Shown: positions 1 to 64,000 of the stretch, one piece after another
Numbering within the stretch: position 1 is the first letter of the stretch
Layout of the letters: each line of letters starts with the position of its first letter
IMG/VR virus record: IMGVR_UViG_3300044800_000286
Length of the DNA stretch: 64,000 nucleotides
Source: a virus
Reading direction: 5' to 3' (one strand)
The notes under the pieces: generated by a model
The model's database searches: none
The model's input: only the letters and a program-made list of their open reading frames with translations
What the model was told of the DNA's origin: nothing
Position numbers and translations under genes: made by a program

Positions 1-492
1 TTCTAGAAGCGGTACTGGTTTCTCCGCTGGATGTGTGCGTTTATTCACCGGTACGGTGGGGCATACCAAAAGATCGCTATCCCCAGTTTTAATCGCTGGA
101 GCATCTGACATCTGAGCAAACAGAATATACTGGCAACGATACCGCCAAGTGTAGCCATTGATTGCCGTGCCGCGATCCCAAACTAAAAGCCGCAAGTTCT
201 TCACGAATTCATACAGGTAACAGTAGTACAAAGGGTAACTTTGACTATCACAGAAAATGTACAAGCTGCCATCCAACGAGATTTTTGGGACTAGCAAAGC
301 AAACAAGTCACCGTAAAAATGATCCAGCAGGGAGAGGTTGCTTAGTGACCGTTGGTGGTTTGAACGCCCACTGATGAACTGTGCTGGCGGAGTAAAATAC
401 GGCGGGTCGGTGACGAGGAGCCGAACCGACCCATTGGTCAGTCCGCCTATTAATTCCAAACAGTTGCCCTGAATCAACTCAATATCTCCCAA
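1..492 (-). CDS. DNA adenine/N4-cytosine methyltransferase (beta-type), runs off the window edge
   Basis: Manual translation (not in ORF track): GDIELIQGNCLELI...VRLLVTDPPYF...HPAEKPVPLLE; DPPY motif near the N-terminus and HPxxKP motif. TTG start uncertain. Confidence 0.85.
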   Translation of the reverse strand, partial: MGDIELIQGNCLELIGGLTNGSVRLLVTDPPYFTPPAQFISGRSNHQRSLSNLSLLDHFYGDLFALLVPKISLDGSLYIFCDSQSYPLYYCYLYEFVKNLRLLVWDRGTAINGYTWRYRCQYILFAQMSDAPAIKTGDSDLLVCPTVPVNKRTHPAEKPVPLLE

Positions 493-522
493 CTCAATAC
501 TCCTTTTCACACGATTGACACC

Positions 523-1533
523 CTAAAGCTCGCACAACTCGCAGATCATCTGCTCCAATTTGTAGTCTTCGCCGCAAAGCTGATGGATGACCCCCTTGGC
601 GTCCCCGGCGTCCAGCCCGGCCACGGTCGCGTCCATCCCCTCGAAGAACGCCTTGATGTCGTCCGACTTGCCGACCCGCTCCATGCCCTTGTCGGCCGTC
701 TGGAAGGCGATCTCCAGCGGCTTGACGGGAATCCCCTGCTCCTTGTATGCTACGCTGCCGTCCGGCTTGAAGCTCAGTATGGCGGCGGCTACCGGGCGCT
801 CAACCTCATCATAGGCAAGCGCGGCACGGGCCAAGGAGCCCAAGCGAATATGCGTGACGTTCCCGACCTGCTGCGTCTCCTCGCGGCTGTGATCGTGCCC
901 CCAGAGCAGAAAATCGAAATCCGCGTCCCGGAGTTGGTCGTACCCGATGGTGGGCTCGCCGAATAGGCTCCCAGCGCCCCCCGGATGCCCGTAGGCGTGC
1001 ACAATCCCCACCCTGTGGTTTACCCCCGGCAAACGGGGTCCGGCTCCCAGGATCGCCCCCAGCGCCTTGCCGTCCGCAAGGTAGGGGAAAGTCTCGACAC
1101 TCGCCTTGACCGTCTCGTCCTCGTTCACGAAGAGGATCGACTCCCGGTTCAGGTCATGGTACACCCCGAGTTCTGCCAAAAGGCCCAAGGGCTGGTGCGA
1201 CAGGGAATCCATGCGGTCATAGGTCAGGTCGTGATTTCCGATTGCCCCGTAGACTTTGCCTTGCGGAAAGCGGCGGAGGACGTTGATCAAGTCGATGAGG
1301 AGGTGGAAGCTATTGCCTGCGTGCCGAGGAATTTTATGGTGGAAAATGTCACCCCCGCACAAGCCTACGCCGCCGAGCTTCTCCACGAGATTGCGGATAT
1401 ATTCGATCTTGGCGAGGATGGCGCTGCGGTAGTCGTCCTTGCGGCGGGCGGGCGGAACCTCGGTGAGGTGCCAGTCTGTCGAAAACACCAAATTCACTCT
1501 ATTTTTTGAGTCGCTAAGTTTGACTTTTTTCAC
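523..1533 (-). CDS. SbcD/Mre11-like metallophosphoesterase nuclease
   Basis: DWH, GDIFH, GNHD and GHDH calcineurin-like motifs; close to the SbcC-like ATPase. Confidence 0.85.
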   Translation of the reverse strand: MKKVKLSDSKNRVNLVFSTDWHLTEVPPARRKDDYRSAILAKIEYIRNLVEKLGGVGLCGGDIFHHKIPRHAGNSFHLLIDLINVLRRFPQGKVYGAIGNHDLTYDRMDSLSHQPLGLLAELGVYHDLNRESILFVNEDETVKASVETFPYLADGKALGAILGAGPRLPGVNHRVGIVHAYGHPGGAGSLFGEPTIGYDQLRDADFDFLLWGHDHSREETQQVGNVTHIRLGSLARAALAYDEVERPVAAAILSFKPDGSVAYKEQGIPVKPLEIAFQTADKGMERVGKSDDIKAFFEGMDATVAGLDAGDAKGVIHQLCGEDYKLEQMICELCEL

Positions 1534-2564
1534 GGCTGGGGCTCCATATCAGTAAGATCATATCCACCGCTGGCGTTGGGCACAAGAAAACGAATTGGCA
1601 TGCAAAATCTAGTAGCTAATTCGCGTTCGGCATTAATTCCTATTGAAGACTTAAACCCGGATACACACAACACCCACACCTCTAAAGCCCTTGAGATCAT
1701 AGCCCGATCAAAATTAGCCCAAAACTCCCAATTTCCGGGAACCTTGCCGTAAGCGCTTATGGGATGGGAGTAGATTATGGGAGAAAAAAAGAAAGTACTA
1801 GGATAGTTTAGATACAGCCACCTGTATGCCTCTACGGCCGTATCGTATCTTTGAATTTCAACTTGTTTGTCACTGTGCGTATAGGGGCTGGCTAGATAGA
1901 TAAACCCGTCTGTTTTTTCTGTGGAAGAAAGCTTGGTTTCCCATCCGTGTACAATTTTTCTGAATTCATCAAGTGAATAATTGCGTTTTATAGTGTTCGC
2001 CTTGTAGCTTATGATCCACACGTTTCCACATACATACCCTTTGGAGTTATCAATCCTATCTATCGAGGGACTATCAAACCCTACCCGGCCTTTGTTTTTA
2101 ACCAGAGGAATACCCAGCAAAGGACAAACAGCGGGAATCTTCCCTATATCATTGATGGTAAGGTTGAATTTGATCTTTTTAGACTTAGCTCGTTCTTTGG
2201 CGGAACACAGCATCTTGTATTCCAAAAAACCGGGATCACCAAATTGGTGTTTTCTTCTGCGAGCACATCCGCAGCTTATTTTTCCGTTGCGAAGATATGC
2301 CACGGTAGCTAATGTGTCTTTTCCGCAGTCGCAACGGCAAAGCCAAAGTACCGCACCATTCCTTCTTTCGGCGACAGGCTCAACAACTACCAATTTTCCA
2401 AATCTTTGCCCTTTGATATCCGACCTATAAAGTCCCCTAGATTGATGCCCAGCGACAAATCGTTGAGCTTCGCCCTTCTTTACTCCGCGACGCTTATCAT
2501 TTCTTTTTGCTGGGGGAGCCGATAGCCCGCAATTGCATTGACACATTCCGGTTGAATTACACAT
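1530..2564 (-). CDS. HNH-type homing endonuclease fused to a C-terminal DUF1937-like domain
   Basis: GQRFGKLVV..WLCRCDCG and SIDRIDNSKGYVCGNVWIIS..AN motifs, then IYLASPYTH...FSPIIYSH...W..FD. Start moved to ATG 2564, which overlaps the stop of the upstream remnant. Confidence 0.7.
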   Translation of the reverse strand: MCNSTGMCQCNCGLSAPPAKRNDKRRGVKKGEAQRFVAGHQSRGLYRSDIKGQRFGKLVVVEPVAERRNGAVLWLCRCDCGKDTLATVAYLRNGKISCGCARRRKHQFGDPGFLEYKMLCSAKERAKSKKIKFNLTINDIGKIPAVCPLLGIPLVKNKGRVGFDSPSIDRIDNSKGYVCGNVWIISYKANTIKRNYSLDEFRKIVHGWETKLSSTEKTDGFIYLASPYTHSDKQVEIQRYDTAVEAYRWLYLNYPSTFFFSPIIYSHPISAYGKVPGNWEFWANFDRAMISRALEVWVLCVSGFKSSIGINAERELATRFCMPIRFLVPNASGGYDLTDMEPQP

Positions 2565-2658
2565 ACGCCGCCACGAAACGGTATTCTTGAAGAGCTTTGT
2601 CGGGGGATGAATGTGGGCTCGCCAGATAGACAAGCCTCCCCTTGTGTTCTTGAGCCAT
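2557..2658 (-). pseudogene. 33-aa orphan N-terminus of a DUF1937-like gene
   Basis: MAQEHKGRLVYLASPHSSPDKALQEYRFVAAYV* resembles GFIYLASPYTHSDKQVEIQRY in the downstream fusion; preceded by CAGTATTA-N6-ATG. Confidence 0.65.
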
Positions 2659-2699
2659 GCCGATTAATACTGGCTAATGGAAATAAACGCCCTTCTCTA

Positions 2700-2951
2700 T
2701 CATGCGCTCTTCGAGAATGGCCCATGGGGCATGTCGGGATCGCTAATGGGTTGCTGAAGATGCGGCTCTTCGCCCGTTCCCCCGCACCTTGAGCAGACTA
2801 GCTGTGCGGGGGCAAGAAGAGCCATCACGGTAGCTACCGCCGTATCCGCATCAAAATGGGCGCGATCAAAATAATCATCCGGTTGAAGCCATCCGGATTC
2901 GATGGCTTGCCGTACCCGTTCTTCGGTTGGCACCATAAGCAGACTCCGCAA
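2700..2951 (-). CDS. hypothetical protein with CxxCxGxG motif
   Basis: ORF fits operon spacing; CSRCGGTG. Confidence 0.55.
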   Translation of the reverse strand: MRSLLMVPTEERVRQAIESGWLQPDDYFDRAHFDADTAVATVMALLAPAQLVCSRCGGTGEEPHLQQPISDPDMPHGPFSKSA

Positions 2952-2957
2952 TCCGGA

Positions 2958-3632
2958 TTACAATTCTTCTACGTCGTCCTGAGCCTTCGCCGCGGGAGTC
3001 GCGGGCGGTACTGCTCCCTGAGCGGGGCCAGATTGCGAAACAGTAGTCGGAGGAGCCGGGGTCCTCAGCTTGGCAACTTCGGTCTTGGCTGCGGAGATCA
3101 AGGTGGCTGCATCTTTCTCGGCGTCGGCAATCAGCTTTTTCGCTTCGGCCTTGGCGTCAGCCAAAAGCTTCTCGGCCTTGTCCCGCACACCGGCCCCATC
3201 CGCCTCGGCTTTATCGAGCACTTTTTGCGCCTCTGCCTTGGCTTCAGCGATTAACTTCTCGGCTTCAACTTTAGCATCGGCGAGGAGCTTGTCGGCCTCG
3301 AACTTCACCTCGTTGCCTTCCTTCTCCCACTCGGCTTCCAGCTTCTCGTATTCAGCCTTTGCGTCGGCGACCAGCTCCTCGGCGTCCGCCTTCGCTAAAG
3401 CGAGAATCTTCTTCGCTTCCGTCTTGACATCCGGGCCCAGTTCCTTCGCCACCGCTTCGGCCTTATAGACCCCGTTGAGGAAGGCCGCATAAGAACTCGC
3501 CATCGTCTCGGCGAACGCTATTCGTGGAAAATTTACTTCGGTCACCTCTCCTTGGCTATGCGTAACTAAAACCGAATACGAACCATCTGAATTTTTCACC
3601 GCCACTGCGTGCTCTACAGGTACCGTGCCCAT
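2958..3632 (-). CDS. hypothetical protein with repetitive A/E/K coiled-coil (AEKLLADAKAE repeats)
   Basis: GAGGAG RBS; 11-residue helical repeats. Confidence 0.75.
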   Translation of the reverse strand: MGTVPVEHAVAVKNSDGSYSVLVTHSQGEVTEVNFPRIAFAETMASSYAAFLNGVYKAEAVAKELGPDVKTEAKKILALAKADAEELVADAKAEYEKLEAEWEKEGNEVKFEADKLLADAKVEAEKLIAEAKAEAQKVLDKAEADGAGVRDKAEKLLADAKAEAKKLIADAEKDAATLISAAKTEVAKLRTPAPPTTVSQSGPAQGAVPPATPAAKAQDDVEEL

Positions 3633-3660
3633 ATTGTCTCCTCAATCTGTGTGTTCAATC

Positions 3661-3720
3661 GTACTGCCCATGCCGTACCAAGCCTTACCCCGCCAAGCCA
3701 TACCGCGCCTTACCGCATTG
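3661..3720. repeat. degenerate pentamer (NRCCN) tandem array
   Basis: tgccc/tgccg/tacca/agcct/taccc/cgcca/agcca/taccg/cgcct/taccg. Confidence 0.6.
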
Positions 3721-3728
3721 AAAAATAA

Positions 3729-4028
3729 TTACCCCTCATTCTGAAGCTCTTGGAATTTGGACACCAATGATTCGCCCTGCGAAAGCTGCTCTTCTAAAAC
3801 CACAACCTTTTGCTCTAGCTCTTTTTTCTTCTCGTCGGCTAGGGCTTGAAGCTGTTTTGCTGTCATGCCTTCCGGGCTCTCGATCCCGTTCTGGCGCAGG
3901 TTTTTATAGGCCTCATTTTGCTTCTGCTGTTGCACGGCCTGCTCGCGCAAAATCGAATCGCGAGAAGCTTGCAATGTTTTGACCCGCCCCTGAATTGCTT
4001 TTAGTGTTTCTGTTGTAACTTCTGCCAT
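3729..4028 (-). CDS. small coiled-coil protein
   Basis: 99-aa heptad-rich ORF within the sbcCD-like cluster. Confidence 0.7.
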   Translation of the reverse strand: MAEVTTETLKAIQGRVKTLQASRDSILREQAVQQQKQNEAYKNLRQNGIESPEGMTAKQLQALADEKKKELEQKVVVLEEQLSQGESLVSKFQELQNEG

Positions 4029-4048
4029 CGTAAAACCCCCGCCTCACC

Positions 4049-4453
4049 CTACCATGCCTCGCCTCGCCTCGCCTCGCCTCGCCTCGCCTCGCCTCGCCTC
4101 GCCTCGCCTCGCCTCGCCTCGCCTCGCCTCGCCTCGCCTCGCCTCGCCTCGCCTCGCCTCGCCTCGCCTCGCCTCGCCTCGCCATGCCCTAGTCCTCCAC
4201 CAAAAAATCTCGTTCCTGTCCTACCCACCCGATGCCACGGCACGAACACCATCTTCGTCTGGATACTCACCCTCAGGTCTTCCGCTCTCGGATCGCTCCA
4301 CCAATAACCACCCGCTTCCCGGATGTTTTCCAGCGTCCGCTGGGCAGCATCAAAATTAGGCCAAGTCTGCTCGTAACTGTGATCCCCAGCACGGTCCTGA
4401 ATGTAAAGCGTTACTGGCATGCGTGCTTCAATGAACGGCCGCACTTCGGACAA
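4049..4453 (-). CDS. hypothetical protein with a microsatellite-encoded (GEARR)n tail
   Basis: Unique N-terminal ~90 aa followed by the in-frame pentamer repeat. Confidence 0.55.
   Translation of the reverse strand: MSEVRPFIEARMPVTLYIQDRAGDHSYEQTWPNFDAAQRTLENIREAGGYWWSDPRAEDLRVSIQTKMVFVPWHRVGRTGTRFFGGGLGHGEARRGEARRGEARRGEARRGEARRGEARRGEARRGEARRGEAW
4056..4180. repeat. perfect (GCCTC)25 microsatellite
   Basis: 25 identical copies counted directly, with degenerate copies on both flanks. Confidence 0.95.
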
Positions 4454-6687
4454 AGCCCTTTGCTCATCAGTTCCTCGGCCCGCCCCCGTTCCGCTTCAAC
4501 AGCAGCATCATGCAGGGCCTTCTGCGTGCCGGCCAAATCCGACTGCGCGGCGGAAAGCTGCTCGTCGATCTCGGCCAGTTTCCCGGCCGTTTCCTTCAGT
4601 TCCTTCCGCAGCGCAGCCGCATTCTCTAGGAAGGTAATACTGCTCTGAAGCCGGGTTAGCTCATTTACCGGGATTTCCGTGCGGAATGTCGCCAAGTCCC
4701 CGGTGTCGAATTGGCTTTCGATCAACGTAGCTGTTTCAGCTAAGGCCTTGATCTGCTTCCACAAAGCGTAAATCCCGTTCCATTTCTCGGTGGCGGCCTC
4801 GATGGCTTGGAGCGGCTTGTTCATCCAGCGGGCGAACGTGTAGGCGAAAGCCGCCCGCTCCGCATGAAGCGCAAGCTGCTGAAGCCGCTCGACTCCCGTG
4901 GTGTCGGGCAAGATCAGGGCTTCTACGATACGTTGCAGGGGCTCCAGCCGCAGGCAACGGGCCGCACACTCCACCAGCCAATAGGACTCGATTTCCAAGT
5001 GGCGGGCGGCGGACTCCAAAGCCTGTAGCTCTTCGGCCAACTCGTGGGCTTTCGCGGACATCTTCTCCAGCTTCGCCTTGCGCTCCTCGGAGTTGCGTAT
5101 CTGGGCCGCCAGCACGCGGGCCTCGCCGTCCTTCTGTGTCTTCAGGAGGTTGGCCTGCTTCTTCCCGGCCTCCAGCTTCTCCGTGCCGCCGAAAGCGCCG
5201 AGGATGGCGTTGATCTCGCTCGGCTTGTAGGTCTTGTTGTCGATGAGGAACTGCGGACGGTTCTGGCTGGCGAAGATCGGGTCGAAAGTGAAATCGCCGA
5301 TCTTGATCTCGCCCAGATTGAATTTCTTGACAATCTCCGGGATGTCCCCGTCAAGCTTGGAGAACTTGTCCTCGCCTATCGTGTAAGCGACGGAGCCCCG
5401 CTTCGAGCGGGTGGCAACAACGGTGTGCCCGTCGTGTTCGAGCGTAAGCTCAAGGGGCTCGTCCTTGGGATCGCGGATGTACGCCACGTCAAGCTCGTTG
5501 CGTATGATGCCCTGCAAAGCCCTGTACAGCGAACTGTTGTGGGCTATGGTGAAGTCCCCCAGCAAGAACAATCCGTCGCCATCAAGCTCAAAGCCAAAAT
5601 ACTCCCCCCATCCGGCAGATGTGGCATGGAACCCTGTTGTAAGAGGATTCTTACTTGAATCGTGCTTGGCTTGTTTACGTTGAATGCGGGTGGGAATGCT
5701 GGTCAATTCGCCAGCGATCCTCACTCGAAAATATACCCCTCCCCTGCCGTTCTGGTCTTCCTTTTTCGAGGGTTTTACCGATGCTCTGAAACCAAGGGAT
5801 CGAGCAATAAACGCAGCATCGTCCGCCAATGCCTTTAGTTTTGATACAAACTCAAACTGCTTTTGACCCTCTAGGTGGCCATCGGAATCCAGCAAACCCG
5901 CCAACAACAACATGCGATCACGGCTGCTGGCGGTTTTGTATTCCCAAGAGAGGCGTTTTTCCCCATCCACGACAAGGCCTAAAGAGCGGAATTTCGACAA
6001 CAACGCATTCTGCGAGTGTCCTCTCTTGGGAGCAACCCACTTCCTGCCGCCGCTGAAGACCCATGTGCTTGCTTTGTTGCCTTTCTTACCATTTCTCCGG
6101 AGCCTCAGGTTAAACTTGTCAGCGACTTTATTCAGATAGTCAAGCACTTCTTGGTCTGCCGTCGTAATCGCCAGAGAATGTAAGTTTGTGCTGCCGTCCC
6201 CCAGCCATAGACCAACGAAATATGGATTAAACACTTCACGATTACACGGGAATGTTATGGCGGAAGAACGCTGAAGTCGGGCAGAGTTGCGAAACCATTT
6301 CCCTCGGCACACTAAATCCCTAACTTCTATTTCAATTGGGTGTCTATAGGATGGGCATTTGCCCTGCAATTTCTTCCCGTTGAACTTAAGAGGTAAGATG
6401 TGCCTACTGTTGCAGCGCCAACGGTCGCCTTTTTTGGGGATGATATCATACATCTCGTCCCAGCCATGAGCAAGACTCAACACTCTGCGGGGTTTGGAGT
6501 CCGGCCCCATGAGCAAATCGCTGACCTGAACGTCTTCAACGTTCTTGATAGTTCCGTCATACATGAACACAGGAGTGCCCTTGGCTAGGCATTTCCCCTC
6601 GTTTGAGGGACCGATGAGTATGGTCAGCCCTTGTATGTCCAGTTCAAATGCTGGCCATGGCTGGAAATTTTTGCCGCTGAATTTCAT
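4411..6687 (-). CDS. SbcC/Rad50-like ATPase, N-terminal half, intein-containing
   Basis: MKFSGKNFQ...LTILIGPSNEGK|S (Walker A), Q-loop FASQ, coiled coil, ends at zinc hook CPKC; start moved to ATG 6687. Confidence 0.85.
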   Translation of the reverse strand: MKFSGKNFQPWPAFELDIQGLTILIGPSNEGKCLAKGTPVFMYDGTIKNVEDVQVSDLLMGPDSKPRRVLSLAHGWDEMYDIIPKKGDRWRCNSRHILPLKFNGKKLQGKCPSYRHPIEIEVRDLVCRGKWFRNSARLQRSSAITFPCNREVFNPYFVGLWLGDGSTNLHSLAITTADQEVLDYLNKVADKFNLRLRRNGKKGNKASTWVFSGGRKWVAPKRGHSQNALLSKFRSLGLVVDGEKRLSWEYKTASSRDRMLLLAGLLDSDGHLEGQKQFEFVSKLKALADDAAFIARSLGFRASVKPSKKEDQNGRGGVYFRVRIAGELTSIPTRIQRKQAKHDSSKNPLTTGFHATSAGWGEYFGFELDGDGLFLLGDFTIAHNSSLYRALQGIIRNELDVAYIRDPKDEPLELTLEHDGHTVVATRSKRGSVAYTIGEDKFSKLDGDIPEIVKKFNLGEIKIGDFTFDPIFASQNRPQFLIDNKTYKPSEINAILGAFGGTEKLEAGKKQANLLKTQKDGEARVLAAQIRNSEERKAKLEKMSAKAHELAEELQALESAARHLEIESYWLVECAARCLRLEPLQRIVEALILPDTTGVERLQQLALHAERAAFAYTFARWMNKPLQAIEAATEKWNGIYALWKQIKALAETATLIESQFDTGDLATFRTEIPVNELTRLQSSITFLENAAALRKELKETAGKLAEIDEQLSAAQSDLAGTQKALHDAAVEAERGRAEELMSKGLCPKCGRSLKHACQ
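5536..6591 (-). mobile_element. intein with LAGLIDADG homing endonuclease (352 aa) in the SbcC Walker A
   Basis: K|CLAKGTPVFMYDG ... FLLGDFTIAHN|S; VGLWLGDG and LAGLLDSDG motifs. Confidence 0.92.
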
Positions 6688-6902
6688 TAGAAGTCTGACC
6701 CACCGAGGCTGTATCCCACGGTGTCCGTATCGATCCACTCCGCACCACAGCCGGGACATGGATAAAGAGGGGGATCAAGCCCCAAGAACCCCGTGGACGA
6801 GAGATTCGCCCCGCAGCTGGAGCAATAGGCTCCGCCGTTGCCCTGATCGGTAACGACGTGCAGGCGATAGACTTTTTCTTCATCTTTGGGTTGCATCTTC
6901 AT
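6687..6902 (-). CDS. small zinc-ribbon protein
   Basis: CSSCG...CPGCG; overlapping start/stop with both neighbours. Confidence 0.65.
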   Translation of the reverse strand: MKMQPKDEEKVYRLHVVTDQGNGGAYCSSCGANLSSTGFLGLDPPLYPCPGCGAEWIDTDTVGYSLGGSDF

Positions 6903-7063
6903 TCGCCGATAATCACCTTGGCTTCTTTTTCGTCCCGCCAAACCTCCGGGCAGATTTCGTATCGTTCGGGTTCATTGTAGCCGCTCCAGCAAGCACCTAC
7001 GATCACGACCTTATCGGTTGGCGGATATTGTTGTAATTCTTTGATCAGTTCGGCGACAGTCAC
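6899..7063 (-). CDS. small hypothetical protein (MTVAELIKELQQYP...)
   Basis: GTG start just after the recA stop; ATGA coupling downstream. Confidence 0.65.
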   Translation of the reverse strand: MTVAELIKELQQYPPTDKVVIVGACWSGYNEPERYEICPEVWRDEKEAKVIIGE

Positions 7064-7065
7064 GG

Positions 7066-8343
7066 CTAAACCACATCCACGTCCTCGATATCGAAGCCCT
7101 TGCTCGCCGGGGCATCCTCTTCGCCTTCGGCGAAGCGAGCTTCCTCGGCGGTGACTTCCGAAGCGAAGCGCCCGGTGTTGTCGTTGCGGATCGTCTCGGT
7201 GAGAAGCTCCTTGAGCTTGCCCAGCACCTCGGGATTCTCCTTCTCCACGAGGTCTTCGATTGCCGCCTGCTTTGACGGATATCCGGCGATGGCTTCGTCC
7301 TTGGACTTGCCGACGTAGTACTTCGCGCCGGAGTTCGCGATGAACCCGTAGTCGCGGGCGAGTTCCCTCACGCTCATGTTGTCGTCGATCCCCACGCCCG
7401 GTTCGATCCAGATGAACCCCTCGCGGTAGCCAGCCCCGGTGACCTTGTTCTTCAGGGTGCGGGCGCGCACGCGCATCCACATCGACTTGCCCTTGGTTTC
7501 CGGAGTCGCCATGGGGATCACGAACGGGTCCTTCTCCGGCCCCTTGCCGTCAACCTTGTCGGGCTCAAGCGGCTTCACGTCCTTCGCCATGCGAAGCTCG
7601 ACCATGACGCTCGGGATGAAGCGGCAGATGCGCCCGCCGGGGAGTGTGTAGGTGAGGTTCGTGAAGCTGTAATCGTTGGCCCACTGCGCGTCGATGCTGT
7701 CGTCGATGCGGGCGCGGGTCTGGTTGACCATGAGCATGTGCCCGTTGTATTGCTTCATGTACGGGCTGAGGATGTCGAAGAACTTGGTCATCGTCTGGGC
7801 GTGCTTGCCGTAGGACGCCTTCATGGCCTTGCCGCTGAAGATGTCCTTGCGCTCCACCATGGATTTCATGCTGGGGATGGAATCGTAGATGAAGAAGCGA
7901 ACGCCTTCTTCCAGAAGCGCCACGGTCTCCTGTATCGCCTTGTTGGTGGAGTTGGGCTGGAGCAACCTGCACATATCCATGTCCACGCCGATCCGCTCCA
8001 GGTAGGACGGCGTGCCGGTGCCCTCGAAGTCGAAGATGCCGAGGGGCTCCCCGGTGAATTTCTGGTAGTTCTTGGCGACCACGTAGGCCCACGTGGACTT
8101 GCCCACGCCCTCGTTGCCGTGCACCGACGAGACGCGGCCGTGGCGGCTGATGCCCCCGAGGCCGAGCACGCTGTCGAACACGATGAGGCCGTAGGGGACA
8201 AGCTCGTCCACCCAGTCCTTCGTCAGGACTTGGAAATCCGGCTTTTCTTCTTTTCTTGCTTTGAGGAACAACTCACGACGCGCTTCCGGTGTGAGATTAC
8301 GGAGAACTTCCGCGGATGTCTCGGACTTCTGTTGCTTTGCCAT
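7066..8343 (-). CDS. recA: RecA/UvsX-family recombinase
   Basis: GNEGVGKST Walker A, DFEG, YDS Walker B, VNQTR, PGGR, KNKV. Confidence 0.92.
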   Translation of the reverse strand: MAKQQKSETSAEVLRNLTPEARRELFLKARKEEKPDFQVLTKDWVDELVPYGLIVFDSVLGLGGISRHGRVSSVHGNEGVGKSTWAYVVAKNYQKFTGEPLGIFDFEGTGTPSYLERIGVDMDMCRLLQPNSTNKAIQETVALLEEGVRFFIYDSIPSMKSMVERKDIFSGKAMKASYGKHAQTMTKFFDILSPYMKQYNGHMLMVNQTRARIDDSIDAQWANDYSFTNLTYTLPGGRICRFIPSVMVELRMAKDVKPLEPDKVDGKGPEKDPFVIPMATPETKGKSMWMRVRARTLKNKVTGAGYREGFIWIEPGVGIDDNMSVRELARDYGFIANSGAKYYVGKSKDEAIAGYPSKQAAIEDLVEKENPEVLGKLKELLTETIRNDNTGRFASEVTAEEARFAEGEEDAPASKGFDIEDVDVV

Positions 8344-8417
8344 TGTGACGATCCTCCAGCTAGTTGCCGATAAGACCCTAAGGTCGGCGGCTAAGCTCGC
8401 TAGTTAATACTGAACAG

Positions 8418-9266
8418 CTAGATAAAAAAATACTTTCGAATCAAAGTCTTCTTTGGATTAGAGGCGTCTTTTACACCAAGACTATAGCTGGCTTTTTTGT
8501 ACGAATACCAGTATTCGGGACGGTGAAGCATGCCTACGATCTGAATCCTCTGGTTCCGGCCCTTGCCTTTAATCTCTTCGGTGGCGTTGCAAAGACGGGT
8601 GAGAAAGCTGTTCGGAACCTCATCCGGTTTGCCCATCAAAATTTTAGCTGCGTATGACCCCACCATTGCCATGAGCACGCCGTCGCAAGAATCGGAGTCC
8701 AGTTGCGGGTAGATTTTTTGATCCACAAATGTATAGGCTTTAAGGATATTTTCGCGTTTATTTGTGGCTCCACGCCGCTTCAATCCCATAAGCGAACGCA
8801 AAGTACTGGCATTGGGTGTGAGAATACGGATGTCGCCGAAGCTGTCGGCCAGCACGCCGTCCTCAAACAGGATCACATGCAGAATGCGTGAAAGGCCCAC
8901 CAAAAAATCATTTTCTGGCGTTGGAAATTCTGTGCTGATCAGTAACCCCGTGCGCTTGTTGGCTGGGAAAAGCTTCAAATATTCCCGAATATACAGCGCG
9001 ATTAACTTACTTCTGACCCACAGCGTCGTACGAGTATGCCGCCCGTCCTCGATCTTGTCCGGCTTGACACTGCCGATACCCAACCACCGAGTTTGAAGAA
9101 CACCACTCTCTACAAACGCACCCATGACAGCGAACCCCGTGCGGGACACGCTGGGGTCGAGGCCCAGCACCAGCCAGTTGTCTATGTTCGGGTTGGGATC
9201 GGGGACGCGAAGCTCGGGCGGCTTCCGCTCTTTCTTGGCTCGGAGCATGCGGGCGTGCTCCAACAC
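8418..9266 (-). CDS. RuvC-like Holliday junction resolvase
   Basis: VLGLDPSVSRTGFAV, acidic E and D..D motifs. Confidence 0.75.
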   Translation of the reverse strand: MLEHARMLRAKKERKPPELRVPDPNPNIDNWLVLGLDPSVSRTGFAVMGAFVESGVLQTRWLGIGSVKPDKIEDGRHTRTTLWVRSKLIALYIREYLKLFPANKRTGLLISTEFPTPENDFLVGLSRILHVILFEDGVLADSFGDIRILTPNASTLRSLMGLKRRGATNKRENILKAYTFVDQKIYPQLDSDSCDGVLMAMVGSYAAKILMGKPDEVPNSFLTRLCNATEEIKGKGRNQRIQIVGMLHRPEYWYSYKKASYSLGVKDASNPKKTLIRKYFFI

Positions 9267-9284
9267 ACGTCTGAGCCCTAATAC

Positions 9285-10001
9285 TTACTCTTCGGATATG
9301 ACTTCGATATCGAATCCGACTTCCCGTGCGGCAGCACGTTCGCGCTCAAGGTAGCGTTCCCTCACTATCATAGTCCACATCTTGGATTCGGCCTGCCAAT
9401 GGTACCCTCGGGCCTTTGCTTTTTCCCGATCATTGTAACTGACAAGCGCCCTTATGGTAAGAACGGGGCTTTTTGCCGTTTCGACCACCTGATCGATGTT
9501 GTAGCAGTCCAAGATTTTCAGCATTGTAAGAGCATCAAATACGGCGCGGTGCGAAAACGGGTTCAAGAAACCGTGATCCGCCGCCATATAGATCAATCTG
9601 GTGCTGTTACGGGAAGAAATCTCAAGATCGCATTTGGTGTCGATGCGGAACTTGCTAGGCAACGGCAGATTGTGCCTTTTCGCCCAATGCTCTAGAAGGG
9701 GAAAGTCAAACCCAAAACCGTTGTGGGCGACTACCGTGTCCGCTTTGTCGAACCATGAAATGACCTGTTTGAGGGCGGCAGCTTCCGTTATGCCGTATTT
9801 GGCGCAAATCTCATAAGAAAGGCCGTTGCTTTCGGATGCGCCGGGTTCCCACGCTGCGTCAGGGCCCGGATCAACGAGATTTCCAAGAAGCTTTACGGGG
9901 CTGTGCAAATCCGTATCCCATAAAACCATGCCTATTTCAACGATTGATGCCGTGGCAACCTTGAGTCCGGTCGTTTCTGTGTCAATTCCGAGCAAAATCA
10001 C
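9285..10001 (-). CDS. DEDDh 3'-5' exonuclease (DnaQ-like)
   Basis: IDTETTG, VAHNGFGFD, HRAVFD; C-terminal KARGYHW domain. Confidence 0.9.
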   Translation of the reverse strand: MILLGIDTETTGLKVATASIVEIGMVLWDTDLHSPVKLLGNLVDPGPDAAWEPGASESNGLSYEICAKYGITEAAALKQVISWFDKADTVVAHNGFGFDFPLLEHWAKRHNLPLPSKFRIDTKCDLEISSRNSTRLIYMAADHGFLNPFSHRAVFDALTMLKILDCYNIDQVVETAKSPVLTIRALVSYNDREKAKARGYHWQAESKMWTMIVRERYLERERAAAREVGFDIEVISEE

Positions 10002-10241
10002 TTACTTGTCCTCAGTAGCGGCATCGGTTATCTGGACAAACACTGGACACTCGTACACCGGAGTGACCGTATTAAATTTCACGCGGTTCTCATAGGTGGC
10101 CTGCGCGATCGCGCAATTCTCCGGCGTGCCGGGCTTGAAGCTGCCGCACTTGAAGCACAGGCAATGATTGCGGTGCTGCCCCTTCAGTTCGGAGTCCACC
10201 CGGATGGTCGCTCCGTGATGCTCATGTTGTTCGAATGCCAT
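10002..10241 (-). CDS. small Cys/His-rich hypothetical protein
   Basis: AGGGG RBS; CLCFKC...C...C. Confidence 0.65.
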   Translation of the reverse strand: MAFEQHEHHGATIRVDSELKGQHRNHCLCFKCGSFKPGTPENCAIAQATYENRVKFNTVTPVYECPVFVQITDAATEDK

Positions 10242-10255
10242 AATCTATCCCCCTG

Positions 10256-10286
10256 AAAAACAGGGGGCTCCAGACTTCGAAGCCCC
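10256..10286 (-). terminator. intrinsic terminator after the SSB gene
   Basis: GGGGCUUC-loop-GGAGCCCC followed by CUGUUUUU. Confidence 0.65.
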
Positions 10287-10338
10287 CACTACTCTACCTA
10301 TTGGTGCATCTTTAACCGCTCTTAACGGTTAAAGTCCG

Positions 10339-11217
10339 TCACAATTCGTCCATGTTTTCAAGGGTTTTTTCTTCGCCCCCGGAGACGCCGCTCAACAGCG
10401 CCTTCCATTCGATCAGATTGAGCTTCTTGCCGAGCTTATAAATCAAAGCCTTGCCGTCGCGGAACCGCTCGCAGGCGGCCTCCACTTCCTTGACAAGCTC
10501 GGGGTTCTGGTGCCAGCGGGCCTTGTTCGACGCCCGGTTGAACTCATAGCCGAACGCACGGCCTTCCGCGTGCGTCATGATGATGTCGATGTCATACGGG
10601 GTCTGATCCTCGTCCGGCAGCTTCTTTATCTGCTTCATGTTGAAGCCGCTCAGGTCAACGTATCCGAGTTCCTGCTCGATGGGGGGAACGTGTCCGTCCG
10701 CGCCCTTGCTGTACTTCCCGGTCGTCGGGTCGGCGTTCGTGTAGACTAGCACTAACGCCACGATGTGGGTCGTGGAGTCCTCGGCAAGCTTGGTACAGCA
10801 CCAACCCTGCTCGTCAGAGCCCACGGGGATCAAACAACGGTATTTGCCTTTCTTGGCGTCCTTGCCCGTGCCGATCTCGACGAAGTGCGACTTGGCGCTC
10901 TTCATCTTGACCGACTTGATGAAGGCGATGCGGACAGCACGGCCCTTGTCGGGACGGATGCGGTTAAGCTGGCCGGGACGGCTGTACACCTTCTCGTCGT
11001 CAAAGTCCGTATCGTGGATGTCCGAGTCGTCCTCGGCCTTCGTTGCGACCTTCGGCATGTCGTCGTCGAAATCGTCCGCCACGGCTTGGCGCGGTTGCTG
11101 CTTGGGTTGATGCGCTTGTGCCGGGGCGGCTGCGGCTGCGGCGGCGGCGGGACGGGCGGCCGGGGCCGGGGTCTTCACATCATTCAACTCATCATCTTCA
11201 AACGTTTGCATTGCCAT
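10339..11217 (-). CDS. probable single-stranded DNA-binding protein (gp32-like)
   Basis: Acidic termini, H/C cluster, recombination-cluster context, strong RBS. Confidence 0.55.
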   Translation of the reverse strand: MAMQTFEDDELNDVKTPAPAARPAAAAAAAAPAQAHQPKQQPRQAVADDFDDDMPKVATKAEDDSDIHDTDFDDEKVYSRPGQLNRIRPDKGRAVRIAFIKSVKMKSAKSHFVEIGTGKDAKKGKYRCLIPVGSDEQGWCCTKLAEDSTTHIVALVLVYTNADPTTGKYSKGADGHVPPIEQELGYVDLSGFNMKQIKKLPDEDQTPYDIDIIMTHAEGRAFGYEFNRASNKARWHQNPELVKEVEAACERFRDGKALIYKLGKKLNLIEWKALLSGVSGGEEKTLENMDEL

Positions 11218-11220
11218 GTG

Positions 11221-11583
11221 CTATTTTTCTCCTGTTTGTTCCAAACTACTACTACTTGATACTGTTTTTTCTACTACTTCCCGTTGACGAAGAGGACCAA
11301 GGGTAACAAACTTAACCTTGCGCTTGCTTTTAGTGAGTTTTATCTCACCCGTAAACGGAATTTTCCTCAGTATGCCGGGTTTGTGCCGGATTGTGAATTT
11401 CCCGAAGCGATTCAGCTTCAGGGTGAACTTGTCCTTGGCGAGATTGTTGAGAAGAACCTCTTCGAGGGAAGAAATCACCGTGTCGATGGTTTTCTCGGCT
11501 TCCTTCTTCGTCCCCAGATTGAGGGCGCGCTGGACAATGGATGTAAGCTCATCGCGTCCGGCTTTCGATTTACCTGTGGGCAT
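11221..11583 (-). CDS. HU/IHF-family DNA-binding protein
   Basis: TKKEAEKTID...FGKFTIR...KIPFTGE...KVKF signature. Confidence 0.85.
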   Translation of the reverse strand: MPTGKSKAGRDELTSIVQRALNLGTKKEAEKTIDTVISSLEEVLLNNLAKDKFTLKLNRFGKFTIRHKPGILRKIPFTGEIKLTKSKRKVKFVTLGPLRQREVVEKTVSSSSSLEQTGEK

Positions 11584-11635
11584 CTGATTACCTCTACGTG
11601 GGAATAATACTGATTGTCGAAGAATATCGACAAAA

Positions 11636-12430
11636 CTACTGGCGCTCCCAAATTCTTGCGATCCTTAACGCGCAGACGTACGGGTCGGTCTTGTGCTCCC
11701 TCCAAGCGGAAAGCGCGGAAACGCTCTCGAAGACCCGGCTCTTGGGCAGGACCAGGGACGACAGATACTTGAATTCGCTGGGCCTCGGCGTGCGGCCCGT
11801 CTTGCGGAACCCCTTGTCGTCGTTCTCCGCGGCGAAAACATACTCCACCAAAGTCCAATAAAGGGTGTTAAGGCGATAGACCGGGTCTTCGTCCTGCGGA
11901 AGCCATGCGATGTAATTCTCCCATGGGCTGGGCCATGTCCTGCGCTCCGGCGTCGGCCCGGTCAATAGCCATGCCGCCTGCCAGACTCCGGCCTTGATGT
12001 CGTACAGGCTTTTCGCCACCTCTGCCGCCACGTAGTCGATTGTTCGCCTCGAAGGCTTGGGCATGTCCATAAGCTGGCACGCCTTCCGCACGATGGCGTT
12101 GGCCCCGGCGCTGCCTTTCTCGATGATGTCGAGGGACCAGATGCCGACCTGCGGACGGACGTTCGGCGAAAGGTCGATCTGGCTGCTGCGGTCCACCCGG
12201 TAGAGCTTGGGCTCTTCCTTCCCGAGGATGTGGCTATCGTTGAGGGTCTCCACCGGCTCGCAGGCTATCTTGGCACGGTGGTGCACGGAAAGGAATTGCT
12301 CGGCGAAGCGCATCTGCATGGCGTCCTCGCCGATCAAAACATTGTGCTTTTTGGGCGTCTTCTCCAAGAGGAGCGGCGTCGTGGGATACTCCGTCGCGCG
12401 GATGCCGGGTCTGAGCTTCTTGTTCCCCAT
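11636..12430 (-). CDS. hypothetical protein (possibly clamp-loader delta-like)
   Basis: Continuous ORF in the replication cluster; function is a guess. Confidence 0.6.
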   Translation of the reverse strand: MGNKKLRPGIRATEYPTTPLLLEKTPKKHNVLIGEDAMQMRFAEQFLSVHHRAKIACEPVETLNDSHILGKEEPKLYRVDRSSQIDLSPNVRPQVGIWSLDIIEKGSAGANAIVRKACQLMDMPKPSRRTIDYVAAEVAKSLYDIKAGVWQAAWLLTGPTPERRTWPSPWENYIAWLPQDEDPVYRLNTLYWTLVEYVFAAENDDKGFRKTGRTPRPSEFKYLSSLVLPKSRVFESVSALSAWREHKTDPYVCALRIARIWERQ

Positions 12431-12445
12431 AAGGGGAAATACTGC

Positions 12446-12751
12446 TTAGGGCTTCAATTTTGCGAGTTCGGCCTTGATGTCGGCTTCGATCTTTGCGGCT
12501 TCGGCCTTCACCTTGACCTCAACTGCGGAGGCATCGGCTTCCAGTTCGGCGACTTCGGCCTTGGCCTTGCCTTCGAGCGTGGCGAACACCGCCTTGGCAT
12601 AGGCCAACTCGACGCCCACATCAGCCTTGATCTTCGTCGCTTCGGCGGTCACGACGGTGGCGACTTTCGATTCGATGGCCGCGAAGGCGGCCTCAAGCTT
12701 GACGATCTCGGCTTCTAGAAATGTTGATGCGATGAAACTCTTGAATGACAT
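12446..12751 (-). CDS. small Ala/Glu/Lys-rich helical protein
   Basis: GGGAG RBS; coding-like codon bias. Confidence 0.7.
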   Translation of the reverse strand: MSFKSFIASTFLEAEIVKLEAAFAAIESKVATVVTAEATKIKADVGVELAYAKAVFATLEGKAKAEVAELEADASAVEVKVKAEAAKIEADIKAELAKLKP

Positions 12752-12815
12752 AAATGTCTCCCTGTTTAGGTGAAGCGTAGTCTGGACTATCCACCCAGCC
12801 CCTAATACTGCAATT

Positions 12816-13451
12816 TCAAAGTTCTGCCTTTTTCGATTGGAATTTCTCCTGGGCCTCGTTCATCTCGTCTATGAACCGGGCTGCGGACGCGAGATGCATC
12901 AGCACCCGCTTGCCCGCGGGCGTGAGGGCCGCCCCCTCCTTGCCTTGGGTCATGAGCCCGAACTGCGCGCTCACGGCGACAAAAGTCTCGGCCAACCCGG
13001 CCAGCGCCAGCCGGATACGCTCCGGCTGCCACGCGGAGATGTGCTCCGCCCTGAGTTCGCCGATCAGAAGCTCGACCAAGGATTTGTGCTCCGGCTGGTC
13101 CAACTCCTTCAGGAGCAGCAGGAATGCCCGGAGCAGCACCGGGGCGAACTCGGGCTGGAGCGTCCCCACTTCCTGCAAGATCAACCCGCCGACCAGCGCC
13201 GCCGTGCCGAACGTGGCCCCCCACTTGTAGACATTAGATAATTTTGGGTCGTCGGCGAACTCCGTGAGCGTGGGGTAGCTGGCGTACTTCGCCAGGAGTT
13301 TCTTCGCAGCGAGGATGTACTTCTCCGGCTCCCGGTTGCGCATCACCAGGGCCAGCATCTCGTTCTTCGCCACCCGCGTGCATGAACGTTGGATGAACAG
13401 GATTTTCTGGAGTTCGTCCGCGGATCGAATGGGGATGAGTTTCTTCTTCAT
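12816..13451 (-). CDS. hypothetical protein
   Basis: 211-aa ORF with GC3-rich codon use; ATGA coupling. Confidence 0.75.
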   Translation of the reverse strand: MKKKLIPIRSADELQKILFIQRSCTRVAKNEMLALVMRNREPEKYILAAKKLLAKYASYPTLTEFADDPKLSNVYKWGATFGTAALVGGLILQEVGTLQPEFAPVLLRAFLLLLKELDQPEHKSLVELLIGELRAEHISAWQPERIRLALAGLAETFVAVSAQFGLMTQGKEGAALTPAGKRVLMHLASAARFIDEMNEAQEKFQSKKAEL

Positions 13452-14133
13452 TTAGGCCTCACGCTAAAGATTCGCTTTTGGCGACGAAAAGCCCGTTGTC
13501 GGCAAGTAGAGCCACAAAATTTTGATCGATGAGCAGGGGTTAGATATGCCTTGTTGCAAGACTGACAGACCGTCCGTCTTTGAACGCGTGGCTTCCGTTT
13601 TTGCATATTGTAGGTTCCCGAACAGGACTTTGAACAAAACATCCTAGTCGAGTGCACAGCATTCCGGGTAACAAACTGCCGTCCACAAGTTGGGCAAATA
13701 CGTGAAGTATGGTCATTAATCCTAAGAGCGGCGGCTTTTTTCGCTATATGACTAGCGGTTTGTGGTTTTCCTTTGTGGGCCAACCCCAAGTTTTTCCTCC
13801 ACTCAACGGAGAACTTTTTCCACGGTTGCGGGGACCGCCGCCGTCGCCGCCTTCCGTCATATTATACCCCCGTTCACGATCCATGGCGCGGTACTTGGCG
13901 ATATAAAACCGTTCTTGATTGTTCAAATCCTGAACTGACGAAGCGTAGCTCGAAAGCGGATACACCCCAAAACTGCCAATCCCGTGCCTACGGAGGGCAT
14001 GATGGAAATAGGTCTGGCTGCCCTTTTGGGCCGCTTTAATGTGGCATCTCCATCGCCGTTGCAAACTATCGCCTTGGTGTTTGCCTACGTACACTTTTCC
14101 GTTGACAAAGTTAAAAACGATATAGATTAGCAC
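13448..14133 (-). pseudogene. GIY-YIG/NUMOD3 homing endonuclease split by a 1-nt frameshift
   Basis: MLIYIVFNFVNGKVYVGK...GYNMTEGGDG; adding one A to the A5 run at 13815-13819 restores GKKFSVEWRKNLGLAHKGK and joins the CxxC domain ORF 13448-13789. Confidence 0.75.
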
Positions 14134-14420
14134 GACTGTAGGACTCGCTTGATAAACAAGATGAGAGATGGCACTCCACGGAATGTCTCCCCAAAAAGGC
14201 CCTGAATCTCAACATAAAAAAAGGAGCCCGCATAAATATCCACAGCCCATTGCCGTCCGTTTGTGAACGCTTGGATGCGATAATTGATCACGCCCTTCTG
14301 CGACTCCCGCCAGCCGTGCTCCACGGCTTCCATGGGAAGCAAAGACAGGAGGGTGCGCCACACCAAGGCGATTTCCCGCAGCTTGGGCATCCGTCTCCGT
14401 TGTCGGTAGGAAAGGGCCAT
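14127..14420 (-). CDS. hypothetical protein
   Basis: ATG 6 nt after the GGGTATTA motif. Confidence 0.6.
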   Translation of the reverse strand: MALSYRQRRRMPKLREIALVWRTLLSLLPMEAVEHGWRESQKGVINYRIQAFTNGRQWAVDIYAGSFFYVEIQGLFGETFRGVPSLILFIKRVLQSC

Positions 14421-14435
14421 ACACTATAATACCCG

Positions 14436-14470
14436 AAAAAGGAACCGCCCCCGGTATGAGCGGGGGCGGC
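14436..14470 (-). terminator. intrinsic terminator
   Basis: CCGCCCCCG-loop-CGGGGGCGG followed by UUCCUUUUU. Confidence 0.7.
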
Positions 14471-14487
14471 GAGGCGGGGGCGGAAAC

Positions 14488-15185
14488 TTAGGCCCGTTCT
14501 TGGAATCGGTCAACGATGGGCGTGTTGCCGAACAGCGGCTTCTTGCCGCTGCGCGAGTCGGCGATCTGCCGTGCAAAGCTGCGGTAGTGCATGTCGTGAA
14601 TCTGCTTCTGGCTGCCGCGAAGTTCGCCGTCGGCGTAATAGCCTTCGGGGCAGTCGTTACGGAGTTCGGTGACGCGGCGCTCGATCTCGGCGTGGTCGGG
14701 GTTGCGGGGGCCGATTACAATGGTGGCGTCGGCGGCGGCGTTGGCTTCACGAGCCTTGTCGAGGCTGGCGTCGGTCGGCTTGCCGCCCATGGCGACTAGG
14801 ACGGTGTAAGCGGGGAACTTGTAACATTTGCCGGACGGGTTGGAAGCGAGCACTGGAGCCTTGCGTGCCCTAGTGTTGAGTCCGACGATCCTGTAGGTGG
14901 TGCTATTGTGCTGGAAGGTCTTGTCGAGCCACTCGGGTTTCAGGTCGTGCAGGTCGGCAAGCTCCGTGTAGGCGGCGCGCTCTTTGCTGATGGCCGTGCC
15001 GTCAGCGGACTTGGTTGCAAGTTTGAGATCGAAGGTGACGTAGGTAGTGCTGAATCGGGCGTTGCCGAGTTCGGCTGCGATGCCGTACTCAGCGGCGAAG
15101 GCTGCGAGAGGGGCTGCGAGAGCAGCTTCAAGTTTGGGCGCATCAGGTGGATGGTGGTGCGGTCGAACTGCTTTAAGGTGGCCAT
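14488..15185 (-). CDS. hypothetical phage protein requiring a -1 frameshift at C_CCA_AAC (15132-15138)
   Basis: MATLKQFDRTTIHLMRP in frame 0 joins the start-less -1 frame KLEAALAA...AEYGIAAELGNARF...GKCYKF. Confidence 0.6.
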
Positions 15186-15240
15186 GCCCCTAGTATACAC
15201 GGGCCGGGGGATTTTCACTGCTTCTAAGTTGTTGATTCTA

Positions 15241-15861
15241 TTACTGTTCGTTGGGATTATGCCAAGTCCCGTCCGCCCACGACGTAAACACTGCTACCGA
15301 GTTTTCGGCAACGGCGCTTTTGAAAACCTGCGACGCTTCCGAAAGGAGGCCGAGGAATTCCACATCGCCGGAGACCGGAGCGAAGAAGGCTATGAAGCTG
15401 GCCGTCGCCGTGCCATCGGAATCGGTAAGCGTCGCAGCGCCGATGCAGCGTTTGGCCGGATAGAAACGCAGGCCCAAGGTTACGGTAGTGCCGTTGCTGG
15501 TCTTGTAGCTGAACTCGGCGTAAAAGAGTCCACCGGAATCCACGGTGTCCCGCCCGACGAGGATGTAGCTGAAAGCGAACACCTGCGGTGCGCCGAGGTC
15601 CGCCACGGAGCCCTGCCCGGCATAAATCTTGTCGAAGACGATATCGATCTTGCCGTCCGTGACTTCGAGCGTCCCGCTCAAGCCGAGGCCAGTCCGCGTA
15701 TTGATGGCGGCGAGCCCGTAGCTTCCGGAGAATTCTTGCAGCATGGGCTTGGCTTGCTTGAGATCGGTGACGCGATTTGCCGAGACGGGATAGCGAGGGG
15801 CTTGGGCAAAGCAGGGAACCGCCAAGGCAGCCAGCAAGAGAAACGATGCGAGAAATTTCAT
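15241..15861 (-). CDS. secreted or periplasmic hypothetical protein
   Basis: Signal peptide MKFLASFLLLAALAVPCFA; GGAGG RBS. Confidence 0.75.
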   Translation of the reverse strand: MKFLASFLLLAALAVPCFAQAPRYPVSANRVTDLKQAKPMLQEFSGSYGLAAINTRTGLGLSGTLEVTDGKIDIVFDKIYAGQGSVADLGAPQVFAFSYILVGRDTVDSGGLFYAEFSYKTSNGTTVTLGLRFYPAKRCIGAATLTDSDGTATASFIAFFAPVSGDVEFLGLLSEASQVFKSAVAENSVAVFTSWADGTWHNPNEQ

Positions 15862-15944
15862 GTGGACCTCCGTAGTCCGTTTAGGGTAATACTCAGGAGG
15901 TCCGAAGTTGGAAAATCGGGAAGCCGTTAAAGAACAGCTTCATC

Positions 15945-18725
15945 CTACAACTTCTTCATGTCAATGATGGAGTCTACCCACCAACGCGACAGTTTTCTGC
16001 GGTTGCGGGCGAGAAAGCTGCGAAATCCAGCATCAAGAATCCAGATGTGGGCTTTATCTGTTTTTGAACGCACCACGCGGCCCGTCATTTGAATCAGCTT
16101 GAGACCCGCCAACCATTGATACCAGTCGGGGTCTTTTTGCATTCGGGCACGAATATAAGGTGTGAGGGGGGCGAAGGGGATTTTTACGACAATGCAGAAA
16201 CGTGCCAAGTCTTCTTTCAGGTCCAAGCCTTCCGACATTGAGGGCGAGAACAAAACTGTGGGGCTATCCATATCGGCATAATGCTGCTCCACGGCAGCCT
16301 CACGACTGCCTTTCACGCCACTGCTGTGCGTCAATACACGATCAGCTTGAGCGGTCGTGCCGAGATAATCCACAAGATACTTGTTGGTACGGAAGCTTTG
16401 GCAGTGCACTAGGCCCTTGTACTTGCCGTAGCGAGTCATAAGGGCTTCGACTTTCTTGGCCATCAGGGGCAGGGTCCTGTCGATGTTCTTGTAGCTCATG
16501 TCGCCCACTTCGTCGAAGAATATCGGGCGGTTCTCAACAGGAAACTCGCTGTCCATAGCGAGGACTTCCGCGTCGGCGGGGTCGATGCCGAGGTTGCGCA
16601 TAAAAGTTTCGAAGTCCAAAATCGTGGCTGACATAATTAAAATCTTGCTCGCCTTACAGAAGAGAATCTGATCGGCGAACAGCCGGGCGGTGAGCGGCTT
16701 GATAATGAGATCACCTGTGCCCCTCTTCTTGTTCTCGTCCCAATCACTGTAGGCGAACCATTCCTCCGGCTGCTCGGCGTTGGTAAACAGGGCGATGCGG
16801 CTTAGGAACTTGTCAGTAGCGTTGATCTTTTTGGCAACCTTGGATTTCTGCTCGCTATCTCCGGCGTCACGAGCCTTCTGGAGATCGGTACGATACTGGC
16901 GGTATTTTACCTGTGTGGCGGGGACGAAGATGTTATTGAGCCATTCGCACACGTGAGCGGTATCGCCCTCGTGGAAAAGCGGCAGCCGCCCCGCCTCGTG
17001 TTCGTCGCATTTCTTCTGCGTGATGTTGGTGTCGGTGAAGCCGAGGATCAAATCTTCCGTGCCGTGGGCTTCATCCAAAATCAATAATGTGCGGTCGGGA
17101 AGCTGGTGCGCTGTCGTGGTCTCAGCAAGATAGTATGCGAAATTCGTCACAGAGAGGGGGCTGCCGATGAAGCGGGCCTTGGCTGGCTTGTACCCGTGGC
17201 AGGTCTCGTGGTTGTGCATGTCCTCGAACACGAGGCTGGCGGACTCGCAGTCCATGTCGAACTCAGGGCAATAGTAATTCGCCTGACCCCGGAGTTCCAC
17301 GAGACCGTTCTTCTCAAAGTCACCCATCAATTGCTCCGTGAGGACTTTTTGCGGGGAGAGATAATACGCCCCCGGCTCATAAGCGCCATAAGTGGGAAGG
17401 GTCTTCGCATAGGAGCCAGCGGCGATGCCTATACCAGAATTATGTACTACTGTGAAATCGCCGAGAAGGAAGCGACCGTTGCCGTCTACAAAAAAGCCGA
17501 AATACTCGCCTCGCCCCGCTGGCAACACCTTGATGCCCGTGACAAGTGGGTCTTTCTTTTGTTGCCGAGGAGGACTCTGTTTACGTTGGAGAATAGACGG
17601 GATACTTTCAATCCCCACCCCAGAGGATACTGAAATTCTCCAATACTTTCCGACGACTGGACCGTCTTTGGCGTTTGTGCAAGTCTTCTTGCACGGTTTC
17701 ATATAAGCGGCAAAACCCAAGGAACGACAAAGATAGGCCACATCCTCGGCAAGTTGTTTGATTTTAAAAATAAACCCATACCCACCATGAACTATGTGAT
17801 GCCCATCAGAGTCAATAAGCCCAGCAAAAACACGCATGCGAGTCTCACGGGAATTACATTTATAAGATTGCGGGATATGCTTGTTGTTCAAAAGATCGAG
17901 ATCACGCAACATACTAAGCAGGGGATTTTTCTTGCGGCTTTTTGGATCACCGCCGCGCTCCCCGGTAGTTAATGAAAATGTGTAAGCGTTGTTATGAAAG
18001 TATGAGTTGACCTCCAACCCGAGAACGCTAGCGTAGCCGGACAAAAATCCACTGATCTCAACGTCCGAACTTGTAACTTCGGGGCGGTCACTTGTACCAT
18101 CACCCAGCCACAACCCCAAAAAGTACGGATCAACAGTAGTGGGTTGCCACGGGAACGATACTTCCGTACGAAACCCCTTCAAAAGATGTTTCTGTGTCTT
18201 AGATAAAGAACGATAATCCTCCAACGGAATATCCGCAACCGTATTCGATACTGCTTTGATCCCTAACTTGCGAAATTGTGGCACTTGGGATTTAGTGTAA
18301 ATTCCCTTGGTCTTGGTACCCCCCGTGAATTTCAGGCTAAGAATGTGCTGGGAATTGACTGTGTATTTGTCCCCCTTGATCGGAACTACATCGTACATTT
18401 CATCAAAGCCGTGAGACAAAGAAAGTACTCGTCGGGGCGTCGAATCGTTGCCCATGAGCAAGTCCCCAATGCGTACATCTTGCACTTTTTTGATTGTACC
18501 GTCGTACATTAAAACAAGAGTATCAAGACAAAAACACTTGCCCCCTCCGGTCGGAATTTCAAGGATGCAAAACTTCTTTGGACCGAGCAGCCAATGACTT
18601 ACAAGCTTTAATGCTTGTTCCTGCACTGGACGAATCTCCTCAAATGGAAAATGATCCGTGATGGTGCGGGACATCTCGCGGGTCAGATTCACCGACGCTG
18701 GCGCTGCTGCGGTTTCTTCGCTCAT
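15945..18725 (-). CDS. DinG/XPD-like SF2 DNA helicase, intein-containing
   Basis: Q-motif IRPVQ, PTGGGK|S, DEAH, MSAT, EGLD, QMTGRVVRS; start moved to leaderless ATG 18725. Confidence 0.9.
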   Translation of the reverse strand: MSEETAAAPASVNLTREMSRTITDHFPFEEIRPVQEQALKLVSHWLLGPKKFCILEIPTGGGKCFCLDTLVLMYDGTIKKVQDVRIGDLLMGNDSTPRRVLSLSHGFDEMYDVVPIKGDKYTVNSQHILSLKFTGGTKTKGIYTKSQVPQFRKLGIKAVSNTVADIPLEDYRSLSKTQKHLLKGFRTEVSFPWQPTTVDPYFLGLWLGDGTSDRPEVTSSDVEISGFLSGYASVLGLEVNSYFHNNAYTFSLTTGERGGDPKSRKKNPLLSMLRDLDLLNNKHIPQSYKCNSRETRMRVFAGLIDSDGHHIVHGGYGFIFKIKQLAEDVAYLCRSLGFAAYMKPCKKTCTNAKDGPVVGKYWRISVSSGVGIESIPSILQRKQSPPRQQKKDPLVTGIKVLPAGRGEYFGFFVDGNGRFLLGDFTVVHNSGIGIAAGSYAKTLPTYGAYEPGAYYLSPQKVLTEQLMGDFEKNGLVELRGQANYYCPEFDMDCESASLVFEDMHNHETCHGYKPAKARFIGSPLSVTNFAYYLAETTTAHQLPDRTLLILDEAHGTEDLILGFTDTNITQKKCDEHEAGRLPLFHEGDTAHVCEWLNNIFVPATQVKYRQYRTDLQKARDAGDSEQKSKVAKKINATDKFLSRIALFTNAEQPEEWFAYSDWDENKKRGTGDLIIKPLTARLFADQILFCKASKILIMSATILDFETFMRNLGIDPADAEVLAMDSEFPVENRPIFFDEVGDMSYKNIDRTLPLMAKKVEALMTRYGKYKGLVHCQSFRTNKYLVDYLGTTAQADRVLTHSSGVKGSREAAVEQHYADMDSPTVLFSPSMSEGLDLKEDLARFCIVVKIPFAPLTPYIRARMQKDPDWYQWLAGLKLIQMTGRVVRSKTDKAHIWILDAGFRSFLARNRRKLSRWWVDSIIDMKKL
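17439..18536 (-). mobile_element. intein with LAGLIDADG homing endonuclease (366 aa) in the helicase Walker A
   Basis: K|CFCLDTLVLMYDG ... FLLGDFTVVHN|S; LGLWLGDG and FAGLIDSDG motifs. Confidence 0.92.
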
Positions 18726-18731
18726 GTCCTT

Positions 18732-18760
18732 AGTATACGGCAGACCGGGAGATTTTGCTA
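18732..18760 (-). promoter_or_regulatory. sigma70-like promoter TAGCAA-N17-TATACT (leaderless)
   Basis: Member of a repeated promoter family; ATG 6 nt after the -10. Confidence 0.65.
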
Positions 18761-18835
18761 CTTTTAAGCTGTTTAAAACAAACAACTTGCATGCATTTTA
18801 TGGCCGAAAAGTCACCAATTGCACATAGCCTAATA

Positions 18836-19180
18836 CTACTTCTTGGCGGAGTTCAAGTATGAAGTCAAGACGTTCTCATTGTTGACCCAGCAACGGGTGT
18901 GGTACCCAGCTTGAACGAGTTGCTGGACGGCGAATGCCCACACGGCAGGATGCCAGAAGTGAGAGACAAAGAATGCGGCTCCGATTTCAGCCACGATGAG
19001 GACGGCACCCGTCGCCCACATGCGGGCGGGAGTCGGATCGTCCGACCCGAAGAAGAACACCATGACGGGGTCGCTCTCGACCAGCTCGCCCTTGCTTTTT
19101 GTCAAGAAGTCTACAGTGCTCTTCCCGTCGAGGGCGGCACCGATGGCGAGCAAGGCTGATGTGATGAAAAGGGGGTCCAT
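18836..19180 (-). CDS. small membrane protein
   Basis: Two to three hydrophobic segments; GGGAG RBS. Confidence 0.7.
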   Translation of the reverse strand: MDPLFITSALLAIGAALDGKSTVDFLTKSKGELVESDPVMVFFFGSDDPTPARMWATGAVLIVAEIGAAFFVSHFWHPAVWAFAVQQLVQAGYHTRCWVNNENVLTSYLNSAKK

Positions 19181-19189
19181 GGTTCTCCC

Positions 19190-21679
19190 CTAGCGTATGA
19201 ACAAAATCACGGGCTTCGCCGACGATGGTGGTGGCGGCGGGGGTGGCGGCGGGGGCGTTGGGCTACTCGCCACAAAGTTCCCAGCGCTCCATGCCGTAAT
19301 CGAAGCGTTCGACAGAGAGCCTTCTGGGATCACGAGAATGCCGGGAGCGCCAGAAGCCATGCCGGAATCGGACACGACACCCAAAAGCAAATCGTTCCAG
19401 TAAAGCATTATGCCGGTGCCGATGACGACGCCGGTCAGGGTATCGCCAGTGTTCAACGTTGCGCTGCCTGTTGCCAAGGACGAGGACGAACCGTTGAGAA
19501 ACTTCTGAATAGTCCAAGTTCCGCCTGATCCCGTGCTGCCATTCCAGTAAAGGCGATATGCGGTTTGCGCCGTGTATAGGGGATTGAACCCGGAGCGCAA
19601 AATGCCGCCGACATAGGAACTGGAAGAACAGGCACCGACAGTTATCCGGAACCATTGGTCGTCATTCCAAGTGAGAGCGCCCCAGTAAGAATCGGCATTG
19701 TCCCCCAGAACGGCCGACCGGTATGTGTTGCTTGCGGTTGTTCCCGCGCAATAGTTGCCGCTGGAAACTACTCGCTGGACCCAACTGCCGCTCAATGCGC
19801 CGCTAAAGTTGTCCGATGCCAAGGTATTGAAGTTGAATTCCGGTTCGCCAACGATGGGAACGTTCAGGACGCCTTGGTTGCCGGCGAACAACAAAGCGGG
19901 AGTTGTTGAATACGCAACGGCCAAATTAACGTTGTACGTAGCTCCATTGCCCGTCCCAGCGGTATAAAACAGATACACGTTGCCGAGAGCCGACATGATG
20001 CATGGATCGGCAACTTGACCGTTTAGGCTACCAACGCCTTCATCCGCCACGGTCCGATAGTAAGGGAAGAAGCCAAGAGCAGTCCAAGGACCCGCCGGGC
20101 TCGTGGCGCTCCACATCATCAGGTCATTGGGAAGCTGTGGGACGGCGGCGGGAAAGGAATTCGGAACTACTTGGCCATAAGCGTAATACTTGCCTCCGAC
20201 CGCGATGAAGCCAAGAGCGGAAGCGCCGTTCCACGTCTGGCCGTTCGCCAGCGTGCCTCCATCGAAAGCAGCAACAGGATTGCCTCCGTCTTTCGACCAA
20301 TCGATCAAGTCAGTCGAAGTTACCAGCCCTTGGTAATACTCCACGGTGGATGCGCTCGTAGTCTGGGCACCCCAATAGTATCCATACCAAGTTCCGCTCG
20401 CGATCCCAGCAACATTGAGTTGTCCGACACCGGCGGAATCGAACCCCGATACTCCCAAGGCAACGGCATTTGCGTTCTGGAGAGCCCAAGACAAGCCGTC
20501 CGAGCATGTATAAACCTTGATCGGAACCCCATAAAGGGCGGAGGTGCAATACAAATAGTACGTGATCCCAACCTTGACAACACGCGGTCCGAAAGCGCCG
20601 CCAGTAGCTCCCGGCAACGTGATGGGATTGCCGCTGTATTGGCTCCAAGTTAGGCCATCCGCCGATTCGGCGTAATAAAGCTTGGTGGTTCCCGAACTCT
20701 CGTACCACATCTTGAAAATCCTGCCATCCGGATTAGCCGGCAGGATTCGTGGATTGATGTCATAAATAACGGTAGGCTGCTCCGGCTGGAATGCGCCGGA
20801 AGCACCGATCACCGCCCCTTTGTTCGTCCACCAATTGAAGTTGGGCGTGAAACAGATGTTGTACACGCTGTCGTTGAGGATCGTTATGGTCCGGTTGGCT
20901 GGATTGAATGTCACTCCAGGCGATGTCGGAGTAACCGTATAAGTTCCGTTCGCCAAGCTGGGAATGGAATAGCTTCCGTCGCTTGCCGCAGTCGTTGAGC
21001 CCAATGCCGTTCCCGTCCAAGAAACGGCAGCTCCCGAGACCCCGGCATTGCCCCAGATGGCCTGGGTGACTGCCACGGCTGGAAGAGAGACGATAGCGGC
21101 GGCATACTGGTTGGCAGCGCTGCCGGGGCAGAAATAGTTTTTCTTGCTGCTGACGATCTGGTAATAGCTGTCGTAGTAGCTGGCGTTGGAAGTAGGCCCA
21201 GCGGTCCAGCCGGTCGGAGTGCTTTGGGCGGCGTTGTTGCAAATAAACGCGGCAACCAGAGCTTCATTGGCTTGCGTCACGGCGAGAGCGGGAGTGGTCG
21301 GGATGTCATTGCCGGAATTTCCGCCCGACAAGTCAAAGCCGGAAACGCCGCTGAACATCAAGCCGCCGACTGTCGGAGAGGAAACGGCTCCTGAAAAAGC
21401 AACCGTGAGCGTGAGAGCCCCGCCAGTAGCGATGGTGGAGACAAACAATGCGACATTGTATCCGCTGGGGGCGTACTGTATTGAGTTGGGCGCTAGAACC
21501 CAAGCGTTGTGCCCATCGGTAATCCCCGTGGGATAATAGGCGGCTGTATTCCAATACACGAAGGCGACAGCAACCCAACCGGCGGTCAGCGACGAATCGG
21601 TCGTAAAGCCGGTGAAGCTGGAAGTGGGGCCGCCCGTTGAGGCGATAGTGCCCAGGGAACCTTGATATTGGATAGGCAT
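19190..21679 (-). CDS. large beta-rich virion surface protein with a GH43/32-like beta-propeller
   Basis: S/T/G/A-rich; repeated YAESADGLTW / VTSTDLIDW Asp-box-like motifs, ADP motif, GTYTVTP Ig-like domain, poly-Pro tail. Confidence 0.6.
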   Translation of the reverse strand: MPIQYQGSLGTIASTGGPTSSFTGFTTDSSLTAGWVAVAFVYWNTAAYYPTGITDGHNAWVLAPNSIQYAPSGYNVALFVSTIATGGALTLTVAFSGAVSSPTVGGLMFSGVSGFDLSGGNSGNDIPTTPALAVTQANEALVAAFICNNAAQSTPTGWTAGPTSNASYYDSYYQIVSSKKNYFCPGSAANQYAAAIVSLPAVAVTQAIWGNAGVSGAAVSWTGTALGSTTAASDGSYSIPSLANGTYTVTPTSPGVTFNPANRTITILNDSVYNICFTPNFNWWTNKGAVIGASGAFQPEQPTVIYDINPRILPANPDGRIFKMWYESSGTTKLYYAESADGLTWSQYSGNPITLPGATGGAFGPRVVKVGITYYLYCTSALYGVPIKVYTCSDGLSWALQNANAVALGVSGFDSAGVGQLNVAGIASGTWYGYYWGAQTTSASTVEYYQGLVTSTDLIDWSKDGGNPVAAFDGGTLANGQTWNGASALGFIAVGGKYYAYGQVVPNSFPAAVPQLPNDLMMWSATSPAGPWTALGFFPYYRTVADEGVGSLNGQVADPCIMSALGNVYLFYTAGTGNGATYNVNLAVAYSTTPALLFAGNQGVLNVPIVGEPEFNFNTLASDNFSGALSGSWVQRVVSSGNYCAGTTASNTYRSAVLGDNADSYWGALTWNDDQWFRITVGACSSSSYVGGILRSGFNPLYTAQTAYRLYWNGSTGSGGTWTIQKFLNGSSSSLATGSATLNTGDTLTGVVIGTGIMLYWNDLLLGVVSDSGMASGAPGILVIPEGSLSNASITAWSAGNFVASSPTPPPPPPPPPPSSAKPVILFIR

Positions 21680-21682
21680 CGG

Positions 21683-23344
21683 TTATCCGTTTCCTACTAG
21701 CGTCAAGCAAATATCCGCGAGCGTTGCGTCCGCCGTGCCCGGACCATCAACCTCAAGAATATCCGAAGCGCTGAAGCTGATCGCGGAGGCTTGCGTGTAC
21801 GTGCCCGTTTCCCCCGCCGGAGGACTGCCCGTTTCGCTCCCGAAGACGCATGTCGCAAACGGAACGCCGTTCTTGCTGAACGAGAAGGTCGTGCCGAGGG
21901 TCGCTCCCGTGCCCGCGGTCGCGAGCGAGAGCGTGGCATTGATCGGGAAGGTCATCGGTATTCCGAGGGGTCCACGGAAAAGTATCTGGCTGTCCGTGCC
22001 GACGCCCGGAGCGAAGATGCACAGCGGTTTCGGGACCGCGGGCAATTCCAGCGTGATGGGATTCGTGCCGCCAACCGTGATCGAGGAGTTGGGAGAGGTG
22101 ATGGTCACGGAGCCGGTCTCGGTGTTGAGGCTGCTGACGCCGGCGCTTCCGCCGCCCGCGGGAACATTCCAAGTCCCGTCCGCCCTAAGAAAATATGTCG
22201 CCGCCTCGACGGCGGTGGAGGCGGGAACGAGACCTGCGACGCCGCTCGTCGGGGGGGAAGCCACGGCTCCGACGAAGGTCGGGACCGAACCCCATGCCGC
22301 TGCTGTTGGGCTTGACGCGACAAGAACTTTACCCGCCGAAGGCGCTGTAATGGAAATGACCACGCCGTTCAGATCGAGCGGACCTGTGATTCCGACGCTT
22401 CCCGCGGTGAGTCCTCCGGTGATACTCACAGTTGCATTAGCAGACCCGATGTTGATAACTTCTCCGGAATGAACAGTTCCAATGCCTATAGTGCCGGCGT
22501 CCAGATAGGCGGTGCCTGAAAGAGCCCTTATTGCTACCCCGTTTGCTCCCGTGGCGCTCGCGGAAATGATGATGCCGCCCACACCAGCGTTACTCTCCGT
22601 GATGTTGATGCCAGAGGTGGAGTTGTCGGCGATGTTGAGACCCAGGTTGGCGGAGTTCACCGTGGCTGGGAGAGTTACCGTGCCTGTGAAGGTCGGTGAA
22701 GCCGATGGTGCCGCCCCAAGATTGATAAGCGCCTGCGCTCCGGTTGTAGCTGCCGTGCCGCCCTGCCCGATCTGCGCGATGCCCGAGATGCGGGAGAAAT
22801 CGTTGAACCCGGCGATGAACAAGACCCCGACGGTCCCGCTGTTGTAGCTCAGGACGTACCCCACGGACTGCTCCGGGGCTGGAGGACTGAGGGGACGAGT
22901 AAGAGTGATCCCGCCCTTGTCAACGGCGGACAAGTAGACTTCCTGCCCGATGCTTGAAACGCTGAAGTCGCCATGCGTGTCGGCGTAGTAGAAGATGCCG
23001 GAAAAGGCAACGGTGACCGGGCTACCGATGCCAGCAGTCTGACTGACGAATCCGGAGGCCAGCACAGGATACGAGCCTGACGGCGGAGTACCTGTTGTGC
23101 CAGCATAAGCAAGCTGCACGTACAGTGTACTGCCCGACTCATAGAGGTTCACGAGGTTGCCGGAGAACAAAGCCTCGCCCGTTGTCGCCACGGTGCCCAG
23201 TTGCAGCAATGTAGAATCAACGACACCGTTTGAATTCAGGGCGACCGGAGCGCCCGGCACGCCTGGCCCGACAACCGCGGCATAGGCGACATCCACGAGG
23301 TTCGTGAGCGGGTTGAATACGCAAATCTGTGTTGGATTAGTCAT
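21683..23344 (-). CDS. tail fibre or structural protein
   Basis: GGTAATT..AL.NLG, SPTFTGTV, FLRADGTW and GVSSLN fibre-type motifs; start moved to ATG 23344 (ATGA coupling). Confidence 0.7.
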   Translation of the reverse strand: MTNPTQICVFNPLTNLVDVAYAAVVGPGVPGAPVALNSNGVVDSTLLQLGTVATTGEALFSGNLVNLYESGSTLYVQLAYAGTTGTPPSGSYPVLASGFVSQTAGIGSPVTVAFSGIFYYADTHGDFSVSSIGQEVYLSAVDKGGITLTRPLSPPAPEQSVGYVLSYNSGTVGVLFIAGFNDFSRISGIAQIGQGGTAATTGAQALINLGAAPSASPTFTGTVTLPATVNSANLGLNIADNSTSGINITESNAGVGGIIISASATGANGVAIRALSGTAYLDAGTIGIGTVHSGEVINIGSANATVSITGGLTAGSVGITGPLDLNGVVISITAPSAGKVLVASSPTAAAWGSVPTFVGAVASPPTSGVAGLVPASTAVEAATYFLRADGTWNVPAGGGSAGVSSLNTETGSVTITSPNSSITVGGTNPITLELPAVPKPLCIFAPGVGTDSQILFRGPLGIPMTFPINATLSLATAGTGATLGTTFSFSKNGVPFATCVFGSETGSPPAGETGTYTQASAISFSASDILEVDGPGTADATLADICLTLVGNG

Positions 23345-25026
23345 CGTGTTCTCGCTGGCCACTGCATCCGCTTGTGCTTGAATTCCTTCAGTTCCGGGAA
23401 GTCGTTCTCGGCATCGGCATCGACCAGTTGGTTCGCCGGGTTCCGCGGCGTGCGGTCGAACTTCGGGGAGTTGCCCTGGTCCCAGAGGTTGGGGCTGCGG
23501 CTCTCCTGCTCGCCGGGCTCCATTACCTGGCCGCTGTTGTGGACAAACACGCCAGCGGACAAAGCAAAATTGTGATATTTGTCTACAGAGATGTCGTACA
23601 CGTCCGCCGTACCCCAATGCGTAACCGAAACCACCTTATGGTTCAAGAATGAAGAACACAGTCCGCATAGGGGGCTGACAGTGCTTCTTTTAACATGCCA
23701 GCGGTCCTGGTTAGTTCTCATCCTAACTTCATCCATGTGCTTGCGGTGATTCGGGTCACTCCAGACTCTTTTTGCTTTCTCTTTCATGCGAACCGAGCTT
23801 TGCTGCCTAAAATCAGCATCCTGCCATAGACTTTTCCACAACTTGCTTTGCCGCTCGCCCGACTTTCTCCCGCCTTCTTCGGACTTGTTCCAAGGTACGA
23901 GTTGCGTTTTGCCTCGTTCAGCGGCTCTTTTACGGTCTTCCTGAGAAAGATTGACTTTCGGTACTCGCTTAAAGGGTGTCGGCTTTCCCGCCCACTGAGC
24001 GTTGAGCCTTAGCATATTTTGCCCGCGCGCCATTCGGGCCTTCTCGGTGACAATTGAGCCCCCCAAGCTCTGATGCAGCTTCAAATGGTCTTCCCATTTT
24101 ATCAACATCAGATTGTCGGGAGAATTGTTGAACCTGTTCAAATCCTCGTGGTGGCGAACATAGCCCTTGGGACAGCGGGCTTCCGCAAAACGGTGCGTGA
24201 ATTTCCAAGAGTCGTCTCCCGGCTGATAGGTGGTTTGATACTTATTGCCTCCAGCTTCCAATGGAGCCGAATCTCGATACAACGGCATGAGAGAATCCCC
24301 GGTCTCAAGCAATTCAGCCGCTTTGTACTCACCGTTTCGCATCAAAAACGGATGGTTAGGGGTGCATTTTATAGTTTCGCCGTTATCCAATGTCACCGCC
24401 AGAACGGCTGCGTCCTTTAGGGTTAGACGAGCAGAATGCCCAAGCCCTGGCCTGAGCAGACCCCCATCATTGAGCGAGTAGACCCAAAATTTATTCCTTC
24501 CGACAAGATCGCTCATGGCGACCTCAGTTCCGTCTAGCAGCGGAACCTTAGTATCTCCCGTCAGACAAATGTCGTATCCGTAAGCCGTGACGCGCTTGCT
24601 GCTTTTCTTGATCGCGAGGGCGGTGAGCCCGTCAAGGATGCCGCCGATCTTCAGGAGCGAATACGATGCGTGGGCGGCTGCGGATTTGTAATTCTTTTCC
24701 GCGGCGTACCGCACCGCAGCCTCGAAATCGCGTTGCGCATTTTGCAGCATGCGGAACATGTCCGGGCGGTTCGGCACCTCTTTTGCGGCTTTTTCCAGCC
24801 CGAGGATAAGCTCCCGGAGATTCGGCTCGGTCTCCGCGAATAGCTGTTCGTCCGCGGGGTTGTCTTTCCAGAGAAGGAAGATATCATCGTAGACGCCCCG
24901 CAAGTAGCTGATCTCCCCCGGCCACATGGCGCTGGACTGGAGAAGCTCGCTCCGGAACCGTGGGGGGGTCTGGAGCGGGGCTAGCCCCGAGGCGGACAGC
25001 TTGGCGATGGAAAGGCGTACAGGCAT
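23341..25026 (-). CDS. hypothetical (possibly virion) protein containing an intein
   Basis: Exteins total about 217 aa with no recognisable enzyme motif; GGGAG RBS before ATG 25026. Confidence 0.75.
   Translation of the reverse strand: MPVRLSIAKLSASGLAPLQTPPRFRSELLQSSAMWPGEISYLRGVYDDIFLLWKDNPADEQLFAETEPNLRELILGLEKAAKEVPNRPDMFRMLQNAQRDFEAAVRYAAEKNYKSAAAHASYSLLKIGGILDGLTALAIKKSSKRVTAYGYDICLTGDTKVPLLDGTEVAMSDLVGRNKFWVYSLNDGGLLRPGLGHSARLTLKDAAVLAVTLDNGETIKCTPNHPFLMRNGEYKAAELLETGDSLMPLYRDSAPLEAGGNKYQTTYQPGDDSWKFTHRFAEARCPKGYVRHHEDLNRFNNSPDNLMLIKWEDHLKLHQSLGGSIVTEKARMARGQNMLRLNAQWAGKPTPFKRVPKVNLSQEDRKRAAERGKTQLVPWNKSEEGGRKSGERQSKLWKSLWQDADFRQQSSVRMKEKAKRVWSDPNHRKHMDEVRMRTNQDRWHVKRSTVSPLCGLCSSFLNHKVVSVTHWGTADVYDISVDKYHNFALSAGVFVHNSGQVMEPGEQESRSPNLWDQGNSPKFDRTPRNPANQLVDADAENDFPELKEFKHKRMQWPARTR
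23536..24567 (-). mobile_element. intein with HNH endonuclease (344 aa)
   Basis: I|CLTGDTKVPLLDG, block B CTPNHPF, HHEDLNRFNNSPDNL (HNH), VYDISVDKYHNF...VFVHN|S. Confidence 0.9.
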
Positions 25027-25138
25027 AAGGCTCCCTATGAAGAGAGCCCAAAAGTTCAATCAAATCTAGGTGATGGCATACTGATTCCGGACTTCCTATA
25101 AATGCTTTCTCAAGTTCAAGATAACGTCCAACGGGGCC

Positions 25139-25426
25139 TCAAGCTTTGCCTGTGTCCGCTTGGGCGGATTGTATGGGTCCACCGCCTGTGCCGCCACTCT
25201 TCACCGCCTCGATGTCGATTGTCCTGTTCGGGAAGTACCGCACGCAAAATCCCGGCTTTTCCGGGTGGCGGCCGACCTGAAGCTGGCCCTCGCCGCCCAG
25301 GGCGGCGATCTTCTCGTCGGCGAAAAATAGCTCCCTGCCCTCGGCGATCCTGTACCCGAGGTTATCGATCAGGAAAGCCAAAGCCTGGAGGAGAAGCTGC
25401 TGGTTCTGCACCGTGGTCTGGTTCAA
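25139..25426 (-). CDS. hypothetical protein
   Basis: TTG start coupled to the upstream TGA. Confidence 0.55.
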   Translation of the reverse strand: MNQTTVQNQQLLLQALAFLIDNLGYRIAEGRELFFADEKIAALGGEGQLQVGRHPEKPGFCVRYFPNRTIDIEAVKSGGTGGGPIQSAQADTGKA

Positions 25427-25812
25427 GGCTTGATCCCCACGTCGCTCAGGAATTTCCTGTCGTCTTCCGTGAAGGTCGAGCACTCGGCGGCCTTCCTTGC
25501 GTCCAGCCTGCGGAGCGCCTCCGAGTACGAAGCGCACGGGGCCGGACCCTCCTTGTCAAGCCCGTACAGGTCGGCGCACCCGACGCAGTGCTGCCCCGGC
25601 ATATGCTCGTGACCTTCAATCGGGCACCGGGGATGGACCGGCTCGATGGAGTCGGCAACTCGGTCGAACAGCTTCAAAATCCGCCTCTCCTCCAATGAGA
25701 ACACAAGCGGCGGCGACCCGGTGAGCGTGAATGCGAAAAGGCGCTCCCGTTGCGGCTCGGACAGGTCGGACCGGTTGAATGAATTCCACCAAGATTTGCT
25801 GTTTTCATCCAT
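25423..25812 (-). CDS. hypothetical protein
   Basis: MDENSKSWW..., with a Cys cluster. Confidence 0.6.
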   Translation of the reverse strand: MDENSKSWWNSFNRSDLSEPQRERLFAFTLTGSPPLVFSLEERRILKLFDRVADSIEPVHPRCPIEGHEHMPGQHCVGCADLYGLDKEGPAPCASYSEALRRLDARKAAECSTFTEDDRKFLSDVGIKP

Positions 25813-25822
25813 GTCGCCGCCT

Positions 25823-25858
25823 AAAAAGCGGGGAGGCGGAATGCCTCCCGTCTCCCCC
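25823..25858 (-). terminator. intrinsic terminator
   Basis: GGGGAGACGG-loop-CCGCCUCCCC followed by GCUUUUU. Confidence 0.55.
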
Positions 25859-25958
25859 GTGCTCAATACCCTCATCACCGAGCGCAACCCGCGCGACTTC
25901 CGGAAGATTCAGCGACGGAGTCTGTTGCCGATGCCTGTTGAGTGTTGCCGCATGTCTC

Positions 25959-26129
25959 CTAATACTGGGCCCATGCGTGTTTCGGGCAATTCTCGTACTC
26001 GTGCTCCTTGGACCCGCGGTAATCGCACCGACGAGCCCGCGGGTTGCCCTGTCCTTCCCGAGTCTTCGGGCAATACTTCGTCTCGTGTTCGTGGCTACCG
26101 CAGTACGTGCAGTATGGCCGTTTGCTCAT
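25959..26129 (-). CDS. small protein with tandem CCHC zinc knuckles
   Basis: CTYCGSHEHETKYC (CX2CX4HX4C) and degenerate CDYRGSKEHEYENC; ATGA coupling. Confidence 0.7.
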   Translation of the reverse strand: MSKRPYCTYCGSHEHETKYCPKTREGQGNPRARRCDYRGSKEHEYENCPKHAWAQY

Positions 26130-26791
26130 ACTTCGATGACCCAAGGCTGATTGGTCGGATTATACGCTTCAGTGCAGATGGCGGCGTTGATGAACGTGGT
26201 ATTCACGTACACGGCTTTGCCGTACCCGCCGTGGATATGGCCGAAAACGTGGATTTTCGGCTTCGTGCGCTCGACGGCTTTCATAAGCTCCTCGCAGCCT
26301 ATATGTTCAGAATCTCGTTGCGGCTTGATCCGGTCGAGTATGCCTGTCGGGGGGCCATGGGTGATCAGGATGTCCAGACCCTCGGGGATCAAGTCCCATT
26401 TTTCCTTGATGGGCTTCCCTCGATCAAGGTTGAAAGCCCAGTCGAGGAACCTCGGCTGCCATGGGCTACCATAAATTTTCAACCCCTCAACGGTCGTGGC
26501 GCTGTCTTGAAGGTAGATGACCTCGGGCTTGCGTTCATTGCCGATCAGACCTTGGTTAAGAAGAGTCTGCGCCATCATGCGATTTTTCTCGAACAGCCAG
26601 TCGTGATTCCCGGCGACGAAAATCTTGTGCTTATGGGGGAGGGAACGAAACCACACACCAAATGCAGCAACCTCATTCACGCGCCCGATATTGGTGCCGT
26701 CGCCCGCATGGATCAGGATGTCGCCGTCAGGAATGGGTGCGGACATCCTGTCATGTAGGCCGTGGGTATCGGAAATGCATACGATTCTCAT
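26126..26791 (-). CDS. metallophosphoesterase (MPPED/239FB-like)
   Basis: ISDTHG, HAGD, AGNHD, THGPP, FGHIH; start at ATG 26791 after CAGTATCA-N6. Confidence 0.9.
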   Translation of the reverse strand: MRIVCISDTHGLHDRMSAPIPDGDILIHAGDGTNIGRVNEVAAFGVWFRSLPHKHKIFVAGNHDWLFEKNRMMAQTLLNQGLIGNERKPEVIYLQDSATTVEGLKIYGSPWQPRFLDWAFNLDRGKPIKEKWDLIPEGLDILITHGPPTGILDRIKPQRDSEHIGCEELMKAVERTKPKIHVFGHIHGGYGKAVYVNTTFINAAICTEAYNPTNQPWVIEV

Positions 26792-26818
26792 GTTATTTGA
26801 TACTGCAATCCTTATAAT

Positions 26819-27007
26819 GTGGACGAGATTCTTTGTTTCTACGGATGCGGAAGGCCCGCCAAGTTCGGCAACCTCAGAGGCGCGAATGGCGGGGACCCGC
26901 CTCGTTGCGCCGCTAAACGGTCGGAGTGTCCTGCGATAGCACAGGCGGCGATCAGGGCGGCGAAAAGGGCCGGGCGGCTGGGACGCGGGTGGCGCAGCAG
27001 GCTCTAA
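26819..27007 (+). CDS. possible small protein convergent on the tRNA array
   Basis: LCFYGCGRPAKF motif; TATAAT immediately upstream. Confidence 0.35.
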   Translation: MDEILCFYGCGRPAKFGNLRGANGGDPPRCAAKRSECPAIAQAAIRAAKRAGRLGRGWRSRL

Positions 27008-27009
27008 AT

Positions 27010-27084
27010 TGGCAGCCTCGATGGGTATCGATCCCACTTTCCGGCCTTGAAAGGGCCGTGTCCTAGCCAGTAGACGACGAGGCC
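27010..27084 (-). tRNA. tRNA-Glu(TTC)
   Basis: Cloverleaf; CGGCC-CU UUC AA-GGCCG; encoded CCA. Confidence 0.9.
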
Positions 27085-27090
27085 AAACTA

Positions 27091-27600
27091 TTACTCGAAC
27101 GTCCGCCCTTTGTAAAGAGCGGCCTCGTCCAAGAAAACCTGTCTAGTTCTTTTGGAGTGTTCTATGCGATGACAGATCGAGCACAACAAAACACACTTAT
27201 CTAACTCGCGCTTGATGTATTCCCAAGCTCGATTGGCGACTCCGCCAATCGTAAAATCCTTTTCACCTTTGCAGTGATGAAACTCCAGACCTGCGGGATG
27301 TTTGTCATACCCGCACTGGATGCATTTTCCACCAAGATACATAATGGCTGCGTTCTTCGCCCGAATACGGCGTATCATCGTGTTACAGGACTGACATCTA
27401 GTCCGATGCCGAATATTTTTTCCTAAACCCCCGCCACAAAGTTTACACTTTGAGGGAATAGGTGCCGCCATTCGTTTTGTTTTCAACCCCAATTTAGCCA
27501 ACCAGTACCGCACATTAGATTGGCAGGTGTTGAATTCATCAGCGATCTGACGCTGTGTCAAACCCCTTTCAATGGCTTGTAATACATCGGCACTGTTCAT
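27091..27600 (-). CDS. HTH + HNH homing endonuclease within the tRNA array
   Basis: N-terminal HTH; GGKCIQCGY...LEFHH...KCVLLCSICHRIEH. Confidence 0.85.
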   Translation of the reverse strand: MNSADVLQAIERGLTQRQIADEFNTCQSNVRYWLAKLGLKTKRMAAPIPSKCKLCGGGLGKNIRHRTRCQSCNTMIRRIRAKNAAIMYLGGKCIQCGYDKHPAGLEFHHCKGEKDFTIGGVANRAWEYIKRELDKCVLLCSICHRIEHSKRTRQVFLDEAALYKGRTFE

Positions 27601-27650
27601 TTGTATCTCCTTTGATGCTCTACCGTTGAGCTATATCTAAGGGATACAAA
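27600..27650 (-). promoter_or_regulatory. RBS-sequestering hairpin upstream of the HNH gene, with a tRNA D-arm-like loop
   Basis: UUUGUAUCCCUU pairs with AAGG(A)GAUACAAA; loop contains AUAGCUCAACGGUAGAGCA. Confidence 0.6.
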
Positions 27651-27660
27651 GTCAAAAAAT

Positions 27661-27736
27661 TGGTCCCAAGAGTGGCGCTCGAATCCACGTACTCCTGCTC
27701 TTCAGACAGGCGCTAATCCATCTCAGCTATCTTGGG
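27661..27736 (-). tRNA. tRNA-Phe(GAA)
   Basis: CCUGU-CU GAA GA-GCAGG; CCA. Confidence 0.88.
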
Positions 27737-27746
27737 TTCAAACTCT

Positions 27747-27822
27747 TGGTGCGCCCGGAGTGAATCGAACACTCCACCCCTGCCGTGTCAAGGCAGTGCT
27801 CTAACCGATGAGCTACGGGCGC
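27747..27822 (-). tRNA. tRNA-Val(GAC)
   Basis: CUGCC-UU GAC AC-GGCAG; CCA. Confidence 0.95.
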
Positions 27823-27826
27823 AAAC

Positions 27827-27863
27827 TGGGGGGCGGCTTATACAGTACCCTTTTTTGCCGCCC
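27827..27863 (-). ncRNA. 37-nt acceptor-stem microhelix ending in CCCA
   Basis: GGGCGGC/GCCGCCC 7-bp stem, 19-nt loop, discriminator plus CCA; same GUUU spacers as the tRNAs. Confidence 0.6.
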
Positions 27864-27867
27864 AAAC

Positions 27868-27932
27868 TGGACCGCCCCGTTTGCCTTGCGGCACCTAAGG
27901 TAGCTTCGCGAAAGCCACGATGGCCGAGACGG
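27868..27932 (-). ncRNA. 65-nt tRNA-like RNA ending in UCCA
   Basis: CCGUCUCG/CGGGGCGG stem; internal hairpins GUGGCUU/AAGCUAC and UGCC-GCAA-GGCA. Confidence 0.6.
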
Positions 27933-27939
27933 ATAAACC

Positions 27940-28016
27940 TGGTGGACAGGACACCTTAAGGATTTTACGCATCCCTTTAGCGGGGCGTTTCCCCTCTATG
28001 CGGACGCAACCCGCCC
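27940..28016 (-). ncRNA. 77-nt tRNA-like RNA with G3:U70-type acceptor and ACCA, no T-loop
   Basis: GGGCGGG/CCUGUCC-ACCA; internal hairpin AGGGAU-GCGUAAA-AUCCUU. Confidence 0.6.
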
Positions 28017-28023
28017 TCAAACC

Positions 28024-28097
28024 TGGTGGAGCCACGGGGATTCGAACCCCGGTTTCATCGCTGCGAACGATGTGTTCTCCCGCTGAACTATGGCCCC
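28024..28097 (-). tRNA. tRNA-Ala(CGC)
   Basis: CAUCG-UU CGC AG-CGAUG; G3:U70; CCA. Confidence 0.95.
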
Positions 28098-28103
28098 GAA
28101 ACC

Positions 28104-28310
28104 CTACAATTCGTACTTCACGATCCGACCCTGGGTGCTCGGATCATCCTGGAACTCGATCCAGTGCGCGTAGCAGTAGTGCAGCAGCATCCGGCTTAGC
28201 TCCTCGCTCCTCAGCGGATACTGATAATAGACCATGACGGCGTGGCTCGCCGGAGCGTCGCATCCGTCCGTCTTAGGATCGAACCACTGGCATTTCATGC
28301 CCACCGCCAA
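28104..28310 (-). CDS. small Cys/His-containing hypothetical protein
   Basis: Fills the gap between RNA genes; C..C..H..C..H. Confidence 0.5.
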   Translation of the reverse strand: MAVGMKCQWFDPKTDGCDAPASHAVMVYYQYPLRSEELSRMLLHYCYAHWIEFQDDPSTQGRIVKYEL

Positions 28311-28316
28311 ACTAAT

Positions 28317-28381
28317 TGAGCGGACTCACCGTTTCCGGCTACGGTCCATGTTCTCTTTCAAGCCCAGTTCGCCTTCCGCTC
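28317..28381 (-). ncRNA. tRNA-like RNA with a 7-bp closing stem, no encoded CCA
   Basis: GAGCGGA/UCCGCUC-A directly after the tRNA-Val(CAC) spacer; internal ACCGU/ACGGU hairpin. Confidence 0.45.
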
Positions 28382-28386
28382 AAACT

Positions 28387-28462
28387 TGGTGCGCCCCGCT
28401 GGAATTGAACCAGCGGCCTCTCGCGTGTGAAGCGAGCGCTCTGACCGCTGAGCTAGGGGCGC
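28387..28462 (-). tRNA. tRNA-Val(CAC)
   Basis: CUCGC-UU CAC AC-GCGAG; CCA. Confidence 0.95.
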
Positions 28463-28647
28463 GAATTCAGCAGGCCGAAAAGCTGGTCGGTCGCCGTGTT
28501 CAGCAAAAACAGCGGGGGCGGCTTCAGCGGCTCCGCCCTGTGCCTCGCTTCAAGCTGCGCCTTGTACACGACGAGGTGCTTGTAAATCTCCCGGAGCTTG
28601 TGCTTCGGCACCGCCATCGTTGCCGTCTCTACCTTCGTCTTCTTCAT
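28453..28647 (-). CDS. small basic hypothetical protein (64 aa)
   Basis: GAGGAG RBS; stop lies inside the 5' end of tRNA-Val(CAC). Confidence 0.6.
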   Translation of the reverse strand: MKKTKVETATMAVPKHKLREIYKHLVVYKAQLEARHRAEPLKPPPLFLLNTATDQLFGLLNSRP

Positions 28648-28664
28648 CGTCTCCTCAAAACCCT

Positions 28665-28738
28665 TGGAGCGGGCGATGGGAATCGAACCCACGTCCGTAG
28701 CTTGGGAAGCTACTATACTGCCATTGTACGACGCCCGC
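28665..28738 (-). tRNA. tRNA-Gly(CCC)
   Basis: GUAGC-UU CCC AA-GCUAC; U73 CCA. Confidence 0.95.
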
Positions 28739-28746
28739 TCAAATCT

Positions 28747-28822
28747 TGGTGGACCTGATGGGATTCGAACCCACGACCTCCTCGATGCCATCGAGGCGCG
28801 CTCCCAACTGCGCCACAGGCCC
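28747..28822 (-). tRNA. tRNA-Ala(GGC)
   Basis: CCUCG-AU GGC AU-CGAGG; G3:U70; CCA. Confidence 0.95.
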
Positions 28823-28828
28823 AAAACT

Positions 28829-28905
28829 TGGTAGCCCGGACGGGGCTTGAACCCGTAATCTTCACCTTGAGAGGGTGACGAGTTAGCCAGTTACTCTACC
28901 GGGCC
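28829..28905 (-). tRNA. tRNA-Glu(CTC)
   Basis: UCACC-CU CUC AA-GGUGA; CCA. Confidence 0.93.
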
Positions 28906-28917
28906 GAACTCAAAAAC

Positions 28918-28991
28918 TGGAGCGGGGTACGGGACTCGAACCCGTTTCTCCACCTTGGAAGAGTGGTACACAACCCATATGCCAACCCCGC
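28918..28991 (-). tRNA. tRNA-Gly(TCC)
   Basis: CCACU-CU UCC AA-GGUGG; U73 CCA. Confidence 0.92.
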
Positions 28992-29000
28992 GCAAAACTT

Positions 29001-29323
29001 TGTGTCAGACCGATAAGCCGGGTTCTGTCTGGGACAATCATTCATCTATGACGTACATCGCTGCACGCCTCAAGCTCCCAACCCGCCGCTTGGTAACGCC
29101 CCGAGCAGGGGCTCACGGCCTATTTGGGATTGCTCCGCATGGAGGTTGCCCGTTTCACCCGCACGGTTTCTGCTTGGCAAGCATAATACCGTGCGACTCG
29201 TCTCTGTTGCCCTATTCGTCATCCGGCCTTTCAACCAAACGCCCAGCCGTTAGCTGGCATGCTGCTCTGTGGAGCCCGGACTTTCCTCCCCCATTGCTGG
29301 CGGCGATTGTCTAGCCTGACACA
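29001..29323 (-). ncRNA. rnpB: RNase P RNA (compact bacterial type)
   Basis: P1 UGUGUCAGGC/GUCUGACACA; CR-I GAGGAAAGUCCGGGCUC; CAACAGAGAC; GGUGAAACG; GGAGCAA; UAGAUGAAUGAUUGUC; CR-V ACAGAACCCGGCUUA. Confidence 0.95.
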
Positions 29324-29328
29324 AACTC

Positions 29329-29403
29329 TGGAGCACCCGGTCGGTGTCGAGCCGACTCGTAACAGTTTTGCAGACTGCCGCGTTCCCGTTTCGCCACGGA
29401 TGC
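29329..29403 (-). tRNA. tRNA-Cys(GCA)
   Basis: GCAGU-CU GCA AA-ACUGU; U73 CCA. Confidence 0.92.
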
Positions 29404-29409
29404 AAATTT

Positions 29410-29484
29410 TGGCGGTGCCAGCGGGAGTCGAACCCGCGCTTCTACCGTGACAGGGTAGTGTCAGTACCGCTTGACCATGGCACC
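29410..29484 (-). tRNA. tRNA-Asp(GTC)
   Basis: CUACC-CU GUC AC-GGUAG; G73 CCA. Confidence 0.93.
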
Positions 29485-29523
29485 GCATTGTCCGAAGCGC
29501 ACATCGTTCTTCAGACACAAACT

Positions 29524-29597
29524 TGGTGGACCTGAGGAGAATCGAACTCCCAATTCAGCCTTGCAAAGGCCGCAGTTTCCCGTTAGCATACAGGCCC
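29524..29597 (-). tRNA. tRNA-Ala(TGC)
   Basis: CGGCC-UU UGC AA-GGCUG; G3:U70; weak D-stem. Confidence 0.88.
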
Positions 29598-29869
29598 ACA
29601 ATCTGTTCCCACGACAAACCCAAATACTTCATGCACCAATGGACTGCTTTGTGGCAACGAAAACACAATCTCACAAACTCCCCACTTTTCATCTCAATCT
29701 GGTGTTCTTTCTCTCCCATTGATTCAAATCTCTTGTGTTCTTTACCATCTTTTCGATGCGCAACTGATCTCTTTGAATAACTACAAAAGAAACACTCTTT
29801 TCCAAGATTTGTATCAACTATCGCTCGCTTTCGGTCCCTTCGCTTCTTATTCCACTTAGCAGTCGCCAC
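29555..29869 (-). CDS. small HNH-like zinc-binding protein overlapping tRNA-Ala(TGC)
   Basis: CFFC...AH...LCFRCHKAVH; AGGUGG RBS. Confidence 0.65.
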   Translation of the reverse strand: MATAKWNKKRRDRKRAIVDTNLGKECFFCSYSKRSVAHRKDGKEHKRFESMGEKEHQIEMKSGEFVRLCFRCHKAVHWCMKYLGLSWEQIVGLYANGKLRPLQG

Positions 29870-29895
29870 AAACCCACCTTGGATCGCCTAAACTT

Positions 29896-29969
29896 TGGAG
29901 CGGACGATGAGAATTGAACTCACGCCTGAACGTTGGCAACGTTCCGTACTACCACTATACTACGCCCGC
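29896..29969 (-). tRNA. tRNA-Gly(GCC)
   Basis: GAACG-UU GCC AA-CGUUC; U73 CCA. Confidence 0.95.
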
Positions 29970-29970
29970 T

Positions 29971-30046
29971 TGGTAGCCCCTGTCGGAATCGAACCGACGG
30001 CCCTTCGGGTGTAGACCGAATGCTCTGACCGCTGAGCTAAGAGGCT
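29971..30046 (-). tRNA. tRNA-Val(TAC) with atypical C33
   Basis: UUCGG-UC UAC AC-CCGAA; A73 CCA. Confidence 0.88.
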
Positions 30047-30061
30047 GCACAAAATATCGAT

Positions 30062-30147
30062 CCCGTCTGCACAGGGTTCCGAATCGAACGGGGAGGGAAT
30101 GACCCCCTTTGCTGGTCGCCTATGCCAGCCTGCCCTGTGCAGACAAG
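30062..30147 (-). ncRNA. tRNA-like RNA with a 12-15 bp closing stem, D-like arm and T-loop
   Basis: GUCUGCACAGGG/CCCUGUGCAGAC; GCUGG-CAUAGGCGA-CCAGC; CCG-UUCGAUU-CGG. Confidence 0.65.
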
Positions 30148-30150
30148 AGA

Positions 30151-30185
30151 ACAAAAACAAAAAGGACGACCTTTTCAGATCGTCC
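30151..30185 (-). terminator. attenuator terminator in front of the tRNA/rnpB array
   Basis: GGACGAUC-UGAAAA-GGUCGUCC followed by UUUUUGUUUUUGU. Confidence 0.85.
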
Positions 30186-30239
30186 TCGGAATCTCTTGGT
30201 TGGTTTCTGCTTATCCTTCCCAACCATCCTCCGAGGACA
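30181..30239 (-). promoter_or_regulatory. antiterminator hairpin, mutually exclusive with the terminator
   Basis: UGUCCUCGGA/UCCGAGGACG plus UGGUUGG/CCAACCA; uses 5 nt of the terminator 5' arm; its 5' strand is leader codons 33-39. Confidence 0.75.
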
Positions 30240-30336
30240 CGGTATCGGCCCCTGCCGCGAAGCCTTCAAAGGCTCCGACCGCGCATACGCCGCCCAAGGT
30301 GTCTGCGGCGGCGACGAATTGGAGACTGCGGTTCAT
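30211..30336 (-). CDS. 41-aa attenuator leader peptide MNRSLQFVAAADTLGGVCAVGAFEGFAAGADTVSSEDGWEG
   Basis: Below the ORF-track cutoff; contains a cognate codon for all 14 downstream anticodons; stop codon lies in the antiterminator loop. Confidence 0.8.
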   Translation of the reverse strand: MNRSLQFVAAADTLGGVCAVGAFEGFAAGADTVSSEDGWEG

Positions 30337-30356
30337 GTCTTCGGTACTCTCTATCT

Positions 30357-30364
30357 TGATACTG
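30357..30364 (-). promoter_or_regulatory. CAGTATCA promoter-like motif for the leader/tRNA operon
   Basis: Same motif precedes many minus-strand genes. Confidence 0.55.
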
Positions 30365-30392
30365 CGTATTCGGAAAACTCCCGGTTATTAAC

Positions 30393-30538
30393 GGAAGCTG
30401 CCCGGTAGGGAGTCAAAACCCTATCCGTGCCCGGATCGCAGCTTGCGCTGCGGCATCGCCCCGAACTATGCGGGGGCATTCTGCCGTATGATCCACTCCT
30501 GCGCAGGGGCGAACCACGTTAAACTACGGGCAGCTTCC
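30393..30538 (-). ncRNA. 146-nt expanded tRNA-like RNA
   Basis: 12-bp closing stem GGAAGCUGCCCG/CGGGCAGCUUCC, UAGUUUAA junction, CCCCG-CAUAGUU-CGGGG arm, two GNRA hairpins, T-like arm UAGGG-UUUUGACU-CCCUA; TTGACA promoter upstream. Confidence 0.65.
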
Positions 30539-30574
30539 CGTACTCCCTATCAATACCGCGAAAGCGGGAATCTT

Positions 30575-30614
30575 GTCAAGAACTATTTTTGGGAATTATC
30601 CCTTTAACTCCACA
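30575..30614. repeat. 40-bp dispersed repeat, copy 1 (includes the -35 TTGAC on the minus strand)
   Basis: 36/40 identical to 31385-31424. Confidence 0.85.
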
Positions 30615-30920
30615 AACTTCTAGCGTGGGATTTGGGTTACGTCGCAATTTCACTAAAGTGACGCCCTTGTCAGAACAATTTAACGTCGTGTACTTGATCC
30701 ACGAACGCAGGGACTTGTTGTGACGCAAAACTCGACGGATGCAAACGCCAAGGTAGCCTGTGTTCGTATTTATGAATCCGGGGATTATTCCTCGATTACG
30801 ACCGTGGCCGTGAATCAGCGTCAAACGGTCCTTGCCCGTCTCCCATGCCTGCTGCACAATCTTGTTGAGAATTCCATCGGTGATATCTGCCGGGAAGTAT
30901 CCGTGAAGGTCAATTTCCAC
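30576..30920 (-). CDS. Smr-domain protein
   Basis: EIDLHG and TLIHGHG Smr motifs; GGAGG RBS. Confidence 0.75.
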   Translation of the reverse strand: MEIDLHGYFPADITDGILNKIVQQAWETGKDRLTLIHGHGRNRGIIPGFINTNTGYLGVCIRRVLRHNKSLRSWIKYTTLNCSDKGVTLVKLRRNPNPTLEVCGVKGIIPKNSS

Positions 30921-30937
30921 TGTTTCCTCCTACTCCT

Positions 30938-30973
30938 AAAAAACTGCGGGGGGGACCGGAACTCAGTCCCCCG
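30938..30973 (-). terminator. intrinsic terminator
   Basis: GGGGGACUG-loop-CGGUCCCCC followed by CCGCAGUUUUUU. Confidence 0.55.
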
Positions 30974-31003
30974 TTCGTGTTACTCGCCTACCGCAAACAG
31001 AGC

Positions 31004-31249
31004 TTAGCAGACTAGTTTTTCTATTTCCGTTTTCACGCGGTAAAATGTGGCTAGGACTTGTTTCGATGTCATTCCCATTGCGCGCAAGCGGTGAAGTTGC
31101 GCCTTGGAATCGTTGACAAATTTGTCTCCCCACTCGCGCCCAAGTGGCACACCTGACGCTAGGGCGAGTTTAACGTGCGCCACGGAATCGTCAACAAATT
31201 TGTCTCCCGCGGCGTCTAATTGTTTTGCAGCGATTTTTGATTTGTTCAT
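31004..31249 (-). CDS. small hypothetical protein with an internal duplication (GDKFVDDS/GDKFVNDS)
   Basis: AGGA RBS; duplicated ~23-nt segment. Confidence 0.6.
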   Translation of the reverse strand: MNKSKIAAKQLDAAGDKFVDDSVAHVKLALASGVPLGREWGDKFVNDSKAQLHRLRAMGMTSKQVLATFYRVKTEIEKLVC

Positions 31250-31384
31250 GTTTTCCTGTTCTCCGGCGATTATCGCCTTTACCAAAACCCCAACTTTGTT
31301 GGGGCTTTTTACGATGGCGCAGAGCAGGATAAAAATTTTTGGTGATGCACCACCGACACAATAATGCTACAAACCACGAACCTC

Positions 31385-31424
31385 GTCAAGAACTATTTTG
31401 GGGAATTACCCCTTTGACTCCGCA
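31385..31424. repeat. 40-bp dispersed repeat, copy 2
   Basis: 36/40 identical to 30575-30614; partial copies at 31988-32012 (inverted), 32776-32803 and 36734-36754 (inverted). Confidence 0.85.
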
Positions 31425-31914
31425 GCTTCTGTTGATAAATGAGGACGGCTTCAAGATTACTAGCTATCGCACGGGCAGCGCCACCCCAGATGAGTCCGAC
31501 AGTGAAATTCGATGTGGGCGCATATGCATCCTGTTTCCCGTCCGCGTTGTGCCTCACGCAGTTCTTCCCTCCCTTGCATTCGACTTCGAGACTTGCGATG
31601 CTGAGTTCTGCAAACTCGATGGACCGCGCCGTGTCGAAATCCAAATCGGCAAGATAGGCGACTGTTTCGTTGTGCACGCCGCGTTTTCCCTGCGGGGCGT
31701 CATAGGTGAGGACCAGCTTGTCACCGACCACGGCAAGCCGATTGTTAATAACTCTGTTCGGGGTGTCAATAAGGTTGGAGTTGATCCTTGCCAACTCCTC
31801 GGTTTGCATCTGGAGATCGAGAGCCGGGAAAGATTGATCGGCTTGTTTCGAGCATCCGCCGACTGCGGTCACAATCGCCGTAAAGACTAAAGCTGCGTAT
31901 AAGTTGGTCTTCAT
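31393..31914 (-). CDS. predicted lipoprotein
   Basis: MKTNLYAALVFTAIVTAVGG|C lipobox; leaderless after TATACT-N6. Confidence 0.7.
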   Translation of the reverse strand: MKTNLYAALVFTAIVTAVGGCSKQADQSFPALDLQMQTEELARINSNLIDTPNRVINNRLAVVGDKLVLTYDAPQGKRGVHNETVAYLADLDFDTARSIEFAELSIASLEVECKGGKNCVRHNADGKQDAYAPTSNFTVGLIWGGAARAIASNLEAVLIYQQKLRSQRGNSPK

Positions 31915-32018
31915 GCCCACAGTATACAGCCGAGGAGGGATTTTAGCTAGCTGTATTGTGTTGAAAACAAGCTAGTTACAAGATACTTGTGGAGTTAAAA
32001 GGATAGTTTCTCTATTTG

Positions 32019-32188
32019 GGGGATTATATGCTTGACTCCCTTTCGCGCGGGCCGGGGTGGACTAGGCTTCGTCATCCCTTCGGGAAGCAAATCGTCACGA
32101 TTATTAATCGCGCATGCGACTTCTAGCTTCAGCGCCCCTGCCCTGTTTGCTCATCGCCCGTGCTGGGGGAGTCGAGCGTATAATCCCC
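32019..32188 (+). ncRNA. putative ~170-nt structured RNA
   Basis: 23-bp closing stem whose mismatches are all G:U on the plus strand, then GCGCGGGC/GCCCGUGC and inner hairpins. Confidence 0.5.
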
Positions 32189-32216
32189 TGTCTCGGGGGC
32201 GGCTTCGCTTCGCGCC

Positions 32217-32420
32217 TTAGACCGGGACCACGTTGGCCGCTTGCAGGCCCTTGGGTCCGGTCACGACCTCGAACTCGACGGCCTGTCCCTCGTTCAGGGA
32301 CTTGTAGCCGTCCGCCTGGATCGCGGAGAAATGGACGAAAACGTCCTCGCCGCTCTGGCGCTGGATGAATCCGTAGCCCTTGCTGGCGTTAAACCACTTC
32401 ACTGTTCCTTGTTCTTTCAC
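32217..32420 (-). CDS. cspA: cold-shock protein (CspA family)
   Basis: GTVKWFN, KGYGFI (RNP1), VFVHF (RNP2), GPKG.QAANV. Confidence 0.97.
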
Positions 32421-32591
32421 TGCTTTACCTCTGCTGCTTTCTGTTTAAATTTCGCTACTTCTATGCGAAGAGCGAGTACCAAACTCGAATTGGACCGTGC
32501 CGCACTTCACCGGTACAGTCAATACCCTAATGAGATCAAAAGTCCGACATTCCCTGTCAGATCGTCCGCGTCGCCCTCCCAAGGCTCCGCG

Positions 32592-32705
32592 TCATTTCGC
32601 GGATTTCCGAACGGTTTTCCTTGCGGCTTGCCGCACGGCCTTGTGGCACGCACGCCGAGCCCGGCGCTTCCCGCCATCGGTCTTGTTGACGCCCTTGTGC
32701 CACAT
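32592..32705 (-). CDS. small basic peptide (37 aa)
   Basis: TGTATGAT-N6-ATG leaderless arrangement; K/R-rich. Confidence 0.45.
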   Translation of the reverse strand: MWHKGVNKTDGGKRRARRACHKAVRQAARKTVRKSAK

Positions 32706-32826
32706 ATCCCGATCATACAAGCAATTCCCCAACAAAGCAAGTCTACAAGTCGGAGGCGGTTTTGTCCAGCAGGACTTTGGGGAATTATTCATTTAACTCC
32801 ACACCCAAAGTGTCCCCCAATCAAAG

Positions 32827-33210
32827 TCAATGGGCAATCATCCGGACTACGCGGGCTAAACAGGCCAAGCCGCCGATGTAAATAGCGAAATCACCCACGC
32901 TGAAGATGCTATGCAGCATGTGGATGCGGTCGCACAGCAGCGGGGCGTGAGTTGACCCCGTAGCTGGTTGATAATTTTTGGTCCAGTCGGCCGCATAACC
33001 CTCTCGCTCGAAAACCGGCATACGACCTCCGTTGGCTTCTACGGCGACGAGATTGAGGAGGCATCCTATTACCGCTAGGGTCCAGCAAGCGGCAGCCGAG
33101 CCGCCCACGCCTTTCCATACGGGAACGCAGAAGAGGGCGCATCCCACCGCCAAGGCGATATAACTGATACGGCTGACCGGCTGGAAGGCGCTTGTCGTGT
33201 TCTTGCTCAT
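32827..33210 (-). CDS. DUF5317-like membrane protein
   Basis: LN..AV.ANGGRMPV, LLCDRI, IFSVGD motifs; TM segments. Confidence 0.7.
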   Translation of the reverse strand: MSKNTTSAFQPVSRISYIALAVGCALFCVPVWKGVGGSAAACWTLAVIGCLLNLVAVEANGGRMPVFEREGYAADWTKNYQPATGSTHAPLLCDRIHMLHSIFSVGDFAIYIGGLACLARVVRMIAH

Positions 33211-33216
33211 GCCCAT

Positions 33217-33311
33217 AGTATACAACGGGCCGGGGGAATTTTGGCTATTTTCATGCCCCGTGCAATCAACAACTTAGAACCTAGCTAAAACCCCTCCCGC
33301 CTCTGTATACT
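33217..33311. promoter_or_regulatory. back-to-back TAGCNA..TATACT promoters, both leaderless
   Basis: TATACT-N6-ATG on both strands, flanking a CAATCAACAACTTAG motif. Confidence 0.7.
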
Positions 33312-33317
33312 TTGGGT

Positions 33318-33743
33318 ATGGGTAACCCGTTCGCCATAGATCGAACTTTCGTAGTCAGCGTCAAAGCCCTGCGCGGAATCCTGAAGGAGATTTCCGCCGG
33401 GAAGGAACGCTGGTGGATCGAGGAAAACAGGCCCCGCGGCGTCGTGATCGGCTACAACGCGGGAACGGAAGAACTCAACAGCATCCAATTCGAGTTCCTG
33501 AAGATCGTCGACGTGCCGTTGTTCCCGGACGGCGACGGCCAGATAGTCTGCCTCTATCCGGCGAGCCGGGGATCGATCCAGCGCGGCCTGTACTGGCAGG
33601 CGAACAGGCTGGTGTTCGACGAAGTGAAGGACTGGGGGGCTTTTTGGCCGCCGATTCGGGAAGCGTTGGCGAGACGCTATTCGGAGGGTTCGTCTTCCTC
33701 GGCAACGGCAGCCATGTCCCCGCCGAGCCTCAGCAGCATGTGA
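33318..33743 (+). CDS. hypothetical protein
   Basis: Preceded by a family promoter; plausible composition. Confidence 0.65.
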   Translation: MGNPFAIDRTFVVSVKALRGILKEISAGKERWWIEENRPRGVVIGYNAGTEELNSIQFEFLKIVDVPLFPDGDGQIVCLYPASRGSIQRGLYWQANRLVFDEVKDWGAFWPPIREALARRYSEGSSSSATAAMSPPSLSSM

Positions 33744-33883
33744 TCGGATGACAGGTTGCGCCCCAGCACGGAGACGCCTCCGTACATGTCGAATTCCCTT
33801 CGACTGACAACCACTTCGCCGCCCAAACGGTCGATCAACACAGCGAGAATCTGGACCAGCGTGTCAATTTCGGACTGTGCCAT
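33677..33883 (-). CDS. small hypothetical protein
   Basis: GGAGG upstream; acidic tail. Confidence 0.55.
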   Translation of the reverse strand: MAQSEIDTLVQILAVLIDRLGGEVVVSRREFDMYGGVSVLGRNLSSDHMLLRLGGDMAAVAEEDEPSE

Positions 33884-33914
33884 TGGAGGAGGCCTCCGTC
33901 TACTAAGGAAGGCT

Positions 33915-34193
33915 TTAGTCGAATTGTTGGGGGTCAACCCGTCCGCAAGATTCCCCGAAGATAGCACGGAGGAGCCTCTCTTCCGGAGAAAGCTTGGAAT
34001 CAGCGCCCTCGGGATAGAAAAACATCCTCAGCTTGCAGCACAGGAGCGCTGGCTCCCCGTTGACTTGCACGACATCTAGGTGGTTGTCCGGGTCCCCGTG
34101 GCAATTGTCGCAGCACTCCACCCCGAGGTAGCCGAAATCCTTGCAGGTCTTGGTGTATTCGATGGCAACGCTATCGATCGTGAGGATTCGCAT
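33915..34193 (-). CDS. small Cys-rich hypothetical protein
   Basis: CC..CH and CC motifs. Confidence 0.6.
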   Translation of the reverse strand: MRILTIDSVAIEYTKTCKDFGYLGVECCDNCHGDPDNHLDVVQVNGEPALLCCKLRMFFYPEGADSKLSPEERLLRAIFGESCGRVDPQQFD

Positions 34194-34221
34194 ACAAAAG
34201 AGCCCGCTAGCCGGGATTCCG

Positions 34222-34503
34222 CTATTCGATGATGGCGGGCTTGGGAACTTCGTTGGCCCCGGCGAGCAGGATGCTCGGCAACTCGCACTCCACCGTGGCG
34301 AGTCGGCTCGGGCAGATCAGGATGAACTTGTTCTTCTCCGGGTTGCGGAGCAGCCCCACGCTCGCGTACTGCTTGAGCATCTGCATCATGAGAAGCTGCG
34401 TCTGCTGGTCAATCGGGTACTGCGGATCGGCCGGGGCGGTGATCTCCTGCGAGGTCTCTGTCCCGTCCGCGAGCGTAATGCGGAATTGCAGCTTAATTTC
34501 CAT
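34222..34503 (-). CDS. hypothetical protein
   Basis: AAGGA RBS; MEIKLQFR... Confidence 0.6.
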   Translation of the reverse strand: MEIKLQFRITLADGTETSQEITAPADPQYPIDQQTQLLMMQMLKQYASVGLLRNPEKNKFILICPSRLATVECELPSILLAGANEVPKPAIIE

Positions 34504-34738
34504 CCGTTTCCTTGCAGCACACGTCGAGGACGAACCGGGCCGCCATCGCCGCGACTTGGATTGCCTCTTCAAGCTGCTTGCCCTTGTTCGGATACTGCTC
34601 TTTGATCTCGTCCCAAAGCTCGTCCGTCTCTTCGAGAATCACGGCGTAGCCTTCGTGGGCGCTCGCCATGGGACCGTGCTTCTTCACGGCCCTGCGAAGC
34701 TCGTCGGCGATCAATCCGCACACCTGTTCGATATTCAT
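34493..34738 (-). CDS. MazG-like nucleotide pyrophosphohydrolase
   Basis: HEGYAVILEETDELWDE...EEAIQVAAMA. Confidence 0.7.
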   Translation of the reverse strand: MNIEQVCGLIADELRRAVKKHGPMASAHEGYAVILEETDELWDEIKEQYPNKGKQLEEAIQVAAMAARFVLDVCCKETDGN

Positions 34739-34776
34739 CTCTGTCGTTGAATACTGCGTTTTCCGGGAGTGTCGTC

Positions 34777-36696
34777 CTATGCAAGCTCGCAGTTGTTGGC
34801 CGAGCATGCGAGTTCCTTGGCCCCGTCGGTCATGTCCTCGGTCTCGAATTGCTGGAGAAGGCCCCAGTCTATCGCGGGCATCTTCTCCAGCAGGCTGTAA
34901 TACTCGTCCTTGGATATTTCCTTGTACGGGCTCTGCTTGTAGATGTGGTTGGAATGCGGCAGGAAGGAGACCCCGCCGATGATGTCGAAATGCTTGTACA
35001 CCCACGCCAGCACTTCGGTCCATTCGCTCTCTTTGACGTAGATCGTGCAGGACGGGTTGTGCTCCGTCCAATGCATCTTGTACGTAAGGTAAAGCTCCAA
35101 TTGCTGGATGGCATTCAGGTCATTCCTGCAAACGCTCGTCTCCGGGGACTCCATTGGGAAGTAAAAGACATCCACGTCGTTCGGCTTCACCGACTCGGGC
35201 TCGTTCGGTATGCCGATGGACTTGAGGAAGGCCGACACCGGGCTCTTGCGGTCCTCGCGCACAGCGCGGACGAGCCAGCGGGAGAAACGAGTGTGAATGC
35301 CGGAGGAACTGTTCACCAACTGGCTCACGGTGCCGCTGGGCTTCACGCAGGTGATGGCGGCCGGGACCTCGATGCGGAGCTTGGCGGCCCATTCCGTGGC
35401 GACCTCGACGGCGTACTCGCGGAATTCGTCCAGCAGCTTCTCAAGCTCGGGCCCGTTGGCGGACATCATCTTGTTGTCCATGATCCCGGTCAGGGACACG
35501 CCCAGCAGGCGTTCCTCCTCGGCGTTCGTCTGCCATTCCCTGCGCAGGTAGCGGAATTTCGTCAGGGTGGATTGGAGGCAGCCGATGATCGTGGCGAGCC
35601 GTATCTTCTTTTTGATGCTCGCCTTGGTGTCGTTCGGCCGGATCACGCATTCGCTGAGGTTGCACAGGCCCTTGGAACGCAGGATGATCTCCGCGCACGG
35701 ATTCACGCCGAAATCGATGTTCTCCCACTTGCGGCGGCCCGTCTTCTTCGCCCATTGCTGGGCCGCGACCCGGTTGAAGATGCCGCGCTCTCCGGATTTC
35801 GACTCGATCAGGGTGAGGAACTCCCTGATGAAGATTTCCGGTTCCGGCTTCTCCGTGTAGGCGACGGAATTGTTCGCGAGGCGGCGGTAGTCGAAATCGG
35901 TCCACCACTGGCCGTTCTTGGCGTTGCGCATGCGCTCGTCGCTGAGGTTCGACAGGGATAGCATTGCCGAGCGCCTGACGCCCCCCACGACCACGATGTC
36001 CGCGATCGTGCACATCAGGTCGTGGCATTCCAGCGAGTTGAGCTTGCGGCCCGCCGCCTTCTGGAAGATGCTGATGGTGAACTTGAAGAGGCGGTCGAGG
36101 GGCCCTGGGCCGCTCGCCCTGCCGCCCATGGTGCGGAGGACCGACCCCGCGGGGCGGACGGCGCTCAAATCCCACTTCGGGATGAGCCCGCCGTACAGAA
36201 GGGAAACCAGTTGGCGAAAGGAACTGGCCCAGCCGATCTTGCTGTCCCGGACTTTGATGACCGTATCCGTGTCATAGAATTTCTCGGCGACGACGGGCAT
36301 CTGGTTGACGTACTGGCGCTCGACGCTGAAGCCGACGCCCGTCCCGCACATGCTGATGTACATCGCCTCGTCGAACGCACGCGGATCATCTACTGCAAGA
36401 TAAGAACAATTGTACCCGGCACAGTTGTCTTTTTCGAGGGCTTCCCCCGCGGTCATCATCGCGCGCATGGACGGCATGACCTCCATGCGGAGGATCGCCT
36501 CCTCGATTTCCTTCGCGGTAGACTCCCTGTCCGCCTTGGGAATCCTGGGAGTAAAAAACTCTGTGTAGCGATGGACCGTTTCGTCCCAGTGTTCGCGGCG
36601 GCCTTTTTCGGGAAGCCATCGGGCATAGCGACTCTTGTGGATGTATTGGGAATAGGGTGAAATGTTGTACGCGGCATCAACGGCCTTGCTGACCAT
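34777..36696 (-). CDS. nrdJ: class II (adenosylcobalamin-dependent) ribonucleotide reductase
   Basis: MPSMR, YNC, GTGVGF, GGVRRSA, NPCAE, CVKPSGT, HNPS, C-terminal C....C. Confidence 0.93.
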   Translation of the reverse strand: MVSKAVDAAYNISPYSQYIHKSRYARWLPEKGRREHWDETVHRYTEFFTPRIPKADRESTAKEIEEAILRMEVMPSMRAMMTAGEALEKDNCAGYNCSYLAVDDPRAFDEAMYISMCGTGVGFSVERQYVNQMPVVAEKFYDTDTVIKVRDSKIGWASSFRQLVSLLYGGLIPKWDLSAVRPAGSVLRTMGGRASGPGPLDRLFKFTISIFQKAAGRKLNSLECHDLMCTIADIVVVGGVRRSAMLSLSNLSDERMRNAKNGQWWTDFDYRRLANNSVAYTEKPEPEIFIREFLTLIESKSGERGIFNRVAAQQWAKKTGRRKWENIDFGVNPCAEIILRSKGLCNLSECVIRPNDTKASIKKKIRLATIIGCLQSTLTKFRYLRREWQTNAEEERLLGVSLTGIMDNKMMSANGPELEKLLDEFREYAVEVATEWAAKLRIEVPAAITCVKPSGTVSQLVNSSSGIHTRFSRWLVRAVREDRKSPVSAFLKSIGIPNEPESVKPNDVDVFYFPMESPETSVCRNDLNAIQQLELYLTYKMHWTEHNPSCTIYVKESEWTEVLAWVYKHFDIIGGVSFLPHSNHIYKQSPYKEISKDEYYSLLEKMPAIDWGLLQQFETEDMTDGAKELACSANNCELA

Positions 36697-36859
36697 GGTA
36701 TGGAAAATTCCTCTCGAAGCTTGGGTATGAACTGTGGAGTTACAATGCAGTTCGATTCGGGTGACAACTTAGGTTTAGATATTAGGCGGATTCACTAACT
36801 CGCGGTTTTCGAAGCGGACGCGATTTCCCAACCATTGCTGGGAAAAGCGGAGTCGGAAG

Positions 36860-36903
36860 AAAAATCTTCGGGTGCCGCTCCAACCCGGCACCCGAATCTT
36901 TTT
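36860..36903. terminator. probable bidirectional terminator
   Basis: TTCGGGTGCCG/CGGCACCCGAA 11-bp stem flanked by A and T tracts. Confidence 0.6.
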
Positions 36904-36956
36904 GCGCCTGGAGCTTAATACTCTAGGCCGCTGCGACTTTAAGGAAGTTTTGGGAA

Positions 36957-37280
36957 TTATACGCTTGTTTCCCTTCCCCACTTTTGTGCTCTATACGTCC
37001 TCCCCCACCCCCAAACCTCCCGAAAGGACTCGCACCATTCGTGATCGCATCCGCCTTCGCGGGGACCGTCGCCGAGACAGGGAAGCGACTCGTCCGGCTC
37101 GTCCGGGAATCCGCCCTCCCAGATGTCATAATGCTCCGCACAAAGCGGAATCCGATGTCCACACTCATTAACATAGTAACGGCAGGTGGCGGGATTCGGG
37201 CAACGATCTGGGTCATCATCCCAAGTGAGATCGAAAGGCTCTCCCCAATAAGCCAGATTCATCCCCAAGCATTGCCTCAT
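36957..37280 (-). CDS. Cys-rich hypothetical protein
   Basis: GGAGG RBS; operon spacing. Confidence 0.5.
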   Translation of the reverse strand: MRQCLGMNLAYWGEPFDLTWDDDPDRCPNPATCRYYVNECGHRIPLCAEHYDIWEGGFPDEPDESLPCLGDGPREGGCDHEWCESFREVWGWGRTYRAQKWGRETSV

Positions 37281-37284
37281 CGCT

Positions 37285-37539
37285 TCACCTCCAAGGCTGC
37301 GACTCGGTATCGAAGGTAAACGGGTCTTTCGTCGTCAAAAACTCGTGATTCTCCTCTCGAAATTTGACCCGGTGTTTCTTGCAAAAGAAGCACATGTCCC
37401 CGAAAAAGGAATCATCGCTGTCGCACCAATAGAACTCCACGGGAGCACCGCACTCGGGCGGCTTGCCTGTGTCGGAACCCCCGCACTTCATGGGCCCAAA
37501 CATTGTTGGAAATTTTGTTTCGTATAAAGCCATCTTCAT
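37285..37539 (-). CDS. hypothetical protein
   Basis: AAGGAG RBS; ATGA coupling. Confidence 0.6.
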   Translation of the reverse strand: MKMALYETKFPTMFGPMKCGGSDTGKPPECGAPVEFYWCDSDDSFFGDMCFFCKKHRVKFREENHEFLTTKDPFTFDTESQPWR

Positions 37540-37691
37540 TTCTCCTTCTTTATCCTCTTTTTCGCGCTTGGGCCTTTGGCGAGTGCCTCGGCCTCGGCTT
37601 TTTCCAGCGCCTCGTAGGTGCACAGGTCGCACTCTGCGACGGGCACCTTGAGCTTCTTGTTCACGTGCTCACAAAACTTGCTTTTCTTCAT
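37536..37691 (-). CDS. small hypothetical protein (51 aa)
   Basis: Not in ORF track; ATGA-coupled at both ends; GAGG RBS. Confidence 0.6.
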   Translation of the reverse strand: MKKSKFCEHVNKKLKVPVAECDLCTYEALEKAEAEALAKGPSAKKRIKKEK

Positions 37692-38029
37692 TCGTCCTCC
37701 GACTCGCGTTCTCTGTGCCTGCCGTCCAAAGTTGTGGTTTTAAGTAGTCGTTCGACCTTGGGCCATACGGTCTCGAAATCCTCGTCTGGTCGGAGATCAA
37801 GGTCCCAGCCGTAGCCGACGCTGTTGTGGTCCGCTACGCGAATCACGAGCCACCGCTCCGGGGAATCCAAGTTGCAGCCGTAAATCGCGATCGTGACGTA
37901 GGCCGAGCCTGTCGCTGTGAGGCGAGTTTGTGGGACACCGTATGTCGTCAGCAACTCATCCTCGGTGATGAATTTATTCACGATGGCGGCTGCCAACTCT
38001 TTGATTCGTGGATTAATCTCTTCGGACAT
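37688..38029 (-). CDS. hypothetical protein
   Basis: AAGGAG RBS; IRVADH motif. Confidence 0.7.
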   Translation of the reverse strand: MSEEINPRIKELAAAIVNKFITEDELLTTYGVPQTRLTATGSAYVTIAIYGCNLDSPERWLVIRVADHNSVGYGWDLDLRPDEDFETVWPKVERLLKTTTLDGRHRERESEDE

Positions 38030-38221
38030 CGATTTCTCCTTTAATTATTATAATACTAAAGGCCCGCCAAAAATCGGAGAAAATAAAATTTGCAAGTCGT
38101 TGGCAATAAATACATTATAGTGTGATATTGCCGGAGGTACTGGTACCAATGAACTATGTGAATAAAAGCCAGTTTGGGTAGCGAAAATTCCAGGCCCGCT
38201 GTATACTTTTATACTGGAGAT

Positions 38222-38800
38222 ATGATCGACATGAACAACCTGCGGAGCCTTCTTTCGGAACTCGCCCCTGGCCCAATAGCCGAGGCCGAAGCGGAAAAAA
38301 TTGAACATCTACTGTGCGAATCTTGGGGTGAGCTTTCCGGCAACGATTCCGGCGGGATGCTGGCTTACAAATTGCTAAATCGCACGGAAAATATGCTTTG
38401 GGAGCCTCCTATTCTCAAATTTGAAATTGAGCGCCATGGCGCAACCGTTAACGGTTCGGTCTACGCTGGCGTCCAACTGTGGGGGATCGATGTGGCGAGG
38501 GGGGTGGCGATTCTCGGCGGCGAAAAACGCCGCCTCGTGGGTAAGCCTGCTAAACCGCTAAAAGTCGCTCCGCTTGCGGAAGAGATCGCAGCACTAATGC
38601 TCGGACGGAAAGGAGACCCGCGGTTGAAGTGGCTGACCCCAACGTGTGTCAGAGTCGAAATCTCAGAAGTGATTCCGGCCACCAATAAACAAACTACTTC
38701 GTCACGGCGAAAGCGCTTCATCCGGGCGTTAGAAAACGAGCTTGCGCCCGCGGGCTGGCGGAAAGCCGTGGGAAAACTGAACACTTTCGCCAAAATTTAA
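38222..38800 (+). CDS. hypothetical protein
   Basis: TAGCGA-N17-TATACT promoter and GGAG RBS. Confidence 0.7.
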   Translation: MIDMNNLRSLLSELAPGPIAEAEAEKIEHLLCESWGELSGNDSGGMLAYKLLNRTENMLWEPPILKFEIERHGATVNGSVYAGVQLWGIDVARGVAILGGEKRRLVGKPAKPLKVAPLAEEIAALMLGRKGDPRLKWLTPTCVRVEISEVIPATNKQTTSSRRKRFIRALENELAPAGWRKAVGKLNTFAKI

Positions 38801-38900
38801 GGGGCAACGCATACACCGGGAAAATCGTGAACAACGGGCCGAGCCGGGATTCCCCCGTCTGTCGGTCGCTGCTCCCACTTCCTGAGCTTTGTCTTGAGAA

Positions 38901-39701
38901 TTATCCTCCTAACTCCGCAATCCTCACCTCCAGTTCTTTAATGTGGTGCTTTTGGTCAGCGATGATCTTGAACATCTGCTCGGCAACCTGTTTCTTTGGG
39001 TGCGCCCACTCCAAATTGCTGGGAACAAAGCCTTTTGCTTGATCTACAATGTGAATGGAGCTATTTTTATTTGGTTTTGGTCCTAGATTATCCCGAATCC
39101 GTTTCGCCCCGGCGAAAAACGACCCCCCATTATCTCGATTCCACTCATCAAAAAAGGGCATTCCAGCATAGTTGCGAAATTGCTGAAGATGAGACATCTT
39201 AAAAATGTTGCGCTGGTGATTTGCCACGGTGGCGTACTCTGGAACTATTGCAGTGAAACCGTACTTGATGCGGCGAGCCACGCTTCGGCCGGTTAGATCG
39301 CCGTTGATTATCTCGGACCCAAGCGCAACCCATGTCGCACCATCTTTGGAGACACGCCACCATGCCTTCTCACCGCGAAATGATACCCGATTTTCCGGAC
39401 GAGCCGCAAGCTCTATAACACGCCGGCCGCCCTTAGTTGTGATGCCAGATAAGTTAGGAGAGTGCCGTCCTGTATGCCCGTAAGACCTCAAGCACGGAAC
39501 TGGAGCTAAGAGAGCCTTACCCTCAACTTTTACACCACAAATTCCCGAGAAAAGTCCGGGTTCAAGCCGCAGGTATGACTTAATGGTTTTTGGGCTAGCT
39601 TCCAGACGCTTTGCAATTTGCATGATGGTGCAACCTTCCCTTTGGAGGTCTAACGCGGCTTTGCGTTTTTGATTTTGGACGCTCTCCGAAGTTCCACTCA
39701 T
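38901..39701 (-). CDS. HTH-containing degenerate HNH-like endonuclease
   Basis: N-terminal HTH; LGPKP...SIH..D..KGF.PSNLEWA. Confidence 0.55.
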   Translation of the reverse strand: MSGTSESVQNQKRKAALDLQREGCTIMQIAKRLEASPKTIKSYLRLEPGLFSGICGVKVEGKALLAPVPCLRSYGHTGRHSPNLSGITTKGGRRVIELAARPENRVSFRGEKAWWRVSKDGATWVALGSEIINGDLTGRSVARRIKYGFTAIVPEYATVANHQRNIFKMSHLQQFRNYAGMPFFDEWNRDNGGSFFAGAKRIRDNLGPKPNKNSSIHIVDQAKGFVPSNLEWAHPKKQVAEQMFKIIADQKHHIKELEVRIAELGG

Positions 39702-39852
39702 ACTGCACAATACTGTCGCGTCAAAGAGTTTTTGAATTCAACTGTTGTTGTTTCAATAACCTATGGATAATGTAACCTCAAGTATCGTTGTTGATTCTAA
39801 AAAGGATAGTACTTCTGTCCTAAGACAAATTTCTTAGGAAGGAGAGGCCAAA

Positions 39853-40773
39853 CTATTCTTCGGTCGCCGGACCTGTCCTTTTGCCCCTTTCTTTGGGTGG
39901 AAAAAGGTCGATGATGGCACAAATGTCCCTGATGCGGCGGCTGAAATCCGCGCCGAACACATTGCTGAATTCGTTGAACGTGAGGTTGCTGTTCACCACA
40001 AGCTGCCCGTAGTTGTCATGCAGGGAGTTCAAGATTTCAAACAAATTGGCACGGCGAACTTCCGTCTCCTTGATTTTGTCGATCTCTTCGAGGAAAAGGT
40101 GGAACTTGCCGCCGCTGTCCGATGCTGCCTTGATCTTCTCGCTTGATACCTCGGGCTCCATGAGCATGGGCTTGAATTCATCGTCCGGGTCGTGTTTGTG
40201 CATCGTCCAATCGGTGTGTTGGTCCAGCATAAGCTTGGTGGAAATGCGGCGCACGGGAAAAACCCGCCTGTAATCCTCGCGCATGCAGGTCTTCCACAGC
40301 AAGTCCGCGTACAACGCCGTCGTCCATGTGGTTTTGCTGGTTCCCGGCGGCCCGAAAAACGCATAAGAGCCCTCGGGATTTGCCTTAAGCGCATTAATGA
40401 CTTCCTGTTGGCGCTCTGTGGAAAGCGTGGACTTGCCATAAGGCTTCAGGTTCTTCAGGGTGATCTCGCGGTAGCGTGGAGGCACCGTATCCCGGTAGAT
40501 TCTGGTAAAGTTCGATAGGCGGCGGGCGTACCTGACGCAGGTGGAGCAAGTCACCAGCATCATCGGGTTGCTGTCCTTGTTCCCGTTGTCTTCGTTGTAT
40601 TTTTTCGTTACCGGATCGGGAACCAACATCTCGCGCTCTCCGCGACATTGGGGGCAGTTGGGGCACTTCTCGTCGAAACGACTTACAAACCAAGCATAGC
40701 CTTCGTTCCCGAGACGCTCCCGTTCGAGCTTTTCATACCAAATCGGTCTCTTAGTTTCAAGCATTCGCCGCAT
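39853..40773 (-). CDS. DnaC/IstB-like AAA+ helicase loader
   Basis: Zn-binding Cys, VPPRY, GPPGTSKT, LEEID, NSN, sensor arginine. Confidence 0.8.
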   Translation of the reverse strand: MRRMLETKRPIWYEKLERERLGNEGYAWFVSRFDEKCPNCPQCRGEREMLVPDPVTKKYNEDNGNKDSNPMMLVTCSTCVRYARRLSNFTRIYRDTVPPRYREITLKNLKPYGKSTLSTERQQEVINALKANPEGSYAFFGPPGTSKTTWTTALYADLLWKTCMREDYRRVFPVRRISTKLMLDQHTDWTMHKHDPDDEFKPMLMEPEVSSEKIKAASDSGGKFHLFLEEIDKIKETEVRRANLFEILNSLHDNYGQLVVNSNLTFNEFSNVFGADFSRRIRDICAIIDLFPPKERGKRTGPATEE

Positions 40774-41992
40774 CTCCGAACTTGTTCAAGCAGTCTTGGC
40801 ACCGGGGGAACCCCTCGGCGTTGGCCCCGGTCTTGCCGCAGTCGCAGCATACGGCCTCGTCTCCGGTCTTGAATGCTCCGCCATCTTGACGGTACTGGGC
40901 CTTGCCCTCGTTTTTGATTTCCGCGATCTTCTTTTTGCGCAGGGCACCAGCCTTGGACTCCCCCTCGCGGGCGCTTTCGATCTTGGAGAAGTTATCGACA
41001 AACATCTTTACGGGGCCTTTACTCACGGCTTTGTTGACGGCCTCCACCCAAAAGGCGGAATCCAGCAAGGCCCACCTAATGCACTGGGAAATGTGTTCAT
41101 AGGTTGTGCCTTTGTTGAGCAAGTCCCTCAGCGGGACCGACCAAAGACCATTCTCAAAATCATCCTTGAACTTGCTCAACTTACCTAGTTGGTCGAAAAA
41201 CTGGTCCGCGAGGCGATCCGCGGGTGTCCAAGCATCCCTACGCGCCGACAGGGGGGTGTGAATGGGCTGCTTTTTCTCCTCGGTTGCCCGCCGGTTGGGT
41301 CTATAGGGAATTGCTTTACGGTCTTGGAACTTCCCAGCTTTTGGATCGACCCACCTATCGTCCGACCATTGAACGGTTTCTGGCTTTTGAGATTCCATCG
41401 GTTGATCCGTTGTTTCCTCGGGGGAATTTTCACTCTCAACAACAACGGGGAGTGTGGCAGGTCTGGCCGGTCTGGAAGTTTGGAGGTCTGGAACGTCTGG
41501 AATAGGTGCCTCCACTGTGTCCTCACTGTGTCTCTGCTGTTCCTCCACTAGCGCATCCACCGCTGCTTCGACCGCGGCTTCACCGTCTGCTTTACCGTGG
41601 CTGCCACCGTTTATTTCCTCCAACCGTGGTTCCACTTTATCCGTGTAGAACCAAGCGTTTATGCGGTATCCCCTCAGTGCCGAGGGTTCAAATTTATGAA
41701 TTACGATTAGGTATCCACCCCGCTTACCAACCCCCTTCGGGTAGTTGATGTATCCGTGCTTCCGGAGCCTGCGGAGTGACTTTTGAATTGTCTCTTTTAA
41801 GCCCGCGTCGTTGAATCCATTGAGCGCGATACCAAGGGCCGTTTGTCGGCACACCCCAGTCTTCCAGTTGCAGTTCAGGTGCAGCCAGAGATAGATGCCA
41901 AGATCAAAGGGATGAAGCTTGCCTTCCTTGATATGCTTATTTATGCCGTTCCGGATTTTTGCAAATCCTTCGTCTTTGTTCTCTCTACTCAT
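40757..41992 (-). CDS. putative replication initiator (N-terminal winged HTH)
   Basis: IYLWL...IQKSLRRLRKHGYI; position between helicase and loader. Confidence 0.6.
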   Translation of the reverse strand: MSRENKDEGFAKIRNGINKHIKEGKLHPFDLGIYLWLHLNCNWKTGVCRQTALGIALNGFNDAGLKETIQKSLRRLRKHGYINYPKGVGKRGGYLIVIHKFEPSALRGYRINAWFYTDKVEPRLEEINGGSHGKADGEAAVEAAVDALVEEQQRHSEDTVEAPIPDVPDLQTSRPARPATLPVVVESENSPEETTDQPMESQKPETVQWSDDRWVDPKAGKFQDRKAIPYRPNRRATEEKKQPIHTPLSARRDAWTPADRLADQFFDQLGKLSKFKDDFENGLWSVPLRDLLNKGTTYEHISQCIRWALLDSAFWVEAVNKAVSKGPVKMFVDNFSKIESAREGESKAGALRKKKIAEIKNEGKAQYRQDGGAFKTGDEAVCCDCGKTGANAEGFPRCQDCLNKFGDAANA

Positions 41993-44958
41993 AGCCCTTC
42001 ATCATAGGAATCCAGCGGCATGATCCGTTCCTGAACAAGCTGCTCGGGATTGACCCTTTTCACCAGAAAACCGTCTTCGGCTTCGATCATTAAGTTGGAG
42101 TTCTCGTCAATTTGAAACTCTAGGCTGTTAAAATTCCCGCCGTCCCGCTGGCGACCCTGTATAAGCATGCCACGGCTGCCATTTTTAATATACGGGCAGA
42201 CGCCAATGGCTAGGTCGCATTTCTGCCCTATGGTGGTGAAATACTGGATGAAGCTGTCCTGCTTCATCAAAGCCTCAAGATCGTCGTAGTATTTATCGGG
42301 GCCTTCGTTCTTCTGTTGGACTTTTTCAATCTCTCGGCGTGCCTTGGAATTAAACTGGGCTGTGCCCAAAATCAGCATGCCCCTGCCGCGCTCTTCGTTT
42401 CCGTGAAAGTCTCGGCTAAAGTCAAACAGCCGCTCCAGCATTTCCGCACATTCGATCCAGTGGCTTTCTCCCAAGCCGCTTACTGGCATAACGCTGTCGA
42501 GGGGGTCAATCACAACGAAGTCATAGGGCATTTTTTGGAAAGAGGCTTCAATATAACCCTCAATGGCCGCCCACTTATCCTCCGATCCACGAGTTAGGTT
42601 GTTGATGTTCTGGACTTGCAGAAGCCCCGGCACCGCGGTCATGTTGTAGAGTTCGTTAAGGACGATGTTCAGCTTTACCAGATCATCTTCTGTCGCAACG
42701 CAGTTCAACCCCTCCCAGCCCGAGAGGGTAGGAAGCAGGCCCACCTCCGGATTGTCCCGGAGATGGTAGGCGTACATCAAAGTAAGCCTCTTTAGGACTT
42801 TCATGCGCAGATGCTCCCCGGCGAGAAACAACCCGTGCTTCCCCTGCCGGGCGAAGTTCATCGCCAAGGACAGGACCGTGGTCGATTTGCGGCTCCCCGC
42901 GGGGCCATAGACACCGATAAAACGCTCACCATCGAGCCCAACGTTCATGCCTGAGTTGTCGATGGTGGGAAATCCGGTTTTGAATTTCCGCCTATCATTG
43001 CTTCCCCGCACATCCAACTGGAAGCTCTCGAAGATTTCATAAGCGGAACGCTGCCAAGGTTCGGCACGAAGTTCGGGGCTTGTATTGATGGTGGACTGCC
43101 AGCGCCCCACCATGATTTGCTTGGCTATATCCATGCGGTCGGCGACAGCCAACTCTTCGTTTTTGAGGTAGTCCCAGCCTGTCAGCCAAGCGACCTTTTC
43201 GTCGATATAGTCGATTTCTTGAAACAGTCTTCGGGCCGTGACCGCAAAGGTCCGGCCGGGGTCGAATTTCACCCCATCAACGAACTCCAATAGCTCCTTC
43301 ATGCCACTCGCGTTGGAGAAATCCGTGTCATTGAGGAGGTAGTCTTTGAGTTGCACCCTATTCGGAAGCTTCTTATAGGCCCCGTAGTACTGGAAGATCG
43401 CATCCAGCACCGCCGCGATGCGAATCTTGACGAGACTTTCCACTTGGCGCAACTTTTCGATGACGGCAAGAAAATCAGGTGCAGTATTCACGGGGTCTTC
43501 CAGAACCATCGCGATGATCTGGCATGTCAATTCATTGGGAAGCGCGCTCTTGAGGCGCTTTTTCTCGCCGGGCTTGAGTTTCTTCTTTTTCTTGTCTTTT
43601 TGGGGGGGAGCAATCTTGATGACAGCCTCGTCACTGGCGTCTCCGGCTACGGCTTGGTTGCTAATCTCCACCTCTTCCGTGTCTTCGCTCCGGGAAGGCG
43701 TGGCGAGGGCGGGCTTATCGGGCTCATCCGATATCTCCTCCGCCGCAAACGTTTTTGCGTCTTCTATTACCGCTTCTTCCGCAGCGTCGATGTTCGCCCA
43801 GTTGAGGCTGTCGTCCGGCCAGATCGAGTGGGGGTAGGGGTCGTATTCCTCGTTCAGCCTGCGCAGTACATCAGCAATTGTGACGCCCGTGCAGTCGTCG
43901 CTGAAACAATGGTAACCGAAGGTGTCCCCAATGATGAAGCCCGTAAGGCCGCTTCCCGTGTGCTTGTGGCCAGCGGTAATGCATATGTCAGTGACTTTGA
44001 TGGGCTTGCCCTGCCAGGTGGTTTCGCCCGTGATATGGAAGGCGTTCAGTTTGGCGTAGTAGTCAAAAAAGTCTTGCGGGTCGAAATCCGGGAGGACAAG
44101 CGGCATTTCTCCACGGGCCTTTTCCGCCTTGGGGGCGCACCCGCCAAGCTCCAAAATCTGGTCGAACTGTACAACCGAAATTGCCCCCTGAGGGGGAATT
44201 ATGCGGTTGCGGCGATACGGCCGCTGTTCAGTGCTTGTGCCTTTGCGCGTGGTTGTGCCATAGGCACGAGTCAGTCTCGCCGGGTTAAAAACCGCATCGT
44301 CAACCTTGGCGGCGTCGCTGTTGAATTTAGTCAAGGCCCTTAGGCAATCCACCAGCAACTCAATGTTGGTCTGTGTGTTGCCCTGATTGATCCTCGGCAG
44401 GATATGGTATCCGTTGCCGCTATCCGCCAGCAAGGCGTTCGGCCAGCCCTTGGAGTCAAGGTATTTAATGATTCGCTGCGCTACTTTTTGGGTTTCCCGC
44501 TTTTCTTCTGCCGTGGAGCTTTCATGCTCGAAGCCCTTGGCTCTCATGGTGTCCACGTCGATGAATATCCATCGAATATTCTTCACATCATCATTTTCCG
44601 TAAGGTGCTGCGTGGGTCCGGTGAGGATTTTCTCGACCTGTTCGTCTGTGGGATTGGCAACGATCAGCCCGCCGCGGATGCACTTGTCACACCCGCATTT
44701 TTGCCGATACTCGGCCAGCTTTTGGTCGATTTCGTTGAAAACGTAATAGATGCTTTGAATTCGGGAGTCTTGATCAAGTTGATAGACAACTTGTGCCATG
44801 CGTTCATGGTCGTTAAAATAGAACCCGCGCCAATAGCCGTCCCAGAGACGTATTCGCACCTCAACCAGTTGCTTGGGATTGAAAAGGATTCGCGCACCGG
44901 ACTTTATCTCTTCCAACTGCTTGTCGGCGGGTGTGATGGTTTCGATCTGATTTTCCAT
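41989..44958 (-). CDS. primase-like domain fused to a DnaB-like replicative helicase
   Basis: FIDVD and SGNGYH (AEP-like), C/H Zn cluster, KTGFPTID, GPAGSRKST, VVID, AQ; start at ATG 44958 after AGGAG. Confidence 0.8.
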   Translation of the reverse strand: MENQIETITPADKQLEEIKSGARILFNPKQLVEVRIRLWDGYWRGFYFNDHERMAQVVYQLDQDSRIQSIYYVFNEIDQKLAEYRQKCGCDKCIRGGLIVANPTDEQVEKILTGPTQHLTENDDVKNIRWIFIDVDTMRAKGFEHESSTAEEKRETQKVAQRIIKYLDSKGWPNALLADSGNGYHILPRINQGNTQTNIELLVDCLRALTKFNSDAAKVDDAVFNPARLTRAYGTTTRKGTSTEQRPYRRNRIIPPQGAISVVQFDQILELGGCAPKAEKARGEMPLVLPDFDPQDFFDYYAKLNAFHITGETTWQGKPIKVTDICITAGHKHTGSGLTGFIIGDTFGYHCFSDDCTGVTIADVLRRLNEEYDPYPHSIWPDDSLNWANIDAAEEAVIEDAKTFAAEEISDEPDKPALATPSRSEDTEEVEISNQAVAGDASDEAVIKIAPPQKDKKKKKLKPGEKKRLKSALPNELTCQIIAMVLEDPVNTAPDFLAVIEKLRQVESLVKIRIAAVLDAIFQYYGAYKKLPNRVQLKDYLLNDTDFSNASGMKELLEFVDGVKFDPGRTFAVTARRLFQEIDYIDEKVAWLTGWDYLKNEELAVADRMDIAKQIMVGRWQSTINTSPELRAEPWQRSAYEIFESFQLDVRGSNDRRKFKTGFPTIDNSGMNVGLDGERFIGVYGPAGSRKSTTVLSLAMNFARQGKHGLFLAGEHLRMKVLKRLTLMYAYHLRDNPEVGLLPTLSGWEGLNCVATEDDLVKLNIVLNELYNMTAVPGLLQVQNINNLTRGSEDKWAAIEGYIEASFQKMPYDFVVIDPLDSVMPVSGLGESHWIECAEMLERLFDFSRDFHGNEERGRGMLILGTAQFNSKARREIEKVQQKNEGPDKYYDDLEALMKQDSFIQYFTTIGQKCDLAIGVCPYIKNGSRGMLIQGRQRDGGNFNSLEFQIDENSNLMIEAEDGFLVKRVNPEQLVQERIMPLDSYDEGL

Positions 44959-45144
44959 TACTCTCCTGAGAAAGGGGGTTGGGGAGAGGCCAACCCCCGC
45001 AAACTTCTGGTGATCAAGCCAGAAGGGCACTTGCTGCTGACTAATACTATGGAGAGCTTGGTTTACGGTATTTAAGATGAGCAGCAATCTGATAGTTAAA
45101 TGCGGTTTGATGATTTTTAGTTTTGTATAGAGAGGTAGTTCACG

Positions 45145-45864
45145 GTGAAATTAAACCAGAAATTTGGGCGTTTAACGGTTGTGGGGCTTCCTCCGAAGGC
45201 TTTAACCCGAGCATACGCAATAGTGAGATGCGACTGCGGTAATGAGCGCAGTGTCCGTATTGGAAACCTATTACAGGGCCGCTCGCAAAGTTGTGGATGC
45301 TGGCAAAGGGAAAGGACACGTGAAAATAGGCGTAAGAATTTGCTGGGGCGTAAGTTTGGGAGACTTGTGGTTGTGGGAGATACAGGCAAGCCAGCTAAAA
45401 CGAACGGCGTACCTTGGAAAGTACGCTGCGAATGTGGGACAGAATGTGAAGTTTGCAGCAGCAATTTAGTGACCGGAAATACACAAAGTTGTGGGTGTTT
45501 ACAGCGAGAAAAGGCCAGACGAGGGTGCCAACCCGGAGACGCAGCCAAACACAGCATCCTTGAAAAATACAAAAACACCGCCAAACGGAAGGGATACATA
45601 TGGGCACTAACAAATGACCTGTTTTACACACTCATTAGCAAGCCGTGTTACTACTGTGGCAAGGAGCCCAGCGCCAGCCGAGCGGATAAAGATGGTGTGT
45701 TACAAGCCAACGGGGTAGATCGCAAGGACAACACAAGGGGGTACCTTTTTTCAAATGTTGTTTCGTGCTGCCAATTCTGTCAGTATGCCAAGCGCGATTT
45801 GCCCCATGACGACTTCTTATCGCATTTGCAGCGAGTGGCGGAGTTCAAAATATGGCAAAAGTAG
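45145..45864 (+). CDS. HNH-type homing endonuclease
   Basis: Two KFGRL.V...CxCG...SCGC repeats; CYYCG...GVDRKDNTRGY..NVVSCC..C. Confidence 0.85.
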   Translation: MKLNQKFGRLTVVGLPPKALTRAYAIVRCDCGNERSVRIGNLLQGRSQSCGCWQRERTRENRRKNLLGRKFGRLVVVGDTGKPAKTNGVPWKVRCECGTECEVCSSNLVTGNTQSCGCLQREKARRGCQPGDAAKHSILEKYKNTAKRKGYIWALTNDLFYTLISKPCYYCGKEPSASRADKDGVLQANGVDRKDNTRGYLFSNVVSCCQFCQYAKRDLPHDDFLSHLQRVAEFKIWQK

Positions 45865-46445
45865 AAGTAAAGCTACTACAGTATGTGTTTGTTTTTCGTG
45901 ATGTGAAGTGGCGGGAAGAGTTCAAGATCGACGTAGGGCCTAAGGATGACGACCGCCTGAGGGCGGTACTTTCGCGTGCCCTCACGGAAGTGTCGGGACT
46001 GAAGATTTCCTCGCCCGAGGACGCCATGCGCGTGCTGAAAGCCATCCCTTTGACCGTTATTTACCGTGTTTTCCTGATCTACAAGGGCAGCCTCCCGGCT
46101 TCCCGCCTGTTCAAGACCGTCGGTCTCTATAAAGCCCCGGAACCCAGCAGGATGGTCCGGAGGATACAGGAGGCCGAGGTGGAGCGCGAACGCATCATGG
46201 ACCGAGTGGAGCAGGAGATGGAGACGAAATTCGGCCGACAGGAGCTGCTGGAAACCCGCAGGATCGAGCAGGAAATGCTCAGGAATTCCCGAGGACGGGG
46301 GCTGACCCCGGCTTCTCCCGAGGGGCTTCCGCCGACTGCGCCTCCCCCCGCGAACGAAGTCAAGATCGATCCGAAGACGGTCGAAGCCGCCGAGAAAAGG
46401 CCGTCCAAGGCCGATCCCAAGAACGCGGTCAGGAAGTATGTCTAA
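45852..46445 (+). CDS. hypothetical protein (tail module)
   Basis: GGAG RBS; GC3-rich. Confidence 0.75.
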   Translation: MAKVEVKLLQYVFVFRDVKWREEFKIDVGPKDDDRLRAVLSRALTEVSGLKISSPEDAMRVLKAIPLTVIYRVFLIYKGSLPASRLFKTVGLYKAPEPSRMVRRIQEAEVERERIMDRVEQEMETKFGRQELLETRRIEQEMLRNSRGRGLTPASPEGLPPTAPPPANEVKIDPKTVEAAEKRPSKADPKNAVRKYV

Positions 46446-47017
46446 TGATTAAACAGCAACAGTTTTACACGTATATGTGGCTTCGTAAAGACGGCACGCC
46501 TTATTGCGCCGGGAAGGGCAGTGGGCCAAGGCTGTTTAGGAACAGGGGTCGCCCGTGCCAAATACCCGATGACCGTTCGCGAATTGTAGTCTTCCCCATG
46601 GATTCTGAGGTTTTGGCTTTTGAGTCCGAAAAGGCTCTCATCGATCTTTTTGGGCGCAAGGACAACGGCACAGGCATTCTCCGCAATAGAACGGACGGAG
46701 GTGAAGGCACCTCGGGGTACCGAGTTACTATGGAGGCCAAAGAAAACTTACGTCGGCACCGTCTCGGCACTAAAGCATCCGCCAAAACCAGAGAGAAAAT
46801 GTCCAAACAACGGAAAGGAAAAAAGACAACATTCGCGCCCCTTCCAAGATTCGGCGAAGAGAACTCGATGTTTGGCAAACACCACTCAACGGAAACTCGC
46901 AATCGAATGAGTGAATCTCAAAAAAAGGCTTGGAATAAGTCAAAAGCCAGACGGGCCGCCCAGTCTGAGTTAATGCGGCTCCTTAATGCCCGCCGCTGGT
47001 CAAGGGAGGAATTATGA
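46445..47017 (+). CDS. GIY-YIG-like/NUMOD3 homing endonuclease
   Basis: FYTYMWLRKDGTPYCAGKG, LRNRTDGGEG, NSMFGKHHSTETR. Confidence 0.8.
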   Translation: MIKQQQFYTYMWLRKDGTPYCAGKGSGPRLFRNRGRPCQIPDDRSRIVVFPMDSEVLAFESEKALIDLFGRKDNGTGILRNRTDGGEGTSGYRVTMEAKENLRRHRLGTKASAKTREKMSKQRKGKKTTFAPLPRFGEENSMFGKHHSTETRNRMSESQKKAWNKSKARRAAQSELMRLLNARRWSREEL

Positions 47018-48081
47018 GCCTTGGGGCGGAGTTAATGAATCGAATCCACAGCGGCGAGTTGCAGAAGGCCCCGATAGAAGAGATCGAGCGGGTCAAGAAA
47101 GAGATCGTTGACAATTGCGAGGAGCTTGTCGAGGTGGGAGCCCGGATACGCCCGCTGCTCGTCGATGGCGGCCAAGTCGGCTGGGTCCGCGGCTTGCACC
47201 CGCAGGAGCGCCTCGCCCTGAAGCGGTGGATCAAGGACCCCAGCGACTTCATCCTGAACTCCCTCCTGCTGTCCACGTCCTTCGCCGCAAAGGAGATCGA
47301 GGGCATGTCCGCTGCGGAAATCCGCTCGCTCGCCGAGGTCGTGAAGCGCATGAGCGAATACGATGTATCGCTTTACCCGTATTTGTCGGCTTATGTGACG
47401 ACGCAATCCTCCGAGAACCTGTGGTTCGGCAAGGGCGAGAGGCTGACTTCGTATGAGAACAAGATCGTCAGCATGCCGGACGGCAAGCAGGTGAAGATCA
47501 TGGCACCGCCCAACCACGCCAGGGCTTGGGCCAGTTTGTGCACGTACCGGGAGCAGGCGAAGCGCAGGCTGGAGGAGAACTTCAACTCGCTGTTCATCGT
47601 CCGCCCGTGGGCCGGAAGGTCCGCCGACCCCATCGGCAACGAGCTAAAGGGCGTGGCACGCTCGCTGGAGACCGATTCGATGGAGCCGTGGGAAAAAATC
47701 GTGTCCGCCACGGTGGCTGCCCATGATGCGGGCGACGGATGGGCGCATGCGGGAGACAGCATCACCGACCTGAAACGGGAACTCAAGGGCATGCTGGAAG
47801 GCGACAAGCACGAGCGCCTCATGGACGCTTGGCAGAGGCAGATGGAAGCCGAGGCGGAGGCGCAGAAGCGCAAGCTTGAGAAGCTGCGGAAGGAGCGGGG
47901 CACCGACAAGCCCGGCATCGTGGACGAGCGGTACGAGATTTTCACGGAAGCGCAAATCAGGGCTCGGCAGCAGGCCTTGCGGTTGGGCAGGAAGCCGCTG
48001 CCGGGTGCGACGAAGGTGCGGGACGATTTCGAGTTCGACCCGATCAACCTGCACTTGGAGAAGATGCGGAAGTACCGTTAG
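47014..48081 (+). CDS. hypothetical protein (tail module)
   Basis: 355-aa ORF; GGAGG RBS. Confidence 0.8.
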   Translation: MSLGAELMNRIHSGELQKAPIEEIERVKKEIVDNCEELVEVGARIRPLLVDGGQVGWVRGLHPQERLALKRWIKDPSDFILNSLLLSTSFAAKEIEGMSAAEIRSLAEVVKRMSEYDVSLYPYLSAYVTTQSSENLWFGKGERLTSYENKIVSMPDGKQVKIMAPPNHARAWASLCTYREQAKRRLEENFNSLFIVRPWAGRSADPIGNELKGVARSLETDSMEPWEKIVSATVAAHDAGDGWAHAGDSITDLKRELKGMLEGDKHERLMDAWQRQMEAEAEAQKRKLEKLRKERGTDKPGIVDERYEIFTEAQIRARQQALRLGRKPLPGATKVRDDFEFDPINLHLEKMRKYR

Positions 48082-48728
48082 GAGGACCGATACATCGGCC
48101 ACCGATAAAGTGGTGTGCTCCTGTACATGTTTAACGCCTCCCCCTGCATTTCAATCCATCGGCAAGACGCATCGTGATACGCAGTGAGTGTCGTCCAATC
48201 GTTTTGGTTATCGCCACCGATTGCCGGAACCTGTTTTTGGCAAAAAGCGCATTTTCCTAGACACATTTTGCTGAGATCAGCCTTCGGAGAAGCAAGGGTT
48301 TCCACGCTCCTTTTGCACCAGAGTACGTACCGGGCATCTATCAAGTCCTCAAGGTCAAGCTCTCTCTCTGTTGCAACGGCTGCTAGGTCATGGATGTTGA
48401 TGTCATCTAGGCCTTCTGCGTGGAGTTCTTCTGCGACTTCTTTTGCACGCAGCTTTTCTGCTTCTCTTTCCTTGAGGCGTTTTGAAACCACCCAGATGAT
48501 TATGCCGAGCAGCGGAATCCATACGGGGGAGAGAAGAATAATAGCCCACTTCGCCAGGATGATCTCATCAGGACTCATAATGGGCTCGCCCGTAAGCATC
48601 CACTTGATGAGACAGACGATGAAGACGATAGGCGCGACGATGATGAACAGGAGAATCTGCAACCAAGCCTTGACGAAGCGGAACGGCGCTGCTATCAGGT
48701 GGATGTCTTGTTCTGTTTGCGGGTTCAT
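48078..48728 (-). CDS. membrane-anchored hypothetical protein, inserted against the tail operon
   Basis: Two TM segments; C-terminal Cys cluster. Confidence 0.7.
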   Translation of the reverse strand: MNPQTEQDIHLIAAPFRFVKAWLQILLFIIVAPIVFIVCLIKWMLTGEPIMSPDEIILAKWAIILLSPVWIPLLGIIIWVVSKRLKEREAEKLRAKEVAEELHAEGLDDINIHDLAAVATERELDLEDLIDARYVLWCKRSVETLASPKADLSKMCLGKCAFCQKQVPAIGGDNQNDWTTLTAYHDASCRWIEMQGEALNMYRSTPLYRWPMYRSS

Positions 48729-48729
48729 T

Positions 48730-48924
48730 TTACTTTCTCCCCGCCATGCCGACTAGGCGGTTTCCGGTTCCGATCTTGCTGCCGCCGGGCGTGTATGTGG
48801 CATTCGTGTTGGGATCGTAGTAGGCCTTTTGGTTGCCGGAGTTGCTAGTCAGCACTTCTCGGTCTCCGGCCAACTTGCGAATAACCCCTTCGGGTTTCCC
48901 GTTTCTGTCCTTGATGATCTCCAT
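48730..48924 (-). CDS. small hypothetical protein
   Basis: Family promoter at 48944-48972; GGAGG RBS. Confidence 0.65.
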   Translation of the reverse strand: MEIIKDRNGKPEGVIRKLAGDREVLTSNSGNQKAYYDPNTNATYTPGGSKIGTGNRLVGMAGRK

Positions 48925-49072
48925 GGTGTCTGCCTCCACCCCTAGTATACAGCGCTGGGGGGAAAACAGCTATCTGTATAGTGTTGAAAACAAAGGCAAT
49001 ACAATATATTTCGCAGCACGTACAACGAAATCGGCTTTTTCGCCTGCGAGACCGATTAACAGGAAGGGACAT

Positions 49073-49723
49073 ATGGAAGACAAAGACTCAGTGCAAACAG
49101 CCAAGGAAGAGATGGAAGTGATCGCCCCCTCGGGCGACGGGGAAGCGGTCCCCCAATCTATTGAAGAAGTGATCGCCGGGCTCAAAGGCTTCGGTATCGA
49201 GGAGCTGGAGGAAATCCTCACGCTCCGGTCGAAGGGCAAGACGGTGCGCCTGAAGATTTCGAACATCCCAACCTCGGACGAGATGCTCTCGATTCAGGCG
49301 TCGGATGAATTCAAGGGTTACCTATGGGTCAAGCGGGTGAAGGCTGAAATCCTTTCTCGCGCCATTAGCTGGATCGACGGGATCGACATCCGCAAGCTCC
49401 CCCCGGAGAAGCGGTTCGTCGCCGATCCGACCGACCCGCAGAAGTCCGTGCGCGATTTGCAGGTGGTGTTCCGCAACCTGATCCTGAGTTGGGGTCAGGA
49501 AGTGATGGAGCTCCTCTGGAAGGTCGTGATGACGCACGCGCAGAACATCGAGGACCGTCTCAGGAAGGAATTTCCCGACAGCACCGTCATGACCGAGATC
49601 GAGAAACGTCTCTTCGAGAACGCCGCGCAGCAAATCGAAGCGGCCAGCCAAGCGATCATCGACGAATCGGTCGCCGAGCTTTATGACTCAGTGACGATGA
49701 AGCCCGAGGCCGAGACGAAGTAA
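49073..49723 (+). CDS. probable tail assembly chaperone
   Basis: Directly upstream of the tape measure gene; start moved to ATG 49073. Confidence 0.6.
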   Translation: MEDKDSVQTAKEEMEVIAPSGDGEAVPQSIEEVIAGLKGFGIEELEEILTLRSKGKTVRLKISNIPTSDEMLSIQASDEFKGYLWVKRVKAEILSRAISWIDGIDIRKLPPEKRFVADPTDPQKSVRDLQVVFRNLILSWGQEVMELLWKVVMTHAQNIEDRLRKEFPDSTVMTEIEKRLFENAAQQIEAASQAIIDESVAELYDSVTMKPEAETK

Positions 49724-49728
49724 CCTAA

Positions 49729-52700
49729 ATGCCAAACGTACCCAACATCCCGCAAGGCGTATCCGAGCAGCAGCCGCAAGCCAACCAGCAGCTAAACGAG
49801 GCTGTGTCTACCATGTCCCAGATGGCCAAGGACAACAAAGCCCTGCTCGTGGCTTTGGACGAGATACTCCAGAAGACGCCTTCGTACGCGCAGCACGCCG
49901 CGCGGGAATTCGAGAACCTCTCGTTTGAACTGAAAGCTTCGCTTGAGTACTTGACGGACGCGAAAGAAGCGATGCAGGCCATCCAGTCGTTTGCCCGCAA
50001 GACCAAGGGCGGCATGTTCGACACGAAGAGCTTGGACCGTGCCTCGAAAATCGTAGAGGAAATCAAAGCAGGCCAAGAGAAAGTACTGAAACTCACTGGC
50101 AAGAACACAGATGAGTACAAGAAAGCCGGGCGCGCTTTGGAGCAGCTTACGCGCTGGCAAAAGGAGAACGAAAAATCCATCGACGCGAGCGGAAAAGCCA
50201 TCGAGATGAACACCGAGCAAATGAAGAAATTCTCCAAGATGGTTGAAGAAACGGTTGGGAACTGGAACAACTTGAACCGCAGCTTGCGCAGCACGAATAT
50301 CGGCCACATGACCCGGCAAGTCCACAGCATGTCCAAGGCTTTTGCGGAGATCGGTATCGGCAAGGGCTTCGCCGCAAGGATGGATAAATACGCGGCCGGG
50401 GCGGAGATCAAAGGCCGAGTTGCTGAGTATAAAAAGGCCCGTGTTGACGGAAACATCGCCGCAGCCCAAGAGAAAAAAGTTCAAGCCCAAGAATGGGTCA
50501 GACAAAACGCTGGACGCCTGAAGCTTGAGGGACCGCTGGATTTCGCTAAAGGCCCAGCGCGCGAGGCAGTCGCCGAGCGAATGGGGCTTGGCGGAGCAGC
50601 AAGAAAAGTGTTTCTTAGTGGTGTAGGTGGCGAAGATGAGGCGTTCAAGCATGGCGGAGGCGGCATGCTCAAGACCGGAGCTTCTATGGTTGCCGGAGCC
50701 GTGGAAGGCGGAGTCGGCGAAGCCGCCGGGGGGTTGGCCGCAGCCGCTCTCCCGCTCGCCGCCGCGGCGGGCGTCATAGAGCTTCTCCGCGAGGGCTTCG
50801 ACAAGCAGGCCCAGCAGAACAAGGACATGGAATCCTCCCTCGGCAAGGCGGGGTTGTTCGCCCAGCCGGGCATCGCGGGATTCGACGAAGCCCGCCACAA
50901 TCTCACGCCCGCAACCCCTTTCACGCGTCTCGGATTGAGCTTTGATCGCAACGTCAAGATCGCCCAAGCGCTGCAAGAGGGCGGTGTCGGCATGCGTGAG
51001 CTTGTTACAGGCGAAGGCGGCAGGCCAGCGGCCGAGGGAGTCGAAGGCGGGGAAGATTTCGGCGTCGGCGGGTTCGGGCGCTACCAACGGATCGCCGTGG
51101 GCGCGGGGCGCGTGGCGGGAATGACCGATGTGGAGGGCATCAAGGAAACCGTAAAGCTCGCGGACCAATACGCGCAAACCTTGTCGCAGAGCGAGGACTT
51201 TTTCATCAGGGTAGCCAAGGCCTCCTCTGCCGCCGGGTTGTCCACCACAAAATACATCGAAATCGTAGATGAAATCACCAACGCCTTCGGCCGCATGAAC
51301 AAGGGGCTCGACGGAGCCTTGGGGGCGCTTGCGGAAATGAGCAAGACCGGGCGCTTCGGTGCAGAGGACTTGAAATCGTACATGAATTTCTTGACGGCTG
51401 GCGGTCCCGCCAAGGGCATGCAAGCGCTGCCGATGAACACCTTCCTTTTGCAGCACATGCCCGCGCTCAGGGAAAACATCCAGTCGGGCGCTACAGCGGA
51501 CCTGACCCAAACCCTTGCAGCCGCAAGGGGAGAACTCGGTCCCATGGCGGACAAGTTACCTGGGCTAGAGCAATTACAGGGGCCTGACGCCCAAAAGACC
51601 CTCAATCAATTGGAAGACGCTTTGACCCCGTGGTTGAACACCCTGAGCGAAAGCGACAGGAGCAGCAGGGAAAAAGCCATCACGCTCCTGCGCATGTCGA
51701 CGATGCGCTATGCCGGAGCCCAAAGCCCCACCGCCCTCGGCTTGGCTTCCGGCTTGAACTACGGTCAGACCCCGGCCGGACTGGCGGCAAGAAACGAAGC
51801 GGCAGCGGAAATGGTGATGCGGATAGCTAAGACGACACCGGAAGAGTTTATGAGGAAGGGAGGGGCGCAGGGGCTTTCTGACGAGCAGAGGCTTAGAATG
51901 ACGGCCGCCCTGCAAATACCGGGATTCGAGGGCTTCACCGAACAGACCATGAATGACATAGCCTTGCAGCGCCCCAAGCTCGTGCCGGGAATGCTCGCAG
52001 GCATGGAAGGGGCGATGGGGGAGACCGACAACCAGAAGAGAAACGATTACATCATGCTGTCTAGGACGCTCTTGAAGGAAGCCAAAAAGTTTCCCGACGG
52101 GCTGAAGATGACCATGAAGAACGGAAAGGTCGGACTCGCCGACAAGGACATAGACGCGCTGACACCCGACGAGGTAGTAGACGCCATCAAGGAGAACCAC
52201 ACCTATCTGGCTGGCATTGCCGCCAACACCGATACCACCGGCGAATACAGCGTAAAAATGTTCCAATGGAACCAGACGGTGGACAATAAAGACCGGTCCG
52301 AGGCGATGGAGAAGGCGCGCATGGCGGGCTTGCGCACGCAGACGACCGGGGACATAATCGCCAACGCGTTCAGCAAGTGGTTCAACGACCTCATCAGCAT
52401 AACAACCAAGATCATGGACCGGATCACGGGCACCAGCCCGGGGTCCAGGGCGGCAGCCCAAGCGGCAATAAGCACGCCCGAATTCCACAAGAAACTGATC
52501 GCAGCCACGGAAAGCCTGGACAAGCAGGCAAACGAGCAAATGAAAGCCATGGATTCGGCCAAAACCGCCGACGAAAGGGAGGCAGCATCGGTCAGGCTCG
52601 AAGCCATACAGAGGAAACGACGGGGCTTGGAAACCACGCCCCAAAACGCGGCGGATGTGAAAACCCTTTCCGATTCCATAGACGGTATCTTGCAAAAGTA

Positions 52701-53145
52701 CACGGGTGCCGGAAAGCCGATCACGGCCGGGGACATCGGCGAGGAAGGCAGGATGTATCAGCTATATGCCGCCGCCGCCAAAAGCAACCAAGCCGTTACC
52801 GAGACGCTCCAGCGGAACGCCGGAGGGGTCATGGCCAACCTGATGGCCGCCGGGGGAACGGCGGACATGACTAAGGGCTCGGTCACCTACTCCTTGGCGG
52901 ATTTCGATAAGAGCGCCAGCAAGTTGAACTCGCTGGTTCAGTCTGGCGCTGCGTGGAAGACAGAAGATAAGCAAGCGGGTACTATCACGCTCACAACTAA
53001 CTACTACTTGGCGGAGGTCACCCAGAGGCAGGAAGCGCAAAACAGTGTGACCGGTAGCGGGGCAGGCGAAAATCCCAACACCATCACGGGAAGGCCAGCC
53101 AGGCGTCTGGGGCCGCACGGAATTGCGATGGGCGGTAACCAATAA
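49729..53145 (+). CDS. tape measure protein
   Basis: 1138 aa, helical, A/G-rich, hydrophobic stretch; tail context. Confidence 0.75.
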   Translation: MPNVPNIPQGVSEQQPQANQQLNEAVSTMSQMAKDNKALLVALDEILQKTPSYAQHAAREFENLSFELKASLEYLTDAKEAMQAIQSFARKTKGGMFDTKSLDRASKIVEEIKAGQEKVLKLTGKNTDEYKKAGRALEQLTRWQKENEKSIDASGKAIEMNTEQMKKFSKMVEETVGNWNNLNRSLRSTNIGHMTRQVHSMSKAFAEIGIGKGFAARMDKYAAGAEIKGRVAEYKKARVDGNIAAAQEKKVQAQEWVRQNAGRLKLEGPLDFAKGPAREAVAERMGLGGAARKVFLSGVGGEDEAFKHGGGGMLKTGASMVAGAVEGGVGEAAGGLAAAALPLAAAAGVIELLREGFDKQAQQNKDMESSLGKAGLFAQPGIAGFDEARHNLTPATPFTRLGLSFDRNVKIAQALQEGGVGMRELVTGEGGRPAAEGVEGGEDFGVGGFGRYQRIAVGAGRVAGMTDVEGIKETVKLADQYAQTLSQSEDFFIRVAKASSAAGLSTTKYIEIVDEITNAFGRMNKGLDGALGALAEMSKTGRFGAEDLKSYMNFLTAGGPAKGMQALPMNTFLLQHMPALRENIQSGATADLTQTLAAARGELGPMADKLPGLEQLQGPDAQKTLNQLEDALTPWLNTLSESDRSSREKAITLLRMSTMRYAGAQSPTALGLASGLNYGQTPAGLAARNEAAAEMVMRIAKTTPEEFMRKGGAQGLSDEQRLRMTAALQIPGFEGFTEQTMNDIALQRPKLVPGMLAGMEGAMGETDNQKRNDYIMLSRTLLKEAKKFPDGLKMTMKNGKVGLADKDIDALTPDEVVDAIKENHTYLAGIAANTDTTGEYSVKMFQWNQTVDNKDRSEAMEKARMAGLRTQTTGDIIANAFSKWFNDLISITTKIMDRITGTSPGSRAAAQAAISTPEFHKKLIAATESLDKQANEQMKAMDSAKTADEREAASVRLEAIQRKRRGLETTPQNAADVKTLSDSIDGILQKYTGAGKPITAGDIGEEGRMYQLYAAAAKSNQAVTETLQRNAGGVMANLMAAGGTADMTKGSVTYSLADFDKSASKLNSLVQSGAAWKTEDKQAGTITLTTNYYLAEVTQRQEAQNSVTGSGAGENPNTITGRPARRLGPHGIAMGGNQ

Positions 53146-54656
53146 TGCCTGTTACAACGATCAACCTTCCTTCATCCGTGTCGCAGAGTTTGCAGTCGTT
53201 TGCGAATCAATACGGGCTCGACTCGAACGTCGTACAGGCGGTCGCCCAAGTCGAATCAAGCGGGAACCAGTACGACCGATCCGGTGCACCCTTGACATCC
53301 CCCGCTGGCGCAGTGGGAATCATGCAGGTGGAGCCGAGCACATTCAACGGCCTCACCGCGCCCGCAGGACAGGTTTTCCAATCGACCGGGCTTCCGTATT
53401 TCACGGACATCAACGACCCGCAGCAGAACATGGAGGCGGGCACGTACTACTTGTCCCAGCAGTACAGCACATACGGGAACTATCCGACCGCCTTGGCGGC
53501 ATACAGCGCCGGGCCGGGCGCTGTCAACAAATACGGCGGCATCCCGCCGTACAACGAGACGCAAAACTATGTTTACAACGTCTCCAAGCTGGCGGCAAAC
53601 GCAGGGAGCACATCGGACACGCTCGCCTCGCCAGCGCTGCAAAACACCATGAACTCGGCGGGGCAGGCCACGTCCCCCGCATCGACTTCCGCGCAGTTGC
53701 TGGCTCCCGCGCCGCCGCCCGATTCCCAAGAGCCTGTCGTCACGGCGCTCCAGATCGCCGACAGCAGCCTGAGCGCGACCGCTTGGTACGACGACACGAC
53801 TTTGGTCACCGGGAATTCCCGCATCCGCAAGACGGTGCAGCCCGTGGCGTTCAAGATTTACCTGAACCAGCAGACGGGGGAGTTCCTGAAGAACCCGGCG
53901 AATACCGGCCAGCCCATAGTCCTGCAACTGAACACGGGGCTGCAAACTCTCGAAATTATGAGCAAGCATGTCTACGTCCGCACGCCGTCCCGCACCGGGC
54001 AGCACGTGACGTTCTGGGGCATGCAGCCGGACCTTATCAGCGGCACGGGCAGCACGGGCGTGTTCATGAACCAGTACGGCTTGACCGACTGGTTCAGCGT
54101 CGCCAGCATACCGTCCGATGTCACCACCCTTGTTACTCAGGCGTTCACGACCGGAAAGGGAAAAACCGTGGGGGACTACGCTCAGGACTTGGCGCTCATC
54201 GCCCAGCCCAACGCCATGCGGGTGGCGGCTCAGGACTGCTTCGTGGAATTCCTGAAGATGTTCCAGATGAACGGCAACGTCTGGTTCTACAACCCGAACT
54301 ATGCGAGCTATCACACGGGGCAGCAGCAAACCAGTACGACGACTTGGTCAACGCAAACAGGACTCAGCACGTTCCAGCAGAACGCCCGGAACAACGACGT
54401 GTTCAGTCGCGGCTGGGTGGCCATGGAATTCAAGAACAACGTCTATCTTGGCTATTTCAAGGCCCTAAGCTGGAACCAAGACGCAGAAAAACCTTTTAGT
54501 TGGTCTTTTAACTTTGTATTTCAAGTAGAAAGGACGTTTACAGCGCTGTATGTTCCTACGCCGATTACTTCTCAGCCGCAACAGACGACTTCGAGCAGCC
54601 TGCCGAGCACCTTGCAGGCAGCCGGACCCGCAACAAGCGAGGGCACATACGGATAA
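53145..54656 (+). CDS. tail/baseplate protein with an N-terminal SLT lytic transglycosylase
   Basis: VAQVESSG, AVGIMQV, ALAAYSAGPG, ETQNYV. Confidence 0.85.
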   Translation: MPVTTINLPSSVSQSLQSFANQYGLDSNVVQAVAQVESSGNQYDRSGAPLTSPAGAVGIMQVEPSTFNGLTAPAGQVFQSTGLPYFTDINDPQQNMEAGTYYLSQQYSTYGNYPTALAAYSAGPGAVNKYGGIPPYNETQNYVYNVSKLAANAGSTSDTLASPALQNTMNSAGQATSPASTSAQLLAPAPPPDSQEPVVTALQIADSSLSATAWYDDTTLVTGNSRIRKTVQPVAFKIYLNQQTGEFLKNPANTGQPIVLQLNTGLQTLEIMSKHVYVRTPSRTGQHVTFWGMQPDLISGTGSTGVFMNQYGLTDWFSVASIPSDVTTLVTQAFTTGKGKTVGDYAQDLALIAQPNAMRVAAQDCFVEFLKMFQMNGNVWFYNPNYASYHTGQQQTSTTTWSTQTGLSTFQQNARNNDVFSRGWVAMEFKNNVYLGYFKALSWNQDAEKPFSWSFNFVFQVERTFTALYVPTPITSQPQQTTSSSLPSTLQAAGPATSEGTYG

Positions 54657-54659
54657 ACC

Positions 54660-55787
54660 ATGGCAAACCAGCCCGCTAATGATATCAGCGACGTAAGGCC
54701 GAGCGGCGTGAATGACAACGCTACCGTATCGCCCACGCAGATTCCCATCCGCGGCGAGAAACGGATCATCCCCACCCCGGTGAACCCGGCGGGCGAGGCG
54801 ACCCAGTTTCAGAGCGCATGGACCGCCGGTGGACAGCAGTCTCCGGACCAGAAAGGGTATGCTCCGGGCTCGACACGCACAGCCCTTGTTGAGCAAAGCG
54901 ACTTCTACGTCGCGGCGGCCATGGAGCCATACATCGACTACGTGATCATCCGGCTCCAGAACCGGGGGTCCACCTCTGCGAACCAGCAGACTAGCAATAA
55001 CGTCCCGGCGGTGTACAGGTTCCTCATCAATCCCGCGCAGGTGGCAATTTCGCGCACGACCCTCGACGGGCAGGCGATGACCCGCGCCGGATGGCAGATC
55101 GGCGTATGGGGCGAGGACTCCGTCAATGTCAACCTGAGCGGCAAGACGGCCGGGCAGTATTTCGCCTTCGGCATCACGGACAAGTACCAGCAATTCTCGG
55201 AATCGTACCGCAACCTTGAGCAGCTTCAGATGGTATTCGAGAACAACGGCTACTGGTTCGAGGGCGAGCAGGTAGCCGAGGGTCCGCTGGCGGCGGACTT
55301 TGCACGCCGCAGGATCAAGATGCACGCGGACGTGGAGCTTATCGTCGGGAACTTCGACTGGTTCGGCATGTTCGACACCCTGACGATCACCCAGAACGCC
55401 GACGAGCCGTGGCTGGCGTCGTTCAACATCCAATTCGTAGCATGGATCGAGCGGTTCCGCAGCGGCTCCCCGTACCAGAACCAGCTTTCGAGCGGTGTAC
55501 AAAGGGGGCATTCCTACGCCGCTTGGTTGTCTTCGACAGCTAGCTCCTCGCAGGGGATTCCGGCGAACGCCGCTACCCCGGCACAGTACTTGCCTCCGAC
55601 CCAGCCTGAACCAGTACAGCCATCGGCTACGGTTGTGTCTCCGGCGATACAGGTCGAGACCCAGAACGCTTTGCTGCCGAGTCTTGACACGACCACGGTG
55701 GATTCGTCGCCCATAATGAATACGGTGTACCAGACGGGGCTGTTCGCTCCTACGTCTCCGCCCCCGCCACCAACCGGAGGTGGCTAA
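54660..55787 (+). CDS. baseplate/tail-tube-initiator-like protein
   Basis: FLINP...TRAGW...WG...LSG.T pattern shared with the C-terminal domain of the upstream protein. Confidence 0.65.
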   Translation: MANQPANDISDVRPSGVNDNATVSPTQIPIRGEKRIIPTPVNPAGEATQFQSAWTAGGQQSPDQKGYAPGSTRTALVEQSDFYVAAAMEPYIDYVIIRLQNRGSTSANQQTSNNVPAVYRFLINPAQVAISRTTLDGQAMTRAGWQIGVWGEDSVNVNLSGKTAGQYFAFGITDKYQQFSESYRNLEQLQMVFENNGYWFEGEQVAEGPLAADFARRRIKMHADVELIVGNFDWFGMFDTLTITQNADEPWLASFNIQFVAWIERFRSGSPYQNQLSSGVQRGHSYAAWLSSTASSSQGIPANAATPAQYLPPTQPEPVQPSATVVSPAIQVETQNALLPSLDTTTVDSSPIMNTVYQTGLFAPTSPPPPPTGGG

Positions 55788-58495
55788 TGTCGACGATCCG
55801 CAACATTTCGCAGACGGTGCAGGAGCGGGAAATAATCAAGACCGCCCCCGATGTTGTCGTGTACCTTGAGGGTCTGCCCTACCTGCTGAATTATTTCATC
55901 GACGATCCCAACACGAAAGCGCACTACAGCATCGTGAACTTCAACGACCATGTGACCTCGTTCAATGCCGGGTACGACACGGAGGCTTTGGTTCCGCAGG
56001 CGTCCTTCGGCCTTCAGGTGCCCAACTATCTGAAGAACCTGTACATGATGCCGGGCGGCAACAACCTCATCCAGACGATGATGGAGGTGCAAATCTTTGC
56101 CAAGGGGTACTTTCTCGCCAGCAACGGCGACACGGTGTACCGCCGCGTCTTCAAGGGCTTGGTATCGCATATCGGATATTCGGACAACGGCAGACTCCTT
56201 GAGATATCCGTGCAGTGCCACGGCACGCTGCACTTCCTAGAATTGATGCAGATCAACTTGAGCCCCTCCATACAGACCGCGATAGACAGCCATGTGGAGG
56301 CTGTAAACTGGAGCACCATCTTCGCTTTCAAAAACCCCTATTTGATCCTCGCGGCGATGTTCGTCTACGGGCTCAACACGGCGGGATTCCAGCAAACTAA
56401 CTTGAACCAGGACTCGCCGTCCCTCCAGTCCGACAGATACTCTGCGGCGGTCTCCGCCGGTTACATCGCCAAGTGGCAGGCGATTTTGTCGGGCATTGCC
56501 AAGGATGTCCACATTTACGGGGTTTCGTACAAGGATGTCCTCGACAAATCGCAGGTGAAACTTTCCGATGTCATAAACAGCAGGGCGAAGAACACGCTTC
56601 CGGCGCAGTCGGTAGCGTCGCCGACAAAGGCTACGCCCGACCAGCAGGCGGACATATACTACGGCATGATCAGGGGATACCATCCGGACGCGACGATGAC
56701 CGGCTTTAATCAATTCAACAACAAGATCGTGTCTCGGCTGGAGAACATCCGCCAACTCATCCAAGCCATAGAGTTTGAGGGCTATCAGGACGTGGACGGC
56801 AAGATCATCATCAAGCCGCCTCTGTACAACCTTGACGTGACAAACCTTGGTCCGATGAATCAAAAAACTTCGCAAACCGCGCAAGGGTCCGGAGATGCAT
56901 ATTCCAGCGCCTCTAATCCCCTGACGGAAATCCAGGAGCAGACCAATCCGTTTGTTGTTTTCTTGTCCGAAATCCTCACGGAAAACGAGACGGAGGACCA
57001 AGCGGCAATCCGTAAAACCCGCGTGACCTGCATGGGGAACTTCAATCCCGGCATGCAGATTGCGTATAACGATGTGCTTCTTTCCGTGGGCGAATGGATC
57101 GACATCGACAAGCTCAAGAAATTCGGGCTGCGCGAGGAGCCCACGATCAAGGTGCCATGGATCGGGGATGACAAGCTAGCTCTCAGCATCCATGCCGTGG
57201 TGGAGACTGTCAGGGCCAATCGCGGGTACCGCACCTACACGGTTACTATACCGTTGCGCCCGGAACTGAAGCTCGGGTTTCCGATCTATTTCCCGCACAA
57301 GGATTTCTACGGGTACGTCAAGAGCCTCAGCATCCAGTACCAGGTGGGCGGCAACGCCACCATGACAATCATGTGCGACTCTATCCGCCGCAGGGTTTTG
57401 ATCCCCGCGCAGGCGACGGATTCCAACGGAGCGCCCTACACGTATTTCTACAGCGCCCCGAATCTTGTGTACCAATGGACAAAGGACAACTCTTCGAACG
57501 CTTCGACAGGCCCGAATCCCGAGCAGTCCCCCGGAAACAGCCTCCAGTTTTACCAGAGCTATTTTGCCTCGCTCGCGCAAGGCGGCACATCCAGCGGCAG
57601 CCAGTCCCAGGATTCCCCCGCTATACCCACGAACCAGCCGGGCTCCCTGCCCGCTACGCCGGAAGTGCAGCCGACTGCCGATGACTATATCCTGCGGACC
57701 TTGACCTCGCAGCGCCTCGCTTCGACTTGGGTTTTCCAGCCCGACACAGCAAGCGCCAGCTATGTCGTGAAGCAGGACACTTCGTATTATGTCAATGCGC
57801 GGCTTGTAGACAATCAGTATTTCAGGGACGTTTGGGGAGGCGACGGCGGCACAAGCAGCGTCATCCCGTACACGGACGGCAAGGGATACGAAGTACTGGC
57901 TCCTTTCCCGTGGGGCCGCTACAAAGACCTCCGCACGGTTATCAAGGATGTCACGGAACTGGGTTACGTCGCCCAACCTACTGATGTGAGCGGAAACGCA
58001 CAGGAGAGCCAGCAGGACATCAATGTCCTGAACGCCACTAACTCCTTCCTGTTCGCGGGCCTCGGCACGCCTACGGCCACGTCGAGTCCGTCCAGCCAGC
58101 TTATCAGCGCCTTGGCCCAGATACAGAACGAAGCGGACACGGATACGGTGATAGTCCTCGATTATTCCGGCAGCCAGACCAGCAACGATACGCAACTGCT
58201 CAATACTATGCAGCCCGACATACAGGGGCAGCTTGATGCATCGCTAGCAAGCCAGACACAAAATGCCGGGAATCAATTGATCGACGTATTAGTAACTGGG
58301 GCGGTCTCTCCGGTCAAGAATGCCCGTCAAGTGATGCAGAATATAAACTCAACGCCGCCTTCGCCAGCGGCCGGAGCCGGGCCGGGCAAGACGGCGGCCC
58401 AGTTCGCCAACACGCCCCCGACAATTGCGCCGGGGGCTGGTGCAACGCCGAACACTTCGACGGAGCTTGACCAGTTCAAGGGAGCGGACGATTAA
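55787..58495 (+). CDS. baseplate hub-like protein
   Basis: 902 aa; RVFKGLV, GKIIIKPP, IPLRPELKLGFP; context. Confidence 0.65.
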   Translation: MSTIRNISQTVQEREIIKTAPDVVVYLEGLPYLLNYFIDDPNTKAHYSIVNFNDHVTSFNAGYDTEALVPQASFGLQVPNYLKNLYMMPGGNNLIQTMMEVQIFAKGYFLASNGDTVYRRVFKGLVSHIGYSDNGRLLEISVQCHGTLHFLELMQINLSPSIQTAIDSHVEAVNWSTIFAFKNPYLILAAMFVYGLNTAGFQQTNLNQDSPSLQSDRYSAAVSAGYIAKWQAILSGIAKDVHIYGVSYKDVLDKSQVKLSDVINSRAKNTLPAQSVASPTKATPDQQADIYYGMIRGYHPDATMTGFNQFNNKIVSRLENIRQLIQAIEFEGYQDVDGKIIIKPPLYNLDVTNLGPMNQKTSQTAQGSGDAYSSASNPLTEIQEQTNPFVVFLSEILTENETEDQAAIRKTRVTCMGNFNPGMQIAYNDVLLSVGEWIDIDKLKKFGLREEPTIKVPWIGDDKLALSIHAVVETVRANRGYRTYTVTIPLRPELKLGFPIYFPHKDFYGYVKSLSIQYQVGGNATMTIMCDSIRRRVLIPAQATDSNGAPYTYFYSAPNLVYQWTKDNSSNASTGPNPEQSPGNSLQFYQSYFASLAQGGTSSGSQSQDSPAIPTNQPGSLPATPEVQPTADDYILRTLTSQRLASTWVFQPDTASASYVVKQDTSYYVNARLVDNQYFRDVWGGDGGTSSVIPYTDGKGYEVLAPFPWGRYKDLRTVIKDVTELGYVAQPTDVSGNAQESQQDINVLNATNSFLFAGLGTPTATSSPSSQLISALAQIQNEADTDTVIVLDYSGSQTSNDTQLLNTMQPDIQGQLDASLASQTQNAGNQLIDVLVTGAVSPVKNARQVMQNINSTPPSPAAGAGPGKTAAQFANTPPTIAPGAGATPNTSTELDQFKGADD

Positions 58496-60870
58496 TGATA
58501 GTCGAGGACAACAGGAGACTCTACAGGGAATCGCTGGTGGACAGGCGGCGCGACGATGTCAAGTTCAAGCCGTTCATCGCGCGCGTCCTCACAGTGGACT
58601 ATGAGCGGCATGTCCTGACCCTTGAAGAAGTCGGCACCGCGATCATCTACAAGGAAGTGCAGTGGTTCCCCGCCTCGTCTTCTTCGGCGACAGGCGGCGA
58701 GGTGTACATGCCGGAGCAATCCTCCGTGTGCGTGGCTGCCAATATCGACTATACCGGCGGCTTCAGCGACACCGTTATCCTAAGCTGGGTGAACAGCGAC
58801 ACGATACGGCACATGGACGCCATCTCCCAGCGTTTCGTCGAGGGCTCGGAGCTTCAGGGATACAGCGACCGCCTCCGCGGCACGTACCGCAAGGCGTTTC
58901 CGGGGCAGAAGACATCGTCGTTCACCGGGGGCTACTCGGAAAAGATCGACCAGGGCTGGGACCGATTGGGCTCGGACTTCAGCAGGGACAAGCTCGACAC
59001 CGACCGCCGCACCTGGACGCAGATAGCCGCACGCAAAGTCACGGTGACCGGCGGCGGCTTGTCGTACCAAGGCCCGATCAATCGCCCGAATGCGCCCGGT
59101 TTGGCACCTGTCACCCTTCCGGACGGCTCTCAAGAATATATCGCCTACTTGCAGCCCGGCGCGCAGCCGTCGGATCGCTATGTCAGCGGCAAGCAGGACG
59201 TGATCCCGTTCGCGGAAAACACCGAGCTGGTGCAGGAATACTCGCTGGATTACGTTCCGCCGATAGAAACCATCCAGACGGACTTGCAGGACACGATCCT
59301 CGGCACGAATGCCGATCCGTGGGGTCGTACCACGGTCGTCAGCCCCAGCGGCCAAGTGGCGTACGACAGCGAAACTTTCACGGTCATGCAGGGCTGGGAC
59401 CACCCGGACGACACCAGCCAAAAGCCGGTAGGCCCCGCATTGGCAGAAGGCGTGACCCCGGCACGGCGGGCTTTCATCCTCGAAAAAGCGGCGGGCACGC
59501 TGGTCGGGTACAACCGCTTCGACAAGCTGACATACGGCAAGGTCCTCAAGCCGAGCCTGTTCATCAGTCCTAACAGCACCTCAGCTAACGGACGCTTCGG
59601 AGCGGACGTGGAGTCGGCGTATTTCCCCGTGGTTGATTCCGCAGACCATGCCGAAGCGCGCTTGGCCGCCTCCTGCATGGCGATCCGCTTCCCCTACGAG
59701 TACAACACGACCCGCTTGGACGTGACCAAGGAAGGCTTCACGAGCTTCGAGATCGGCTCGACGCTGCCGAAGGAAAATATCCCCTTGGCCGGAAATTACG
59801 AGCACCCGCACGGAGCCGGGCGCTCCTTGGAAGCCCATCTCGTGGGATCGGCCAAGCTGGTCGTCGGCAAGAACCGCGACGAGGAAGAGGCGTTGGATGT
59901 TCAGGCGTTGGGTCAGGCCGTGATCCGGCTCGGCGCGGACGATACGGGATTGCCGAACGCCCGCCGCACGGTGCAGACGCAAATCCGAAGCAAGAGCGAT
60001 GCCCCCGCTGCGCGCACGCTCCAGTACTGGACCGCCAGCGGCGTCAAGCTGAAGCCCGGAGACTCCGGCGTGGACACGCAGGGCTACAACAAGACAGGAG
60101 CGGAGAATGTCTCGCTTCGCGCTGCGCTCGACGGCTCCGCCGCCGTGCGCCTCGGCGCTAGGAACCCCGCCGCCAAACGCCGCCATCTCATAAACGGCTA
60201 TCAGGATGGCCCGGGCAAAACGGCTTACGCTGTGGGCGATACAAGTCGCAAGGACGCCTATTCGCCGGGACGCCCCAACTATGGCGCTGGCGACAGCATC
60301 TATGCTTTCAACAACCTTACGGTAGCGGGGCAGCCGACTCTCAACATGCTTCCGTTCAACACGGCCGCGTGGAGCGGCACGCCAGTCCCGAGCGATCCCA
60401 GCACTACAGGCAACACGGCGATGGACCAGCACGGGCTGTCTCTCGACCTGCATTCCACACGGGACATCCTTGTGCGCGTAGGGTCGAACCCGGTTTCCGG
60501 CCAATCCATTTTGCTCGACACGGACGGCGGATTGGTCGCAGTCATTGGCGCTGACAAGCAGGGGCGCTCGGTCACAGCTACGTTGCTCGGCGGCTGCGAG
60601 ATCGTCATAAGGCCGAACAAGCAGTACAAGGCGTTGCGCATAGAGCTTGAGGGCGACATCGACATCACCCACAAGGGGAACCTCCAATACAACTGCACGG
60701 GCGATTTCATCACCGAATGCACCAATTGGCGGCACGTCACCAAGGTGGACAAGATTTTCACGCAGCAGAAGTCCATCGAGATGTCCCTTGTGCGGCACAC
60801 CATCGAGGCACCGGATATTGTTTCAAATCAAGGCTCTCAGCAACCCGTTCCCGGCGATGAAAACAGCTAG
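58495..60870 (+). CDS. baseplate central spike (gp5/VgrG-like) protein
   Basis: N-terminal OB-fold-like ARVLTVD...MPE.S; C-terminal beta-helix-like repeats. Confidence 0.6.
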   Translation: MIVEDNRRLYRESLVDRRRDDVKFKPFIARVLTVDYERHVLTLEEVGTAIIYKEVQWFPASSSSATGGEVYMPEQSSVCVAANIDYTGGFSDTVILSWVNSDTIRHMDAISQRFVEGSELQGYSDRLRGTYRKAFPGQKTSSFTGGYSEKIDQGWDRLGSDFSRDKLDTDRRTWTQIAARKVTVTGGGLSYQGPINRPNAPGLAPVTLPDGSQEYIAYLQPGAQPSDRYVSGKQDVIPFAENTELVQEYSLDYVPPIETIQTDLQDTILGTNADPWGRTTVVSPSGQVAYDSETFTVMQGWDHPDDTSQKPVGPALAEGVTPARRAFILEKAAGTLVGYNRFDKLTYGKVLKPSLFISPNSTSANGRFGADVESAYFPVVDSADHAEARLAASCMAIRFPYEYNTTRLDVTKEGFTSFEIGSTLPKENIPLAGNYEHPHGAGRSLEAHLVGSAKLVVGKNRDEEEALDVQALGQAVIRLGADDTGLPNARRTVQTQIRSKSDAPAARTLQYWTASGVKLKPGDSGVDTQGYNKTGAENVSLRAALDGSAAVRLGARNPAAKRRHLINGYQDGPGKTAYAVGDTSRKDAYSPGRPNYGAGDSIYAFNNLTVAGQPTLNMLPFNTAAWSGTPVPSDPSTTGNTAMDQHGLSLDLHSTRDILVRVGSNPVSGQSILLDTDGGLVAVIGADKQGRSVTATLLGGCEIVIRPNKQYKALRIELEGDIDITHKGNLQYNCTGDFITECTNWRHVTKVDKIFTQQKSIEMSLVRHTIEAPDIVSNQGSQQPVPGDENS

Positions 60871-60974
60871 TATCAAACATATGAACATGATACAGTATAT
60901 TTCCAGCAAACCGGAAAAACAGCAGCCTCCACTTTTTGAACCACCAAAAGCACTTACAGGAGTGTGTTTCTGGC

Positions 60975-61751
60975 ATGTTCGTTTACGCGATTGTAAACTC
61001 TCAAAACCTAAAGCTTTATATAGGCAAGACGATAAGGTCGGATTTGGACAAGTATCTTCGAGAAAAGGTTTGGTGTGCTCAGACCGAAAAATACCGAGGA
61101 CGTTCTCGCCTTTTTGCGGCGATGCAGAAATATCCCTCCACAGTTTGGTCGATTCATCCGCTCTTCCAAGGACAGACTGATGTGGAAATTTGCGCCCACG
61201 AAAAACTGCTTGTTAAGGCTACAGCCAGTCAGAATCCGGTTGTCGGGTATAACATTCGTGATGGCGGGGTTGGGGGCTCCTATTCTTCGGAGCATTGTTT
61301 GAAAATGAGTGGGCTGATGAAAATAATTATGAATCGTCCAAGTACTAAAACCAATGTTTCGGCCGCCCAACGAAAGAGGTTTGCAAATCCGGAGAATCGC
61401 AAGAAACACGCTCTCGCTTTTGCTACATCGTCTGCAAAGGAAAACAGGAAGGTGGCTCAAGCATGGAGATTGACACATTCCCCAATAGAACATACCGAAC
61501 AGTGGAAACAAGGGCAGTCTAAGCGGGCCTTACGATGGCATCACGACCCAACTAATTGCGGAGCCCGCTTGTTACGGGCACAACGAATTAGCGCCTCCAA
61601 AAAAGCCAAGAGTAAACCGCTCCTTGAAAAAACATGCCCGACTTGCATGAAGACATTCTTCATAAAATTCAAAGAGCGTAATAGAAGAATTTATTGCTCT
61701 AAATCGTGCGCTTCACGACGTAGATGGCAAAGCTGTAAGGAGAACAGCTAA
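60975..61751 (+). CDS. GIY-YIG homing endonuclease
   Basis: MFVYAIVN...LYIGKT, GYNIRDGG, C-terminal CPTC...YCSKSC. Confidence 0.85.
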   Translation: MFVYAIVNSQNLKLYIGKTIRSDLDKYLREKVWCAQTEKYRGRSRLFAAMQKYPSTVWSIHPLFQGQTDVEICAHEKLLVKATASQNPVVGYNIRDGGVGGSYSSEHCLKMSGLMKIIMNRPSTKTNVSAAQRKRFANPENRKKHALAFATSSAKENRKVAQAWRLTHSPIEHTEQWKQGQSKRALRWHHDPTNCGARLLRAQRISASKKAKSKPLLEKTCPTCMKTFFIKFKERNRRIYCSKSCASRRRWQSCKENS

Positions 61752-64000
61752 TGTCTACCCCTCCCATCATTCCGTCAAGCGTGCTGATGTGGCCGATCAC
61801 GGCCAAGGGCGCGATCAATCGGCACAACCCGCTCGGCGATCCCACAATCGAGAAGTACTACCACAAAGCGCTGGAAGACGGACGCTGGCTGGAACGGAAC
61901 ATCGCGGAAGCCAACCACTGGCTGCTCCAGAAGCAGCAGCTTGTCCTAGCCAAGATCAAGACCTACACGGACATGAACAAGCTGGCCGTGGACGGGCAGC
62001 TTAAGCGCAATCCCCGCAAGTTCAAGTACATCGCCGACTCGCTCGCTTTCTTGCAGGAAGTCAACCAGTTCCAGAAAGATGTCGTTGCGCTGGTCCAAGC
62101 GACCACGCAGAACATCGCCCTGCTCGCGGCGATGGAGCAGAACCTCCTCAAGATGGTGCAGTCCGTTCTGAACTCGCTGGCGCTCCTGCTGAACCAAGTC
62201 TGCAACTGGAACCTGCCCAAGCTTCCGTCGCTCCCGAACTTGCTGCCGGACGGCATGTTCAACTGGAACGGCTTCAATTTCTCCTCCTTGGCGGCGTTCG
62301 CGGCGCTCAAGCCCAACCTGAATTTCAACGCAAACTTCTCGTTCAGCCAATGCAGTCTTGGGCTGCCCAACCTCGGCAACCCGGCGGCCAATCCCCCGGC
62401 GTCCATTACGGGCTACAGCGGCAACACTCTCGGCACGCAGCAAATCGTTCCGCCCCTCGATGGGACGGTCCCGCCCGCGGGACAGAGCTTGACCGATCCG
62501 CTGTATGTCGCCCAGATGCAATCGACAACCACCCCGGTCTACGGCCCGGCGTTCAATCCGAATTCCTCCATGATCGGCGCGGTGCCCGATCCCAGCACGA
62601 TCATCTCGGATTACCAGATGCCCGCGCAGACGTACCAAAGCAATATCGTGAGCATCGTCCCGTCGCTCACCGGCAACACCGTGGAGCCCGGCGACGCGGA
62701 TTACAGCAATCCCAATCTCTTGGTGCGGCAGCCGAACCTTCAGAAGGATTTGATCCACTACATCAATCTCGATTCCGTAGTTTCTTCCGGCTTTGATCCG
62801 TATGTCACGTCCGCATGGCTGTTCTACATCGACATCTGCCGCAACGGCCGCGCTGGCAATTGGCTGCCCCAATACCAGAACGCGTTCACGACGTACATCC
62901 AGCCGTCCATGGCGAGCTTGGCGGCCAACGCCGTGCCGTGGAACAACGTGCTCGGCGGAACCGGCGTGAGCGATACGCCGAAGGATATCCCGTTCACCGA
63001 CACGCTGAAAGCGATGCCGACCGCGCAGCAGCAGCTTACCCTGTGGAAGCTGTCCTACGTGGAGGCCGCCTTGCTCGGTTACACGAGGTCCAAGACGTGG
63101 GATGCCTATCAGGATGCCAATTACCTCAGCGGCACGACAGGCTCCGACCTCGACTACAAACCGACCAGCGTCAACTACGCCAGCACAACTACCGCCACGC
63201 TTGGAACGGGAACCGCTGAATATCCGACGCCTTGCACATACCCGACCGCCATCGCCGCCATCTTCAACGAGGTCGTGGCGCAGGCAACCTTGGACATCCG
63301 GAACGATGTGACGTACGAATCTCCGCGCCTCGGGAACCGTTTCGTGTACGATCAGTTCGCCCAAGCGACCCTCGTGGACCGCTTCACGCAGTTCTGGCGG
63401 GACTTCAACACCAACACGGTCTCCCTGCTGGCGCAAGACCCCTACCTCGTCCAATTCGCCGTCACCTATTTCGGGACGCTGAACGGGGCGCTGAATCCCC
63501 TCGGGGACCAGACCGCCTACACGGCGCTGAAAGCGGATGTGGCGATCCGCAACCGTGCTTGGACGCCCGGCACGCCGTTGCTCGCCATTCCTGTAGCCCC
63601 TGTTGTCACCTACGCGAACGACAGCGCGCCGGGAGCCGGGGCGAGCGGGTGGTCCGGCATCAATTTCGACCCGAACGCGTTCCTAGCCCGTCCGGATGTA
63701 CAAGGGCAGCCGATTCCCGTGCAGATGGCCATGCTGCGGACGAACATCAGCTACGCCGCGCTCATGCAATATCAGCAACAGGCAGTCAACGCGATCAATG
63801 ATCAGATCAATACCGCCAACAGCCTGTTGGCGCTGGCGCAGCAGCTTGGCTTCGCGGTCGAGTCGGTGTCCGTCGCCACGGTCGTGCCTGCGGGCTCTCC
63901 CGGCGTCCCCGTGGCTTTCGACCAAGCGGACTTCGACCTCACGGGCAATGTGACCAACCAGACCACCTTCACGATCCGGGCGACCGGGGAATACACCTAC
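61751..64000 (+). CDS. large structural protein, runs off the window edge
   Basis: Not in ORF track; MSTPPIIPSSVLMWPITAKG..., AAGGAG RBS, TAATG coupling; appears open to the window end. Confidence 0.8.
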   Translation, partial: MSTPPIIPSSVLMWPITAKGAINRHNPLGDPTIEKYYHKALEDGRWLERNIAEANHWLLQKQQLVLAKIKTYTDMNKLAVDGQLKRNPRKFKYIADSLAFLQEVNQFQKDVVALVQATTQNIALLAAMEQNLLKMVQSVLNSLALLLNQVCNWNLPKLPSLPNLLPDGMFNWNGFNFSSLAAFAALKPNLNFNANFSFSQCSLGLPNLGNPAANPPASITGYSGNTLGTQQIVPPLDGTVPPAGQSLTDPLYVAQMQSTTTPVYGPAFNPNSSMIGAVPDPSTIISDYQMPAQTYQSNIVSIVPSLTGNTVEPGDADYSNPNLLVRQPNLQKDLIHYINLDSVVSSGFDPYVTSAWLFYIDICRNGRAGNWLPQYQNAFTTYIQPSMASLAANAVPWNNVLGGTGVSDTPKDIPFTDTLKAMPTAQQQLTLWKLSYVEAALLGYTRSKTWDAYQDANYLSGTTGSDLDYKPTSVNYASTTTATLGTGTAEYPTPCTYPTAIAAIFNEVVAQATLDIRNDVTYESPRLGNRFVYDQFAQATLVDRFTQFWRDFNTNTVSLLAQDPYLVQFAVTYFGTLNGALNPLGDQTAYTALKADVAIRNRAWTPGTPLLAIPVAPVVTYANDSAPGAGASGWSGINFDPNAFLARPDVQGQPIPVQMAMLRTNISYAALMQYQQQAVNAINDQINTANSLLALAQQLGFAVESVSVATVVPAGSPGVPVAFDQADFDLTGNVTNQTTFTIRATGEYTY

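Follow-up and report, generated by a model that had tools for sequence, protein, structure and literature searches.

A giant-phage tRNA array for the GNN codons that includes an RNase P RNA and follows a putative codon-matched leader

Why should a phage gather, in a single array, tRNA genes for every codon that begins with G? Phage tRNAs are usually explained as a match to codon usage or as replacements for tRNAs that host nucleases destroy, and the control of their expression is, to our knowledge, largely not understood. The array considered here lies in a 64,000-nt viral sequence (the window) that belongs to a 155-kb record, roughly 50% complete, and its phage context includes a tape-measure protein, RNR, helicases and HNH genes. 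We read the observed anatomy, conservation, leader–block matching and antiterminator covariation of this locus as those of a leader-attenuated, self-regulated giant-phage operon that joins GNN, Cys and here also Phe tRNAs to an RNase P ribozyme, and we give this reading a probability of about 0.62.

The array and its embedded elements

ARAGORN and Rfam RF00005 agree on 14 tRNA genes at 27010–30046 on the minus strand (Table 1), with RF00005 scores of 47.5–70.6 bits against a cut-off of 29, and neither calls a tRNA elsewhere in the window. Both tools bear out the original prediction of 14 tRNAs, 12 of them with C36, no anticodon repeated and Phe GAA and Cys GCA as the remaining pair; its statement that the window holds no tRNA for an ANN or CNN codon stands as well. 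All 12 NNC anticodons without A34 are present, each once, spread over Val, Ala, Gly, Asp and Glu. By standard wobble rules, these 12 read all 16 GNN codons. CCA is encoded in 14/14 genes, and the expected identity marks are found: G3:U70 in the three Ala tRNAs, U73 in Gly and Cys, A73 in Val and Phe, and G73 in Asp. With 14 canonical, co-oriented genes in 3 kb, the locus qualifies as a phage tRNA gene array, and its tRNAs serve 39% of the phage's codons.

Two embedded elements had gone unmentioned in the earlier reading of the sequence, an RNase P RNA and an HNH endonuclease gene. The RNase P RNA is a full-length match to the bacterial class A model (model positions 1–367, score 209 bits, cut-off 100). 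It always sits between Cys and Gly(TCC), in the relatives G001, G006, G007 and G008 as here; with the array's own copy as query, a BLAST search of GenBank phage records found none. The HNH gene is 72% identical to one that adjoins a Phe tRNA pair in G006, and the array's tRNA-Phe has an unusual D-arm that recurs in the first of the Phe tRNAs in the Pro/Met/Phe block of G001 and G006. Judged by these sequence likenesses, tRNA-Phe is an HNH-linked, lineage-specific newcomer to the array.

Smaller elements fill the spacers. The tRNA 5' fragment beside the HNH gene could not be assigned a specific identity, its best local matches being generic D-arms only. Each of the three hairpin units is followed by a GTTTG spacer identical to that of the true tRNAs. 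The putative ORF in the Gly–Ala spacer has no match in Pfam or PHROG, and neither 64-codon spacer ORF has a family match.

Table 1. Features of the array and of the region upstream of it, in order of transcription
Feature	Position	Strand	Basis
Predicted sigma-70-like promoter (function inferred), upstream motif ATAGTTCTTGACA	30550–30586	−	sequence
146-nt structured RNA domain between promoter and leader ORF	30393–30538	−	predicted pairing
41-codon leader ORF	30211–30336	−	translation
Antiterminator, GTCCTCGG (30238–30231) with CCGAGGAC (30189–30182)	30182–30238	−	covariation
Intrinsic terminator, 11-bp stem then TTTGTTTTTG	30150–30187	−	stem 30187–30162 and U-tract
76-nt element between terminator and first tRNA, 10-bp closing stem, T-loop-like GTTCGATTC	30067–30142	−	sequence
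tRNA-Val (TAC)	29971–30046	−	ARAGORN, Rfam
tRNA-Gly (GCC)	29896–29969	−	ARAGORN, Rfam
Putative ORF in Gly–Ala spacer, Cys/His-rich C-terminus	29555–29869	−	ORF list
tRNA-Ala (TGC), G3:U70	29524–29597	−	ARAGORN, Rfam, sequence
tRNA-Asp (GTC)	29410–29484	−	ARAGORN, Rfam
tRNA-Cys (GCA), U73	29329–29403	−	ARAGORN, Rfam, sequence
RNase P RNA, bacterial class A	28998–29322	−	Rfam RF00010
tRNA-Gly (TCC)	28918–28991	−	ARAGORN, Rfam
tRNA-Glu (CTC)	28829–28905	−	ARAGORN, Rfam
tRNA-Ala (GGC), G3:U70	28747–28822	−	ARAGORN, Rfam, sequence
tRNA-Gly (CCC)	28665–28738	−	ARAGORN, Rfam
Putative 64-codon spacer ORF, stop overlaps tRNA-Val (CAC)	28453–28647	−	sequence
tRNA-Val (CAC)	28387–28462	−	ARAGORN, Rfam
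Putative 64-codon spacer ORF	28104–28298	−	sequence
tRNA-Ala (CGC), G3:U70	28024–28097	−	ARAGORN, Rfam, sequence
Three short CCA-ended non-tRNA hairpin units	27827–28016	−	read from sequence
tRNA-Val (GAC)	27747–27822	−	ARAGORN, Rfam
tRNA-Phe (GAA)	27661–27736	−	ARAGORN, Rfam
tRNA 5' fragment, limited to acceptor strand and D-arm, immediately before HNH start codon	27604–27655	−	sequence
HNH homing endonuclease gene	27091–27600	−	phrog_2255, E 5e-24
tRNA-Glu (TTC), last gene of the array	27010–27084	−	ARAGORN, Rfam

Leader, terminator and alternative pairing

Upstream of the first tRNA lies a candidate promoter with boxes TTGACA (−35, 30579–30574) and TATTGA (−10, 30555–30550). The 155-kb contig has just three copies of the motif ATAG[CT]T[CG]TTGACA, one before each tRNA block. 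The 146-nt domain that follows is closed by a perfect 12-bp helix (arms 30538–30527 and 30404–30393), and G001 has a similar closed domain. No Rfam family matches it on its own strand; a sub-threshold hit to Atu_C7 on the opposite strand was taken as chance. The upstream tRNA-Ala(TGC) of some relatives was considered as its counterpart and ruled out, as that gene sits upstream of the promoter.

The leader ORF is written largely in the codons of the block that it precedes: 29 of its 40 post-start codons (72%) specify Val, Ala, Gly, Asp, Glu, Phe or Cys. Watson–Crick codons for the array's anticodons are complete in the GNN leader (14/14), the other two blocks scoring 2/6 and 0/4, and only 35 of 200,000 random 40-codon windows from the phage's own genes covered all 14 (1.75e-4). 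Leader homologues are present in all relatives, in some of which coverage is incomplete (9/12 and 10/13). GC-rich stems inside the leader could alone favour GCN and GGN codons.

Within its last part the leader ORF contains GTCCTCGG, which can pair with CCGAGGAC, the 5' arm of the terminator, in an 8-bp helix that overlaps the terminator stem. Across five sequences, 95% of the cells in this helix are paired, against 32–58% in slid controls, and compensatory changes occur in three of its eight pairs. The terminator is kept in relatives, with stem covariation in the consensus fold; the first tRNA directly abuts it in G001, G006 and G008. A codon-enriched short ORF upstream, an intrinsic terminator and an alternative pairing are the parts of a leader-peptide attenuator as predicted from sequence, and ribosome position would presumably expose or hide the antiterminator.

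Blocks across the lineage and explanations for them

The contig as a whole has 27 tRNAs, and its three blocks are GNN+Phe+Cys, Tyr with five Leu, and four Pro with two Met. That 12 GNN genes should share one block of 14 by chance has p ~5e-6 at the gene level, but only p = 0.045 when amino-acid families are counted. The complete relative G001 (463 kb, 100% complete) carries 68–69 tRNAs for all 20 amino acids in six blocks, with all five GNN families in one six-family block (p ~4e-4). Each G001 block stands behind a short ORF rich in its own block's amino acids, and the true pairing of six leaders with six blocks is the best of 720 permutations. Similarly, the Pro/Met leader has Phe codons only where its block holds Phe tRNAs, as in G001 and G006 but not in G000.

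The proposal that the tRNA complement is partitioned into functional modules is partly supported: the complement is divided into conserved blocks, and the suggestion that each module may have its own sensor fits the codon-enriched leader ORF and terminator found before each. Sorting by first codon letter describes the GNN block alone, and even there it is not pure, with Cys-GCA a constant member and Phe-GAA a member in this sub-lineage. The other blocks (Tyr+Leu, Pro+Met(+Phe), Ser(+Leu), Trp/His/Arg/Asn/Gln/Lys and Ile/Thr/Gln) follow amino-acid identity, with first letters mixed, so the GNN principle does not sort the remaining tRNAs. Instead of separate ANN, CNN and UNN clusters, the contig has one block of Tyr and Leu tRNAs and one of Pro and Met tRNAs.

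A scan for the operon's leader–terminator located relatives of the array in 18 distinct related contigs or leader variants. Downstream of these leaders lie 167 tRNAs: 143 GNN, 23 Cys, 1 Phe and no others. Random composition at this locus in relatives would have spoken against the original prediction; because the 18 contigs keep the same tRNA composition, that objection falls. The complete non-redundant NNC set recurs in G006 and G008, with Glu-TTC missing from G001. G001, G006, G007 and G008 share the block although orthologous tRNAs are only 60–77% identical, and the sub-lineages show at least four different internal gene orders. Every GNN leader variant keeps one or two Cys codons. Phe codons number 3–4 where Phe is a member and 0–3 elsewhere, a trend only; strict covariation with Phe-tRNA membership was rejected, since leaders without an array Phe still hold up to three. 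A search for relatives through a 644-aa neighbouring protein gave weak partial matches only, and no cultured relative turned up when the array, RNR, a 1032-aa replication protein and the RNase P RNA were compared with GenBank phages by BLAST.

Such a block might be a frozen accident, its GNN grouping an inherited order that arose by tandem duplication or chance assembly, in which the leader may regulate and membership is unselected. One homologous leader precedes all GNN blocks found, which descend from one ancestor, so the grouping counts as a single evolutionary event; other RNase P-bearing giant-phage arrays group isoacceptors rather than the whole GNN set; and the family-level p in the contig and the codon-letter purity of only one block in six point the same way. 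Against it, the order has been reshuffled in at least four ways, yet no GNN family was lost and nothing outside GNN entered except Cys and one Phe. Canonical identity elements also speak against it, as does cross-family tRNA identity, 49–55% inside the block and 45–51% to outside tRNAs, a difference too slight to suggest that the set arose by recent duplication and a change of anticodon, an origin that is not supported. We consider unselected inheritance unlikely.

Quite unlikely, in our estimate, is that the block replaces host tRNAs removed by an anticodon nuclease or other defence, with its borders set by the target range of the toxin. A leader of this kind would register the loss of a tRNA class, tRNA-linked homing endonucleases lie within the array, and two abstracts (PMC12803027, PMC13096335) discuss an anti-defence role for phage tRNA arrays. 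GNN is not singled out in G001, however, since that complete relative has all 20 amino acids in similar blocks. Nor are we aware of a nuclease whose targets are GNN plus Cys. That blocks unite tRNAs sharing a modification need at position 37, here C36 with plain or methylated A37, had also been proposed and would suit the C36 of 12 of the 14 tRNAs. Cys and Phe tRNAs have A36 and are of the i6A class by textbook rules, and they sit in the GNN block; Tyr+Leu combines A36 with G36, Pro+Met combines G36 with U36, and the G001 basic block mixes A36, G36 and U36. With all four mixed in this manner, sorting by modification class fails as an account of the blocks and is very improbable.

A proposed leader-switched tRNA supply and its known counterparts

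Three parts of the attenuation model are inferences: which way the switch turns, what it senses and why selection would favour the grouping. The operon would be one transcription unit in which the promoter type common to all of the phage's tRNA blocks is followed by leader ORF and terminator, and the leader probably switches it on when its codons are read slowly. With fast decoding, the ribosome would reach the leader stop codon and cover GTCCTCGG, the terminator would form and the tRNA genes would stay off. Slow decoding of any leader codon, for example when a tRNA class is scarce or cut, would stall the ribosome upstream and free GTCCTCGG to pair with the terminator's 5' arm, so that RNA polymerase could enter the array. 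Starvation for an amino acid would set off this switch too, with no gain for the phage.

The phage's tRNA set would then consist of several self-regulating blocks of this design. Selection may keep the GNN+Cys membership because a tRNA is fed back correctly only behind a leader that samples its codon; our best guess for the original grouping of these families is history together with high, correlated demand. More broadly, we can imagine a closed-loop, codon-class-resolved tRNA supply of about six leader-switched operons that acts as sensor and counter-measure against tRNA-depleting defences, with borders tuned to joint losses, although we regard this extension as unlikely.

Across a whole giant-phage lineage, tRNA genes stand in conserved regulons, each behind a putative sensor written in its own codons. 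The largest regulon spans an entire row of the genetic code and has its own RNase P. If the attenuation model is true, this would be ribosome-mediated attenuation of tRNA genes, by which a virus measures decoding capacity class by class; our literature search found no published example of such attenuation or of leader-gated phage tRNA blocks. It would also offer a concrete reason for tRNA gene clustering, namely that a tRNA must stay behind the leader that samples its codon.

T-box riboswitches are likewise cis-acting leaders that read the state of a specific tRNA and control a terminator. They bind uncharged tRNA directly, without translation, whereas the phage leader is a predicted translated ORF, and an Rfam search of the leader region gave no T-box match. 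The leader-peptide attenuators of enterobacteria (ilvGMEDA, thr; trpL, hisL, pheL; PMC3082878) share the codon-enriched short ORF and the overlapping antiterminator and terminator, and the multivalent ilvGMEDA and thr leaders also sense several amino acids at once. Those systems control biosynthetic enzymes; the phage leader precedes tRNAs and a ribozyme, samples as many as 14 different codons, about one for each tRNA of the operon, and belongs to a viral family of putative parallel sensors.

Mycobacterial tRNA array units and the accessory arrays of other bacteria, as described in PMC5966550 and PMC12803027, are similarly dense, lie on mobile DNA and carry HNH genes, but they are mixed in composition, unlike the GNN block; we found neither codon-box sorting nor a codon-matched leader reported for them. 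Dense co-oriented tRNAs with interspersed homing endonuclease genes are likewise seen in the tRNA regions of T4 and T5, in cluster C mycobacteriophages and in the Xanthomonas jumbo phage XacN1, which has 56 tRNAs (PMC5852040). The array differs from these large clusters in its complete non-redundant set for one codon-table row, lineage-conserved membership, embedded RNase P RNA and codon-matched leader. Caulobacter phage phiCbK (NC_019405, 47.7–52.6 kb), an unrelated laboratory phage without RNase P RNA, partitions its tRNAs differently (Trp-Gly-Gly, Glu-Asp, Phe-Val-Ile-Gln). It likewise has tRNA blocks with annotated terminators between them, and behind its gp335, a 45-codon ORF rich in Ser, Leu, Lys, Pro and Ala, come first a terminator and next a group of Pro, Lys, Leu, Ala and Ser tRNAs.

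The array, its source contig and its relatives

ARAGORN places 14 tRNA genes in the window, all in one minus-strand array, and the Rfam tRNA model recovers the same 14 (47.5–70.6 bits against a cut-off of 29); no tRNA was found elsewhere in the window. All twelve NNC anticodons in bacterial use are present, one copy each, and standard wobble pairing lets them cover all 16 GNN codons. The original observation of a GNN-complete array plus Phe and Cys, with no duplicate anticodons and no tRNA for ANN or CNN codons, is borne out. Transcription runs through Val-TAC, Gly-GCC, Ala-TGC, Asp-GTC and Cys-GCA to an RNase P RNA, then through Gly-TCC, Glu-CTC, Ala-GGC, Gly-CCC, Val-CAC, Ala-CGC, Val-GAC, Phe-GAA and Glu-TTC. 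All 14 genes encode the CCA end, and their identity elements are as expected, with G3:U70 in each of the three Ala tRNAs, U73 in those for Gly and Cys, A73 in those for Val and Phe and G73 in that for Asp, so they are real isoacceptors rather than anticodon-mutated copies. After the encoded CCA of nearly every array tRNA stands a conserved spacer motif, A/G-GTTTG, which may be a processing signal. Three short hairpin units likewise end in CCA followed by the GTTTG spacer of the real tRNAs, and could serve as minihelix-like substrates for processing or for the CCA enzyme.

The source, a tailed phage, is a linear IMG/VR contig of 155,256 bp, about 50% complete by CheckV, with genes for a tape-measure protein, ribonucleotide reductase, helicases, an HNH endonuclease and three intein-bearing proteins, the third of which has a homologue without intein in G001, a related contig; no cultured relatives of the phage were found. 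It carries 27 tRNAs in all: the GNN block, Tyr with all five Leu, four Pro with two Met, and one amber-suppressor-like tRNA (anticodon CTA), of which G001 has three. Despite this tRNA, wholesale TAG recoding is unlikely, since TAG is the stop of 26 of the source contig's 99 longest ORFs.

Four other contigs carry the block: G001 (463 kb, 100% complete), G006 (170 kb), G007 and G008, with tRNAs for Val, Ala, Gly, Asp, Glu and Cys. The four are genuine, if distant, kin: neighboring proteins are syntenic and 33–79% identical, and orthologous tRNAs are only 60–77% identical. The layout of G006 matches that of the window's contig (GNN block, about 36 kb, Tyr/Leu, about 5 kb, Pro/Met). GNN plus Cys forms the core of the block, and Phe is a latecomer: the unusual D-arm of the window's Phe tRNA recurs in the leading Phe tRNA of the Pro/Met/Phe blocks of G001 and G006, and the adjoining HNH gene is 72% identical to the one beside G006's Phe pair. 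Between the Phe tRNA and the HNH gene is a tRNA 5' fragment, and Phe most likely arrived together with a homing endonuclease. Recent duplication with anticodon shift was also considered as the origin of the set; cross-amino-acid identities of 49–55% inside the block versus 45–51% to tRNAs outside argue against it.

Features of the tRNA operon, its contig and related loci (window coordinates unless a contig or locus is named)
Feature	Position	Strand	Description
Intein-bearing proteins	4411-6759, 15945-18785, 23341-25059	-	Hint plus LAGLIDADG or HNH domains
tRNA array	27010-30046	-	14 tRNA genes, spacer motif
HNH endonuclease gene	27091-27600		phrog_2255, E 5e-24
Hairpin units	27827-28016	-	CCA-ended
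RNase P RNA	28998-29322	-	class A, 209 bits, full-length
76-nt element	30067-30142	-	between terminator and first tRNA; 10-bp closing stem, T-loop-like GTTCGATTC
Intrinsic terminator	30187-30162		between leader ORF and first tRNA
CCGAGGAC	30189-30182		terminator 5' arm
GTCCTCGG	30238-30231		near leader ORF end
Leader ORF	30336-30211		41 codons
146-nt RNA domain	30393-30538	-	between promoter and leader ORF; perfect 12-bp closing helix
Promoter			sigma-70-like, extended motif; upstream of leader ORF and first tRNA
Smr-domain protein gene and near-copy of promoter motif	30576-30920, ~31405	-	Pfam PF01713, E 1.5e-7; just upstream of operon
CTA tRNA	G000 (source contig) 1659-1731	-	outside window
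Same-block RNase P RNA in relatives	L022 4812-5132; L127 4610-4960; L130 3941-4258
Extra tRNA-Ala(TGC)	L133 815-890; L135 5489-5563; L167 5675-5749		one sub-lineage, oriented loci
Leader-like ORFs of a different giant phage	G003 (L027), upstream of 57465; L028, upstream of 91063

Codon-matched leaders and proposed attenuation

Leader anatomy, codon matching and helix covariation lead us to read the array as a leader-attenuated operon. The extended promoter motif occurs exactly three times in the 155 kb, once ahead of each tRNA block. Within the leader ORF, 29 of the 40 codons after the start specify the array's seven amino acids, and the Watson–Crick codons of all 14 array anticodons are present, a coverage that random 40-codon stretches of the phage's own genes reach in only 35 of 200,000 draws. 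For the other two blocks, the leaders match 5/6 and 4/4 of their own anticodons. The leader segment GTCCTCGG can pair with CCGAGGAC in the terminator, and this helix is 95% paired in five sequences, with compensatory changes at three of its eight pairs, versus 32–58% pairing in slid controls. RNAalifold recovers the terminator with covariation. Anatomy and conservation are observed directly, and from them we infer the switching itself: slow decoding of the operon's own codons would stall the ribosome, free the antiterminator and turn the tRNA genes on, and fast decoding would allow the terminator to form.

The same matching extends across G001, which holds 68–69 tRNAs for all 20 amino acids in six blocks: four Ser plus Leu-TAA; Trp/His/Arg/Asn/Gln/Lys; Ile/Thr/Gln, adjoining the CTA suppressors; GNN plus Cys; Tyr/Leu; and Pro/Met/Phe. 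Each has a leader rich in that block's amino acids, including one rich in Thr/Ile/Gln, one rich in Lys/Arg/His/Asn/Gln/Trp and a Ser-rich leader whose single TTA codon matches the Leu-TAA tRNA of the Ser block, and when leaders are assigned to blocks in all 720 possible ways, the real assignment has the best score. The Pro/Met leader contains Phe codons only where the genome has Phe tRNAs in that block, and no GNN leader lacks Cys codons, each having one or two.

Several further elements adjoin the operon. The 146-nt domain, which matches no Rfam family on its strand, has a similar counterpart in G001 and is absent from G006 and G008; in G001, G006 and G008 the first tRNA follows the terminator directly, where the window has the 76-nt element. 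A near-copy of the promoter motif, otherwise confined to the three tRNA blocks, precedes the Smr gene. In bacteria, Smr nucleases target ribosomes that have stalled or collided, an activity that would fit a stall-sensing system. Leader-like ORFs also match blocks of a different giant phage, one rich in Pro/Arg/Leu/Tyr ahead of Pro, Arg, Leu and Tyr tRNAs, and another rich in Ala/Ser/Gly, with Cys and Trp, ahead of Arg, Ser, Gly, Ala, Trp and Cys tRNAs; at a number of that phage's other blocks no such ORF was seen.

Block membership and the reason for grouping

A search with the operon's leader–terminator signature returned 7 viral and 31 metagenomic loci with 18 distinct leader variants, whose downstream tRNAs comprise 143 GNN, 23 Cys, one Phe and no other, clearly not the random composition that would have spoken against sorting. 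At least four gene arrangements follow the RNase P gene among sub-lineages, and block membership is constant. With order reshuffled while membership stays, selection on membership explains the block better than plain inheritance of gene order does. One sub-lineage has an extra tRNA-Ala(TGC) 370–480 nt upstream of the operon promoter, beyond the leader's control, yet a GNN tRNA.

The predicted modular tRNA complement stands insofar as blocks are separate and each has its own candidate sensor; sorting by first codon letter does not hold as a general rule, since the other blocks of the window's contig go by amino acid and, among G001's blocks, only the GNN block is pure. Position-37 modification class, also proposed, fails as a sorting rule: nucleotide 36, and thus the textbook class, is mixed within G001 blocks. 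Ser, Leu and Tyr tRNAs (class II) do lie apart from class I tRNAs there. Counted by amino-acid family, the probability that all five GNN families fall by chance into a single six-family block is about 4e-4 in G001; for the window's own incomplete contig the corresponding value is only 0.045. In more distantly related giant phages with RNase P RNA (G002, G003, G005 and others), isoacceptors lie together and Gly, Ala and Val are often near each other; none of these phages has the full GNN set in one block.

Grouping by the target range of a tRNA-directed toxin is possible. We favor a single origin of the GNN grouping, subsequently held together by leader-dependent regulation, because correct regulation of a tRNA would require that the leader in front of it sample its codon. 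The GNN block is the high-demand block, as GNN codons alone make up 33.9% of phage codons and the seven block amino acids 39.1%; Cys, at 1.5%, is at odds with this demand logic.

RNase P RNA and known systems

In the window, G001, G006, G007 and G008, the RNase P RNA always lies between tRNA-Cys and tRNA-Gly(TCC). A scan of viral contigs with two conserved RNase P motifs turned up several giant phages whose tRNA arrays enclose RNase P RNA, among them the four contigs that share the window's block; such motifs also lie in the tRNA arrays of the unrelated giant-phage contigs G002–G005, L044, L055, L068, L077 and L090. A search of GenBank phage records with the RNase P RNA found none of this kind. 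Full-text literature searches turned up no account of codon-matched leaders preceding tRNA genes, of phage tRNA arrays sorted by codon box or of phage RNase P RNA within such arrays. The feature combines two known kinds, phage tRNA arrays and leader-peptide attenuation, and is of high interest to tRNA and phage biology. A likeness is seen in Caulobacter phage phiCbK, where gp335, rich in Ser/Leu/Lys/Pro/Ala, precedes an annotated terminator and, beyond it, Pro/Lys/Leu/Ala/Ser tRNAs, offering a laboratory system in which the leader idea could be tested.

Follow-up and report, generated by a model that had tools for sequence, protein, structure and literature searches.

Three tandem armless units with tRNA-like CCA ends in a phage tRNA array as candidate acceptor-end mimics

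The window analysed here is a stretch of 64,000 nucleotides and corresponds to the reverse strand of an IMG/VR virus record of 155 kb. That record is estimated to be about 50% complete at this length, and its source, an uncultured phage, is therefore a huge one. On the minus strand, from 30046 to 27010, ARAGORN finds 14 tRNA genes in an operon-like array whose decoding set comprises all GNN decoders together with Phe and Cys, and a class-A RNase P RNA lies in the middle of this array. The CCA end is encoded in every tRNA gene of the array and an (R)GUUU-type spacer follows most of them. In the genome as a whole, the combination CCA-(N0-2)-R-UUU is found 3′ of 16 of the 26 tRNAs, and HNH genes are scattered among the tRNA arrays. 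The tRNA genes are mostly packed closely together, with gaps elsewhere in the array of 1-12 nt. Between tRNA-Ala(CGC) and tRNA-Val(GAC), however, the gap is 201 nt long, and it is tiled end to end by three units (U1, U2 and U3) arranged head-to-tail and bearing hairpins of a kind that those short gaps lack (Table 1).

Table 1. Positions of the three units, their neighbours, further modules of the array and the homologues in the relative L032. Positions are those of the window unless L032 is named.
Feature	Positions	Strand	Details
tRNA-Ala(CGC), upstream neighbour	28024..28097	-	ARAGORN; Rfam 64.1 bits
Spacer GGUUUGA	28017..28023	-	tRNA-Ala(CGC)/U1 joint
U1, 77 nt	27940..28016	-	stem GGGCGGG/CCUGUCC, then A73 and CCA
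Spacer GGUUUAU	27933..27939	-	U1/U2 joint; GAUUUAU in L032
U2, 65 nt	27868..27932	-	stem CCGUCUC(G)/(C)GGGGCGG, then U73 and CCA
Spacer GUUU	27864..27867	-	U2/U3 joint; GAUU in L032
U3, 37 nt	27827..27863	-	stem GGGCGGC/GCCGCCC, then C73 and CCA
Spacer GUUU	27823..27826	-	U3/tRNA-Val(GAC) joint
tRNA-Val(GAC), downstream neighbour	27747..27822	-	ARAGORN, Rfam
U0, fourth module, without CCA	28313..28381	-	follows tRNA-Val(CAC)
RNase P RNA, class A, phage-encoded	28998..29322	-	Rfam 209 bits
U2 homologue	L032 3508-3572		alignment, fold
U3 homologue	L032 3577-3647		stem arms and C73 identical to window

Each unit consists of a closing stem of 7-8 bp, a discriminator base (A, U and C, respectively), CCA and a GUUU-type spacer, and the CCA-(N0-2)-R-UUU combination follows all three. 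The preliminary description of this locus had placed units of 77, 65 and 37 nt between tRNA-Ala(CGC) and tRNA-Val(GAC), and our analysis confirms its coordinates, stems, CCA ends and spacers exactly, together with the G3:U70 pair and A73 that it reported in the 77-mer. The 7-bp stem of U1 includes the pairs G1:C72, G2:C71, G3:U70, C4:G69 and G5:U68, and its interior is predicted to form one long imperfect hairpin without a D, anticodon or T arm (minimum free energy -30 kcal/mol, z -1.8). In U2 the closing stem, which begins C1:G72, C2:G71 and G3:C70, can be extended to 8 bp and leads into a predicted three-way junction whose other two arms are an 8-bp helix ending in a triloop and a GCC-GCAA-GGC hairpin of the GNRA type. 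U3 is predicted to fold simply into a hairpin, its 7-bp G+C stem closing a 19-nt loop rich in A and U. Taken singly, the units of the window have modest folding z-scores (-1.7 to -1.9).

A lone unit of this kind is not rare. There are about 200 matches to a single stem followed by NCCA per strand in the 155 kb, and one such unit appeared in 758 of 20,000 dinucleotide shuffles; the signal therefore resides in the tiling and in the common punctuation. A chain of two units was obtained in 17 of the shuffles and a chain of three units tiling the 201-nt gap in none of them. Chance is thus excluded for the three-unit arrangement.

The units are not tRNAs, as the preliminary description had also held. 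No tRNA is called in 27827-28016 by ARAGORN, or by Rfam in a 3-kb search even at E<=10, and the minimum free energy folds of the units contain neither a 7-nt anticodon loop nor a T loop. Judged by the features of the canonical family (RF00005: a cloverleaf, a score of at least the 29-bit gathering threshold and an ARAGORN call), U1-U3 fall outside it; judged by its acceptor features (7-bp stem, discriminator and 3′ CCA), all three resemble it. We also compared the locus with other RNA classes. ARAGORN finds no tmRNA, either one-piece or two-piece/permuted, and the permuted-tmRNA model reaches 14.4 bits (E 5.2) against a threshold of 47 bits, with a match that overlaps tRNA-Ala. No known ribozyme, riboswitch or member of any further Rfam family matches the units at E<=10, and the matches of the mascRNA model in the window fall solely on true tRNAs. 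A consensus scan of 27000-30700 finds no promoter-like or terminator-like site in the units (27823-28023). The description that does apply to them is the one given to RNAC and RNAD of phage T4, namely a non-decoding small RNA gene that lies inside a phage tRNA cluster and on the same strand.

Relatives of the phage were retrieved from metagenome contigs by means of a pattern from its RNase P RNA. One of them, L032 (Ga0074046_10000828), is close: its RNase P RNA is 96.6% identical, its overall nucleotide identity is about 80-85% and synteny is kept on both sides. In L032 the gap between tRNA-Ala(CGC) and tRNA-Val(GAC) is 152 nt long and contains homologues of U2 and U3 and no U1. With U1 absent, this relative does not keep the open reading frames that cross the units, and a coding explanation was rejected. 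In the L002-type relatives (L002, L014, L025 and L074), whose RNase P RNA is about 71% identical, the same place is occupied by an unrelated structured RNA of about 130 nt. In L002, what looks like a second 'unit' behind tRNA-Glu(CTC), at 9166-9222, is probably due to chance (z +1.2). Since the units are absent from these more distant relatives, none of them appears to be a widely conserved gene.

Wider searches are in keeping with this narrow distribution. The 201-nt stretch gave one 25-nt chance match (E=2) by blastn against 50,697 phage records, and BLAST against the full contigs of five IMG/VR relatives gave no unit homologue. IMG/VR contains no match to DNA patterns, exact or degenerate, drawn from the U2/U3 junction and the 3′ half of U2, JGI metagenome contigs contain none to a two-anchor U1 pattern, and in short-word BLAST neither the genome nor the related loci showed a paralogue of any unit. 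When 185,579 species genomes were scanned with a 21-nt pattern from U2, the single match lay in a coding region of a gut Coriobacteriaceae contig and was dismissed as chance, and a U2 covariance model run on 13 sources found the window and L032 only. A neighbouring 43-aa ORF has no relative in IMG/VR, and the protein database gave just that ORF's own cluster.

The comparison with L032 has a different outcome for each unit. The two copies of U2 match at 58 of 65 positions (89%). At third codon positions, orthologous ORFs of the two phages share 65-68% of bases; identity in the 13 orthologous tRNA pairs runs from 62 to 100%, and U2 stands higher than ten of them. The probability of at least 58 matches in 65 is 3e-5 at a neutral identity of 0.67 and 0.04 at the array-wide identity of 0.80. 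Among the seven differences, two make up a compensatory change from U:A to C:G, one turns G.U into G:C, two turn a U.U opposition (13/35) into C:G and so lengthen the same helix, and two lie in the triloop. All 22 pairs of U2 are therefore kept in L032 and none is broken, in a comparison of two sequences with a structure that was derived from one of them. When seven changes were placed at random, every one of the 22 pairs survived in 0.5% of trials with a uniform model and in 3% with a transition-biased one. Moreover, the L032 copy folds independently into the same three-way junction (z -3.0). By these comparisons U2 clearly has the character of a conserved structured RNA under purifying selection. 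Covariation among homologues, to which the preliminary description had looked, is thus seen for U2 as pair-preserving changes in L032, the sole informative relative.

In U3 the constraint lies elsewhere. Besides the stem arms and C73, the flanking AA and UAA are kept in L032, whereas the loop grows to 53 nt and acquires an extra 7-bp hairpin, and the tail reads CCU in place of CCA. U3 thus appears to be a minimal hairpin with constraint on the stem only. The CCU end indicates that a genomically encoded A76 is not required for U3 and speaks against any need there for an A76 that can be aminoacylated. Two candidate identities for U3 were rejected: a histidine identity, which C73 would fit but for a -1 base that is U and not G, and a LexA half-site or promoter in the loop, a sequence that L032 does not share and that the consensus scan did not pick out. 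The earlier argument that intact stems with rewritten interiors do not look like simple decay stands for U2, which keeps 89% of its positions and all its pairs; U3 has a kept stem with a remodelled loop and a varying tail, and U1 has no homologue in L032.

U1 itself seems to have a traceable origin. The block that is missing from L032 is flanked by a 12-nt direct repeat, UCCACCAGGUUU, which forms the end of tRNA-Ala(CGC) with its spacer and occurs again as the end of U1 with its spacer. In addition, the GGGC.../...GUCC-A-CCA of U1 is identical to the first four acceptor pairs and the discriminator of the phage tRNA-Ala(UGC) and tRNA-Ala(GGC). Given the repeat and the tRNA-Ala-like acceptor, the most likely source of U1 is a tRNA-Ala gene, either directly or through recombination, and we regard it as a young module that probably derives from such a gene. 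Its absence from L032 also means that U1 is not indispensable.

Other modules of the array are built and exchanged in a comparable way. A fourth module, U0, has a 7-bp stem (GAGCGGA/UCCGCUC) and folds, in close resemblance to U2, into a three-way junction with a hairpin capped by a GAAA tetraloop; its tail is A-AUUA in place of N-CCA and is followed by GUUU. U0 is absent in L032, and the indel is flanked by AGUUUG repeats. The RNase P RNA and the RNA of about 130 nt of L032/L002 have the same framing, a terminal helix and then RGUUU. Near the initiator tRNA, outside the window, there are two hairpins of about 43 nt in which the acceptor stem is of the initiator type and a segment resembles a D arm; one ends in ACCA-GUUU and the other in ACCG-GUUUU. 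Such arrays thus evolve by the exchange of entire modules at the recurring CCA/GUUU joints, as in the gain or loss of U1 and U0 as whole cassettes between repeats of the tRNA-end/spacer motif, and some of the modules visibly derive from tRNAs.

These observations raise the question of whether the units are relics, that is, dead tRNA genes or by-products of cassette shuffling or homing-endonuclease traffic whose acceptor halves survive and decay without function. This would agree with the acceptor that U1 shares with tRNA-Ala(UGC/GGC), the 12 nt (UCCACCAGGUUU) that it shares with the end of tRNA-Ala(CGC) and its indel relative to L032, as well as with the loss of the U3 CCA in L032 and the HNH genes interspersed in the arrays. 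The two hairpins of about 43 nt look like an internally deleted initiator tRNA of which the acceptor and D-arm are kept, one of them now ending in CCG, and fragments of tRNA genes are frequent in the genomes of prokaryotes (PMC9897764). Nevertheless, we think it rather unlikely that the units are relics. Their interiors are no closer to the 26 phage tRNA bodies than are shuffled controls (p 0.83, 0.86 and 0.15 for U1, U2 and U3), so that no remnant of a tRNA body can be seen in any of them as would be expected of a pseudogene or fragment, and the three closing stems are perfect helices of 7-8 bp. Finally, U2 is conserved above the neutral level, exceeding ten of the 13 orthologous tRNA pairs and lying far above third-position identity with its helices preserved.

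We favour, with middling confidence, a reading in which the units are modular non-decoding small RNA genes that occupy tRNA slots and use a tRNA-like end as a maturation handle, and are probably mimics of the acceptor end. The fact that U2 is kept by selection makes it probable that the units are working mimics of this kind. Their transcription, cleavage sites and stability we infer from the DNA and from the processing of tRNAs, as follows. The whole operon would be transcribed as one precursor, a host enzyme of the RNase E type would cut the R-G-U-U-U spacers just 3′ of each CCA, RNase P of host or phage origin would remove the 5′ leader by reading the stem and NCCA, and 3′ exonucleases would trim back to the CCA. 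This would release RNAs of about 77, 65 and 37 nt that carry a tRNA acceptor end but have neither an anticodon arm nor a T arm. The R-G-U-U-U spacers resemble the kind of site that RNase E prefers, where the cut falls ahead of a run rich in U.

In the phage RNase P RNA, 43 consensus positions of the P13/P14 region are missing and the L15 GGU, which pairs with the 3′ CCA of a substrate, is retained; this RNA probably matures the 5′ ends of the tRNAs and may do the same for the units. E. coli processes its polycistronic tRNA precursors in a set order: RNase E first cuts 1-3 nt 3′ of each encoded CCA, RNase P next generates the 5′ ends, and the 3′ ends are left to exonucleases (PMC2190699; also PMC7049720). 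Given this precedent and the retention of the CCA-binding GGU, the release of U1-U3 as discrete RNAs is a reasonable expectation. U1 might be a less typical substrate in that its -1 base is A, as opposed to the U preferred by bacterial RNase P, and its closing stem has two G.U pairs. Pfam models for CCA-adding enzyme, RnpA and Ro60 have no match in the 155 kb, which is uninformative for a record that is only about 50% complete.

The same handle could be the whole purpose of the units. They would then act in cis only, as marks for RNase P and RNase E, as folding insulators or as exonuclease stops for the neighbouring tRNAs, and the excised pieces would be functionless. U3 fits this account well, with its stem and C-rich tail kept and its loop free. 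The units also share the spacers of the array, the phage has its own RNase P RNA in the same operon, and modules without CCA (U0 and the RNase P RNA) likewise have the layout of a terminal stem followed by GUUU. On the other hand, many other tRNAs of the array lie 1-12 nt apart without such hairpins, so that extra marks seem unneeded, and L032 does without U1. A cutting mark would not, moreover, require the U2 junction and its GNRA interior to be kept with pair-preserving changes. Punctuation alone is consequently a somewhat improbable explanation of the units.

If the units are instead mature RNAs that mimic acceptor ends, they would imitate the tRNA acceptor end or compete for whatever reads it, their targets being proteins that recognise the acceptor stem and CCA, such as synthetases and defence toxins that modify the CCA end. 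We propose this as the most likely role of the units, tentatively and by analogy, and it is the weakest step of the explanation. The bacterial determinants of alanine identity at the acceptor end are A73, G2-C71, G3.U70 and G4-C69, with one further determinant, G20, in the tRNA body (PMC9976931). By this set (PMC9976931), U1 carries three of the four acceptor-end determinants, namely A73, G2:C71 and G3:U70. Its 4:69 pair is C:G rather than the bacterial G4:C69, a minor determinant, and is the same in the phage tRNA-Ala(UGC/GGC). Minihelices with the alanine determinants are charged by AlaRS (PMC9976931, its references 110-111), and U73 alone gives minihelices cysteine acceptance (PMC9976931). 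U2 combines U73 with the C2:G71 and G3:C70 of the glycine set (PMC9976931), but has C1:G72 where G1:C72 is needed for glycine identity and for recognition by FaRel2. The latter, an anti-phage toxSAS enzyme, accepts a tRNA-Gly minihelix on its own as a substrate for pyrophosphorylation and reads no more than the first five pairs and the CCA, and GNAT toxins read the acceptor end similarly (bioRxiv 10.1101/2024.07.05.602228).

Minihelix charging and the modification of a minihelix by FaRel2 together make an acceptor-end decoy or competitor biochemically plausible, and on this analogy we regard both ideas, that of a decoy and that of a synthetase competitor, as plausible for the units. Inhibition of RelA, which had also been proposed, is unlikely, because RelA senses the whole deacylated tRNA in the ribosomal A site. 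A more specific version of the decoy idea is that the units, each excised by the enzymes of tRNA maturation, form a panel of different acceptor ends (U1 with A73 and of the alanine type; U2 with U73, C2:G71 and G3:C70; U3 with C73) that would soak up acceptor-reading defence enzymes, such as toxSAS pyrophosphokinases of the CapRel/FaRel2 type, MenT-like nucleotidyltransferases and GNAT acetyltransferases, or would titrate a synthetase, for example AlaRS, and would thereby shield the GNN tRNAs of the phage. In this detailed form we consider the idea quite unlikely. Were it true, the turnover of the U1 and U0 cassettes would mirror an arms race about the choice of acceptor ends to be mimicked.

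It is highly improbable that U3, and perhaps the other units, is a transcription signal, whether a promoter inside the A/T-rich loop or a hairpin that acts as a weak terminator or as an attenuator for tRNA-Val(GAC) and tRNA-Phe: a TATAAG lies in the U3 loop 14 nt before tRNA-Val with a TTGGGC 17 nt upstream, and a similar GGGCGG...GCCGCCCCC hairpin with a U-run is found upstream of tRNA-Val(CAC), but the consensus scan detects no promoter or terminator site in 27823-28023, the U-run after U3 has just 3-4 U and starts 5 nt past the stem, and the -35/-10 spacing is destroyed in L032 by the 34-nt larger loop.

The closest known analogues of the units are RNAC and RNAD of phage T4 (species 1 and 2), small non-coding RNAs among phage tRNA genes that are transcribed from the tRNA region and whose role is still unknown (PMC3014915, PMC9697503). 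U1-U3 are similarly encoded among phage tRNA genes; unlike RNAC and RNAD, they lack D, anticodon and T arms and form three head-to-tail units, and the search of the 201-nt stretch against 50,697 phage records revealed no sequence similarity between the two. The T4 RNAs are longer and more tRNA-shaped. To our knowledge, non-decoding RNAs that accompany phage tRNA genes have been assigned no role since RNAC and RNAD were found. In structural terms, the nearest comparison is with synthetic minihelices and microhelices (minihelix-Ala, Francklyn and Schimmel, 1989; the tRNA-Gly minihelix studied with FaRel2), which share the closing helix, discriminator and CCA. These are laboratory constructs in which the acceptor stem is set on a T arm, whereas the units are natural genes with interiors unrelated to a T arm. 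Canonical tRNA genes (RF00005) and tRNA gene fragments (PMC9897764) have in common with the units their array position, 7-bp stem, N73-CCA and spacers. The units, however, are without cloverleaf, T loop or anticodon loop, and U2 is structurally constrained, unlike a fragment.

Handles that resemble tRNAs and serve in processing are also known from MALAT1 mascRNA and from the tRNA-like/miRNA units of gammaherpesvirus 68, and the 3′ETS-leuZ sponge of E. coli is a functional spacer of a tRNA operon. The idea is the same in each case, in that tRNA enzymes excise a small RNA that is not a tRNA; the comparison involves no homology to the units. Those systems are eukaryotic, animal-viral or bacterial chromosomal. 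Full-text searches of the literature gave no account of natural armless CCA-ended RNA genes in phage tRNA arrays.

Phage tRNA genes serve to counter defences that target tRNAs. The units keep only that part of a tRNA which is read by RNase P, some synthetases and toxins that modify the CCA end. Should they prove to be decoys or competitors, they would form a new class of counter-defence based on RNA and give the minihelices that have served in vitro for decades a counterpart in nature. Should they be merely processing marks or relics, they would still show how phage tRNA arrays evolve by cassette swapping at CCA-GUUU joints.

The module designated U0, which lies in the minus-strand tRNA array of the window, is closed by a 7-bp stem and folds as a three-way junction that includes a GAAA tetraloop hairpin. 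It has the same build as U2, the 65-nt member of the three CCA-ended non-tRNA units, but carries the tail A-AUUA where the units have N-CCA. The close relative L032 is without U0, and AGUUUG repeats flank the indel. In the same array, the small ORF upstream of tRNA-Ala(CGC) is 79% identical to its L032 counterpart and follows a conserved leader holding the T-loop-like GGUUCGAUCC; it had no Pfam match, and no homologues were found beyond L032. The phage RNase P RNA retains the CCA-binding GGU of L15, and its P13/P14 region is short of the consensus by 43 positions. No gene for the RnpA protein was found in the 155 kb of the phage record (~50% complete).

Coordinates of additional features in the window, in the rest of the phage record (G000 contig numbering, outside the window) and in relatives
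Feature	Source	Position	Strand	Location
Large ORFs with inteins	window	15945-18785; 23341-25059	both (-)	near array
43-aa ORF	window	28107-28235 (leader 28236-28308)	(-)	immediately 5' of tRNA-Ala(CGC)
U0, 69-nt module	window	28313-28381	(-)	3' of tRNA-Val(CAC)
Class-A RNase P RNA, phage-encoded	window	28998-29322	(-)	
47-nt CCA-ended hairpin	G000	123124-123170		55 nt 3' of tRNA-Pro(GGG)
Two ~43-nt hairpins, diverged	G000	125786-125828; 125955-125997		downstream of initiator tRNA-Met
tRNA-like element	L032	1153-1245		between tRNA-Val(UAC) and tRNA-Gly(GCC)
Three CCA-ended genes, 74-77 nt	L004	4788-4864; 7314-7390; 8306-8379		
Structured RNA, ~130 nt (UUCG hairpin, GAAA hairpin)	L032	3737-3872		after tRNA-Val(GAC)
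Structured RNA, ~130 nt (UUCG hairpin, GAAA hairpin)	L002	7794-7918		before tRNA-Val(GAC)

Beyond the window, the two shorter hairpins look like tRNA-fMet with an internal deletion. In both, the acceptor stem is still of the initiator type and a GAGC...GCUC stretch resembling a D arm is retained; the 3' end reads ACCA-GUUU in one and ACCG-GUUUU in the other. The 47-nt hairpin, immediately followed by a small ORF, has the stem CCCGCAG(C)/(G)UUGCGGG, A73 and an MFE of -24.7 kcal/mol.

ARAGORN called neither the tRNA-like element of L032, in which the D and T arms are normal, the outer stem is extended to 8 bp and the 'anticodon' stem is capped by a 4-nt loop, nor the three CCA-ended genes of L004 (a more distant, 266-kb relative), which have plausible anticodon loops (GUC, UGG and CAU) and non-canonical T loops. 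The ~130-nt RNA, missing from the window and without an Rfam match, is kept across two phage lineages (L032 and the more distant L002) with three compensatory pairs, and occupies a different slot of the tRNA array in each.

Finally, of the large intein ORFs near the array, one combines an intein splicing domain with HNH (Pfam) and the helicase-like one carries an inserted Hint-like block; small HNH-type ORFs are scattered between the tRNA genes.

Follow-up and report, generated by a model that had tools for sequence, protein, structure and literature searches.

A phage-encoded RNase P RNA within a tRNA array that follows a predicted leader-peptide attenuator

The gene for RNase P RNA is regarded as cellular and near-universal and serves as a check of genome completeness, and the recognition of megaphages relied in part on their carrying only tRNAs and tmRNA (PMC8172020). 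The locus described here raises the question of whether a virus can possess an RNase P RNA of its own and what such an RNA would do for it. A preliminary description of a 64,000-nt stretch of IMG/VR record IMGVR_UViG_3300044800_000286, referred to here as the window, had proposed that a phage encodes an RNase P ribozyme inside a tRNA array, co-induces it under the same attenuator as the tRNAs, and probably borrows the RnpA protein of its host.

Identity and structural conservation of the RNA

We searched the window using cmscan and obtained a match to the Rfam model of bacterial class A RNase P RNA, RF00010, at positions 28998-29322 of the minus strand (209 bits, E 2.6e-66, cut-off 100). The alignment covers model positions 1-367, which is the full model, and its score is about twice the gathering threshold. 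This search, which the preliminary description had proposed as a check, confirms that the window RNA is a bacterial RNase P RNA. P1 closes 29322 to 29002, so that the rnpB gene (29002-29322, minus strand) measures 321 nt from P1 to P1, and all five conserved regions (CR I to CR V) are aligned, as are P2, a short P3, P5 to P12, P15 to P17, and P18; the earlier reading of universally conserved blocks in ~323 nt was therefore correct. From the 5' end, the RNA presents CR I and the 5' strand of the catalytic P4 pseudoknot (29275-29288) with its bulged U at 29280, the 5' strand of the P6 pseudoknot (29263-29267), whose partner is the L17 loop at 29103-29107, and P8 and P9 (29218-29257), with a GAAA loop on P9 and a bulged A at 29219. 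The segment at 29152-29207 comprises CR II (29201-29207), P12 (29159-29196) and CR III (29152-29158). No P13 or P14 follows CR III: model positions 160-202 have no aligned bases, and P12 runs through GGUGAAAC directly into P11, as had been noticed from the sequence. The P15-P16-P17 region (29076-29129) includes the L15 GGU at 29081-29083, the pairing partner of the tRNA 3' RCCA, and the P6 pseudoknot with P16/P17, P18 and this GGU are all present. P18 (29050-29069) ends in a GCGA tetraloop of the GNRA type, J2/4 is short, and P19 is absent, the loop and the missing helix both being as first described. The 3' portion (29014-29047) holds CR IV (29039-29047), the 3' strand of P2, and CR V with the 3' strand of P4 (29014-29028). 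The RNA has a fold z-score of -3.1 relative to shuffled sequences and is present in a single copy in the 155-kb record. Two ORFs that overlap it, 28955-29314 on the plus strand and 29231-29518 on the minus strand, are taken as spurious.

Two other class assignments were considered and rejected. The RNA is not a bacterial type B RNase P RNA, given that P10.1 is absent, the gap between P10 and P11 is only 3 nt, P6, P16 and P17 are present, and the class A model wins the clan. Likewise, it does not have the canonical E. coli-like type A S-domain, in which P13 and P14 are stacked (PMC1874661); the positions of these helices are empty, and we classed the RNA as a P13/P14-less variant. Compared with RF00010 and E. 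coli M1 RNA (rnpB), the phage RNA has the same CR I to CR V, P1-P12 core, P4 and P6 pseudoknots, P15 to P18, L15 GGU, and GNRA loops on P9 and P18. It differs from these in lacking P13 and P14, in its short P3, in being encoded by a virus whose genome has no rnpA, and in lying between two tRNA genes with no promoter or terminator of its own found.

Selection on the structure was examined in 15 copies, 60-74% identical to the window copy, which were aligned with MAFFT; the structure was read from the window copy. Standard pairs are formed in 95.6% of the 1250 cells, and 52 of the 84 pairs have changed on both sides, that is, in a compensatory manner, among the 15 copies. The covariation score of 0.554 compares with 0.217 after shuffling and with 0.10 or less when the pairing partners are slid, the shuffle control not being a probability because the 15 sequences are related. 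Both long-range pseudoknots covary: 5 of the 8 pairs of P4 are compensated, with P4 100% paired and its bulged U invariant in the 15 sequences, as are 3 of the 5 pairs of P6, which is 90.7% paired. In P18, compensatory changes affect 7 of 8 pairs. A passenger in decay would not be expected to show such a pattern, which indicates that the structure is under purifying selection across the phage clade described below. Judged by these features of its sequence, the RNA is very probably an active ribozyme.

Phage origin, relatives and host

The IMG/VR record is a linear fragment of 155,256 bp, ~50% complete, with 27 tRNAs in addition to the one RNase P RNA. It encodes a baseplate wedge protein (phrog_6, E 2.4e-18), a tape-measure protein with an adjoining transglycosylase gene, and a portal homolog beside a DNA polymerase, and its GC content does not shift at the array. 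In two other studies, contigs identical to the record run across both the RNA and the attenuator (28787-31950 and 28665-31290); their depths are 17.7 and 9.5, compared with 14-15 and 7-10, respectively, in the flanks. Another contig, from a viral metagenome, covers most of the region, and in this single contig the G29236-C29225 pair of P9 is replaced by C-G. The region occurs in peat, pond and viral metagenomes. Given the uniform depth in independent assemblies, the region is not a chimera, and the chimera with host DNA that had been named as a refutation of a phage-encoded ribozyme is not borne out. The RNA is encoded by a tailed phage (Caudoviricetes), as supported by virion genes on the same contig and by syntenic relatives; a terminase (phrog_2) was found only in three complete relatives, and profile searches with Pfam Terminase_6N, sheath and Gp23 had no match in any record of the clade. 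The window also carries three intein or Hint/homing-endonuclease genes on the minus strand (4411-6759, 15945-18785 and 23341-25059).

A search of viral contigs with a 16-base CR I pattern gave 76 matches. In 22 of these contigs, which include a few duplicates, the RNA has at least three same-strand tRNAs within 2.5 kb, and 11 of the 22 were confirmed as RF00010. By comparison, none of 120 bacterial rnpB loci has more than two tRNAs in its vicinity. Narrower patterns yielded a clade of 17 distinct loci, the window locus included, in records of up to 463 kb, and in these the RNA lies in the same array of GNN-decoding tRNAs, usually after tRNA-Cys and before tRNA-Gly(TCC). The tape-measure protein is common to all seven records tested (89-463 kb, 25-31% identity), and records of 265-463 kb that share it hold the RNA in the same slot. 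Each of the 17 RNAs of the clade has all five conserved regions and the GGU motif of L15. A bulge motif between P17 and P16 occurs in 14 of the 17; the 102 bacterial and 35 other viral RNase P RNAs compared all lack it. A blastn search of GenBank returned no phage copy, only cellular-type matches, and the plasmid matches covered the core motif only.

Lack of P13 and P14 does not set the phage RNA apart, and the novelty lies elsewhere. The same direct junction from CR III to P11 is found in at least 120 prokaryotic genomes of Betaproteobacteria, Omnitrophota and Planctomycetia-labelled MAGs, and P13/P14-less RNase P RNAs, whose occurrence is not unusual, are also known from CPR (PMC8172020). 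In the five genomes checked (two Derxia, one other betaproteobacterial MAG and two Omnitrophota MAGs), the P13/P14-less RNA is the only RNase P RNA, indicating that the architecture supports life and that the deletion is compatible with function. The best bacterial identity to the phage RNA is 68%. In a tree of 154 RNAs, from which duplicates were left out, in which Acidobacteriota RNase P RNAs are not represented, and whose backbone is weak and bootstrap unsettled, the phage copies belong neither to the starred betaproteobacterial clade (100/99) nor to the Omnitrophota groups. The 16 P13/P14-less RNAs of the clade form one side of a branch at 46/99, by which their monophyly is neither established nor rejected. 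One member of the clade, record G008, has an RNase P RNA with P13 and P14 (L205:1501-1860, minus strand, 268.9 bits); this RNA occupies the same slot after tRNA-Cys and also has the bulge motif and a clade-like P15-P18 region. The loss of P13 and P14 is therefore probably convergent. The simplest reading would be one old acquisition by phages with a later loss of P13/P14, and a regain by recombination is possible.

We also looked for a protein partner of the RNA. The RnpA family (PF00825) is absent from the whole record, in agreement with the earlier remark that no rnpA-like ORF is visible in the window, and from nine other viral records, 4 of the 10 being rated complete. HARP (PF08745) is absent from five viral records, three complete relatives included. 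The RnpA of one bacterial species can stand in for that of another (PMC4919922), and from this we simply infer that the phage RNA uses the RnpA of its host, which is consistent with the lack of RnpA and HARP in three complete relatives. As for the host, Tunturiibacter phage Tunturi 5, a jumbo myovirus of Acidobacteriota (PMC11924767), gives the best cultured match for the DNA polymerase (44.8%, E 4e-125), the tape-measure protein and the portal (59% over 170 aa). These matches and the peat habitat suggest a host among the Acidobacteriota, and we assign it with moderate confidence as probably belonging to that phylum; HU homologs, cluster names and Atlas taxa gave no informative host signal. 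Tunturi 5 encodes 43 tRNAs; searches with the covariance model, with cmscan at E 0.5 and with an HMM of the clade detected no RNase P RNA in it. The gene is therefore accessory, and host RNase P can suffice. The tRNA array of Tunturi 5 contains a weak match to YrlA, a Y RNA-like RNA (L282:38901-39010, 29.7 bits, below the cut-off).

The tRNA array and its leader-peptide attenuator

The RNase P RNA lies inside a tRNA array, as the preliminary description held. It begins 6 nt past the CCA of tRNA-Cys(GCA) (29329-29403) and ends 10 nt before tRNA-Gly(TCC) (28918-28991), and tRNA calls place both genes in an array of 14 tRNAs on the same minus strand (27010-30046). Twelve of the tRNAs decode GNN codons (Val, Ala, Gly, Asp and Glu), the others being tRNA-Cys and tRNA-Phe, and all of them encode CCA. 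Two further sets of minus-strand units are possible RNase P substrates: a tRNA-like, non-tRNA unit directly after the terminator (30056-30142), which was recognised in an MFE fold and has no Rfam match, and three small CCA-ended hairpin RNAs predicted at 27826-28018, which are spaced like tRNA genes. By eye, units similar to these CCA-ended or tRNA-like ones also occur in the relatives L014 (5676-5830) and L083.

Upstream of the array, the minus strand encodes a putative leader peptide of 41 codons (30211-30336). GNN codons make up 25 of the 41, compared with a genome background of 35%, and 14 of the 16 GNN codons are used. Two mutually exclusive hairpins are predicted at its end. The antiterminator (30181-30239, minus strand, -27.9 kcal/mol) has its 5' arm in the last nine leader codons, and the intrinsic terminator with its U-tract (30152-30187, minus strand, -17.1 kcal/mol) has a 5' arm that overlaps the 3' arm of the antiterminator. 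In fold predictions, the terminator forms once the region under a terminating ribosome is removed. Both exclusive folds are predicted in 13 loci and in 4 of 4 further loci that extend far enough, which were found via a motif of the RNase P RNA and not of the attenuator; part of the attenuator sample had been found with a motif taken from the attenuator itself. Leader and hairpins precede the array in all 17 loci where the region is readable. The leader peptides diverge in sequence and keep the same composition, and the hairpins show compensatory changes across loci.

The attenuator lies ~830 nt upstream of the RNase P RNA on the same strand, and a scan for sites found no promoter-like or convincing terminator-like site between the two. 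One terminator-like match, at 29257-29243, was rejected as it is helix P8. Given the absence of a promoter-like site between terminator and RNA, the attenuated transcript most likely includes the RNase P RNA, a reading of the anatomy of the locus that supports the earlier proposal of a shared attenuator and holds in 17 loci. A consensus scan did not identify the promoter of the leader. In the one peat metatranscriptome with the region (X20), scattered low-depth contigs cover the array and its flanking genes, one of them ending at 29309 and none covering the body of the RNA; as contigs can show neither level nor absence and DNA may be present in the library, they count neither way.

Several other elements were observed around the array and elsewhere in the genome. 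Directly following a TTGACA box and preceding the leader is an RNA of ~150 nt (30390-30540, minus strand) that is highly structured, with tRNA-like loops at both ends and no convincing Rfam match; the 463-kb relative L014 has a similar element at ~2160-2310. Just upstream of the attenuated array, a stand-alone Smr-domain protein is encoded at 30576-30920 on the minus strand (PF01713, above the cut-off). Smr nucleases can act in ribosome rescue. Blocks of Leu/Tyr and Pro/Met tRNAs (G000:C1:114700-115620 and 121800-125460) are each preceded by a sigma70-like promoter and a short leader ORF with matching amino acids. Outside the window, ARAGORN called a tRNA with a CTA anticodon, a possible amber suppressor (G000:C1:1659-1731, minus strand).

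Proposed role, alternatives and precedents

We consider it likely, taking the whole chain of argument together, that the locus provides a functional, phage-owned RNase P RNA as an accessory component of an operon for inducible tRNA supply. When charged Val, Ala, Gly, Asp, Glu and Cys tRNAs are scarce, ribosomes would stall in the leader, which is rich in these six amino acids, or its translation would fail, and the antiterminator would form; a ribosome at the stop codon would instead mask the 5' arm, and the terminator would form. Read-through would yield one long transcript with both the tRNAs and the ribozyme. Existing host RNase P would then cut at +1 of tRNA-Gly and so free the 3' end of the RNase P RNA, and trimming behind tRNA-Cys would free its 5' end. 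Together with host RnpA, the RNA would provide extra capacity for 5' maturation, or replace host RNA lost during infection, and this added capacity would arrive as the burst of precursors appears. On balance, we lean towards the fuller statement that jumbo phages of one clade, whose hosts are probably Acidobacteriota, carry an active RNase P ribozyme in an operon that senses tRNA shortage, its codon-box-matched attenuator co-inducing spare tRNAs and their maturation catalyst as a self-amplifying counter to destruction of host tRNA or RNase P RNA.

Two alternatives accept a functional RNA and assign it another role. The ribozyme may not be gated by tRNA shortage at all: the array might simply be transcribed in the course of infection, or the RNA might have a promoter of its own, with the leader fixing only the timing or a basal level. 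Because the antiterminator has the greater predicted stability of the two hairpins, read-through could be the default; however, the composition of the leader matches the array in 17 loci despite divergence of the peptide, the exclusivity of the hairpins is kept with compensatory changes, and no promoter-like site lies between terminator and RNA, and we regard ungated expression as unlikely. Alternatively, the RNA could be an enzyme specialised for phage tRNA-like RNAs such as the CCA-ended mini RNAs, or a sponge that draws RnpA away from the host RNA. CCA-ended, non-tRNA units do occur in the same array and in relatives, and RNase P is known to process phage-induced RNAs (PMC4919922). Yet every copy keeps the GGU and the CR II/CR III elbow reader, as expected for ordinary pre-tRNA substrates, and a pure sponge would have no need of the covariation in P6, P8 and P15-P18. 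Both of these variants together strike us as quite improbable.

The remaining two alternatives deny the RNA a function in the phage. An inactive hitch-hiker, acquired from a host along with tRNA genes, would fit the accessory nature of the gene and its absence from Tunturi 5, but it is very hard to reconcile with copies that are 60-74% identical and show compensatory change in almost all helices, with bacterial rnpB loci that have two nearby tRNAs at most, and with the clade-specific bulge motif, present in 14 of the 17 phage RNAs and in no bacterial RNA out of 102, which points to long residence in phages. That the record is a linear fragment of about half a genome would leave room for an assembly chimera or for host DNA in a viral record. 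This we find barely credible, given that contigs from two other studies cross both RNA and attenuator unchanged at flank-level depth, that virome contigs cover most of the region, and that 265-463 kb records with the shared tape-measure protein, three of them with a terminase, hold the RNA in the same slot.

The reading that we prefer, an RNase P RNA in an attenuated tRNA operon, can be compared with known systems. Leader-peptide transcription attenuators include trpL, hisL and the multivalent ilvL. Like these, the phage attenuator has a short ORF rich in the sensed codons, an antiterminator arm in the end of that ORF, and an overlapping intrinsic terminator; unlike them, it precedes tRNA genes and a ribozyme rather than biosynthetic enzymes and samples a whole codon box (GNN). 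Large tRNA sets, accompanied by tmRNA or tRNA-processing proteins, are known from huge phages (PMC7162821) and Tunturi 5 (PMC11924767). The phage described here shares the large set with them, whereas RNase P is mentioned in neither of these two reports. No virus-encoded RNase P RNA was found in the full-text literature, including papers on huge phages, viral tRNAs, viral structured RNAs and Tunturi 5, in a search that covered subscription journals poorly. This is apparently, then, a known ribozyme in a viral, attenuator-linked setting that had no earlier description. A conserved viral RNase P RNA breaks the rule that this is a cellular gene, adds a ribozyme to the phage translation toolkit, and means that rnpB matches from metagenomes may come from viruses. 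Explanations offered for the tRNAs of phages are codon bias, decay of host RNA and anti-defence (PMC13359090), and the coupling of the array to a codon-matched attenuator makes the question of why phages carry them testable. If true, the proposed role would place a virus-encoded, tRNA-processing ribozyme under translational feedback control.

Related arrays hold further elements. Much shorter RNase P-like RNAs occur in the tRNA arrays of other phages (L013, L046, L038, L027, L025, L065 and L021), with a span of 165-223 nt from CR I to CR V compared with 275 nt in the window RNA. Upstream of the leader in three relatives lies a conserved RNA-like element of ~150 nt with the motif GTGAATAGCC (L014 ~1520-1660, L083 ~2330-2470 and L084 ~1110-1250). 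Inside the array of the 463-kb relative, an ORF (L014 2737-3440) resembles, by eye, a short glycyl-tRNA synthetase catalytic domain, and L083 retains a remnant of the start of this ORF.

Follow-up and report, generated by a model that had tools for sequence, protein, structure and literature searches.

Results

Organization of the locus

The stretch of DNA analyzed in this work, referred to as the window, comprises 64,000 nt (positions within it carry the prefix w) and belongs to a viral contig of 155,256 bp with a G+C content of 55.8%, which encodes a tape-measure protein, intein-bearing helicases and a ribonucleotide reductase. The 155-kb genome contains 27 tRNA genes arranged in three amino-acid-sorted blocks, i.e. 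a GNN+Cys+Phe block located in the window, a Tyr/Leu block and a Pro/Met block. An amber-suppressor-like tRNA is also present. DNA of this phage occurs in peat and pond metagenomes.

All window features described in the following lie on the minus strand. The unit that is proposed here to be regulated (w30046-27010) consists of 14 tRNA genes, three each for Val, Ala and Gly, two for Glu and one each for Asp, Cys and Phe, among which a bacterial-type RNase P RNA (w29322-28998) and a gene for an HNH endonuclease (w27600-27091) are embedded. Upstream of it, a promoter motif of 24 nt (w30597-30574) ends in the -35 box TTGACA (w30579-30574). Four copies of this motif, with zero to one mismatch, are present in the 155-kb genome, ahead of all three tRNA arrays and of one further transcription unit, and at all three tRNA blocks a TATTAT-like box is found 17-18 nt after TTGACA. 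In the window, the -10 box reads TATTGA (w30555-30550) and is located 18 nt past the -35 box; it is imperfect and was missed by a consensus promoter scan because the final T is absent. Each of the three promoters has a short ORF behind it.

The promoter in the window is separated from this ORF by a 5' leader RNA of about 180 nt (w30543-30362) that is structured according to fold predictions and is missing in the relatives described below, whose promoter stands 0-30 nt ahead of the ATG. The hexamer TATCAA (w30361-30356) is probably a decayed proximal -10 box, as judged from its homology to the TATTAT, TATTAC and TATTGT boxes that relatives possess just 5' of their leader ORFs. The flank of this relic promoter matched one relative locus (L110) with 90% over 30 nt in a blastn search; apart from this match, neither the 180-nt 5' leader nor the tRNA-like element mentioned below found relatives among all fetched loci. 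At permissive threshold, Rfam did not assign the leader to any cis-regulatory family. A weak sub-threshold match to an sRNA on the opposite strand (w30382-30482) was disregarded. Between the terminator that follows the ORF and the first tRNA gene, which are 115 nt apart, fold prediction suggests a tRNA-like cloverleaf (w30144-30065) with a closing stem of 12 bp and a T-loop-like GUUCGAUUC, which is called by neither ARAGORN nor Rfam. A scan of the region between terminator and tRNA array did not reveal a promoter-like site.

One metatranscriptome contained about half of the sequence words, available as assembled contigs only. These cover parts of the array and of the Smr gene but not w30134-30441. 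Contigs of this kind cannot show starts, ends or levels and therefore allow no verdict on expression or termination.

Codon content of the leader ORF

The leader ORF (w30336-30211) starts with ATG and comprises 41 codons followed by TAA; homologous ORFs exist in 11 relatives. It had been noted in a preliminary description of this DNA and was confirmed from the sequence, just as a recount reproduced the reported 29 codons for Val, Ala, Gly, Asp, Glu, Phe or Cys among the 35 leader codons 7-41 and the uninterrupted run of 17 such codons (codons 15-31). Over the whole leader, 29 of 40 codons are cognate to the array compared with an expected 40% (P = 3e-5). Cognate residues account for 72% of the peptide after the start Met (71% including Met), as opposed to 28% and 23% in the other two reading frames. 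The ORF ends 23 nt ahead of the terminator, and a scan by a fixed rule found no other ATG ORF of at least 15 codons with its stop within 60 nt of the terminator in the window. The Shine-Dalgarno sequence ahead of the ATG is weak. When the leader peptide and three antisense ORFs were searched against PHROGs, no family was matched.

The segment formed by codons 7-31 (w30318-30244), in the following termed the sensor segment, consists almost entirely of codons for the seven amino acids (23 of 25). According to the preliminary description, the leader contains a Watson-Crick codon for each array anticodon. This holds true for the ORF as a whole (14 of 14), but the sensor segment accounts for only 12 of the 14, and the only codons with a Watson-Crick match to Val(CAC) and Glu(CUC), namely GTG (codon 33) and GAG (codon 36), are located within the antiterminator strand. 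These two may not contribute as sensors, as a ribosome stalled there would not free that strand.

The probability of encountering the 17-codon run by chance had roughly been put at about 1e-6, assuming that such codons make up 45% of usage. The run is indeed rare but by itself not unique, given that six-frame translation of the 155-kb genome yields three runs of at least 17 Val, Ala, Gly, Asp, Glu, Phe or Cys residues, as well as three sites at which 29 or more of 35 residues belong to this set. From these six-frame counts, the chance of finding one such run in sense and directly between promoter and array is estimated at roughly 0.3%. As the run is not unique in the genome, the case rests on its context and on the comparison with other arrays and with relatives.

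Two mutually exclusive helices at the end of the ORF and behind it

The ORF is followed by a strong intrinsic terminator (w30187-30152) with a G+C-rich stem of 10-11 bp (w30187-30162) and a U-tract (w30163-30152). The terminator with its U-tract had correctly been recognized before, albeit with a stem of only 8 bp (30164-30185). Folding and covariation furthermore identify an antiterminator, the 5' strand of which, GUCCUCGGA (w30238-30230), is formed by codons 33-36 and pairs over 9 bp with the 3' strand UCCGAGGAC (w30190-30182), thereby taking the first 6 nt of the 5' arm of the terminator. The existence of such a helix had also been predicted, then with codons 33-39 as its 5' strand and 5 nt taken from the terminator; the helix as such is upheld by covariation, but its core is restricted to codons 33-36 and it takes 6 nt. 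A small hairpin (UGGUUGG/CCAACCA, w30226-30197) carries the stop codon (w30213-30211) in its loop and stacks under the antiterminator.

In an alignment of 12 GNN leaders, 99.1% of the cells are paired in the antiterminator, with changes on both sides at five of nine pairs, and 98.8% in the terminator, where three of seven pairs are compensatory. Slid controls reached only 38-73% pairing. Thus, the covariation that the preliminary description had suggested looking for was found in homologous leaders for the terminator as well as for the exclusive antiterminator. Six alignment columns are common to both helices, which means that three strands co-vary, as is characteristic of a two-state switch. 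The amino acids specified by the antiterminator strand vary among relatives (SSE, PLE, PSG or PSE) while the pairing is kept, indicating that selection acts on the RNA at this strand.

An alternative duplex between the 3' third of the ORF and the 5' arm of the terminator plus its upstream flank is present in all 15 terminator-bearing leaders, where it beats dinucleotide-shuffled leaders with z values from -1.7 to -6.5. It ends 0-19 nt ahead of the stop codon across the leaders and 6 nt ahead of it in the window, when the extended two-helix duplex is considered; the 9-bp antiterminator strand itself (w30238-30230) ends 16 nt ahead of the stop codon. In nascent RNA lacking the 3' arm of the terminator, the antiterminator is predicted to form with P 0.87-1.0, whereas in the full RNA the terminator is favoured (P 0.84-0.99). 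In the fold predictions, this change in preference amounts to a kinetic switch. In the full-length fold of the window leader, the partner of the antiterminator strand is the start-codon region; this pairing is not conserved in relatives. In the nascent RNA, the antiterminator wins (P 0.87). A conserved 'protector' (1:2) hairpin was not found in the leaders, and an untranslated leader may therefore read through, unlike in trp. Folds with masked ribosome footprints cannot represent steric exclusion by a ribosome inside the antiterminator loop, and for this reason the nascent fold with a ribosome at the stop codon is uninformative on that point.

The same module at other tRNA arrays and in relatives

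The Tyr/Leu block of the 155-kb genome is preceded by the same promoter motif as the window unit and by a leader of 25 codons with a GGAG ribosome-binding site. Five distinct Leu codons in this leader correspond one-to-one to five tRNA-Leu genes, and two Tyr codons are present in addition. The terminator ends 14 nt ahead of tRNA-Tyr, the first tRNA of the block. This gap has no room for another promoter, so that the Tyr/Leu array is reachable by read-through only. The Pro/Met leader of the same genome starts 6 nt past the -10 box. Its codons include CCA, CCG, CCC and a further ATG inside the ORF; a recognizable terminator is not apparent behind this leader.

Relatives were retrieved via the ribonucleotide reductase encoded 4.5 kb upstream, which yielded 60 IMG/VR loci. 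In sixteen of these, the syntenic position is occupied by a GNN+Cys array, and a homologous short ORF precedes the GNN array in all 11 distinct relatives examined. Three relatives are complete or near-complete, with 463, 456 and 317 kb and 69, 64 and 62 tRNA matches, respectively. In relatives, modules consisting of a short ORF and then a terminator are found ahead of Ser, Tyr/Leu, Ile/Thr/Gln, Trp/His/Arg/Asn/Gln/Lys and GNN arrays, and the leaders are rich in exactly the residues of their own downstream array. It had been recommended to inspect other arrays and relatives for a short ORF and a terminator whose codons track the array content, and this is precisely the pattern that was encountered. 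When this phage and the three relatives of 317-463 kb are taken together, 15 of 18 arrays exhibit the layout promoter, short ORF, terminator and tRNAs; among the 18 leaders examined, a canonical terminator is absent from three Pro/Met leaders. In one relative, the 5' acceptor strand of the first tRNA is engaged in pairing by the hairpin behind the ORF. A homing-endonuclease-like gene that has been inserted in some relatives separates their terminator from the first tRNA. The promoter of the relatives, 0-30 nt ahead of the ATG, is often accompanied by a Shine-Dalgarno sequence, and several of their tRNA leaders begin 6-11 nt past the -10 box. As a guard against cherry-picking, a fixed rule was applied, which asked for an ORF that starts with ATG, has at least 15 codons and stops no more than 60 nt from the terminator. 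For each of the 15 terminators it returned a single ORF, which was always the leader.

Other routes to relatives were unproductive. A search of IMG/VR with the promoter motif led to 55 loci, none of which has a tRNA array downstream, and these were dismissed as chance matches. The neighbouring Smr-domain gene gave no matches when used as a probe. A blastn comparison of the region with cultured phages detected tRNA-to-tRNA similarity only, and a tblastn search of cultured phages with the ribonucleotide reductase returned no match above 60% identity, so that no cultured close relative was identified.

Leader codons match the tRNAs downstream

The amino acids of the respective array are enriched in all 18 leaders, with whole-peptide enrichment being marginal in four of them (P 0.05-0.09), and none of 20,000 within-genome permutations of leaders among arrays reached the observed match score. 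As leaders of different genomes are homologous, the 18 pairs do not represent as many independent observations. With G34 wobble taken into account, the leaders sample 133 of the 139 distinct array anticodons, compared with 108.3±3.4 upon synonymous redraw, in which codons were redrawn from the phage's own usage and peptides were kept (0 of 5,000 redraws reached 133). Coverage by Watson-Crick pairing only is weaker (112 of 139 versus 99.5 expected, P = 0.001). As anticodon coverage exceeds the synonymous null, codon choice is tuned to each isoacceptor beyond the mere composition of the peptide. Six of the 139 array anticodons remain unsampled, and eight leader codons are without a reader in the array as delimited. 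U-ending codons are used by many leaders. Ahead of the antiterminator strand, 181 of 277 residues (65%) are cognate, as opposed to 35 of 161 (22%) within or after it (Fisher 5e-19).

Leader codons follow tRNAs that have moved between arrays. The gene for tRNA-Leu(UAA) resides in the Tyr/Leu array only in the genome studied here, and among the Tyr/Leu leaders only that of this genome has TTA; the homologous position in the Tyr/Leu leader of a relative is occupied by GCA. In two relatives tRNA-Leu(UAA) is part of the Ser array, and TTA is found in the Ser leaders. Likewise, only this genome has tRNA-Phe in its GNN array, and its GNN leader alone contains three core Phe codons; in relatives, tRNA-Phe is grouped with Pro/Met and Phe codons are present in the Pro/Met leaders, but they are absent from the Pro/Met leader of this genome. 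The 317-kb relative combines its tRNAs for Tyr, Leu and Ser in a single array behind a Ser/Leu/Tyr leader. Its merged array for His, Arg, Asn, Lys, Phe, Met, Pro, Gln and Trp is preceded by a leader that draws 22 of its 28 residues from these nine amino acids.

Discussion

A probable leader-peptide attenuator ahead of a phage tRNA operon

Our findings make it likely that transcription of a phage tRNA operon is gated by this module through ribosome-mediated (leader-peptide) attenuation. The support is comparative, and there is no evidence from expression. What has been established is the anatomy of the module, the matching of codons at 18 leader/array pairs and the covariation of both alternative helices. 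The structural features of a classical attenuator are present, i.e. an ORF after the promoter, cognate codons within it, a terminator, an exclusive antiterminator and sensor codons that lie upstream. The attenuator reading put forward in the preliminary description is thus supported by the other arrays and the relatives and by two helices that both covary, with translation and the response to tRNA still being inferred.

According to the proposed mechanism, transcription would start from the promoter at w30597-30550 and a ribosome would translate the leader of 41 codons. If the sensor codons were decoded fast, the ribosome would run onto and past codons 33-36 to the stop codon and occupy or straddle the antiterminator strand. 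With this strand blocked, the terminator (w30187-30162) would fold and the polymerase would stop before reaching the tRNAs. If any cognate aminoacyl-tRNA were scarce, the ribosome would linger in the sensor segment, and the free antiterminator strand could capture the first 6 nt of the terminator 5' arm, allowing read-through into the 14 tRNAs and the RNase P RNA. The outcome would be negative feedback, with slow decoding of its own codon set triggering synthesis of the tRNA block. In other words, a given tRNA block is probably produced by the phage only if the codons served by it are read slowly.

Translation of the ORF, steric occlusion by the ribosome, the direction of the response to tRNA supply and the natural trigger, be it loss, cleavage or dilution of host tRNAs, are inferences only. 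A sensor of this type cannot tell tRNA loss from amino-acid starvation, and attack by anticodon nucleases as the trigger is a hypothesis. As far as can be deduced from its sequence, the window genome has weak points, namely a poor ribosome-binding site and a proximal promoter that looks decayed. Furthermore, the fold predictions imply that the default state in the absence of ribosomes may be read-through, unlike in trp.

Alternative explanations

The leader might instead be a general sensor of translation status, responding to ribosome availability, transcription-translation coupling or global slowdown, or its output might lie beyond termination, for example in precursor processing by RNase P or RNase E. 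It is in accordance with a general sensor that a protector hairpin is lacking and that untranslated nascent RNA is predicted to read through, as any failure to translate to the stop in time would then open the gate. The Pro/Met leaders devoid of a terminator, the hairpin that pairs with the acceptor strand of the first tRNA in one relative, and the tRNA-like element and RNase P RNA located downstream also speak for this explanation. However, a general sensor needs neither array-specific amino acids nor even sampling of isoacceptors nor codons that track moved tRNAs, and 15 of the 18 leaders do possess a terminator with a covarying antiterminator. We consider this explanation unlikely, though it should be kept in mind. 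A different kind of objection is that the ORF is an ordinary small gene or arose by chance, that it ends at its own terminator, that the tRNAs are independent of it and that the match is a coincidence of G+C-rich, GNN-periodic sequence. The three 17-residue runs in the six-frame translation, the marginal enrichment in four of 18 single leaders and the 115 nt between terminator and first tRNA in the window could be cited in its favour. Yet the same design recurs with amino acid sets other than GNN (Ser; Leu/Tyr; Thr/Ile/Gln; Arg/His/Asn/Lys/Gln/Trp) at the matching arrays, codon sampling exceeds the synonymous null, and the peptide is not conserved where the RNA pairing is. No protein family is known to PHROGs for the peptide or the antisense ORFs, the Tyr/Leu terminator lies only 14 nt from the first tRNA, and no promoter-like site was detected between terminator and array in the window. 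This objection is very improbable and already largely refuted.

Direct sensing of tRNA as in T-boxes, with the in-frame triplets serving as specifier codons and without participation of a ribosome, deserves hardly any credence. T-boxes do gate terminators via an antiterminator and sense tRNA, and triplets complementary to anticodons are present in the leader, but cognate triplets are confined to a single frame bounded by ATG and stop, and one short RNA would have to read up to 16 anticodons. In addition, the promoter of the relatives stands 0-30 nt ahead of the ATG, often with a Shine-Dalgarno sequence, and neither a T-box nor any other Rfam family was matched in the leader; for the T-box family RF00230, a search of w26900-32100 gave no match at gathering score or at E values up to 5.

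Relation to known attenuators

Multivalent leader attenuators are known from enterobacteria, where they control ilvGMEDA (Ile/Leu/Val), ilvBN (Val/Leu) and thr (Thr/Ile). By analogy, the phage element seems closest to these multivalent ilv and thr leaders and, with regard to its logic, to pheST. It resembles the ilv and thr systems in having a short multi-amino-acid leader, translated in those systems, an intrinsic terminator and an exclusive antiterminator with its 5' strand at the end of the ORF; that a stall at any sensor codon leads to read-through, as it does in those systems, is inferred for the phage element. It differs from them in that tRNAs and RNase P RNA are regulated instead of biosynthetic enzymes, in that the phage leaders sample up to nine amino acids and 16 isoacceptors with a codon choice spread over isoacceptors, and in its occurrence in a phage, where each tRNA block has a paralogous module of its own; moreover, no clear 1:2 protector hairpin was found. 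pheST is an aminoacyl-tRNA synthetase operon, in which attenuation controls a component of translation via codons for its own amino acid. The trp, his, pheA, leu and pheST attenuators share geometry and logic with the phage leaders but contain runs of a single codon type, belong to host genes and have protein products, whereas the product of the phage element itself reads the sensor codons and would thus close the feedback loop directly. T-boxes likewise read tRNA status through codon-anticodon complementarity and place an antiterminator/terminator switch ahead of translation-related genes; they are, however, ribosome-free and have one specifier codon, a conserved Stem I and the T-box sequence, whereas the phage element is an ORF.

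Leaderless polycysteine short ORFs of mycobacteria are described as Cys-responsive attenuators in a preprint (bioRxiv 10.1101/834739). The similarity concerns the very short 5' UTR or leaderless start and a small ORF whose codon content senses supply and controls downstream genes, and the differences are the single amino acid and the protein-coding targets; its abstract reports no link to tRNA genes or phages. Full-text literature searches found no description of leader-peptide attenuation controlling tRNA genes, in line with the statement made at the outset that no described attenuator was known to sample the isoacceptors of its own tRNA operon. Compared with known attenuators, the new aspects are the tRNA and RNase P RNA targets, the sampling of up to 16 isoacceptors and the occurrence as a paralogous family in giant phages.

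Implications for phage tRNA supply

In most discussions, phage tRNA genes figure as aids to codon usage or as substitutes for tRNAs that the host destroys. To our knowledge, the control of their expression is largely unknown. If the attenuator reading is true, it reveals a direct feedback loop on decoding capacity, in which sensor codons are read by the very tRNAs that are being gated, and extends attenuation of the trp/his/ilv type to non-coding RNA operons and to viruses. A more far-reaching idea, which we advance only tentatively and regard as possible rather than probable, is a clade-wide closed-loop tRNA supply. Paralogous attenuators, one per codon-box-sorted block, would gauge decoding speed for each isoacceptor and switch on only the failing block, thus providing alarm and repair against tRNA-cleaving or tRNA-depleting defences such as anticodon nucleases, with the co-regulated RNase P RNA being available for the new precursors. 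The combined signature of promoter, matched short ORF, antiterminator/terminator and tRNAs could be used for the annotation of tRNA operons in uncultured giant phages. From the list of leader codons one could predict the tRNAs for which each operon serves as a reserve, and the leader codons may also hint at the tRNA-targeting stresses that these phages encounter in their hosts.

Leader modules of the tRNA arrays

The leaders of different arrays resemble one another at both ends: an MN- start at the N-terminus is shared, and at the C-terminus endings like -DGW(D/E)G or -RVRWRGW recur. As far as can be judged from sequence, these common starts and endings suggest that the leader modules are paralogues that have diverged mainly in their sensor codons. 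The leader preceding the Pro/Met tRNA array of the 463-kb relative (L119, 6442-6560) is devoid of a terminator. Here, the first tRNA-Pro supplies its 5' acceptor strand as the 3' arm of the hairpin that follows the stop codon, and this use of the acceptor strand hints that processing of the precursor, rather than termination, is controlled.

Surroundings of the proposed attenuator

Two structured elements flank the attenuator of the 14-tRNA array. The stretch that separates the leader ORF from the array promoter (30362-30543, minus strand) is a highly structured 5' leader, some 180 nt in length and with a 12-bp stem at its base. It is not present in relatives and adjoins what is probably a degenerate version of the proximal -10 box. 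An 80-nt cloverleaf-like element (30065-30144, minus strand), which has a closing stem of 12 bp and contains GUUCGAUUC, a sequence resembling a T-loop, is situated after the leader terminator and before the first tRNA. It was called by neither ARAGORN nor Rfam and no counterpart was found in the relatives, in which the first tRNA directly follows the leader terminator.

On the other side of the attenuator's promoter, an 810-bp cassette (30575-31384) is flanked at both ends by copies of the 24-nt promoter motif (g73565-73588 and g74375-74398 in coordinates of the 155-kb genome) and contains a gene for an 80-aa protein, a terminator and a gene for an Smr-domain protein. A strain represented in a public sequencing run (X19) lacks exactly these 810 bp, and the joint shares 15 letters, which suggests that the two promoter copies recombined. 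The Smr-domain gene (30576-30920, minus strand; Pfam PF01713, E 1.5e-7) is located directly upstream of the attenuator's promoter. As Smr nucleases are known to cleave mRNA at collided ribosomes, its proximity to a leader that would sense stalling could be significant or mere coincidence.

The tRNA operons seem to serve as landing sites for homing elements. A gene for an HNH endonuclease (27091-27600, minus strand) interrupts the array, with tRNA-Phe on one side and tRNA-Glu on the other, and similar small genes are inserted after the leader's terminator and ahead of the first tRNA in three relatives (L118, L123 and L126). Elsewhere in the window, two large minus-strand ORFs (15945-18785 and 4411-6759) encode Hint/homing-endonuclease (intein) domains, in one case within a helicase.

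The genome furthermore encodes an amber-suppressor-like tRNA with the anticodon CUA outside the window (g1659-1731), and relatives L118 and L124 possess arrays of two or three such tRNAs. TAG is the stop codon of several relatives' leaders, and in the L061 leader the next in-frame stop falls in the terminator loop. It is thus conceivable that amber suppression at a late stage of infection overrides the attenuator. The array also harbors a gene for bacterial type-A RNase P RNA (28998-29322, minus strand), whose 325 nt match the model over its full length with a score of 209 bits. Given its place in the array, the RNase P RNA would be transcribed jointly with the tRNAs and under the same gate.
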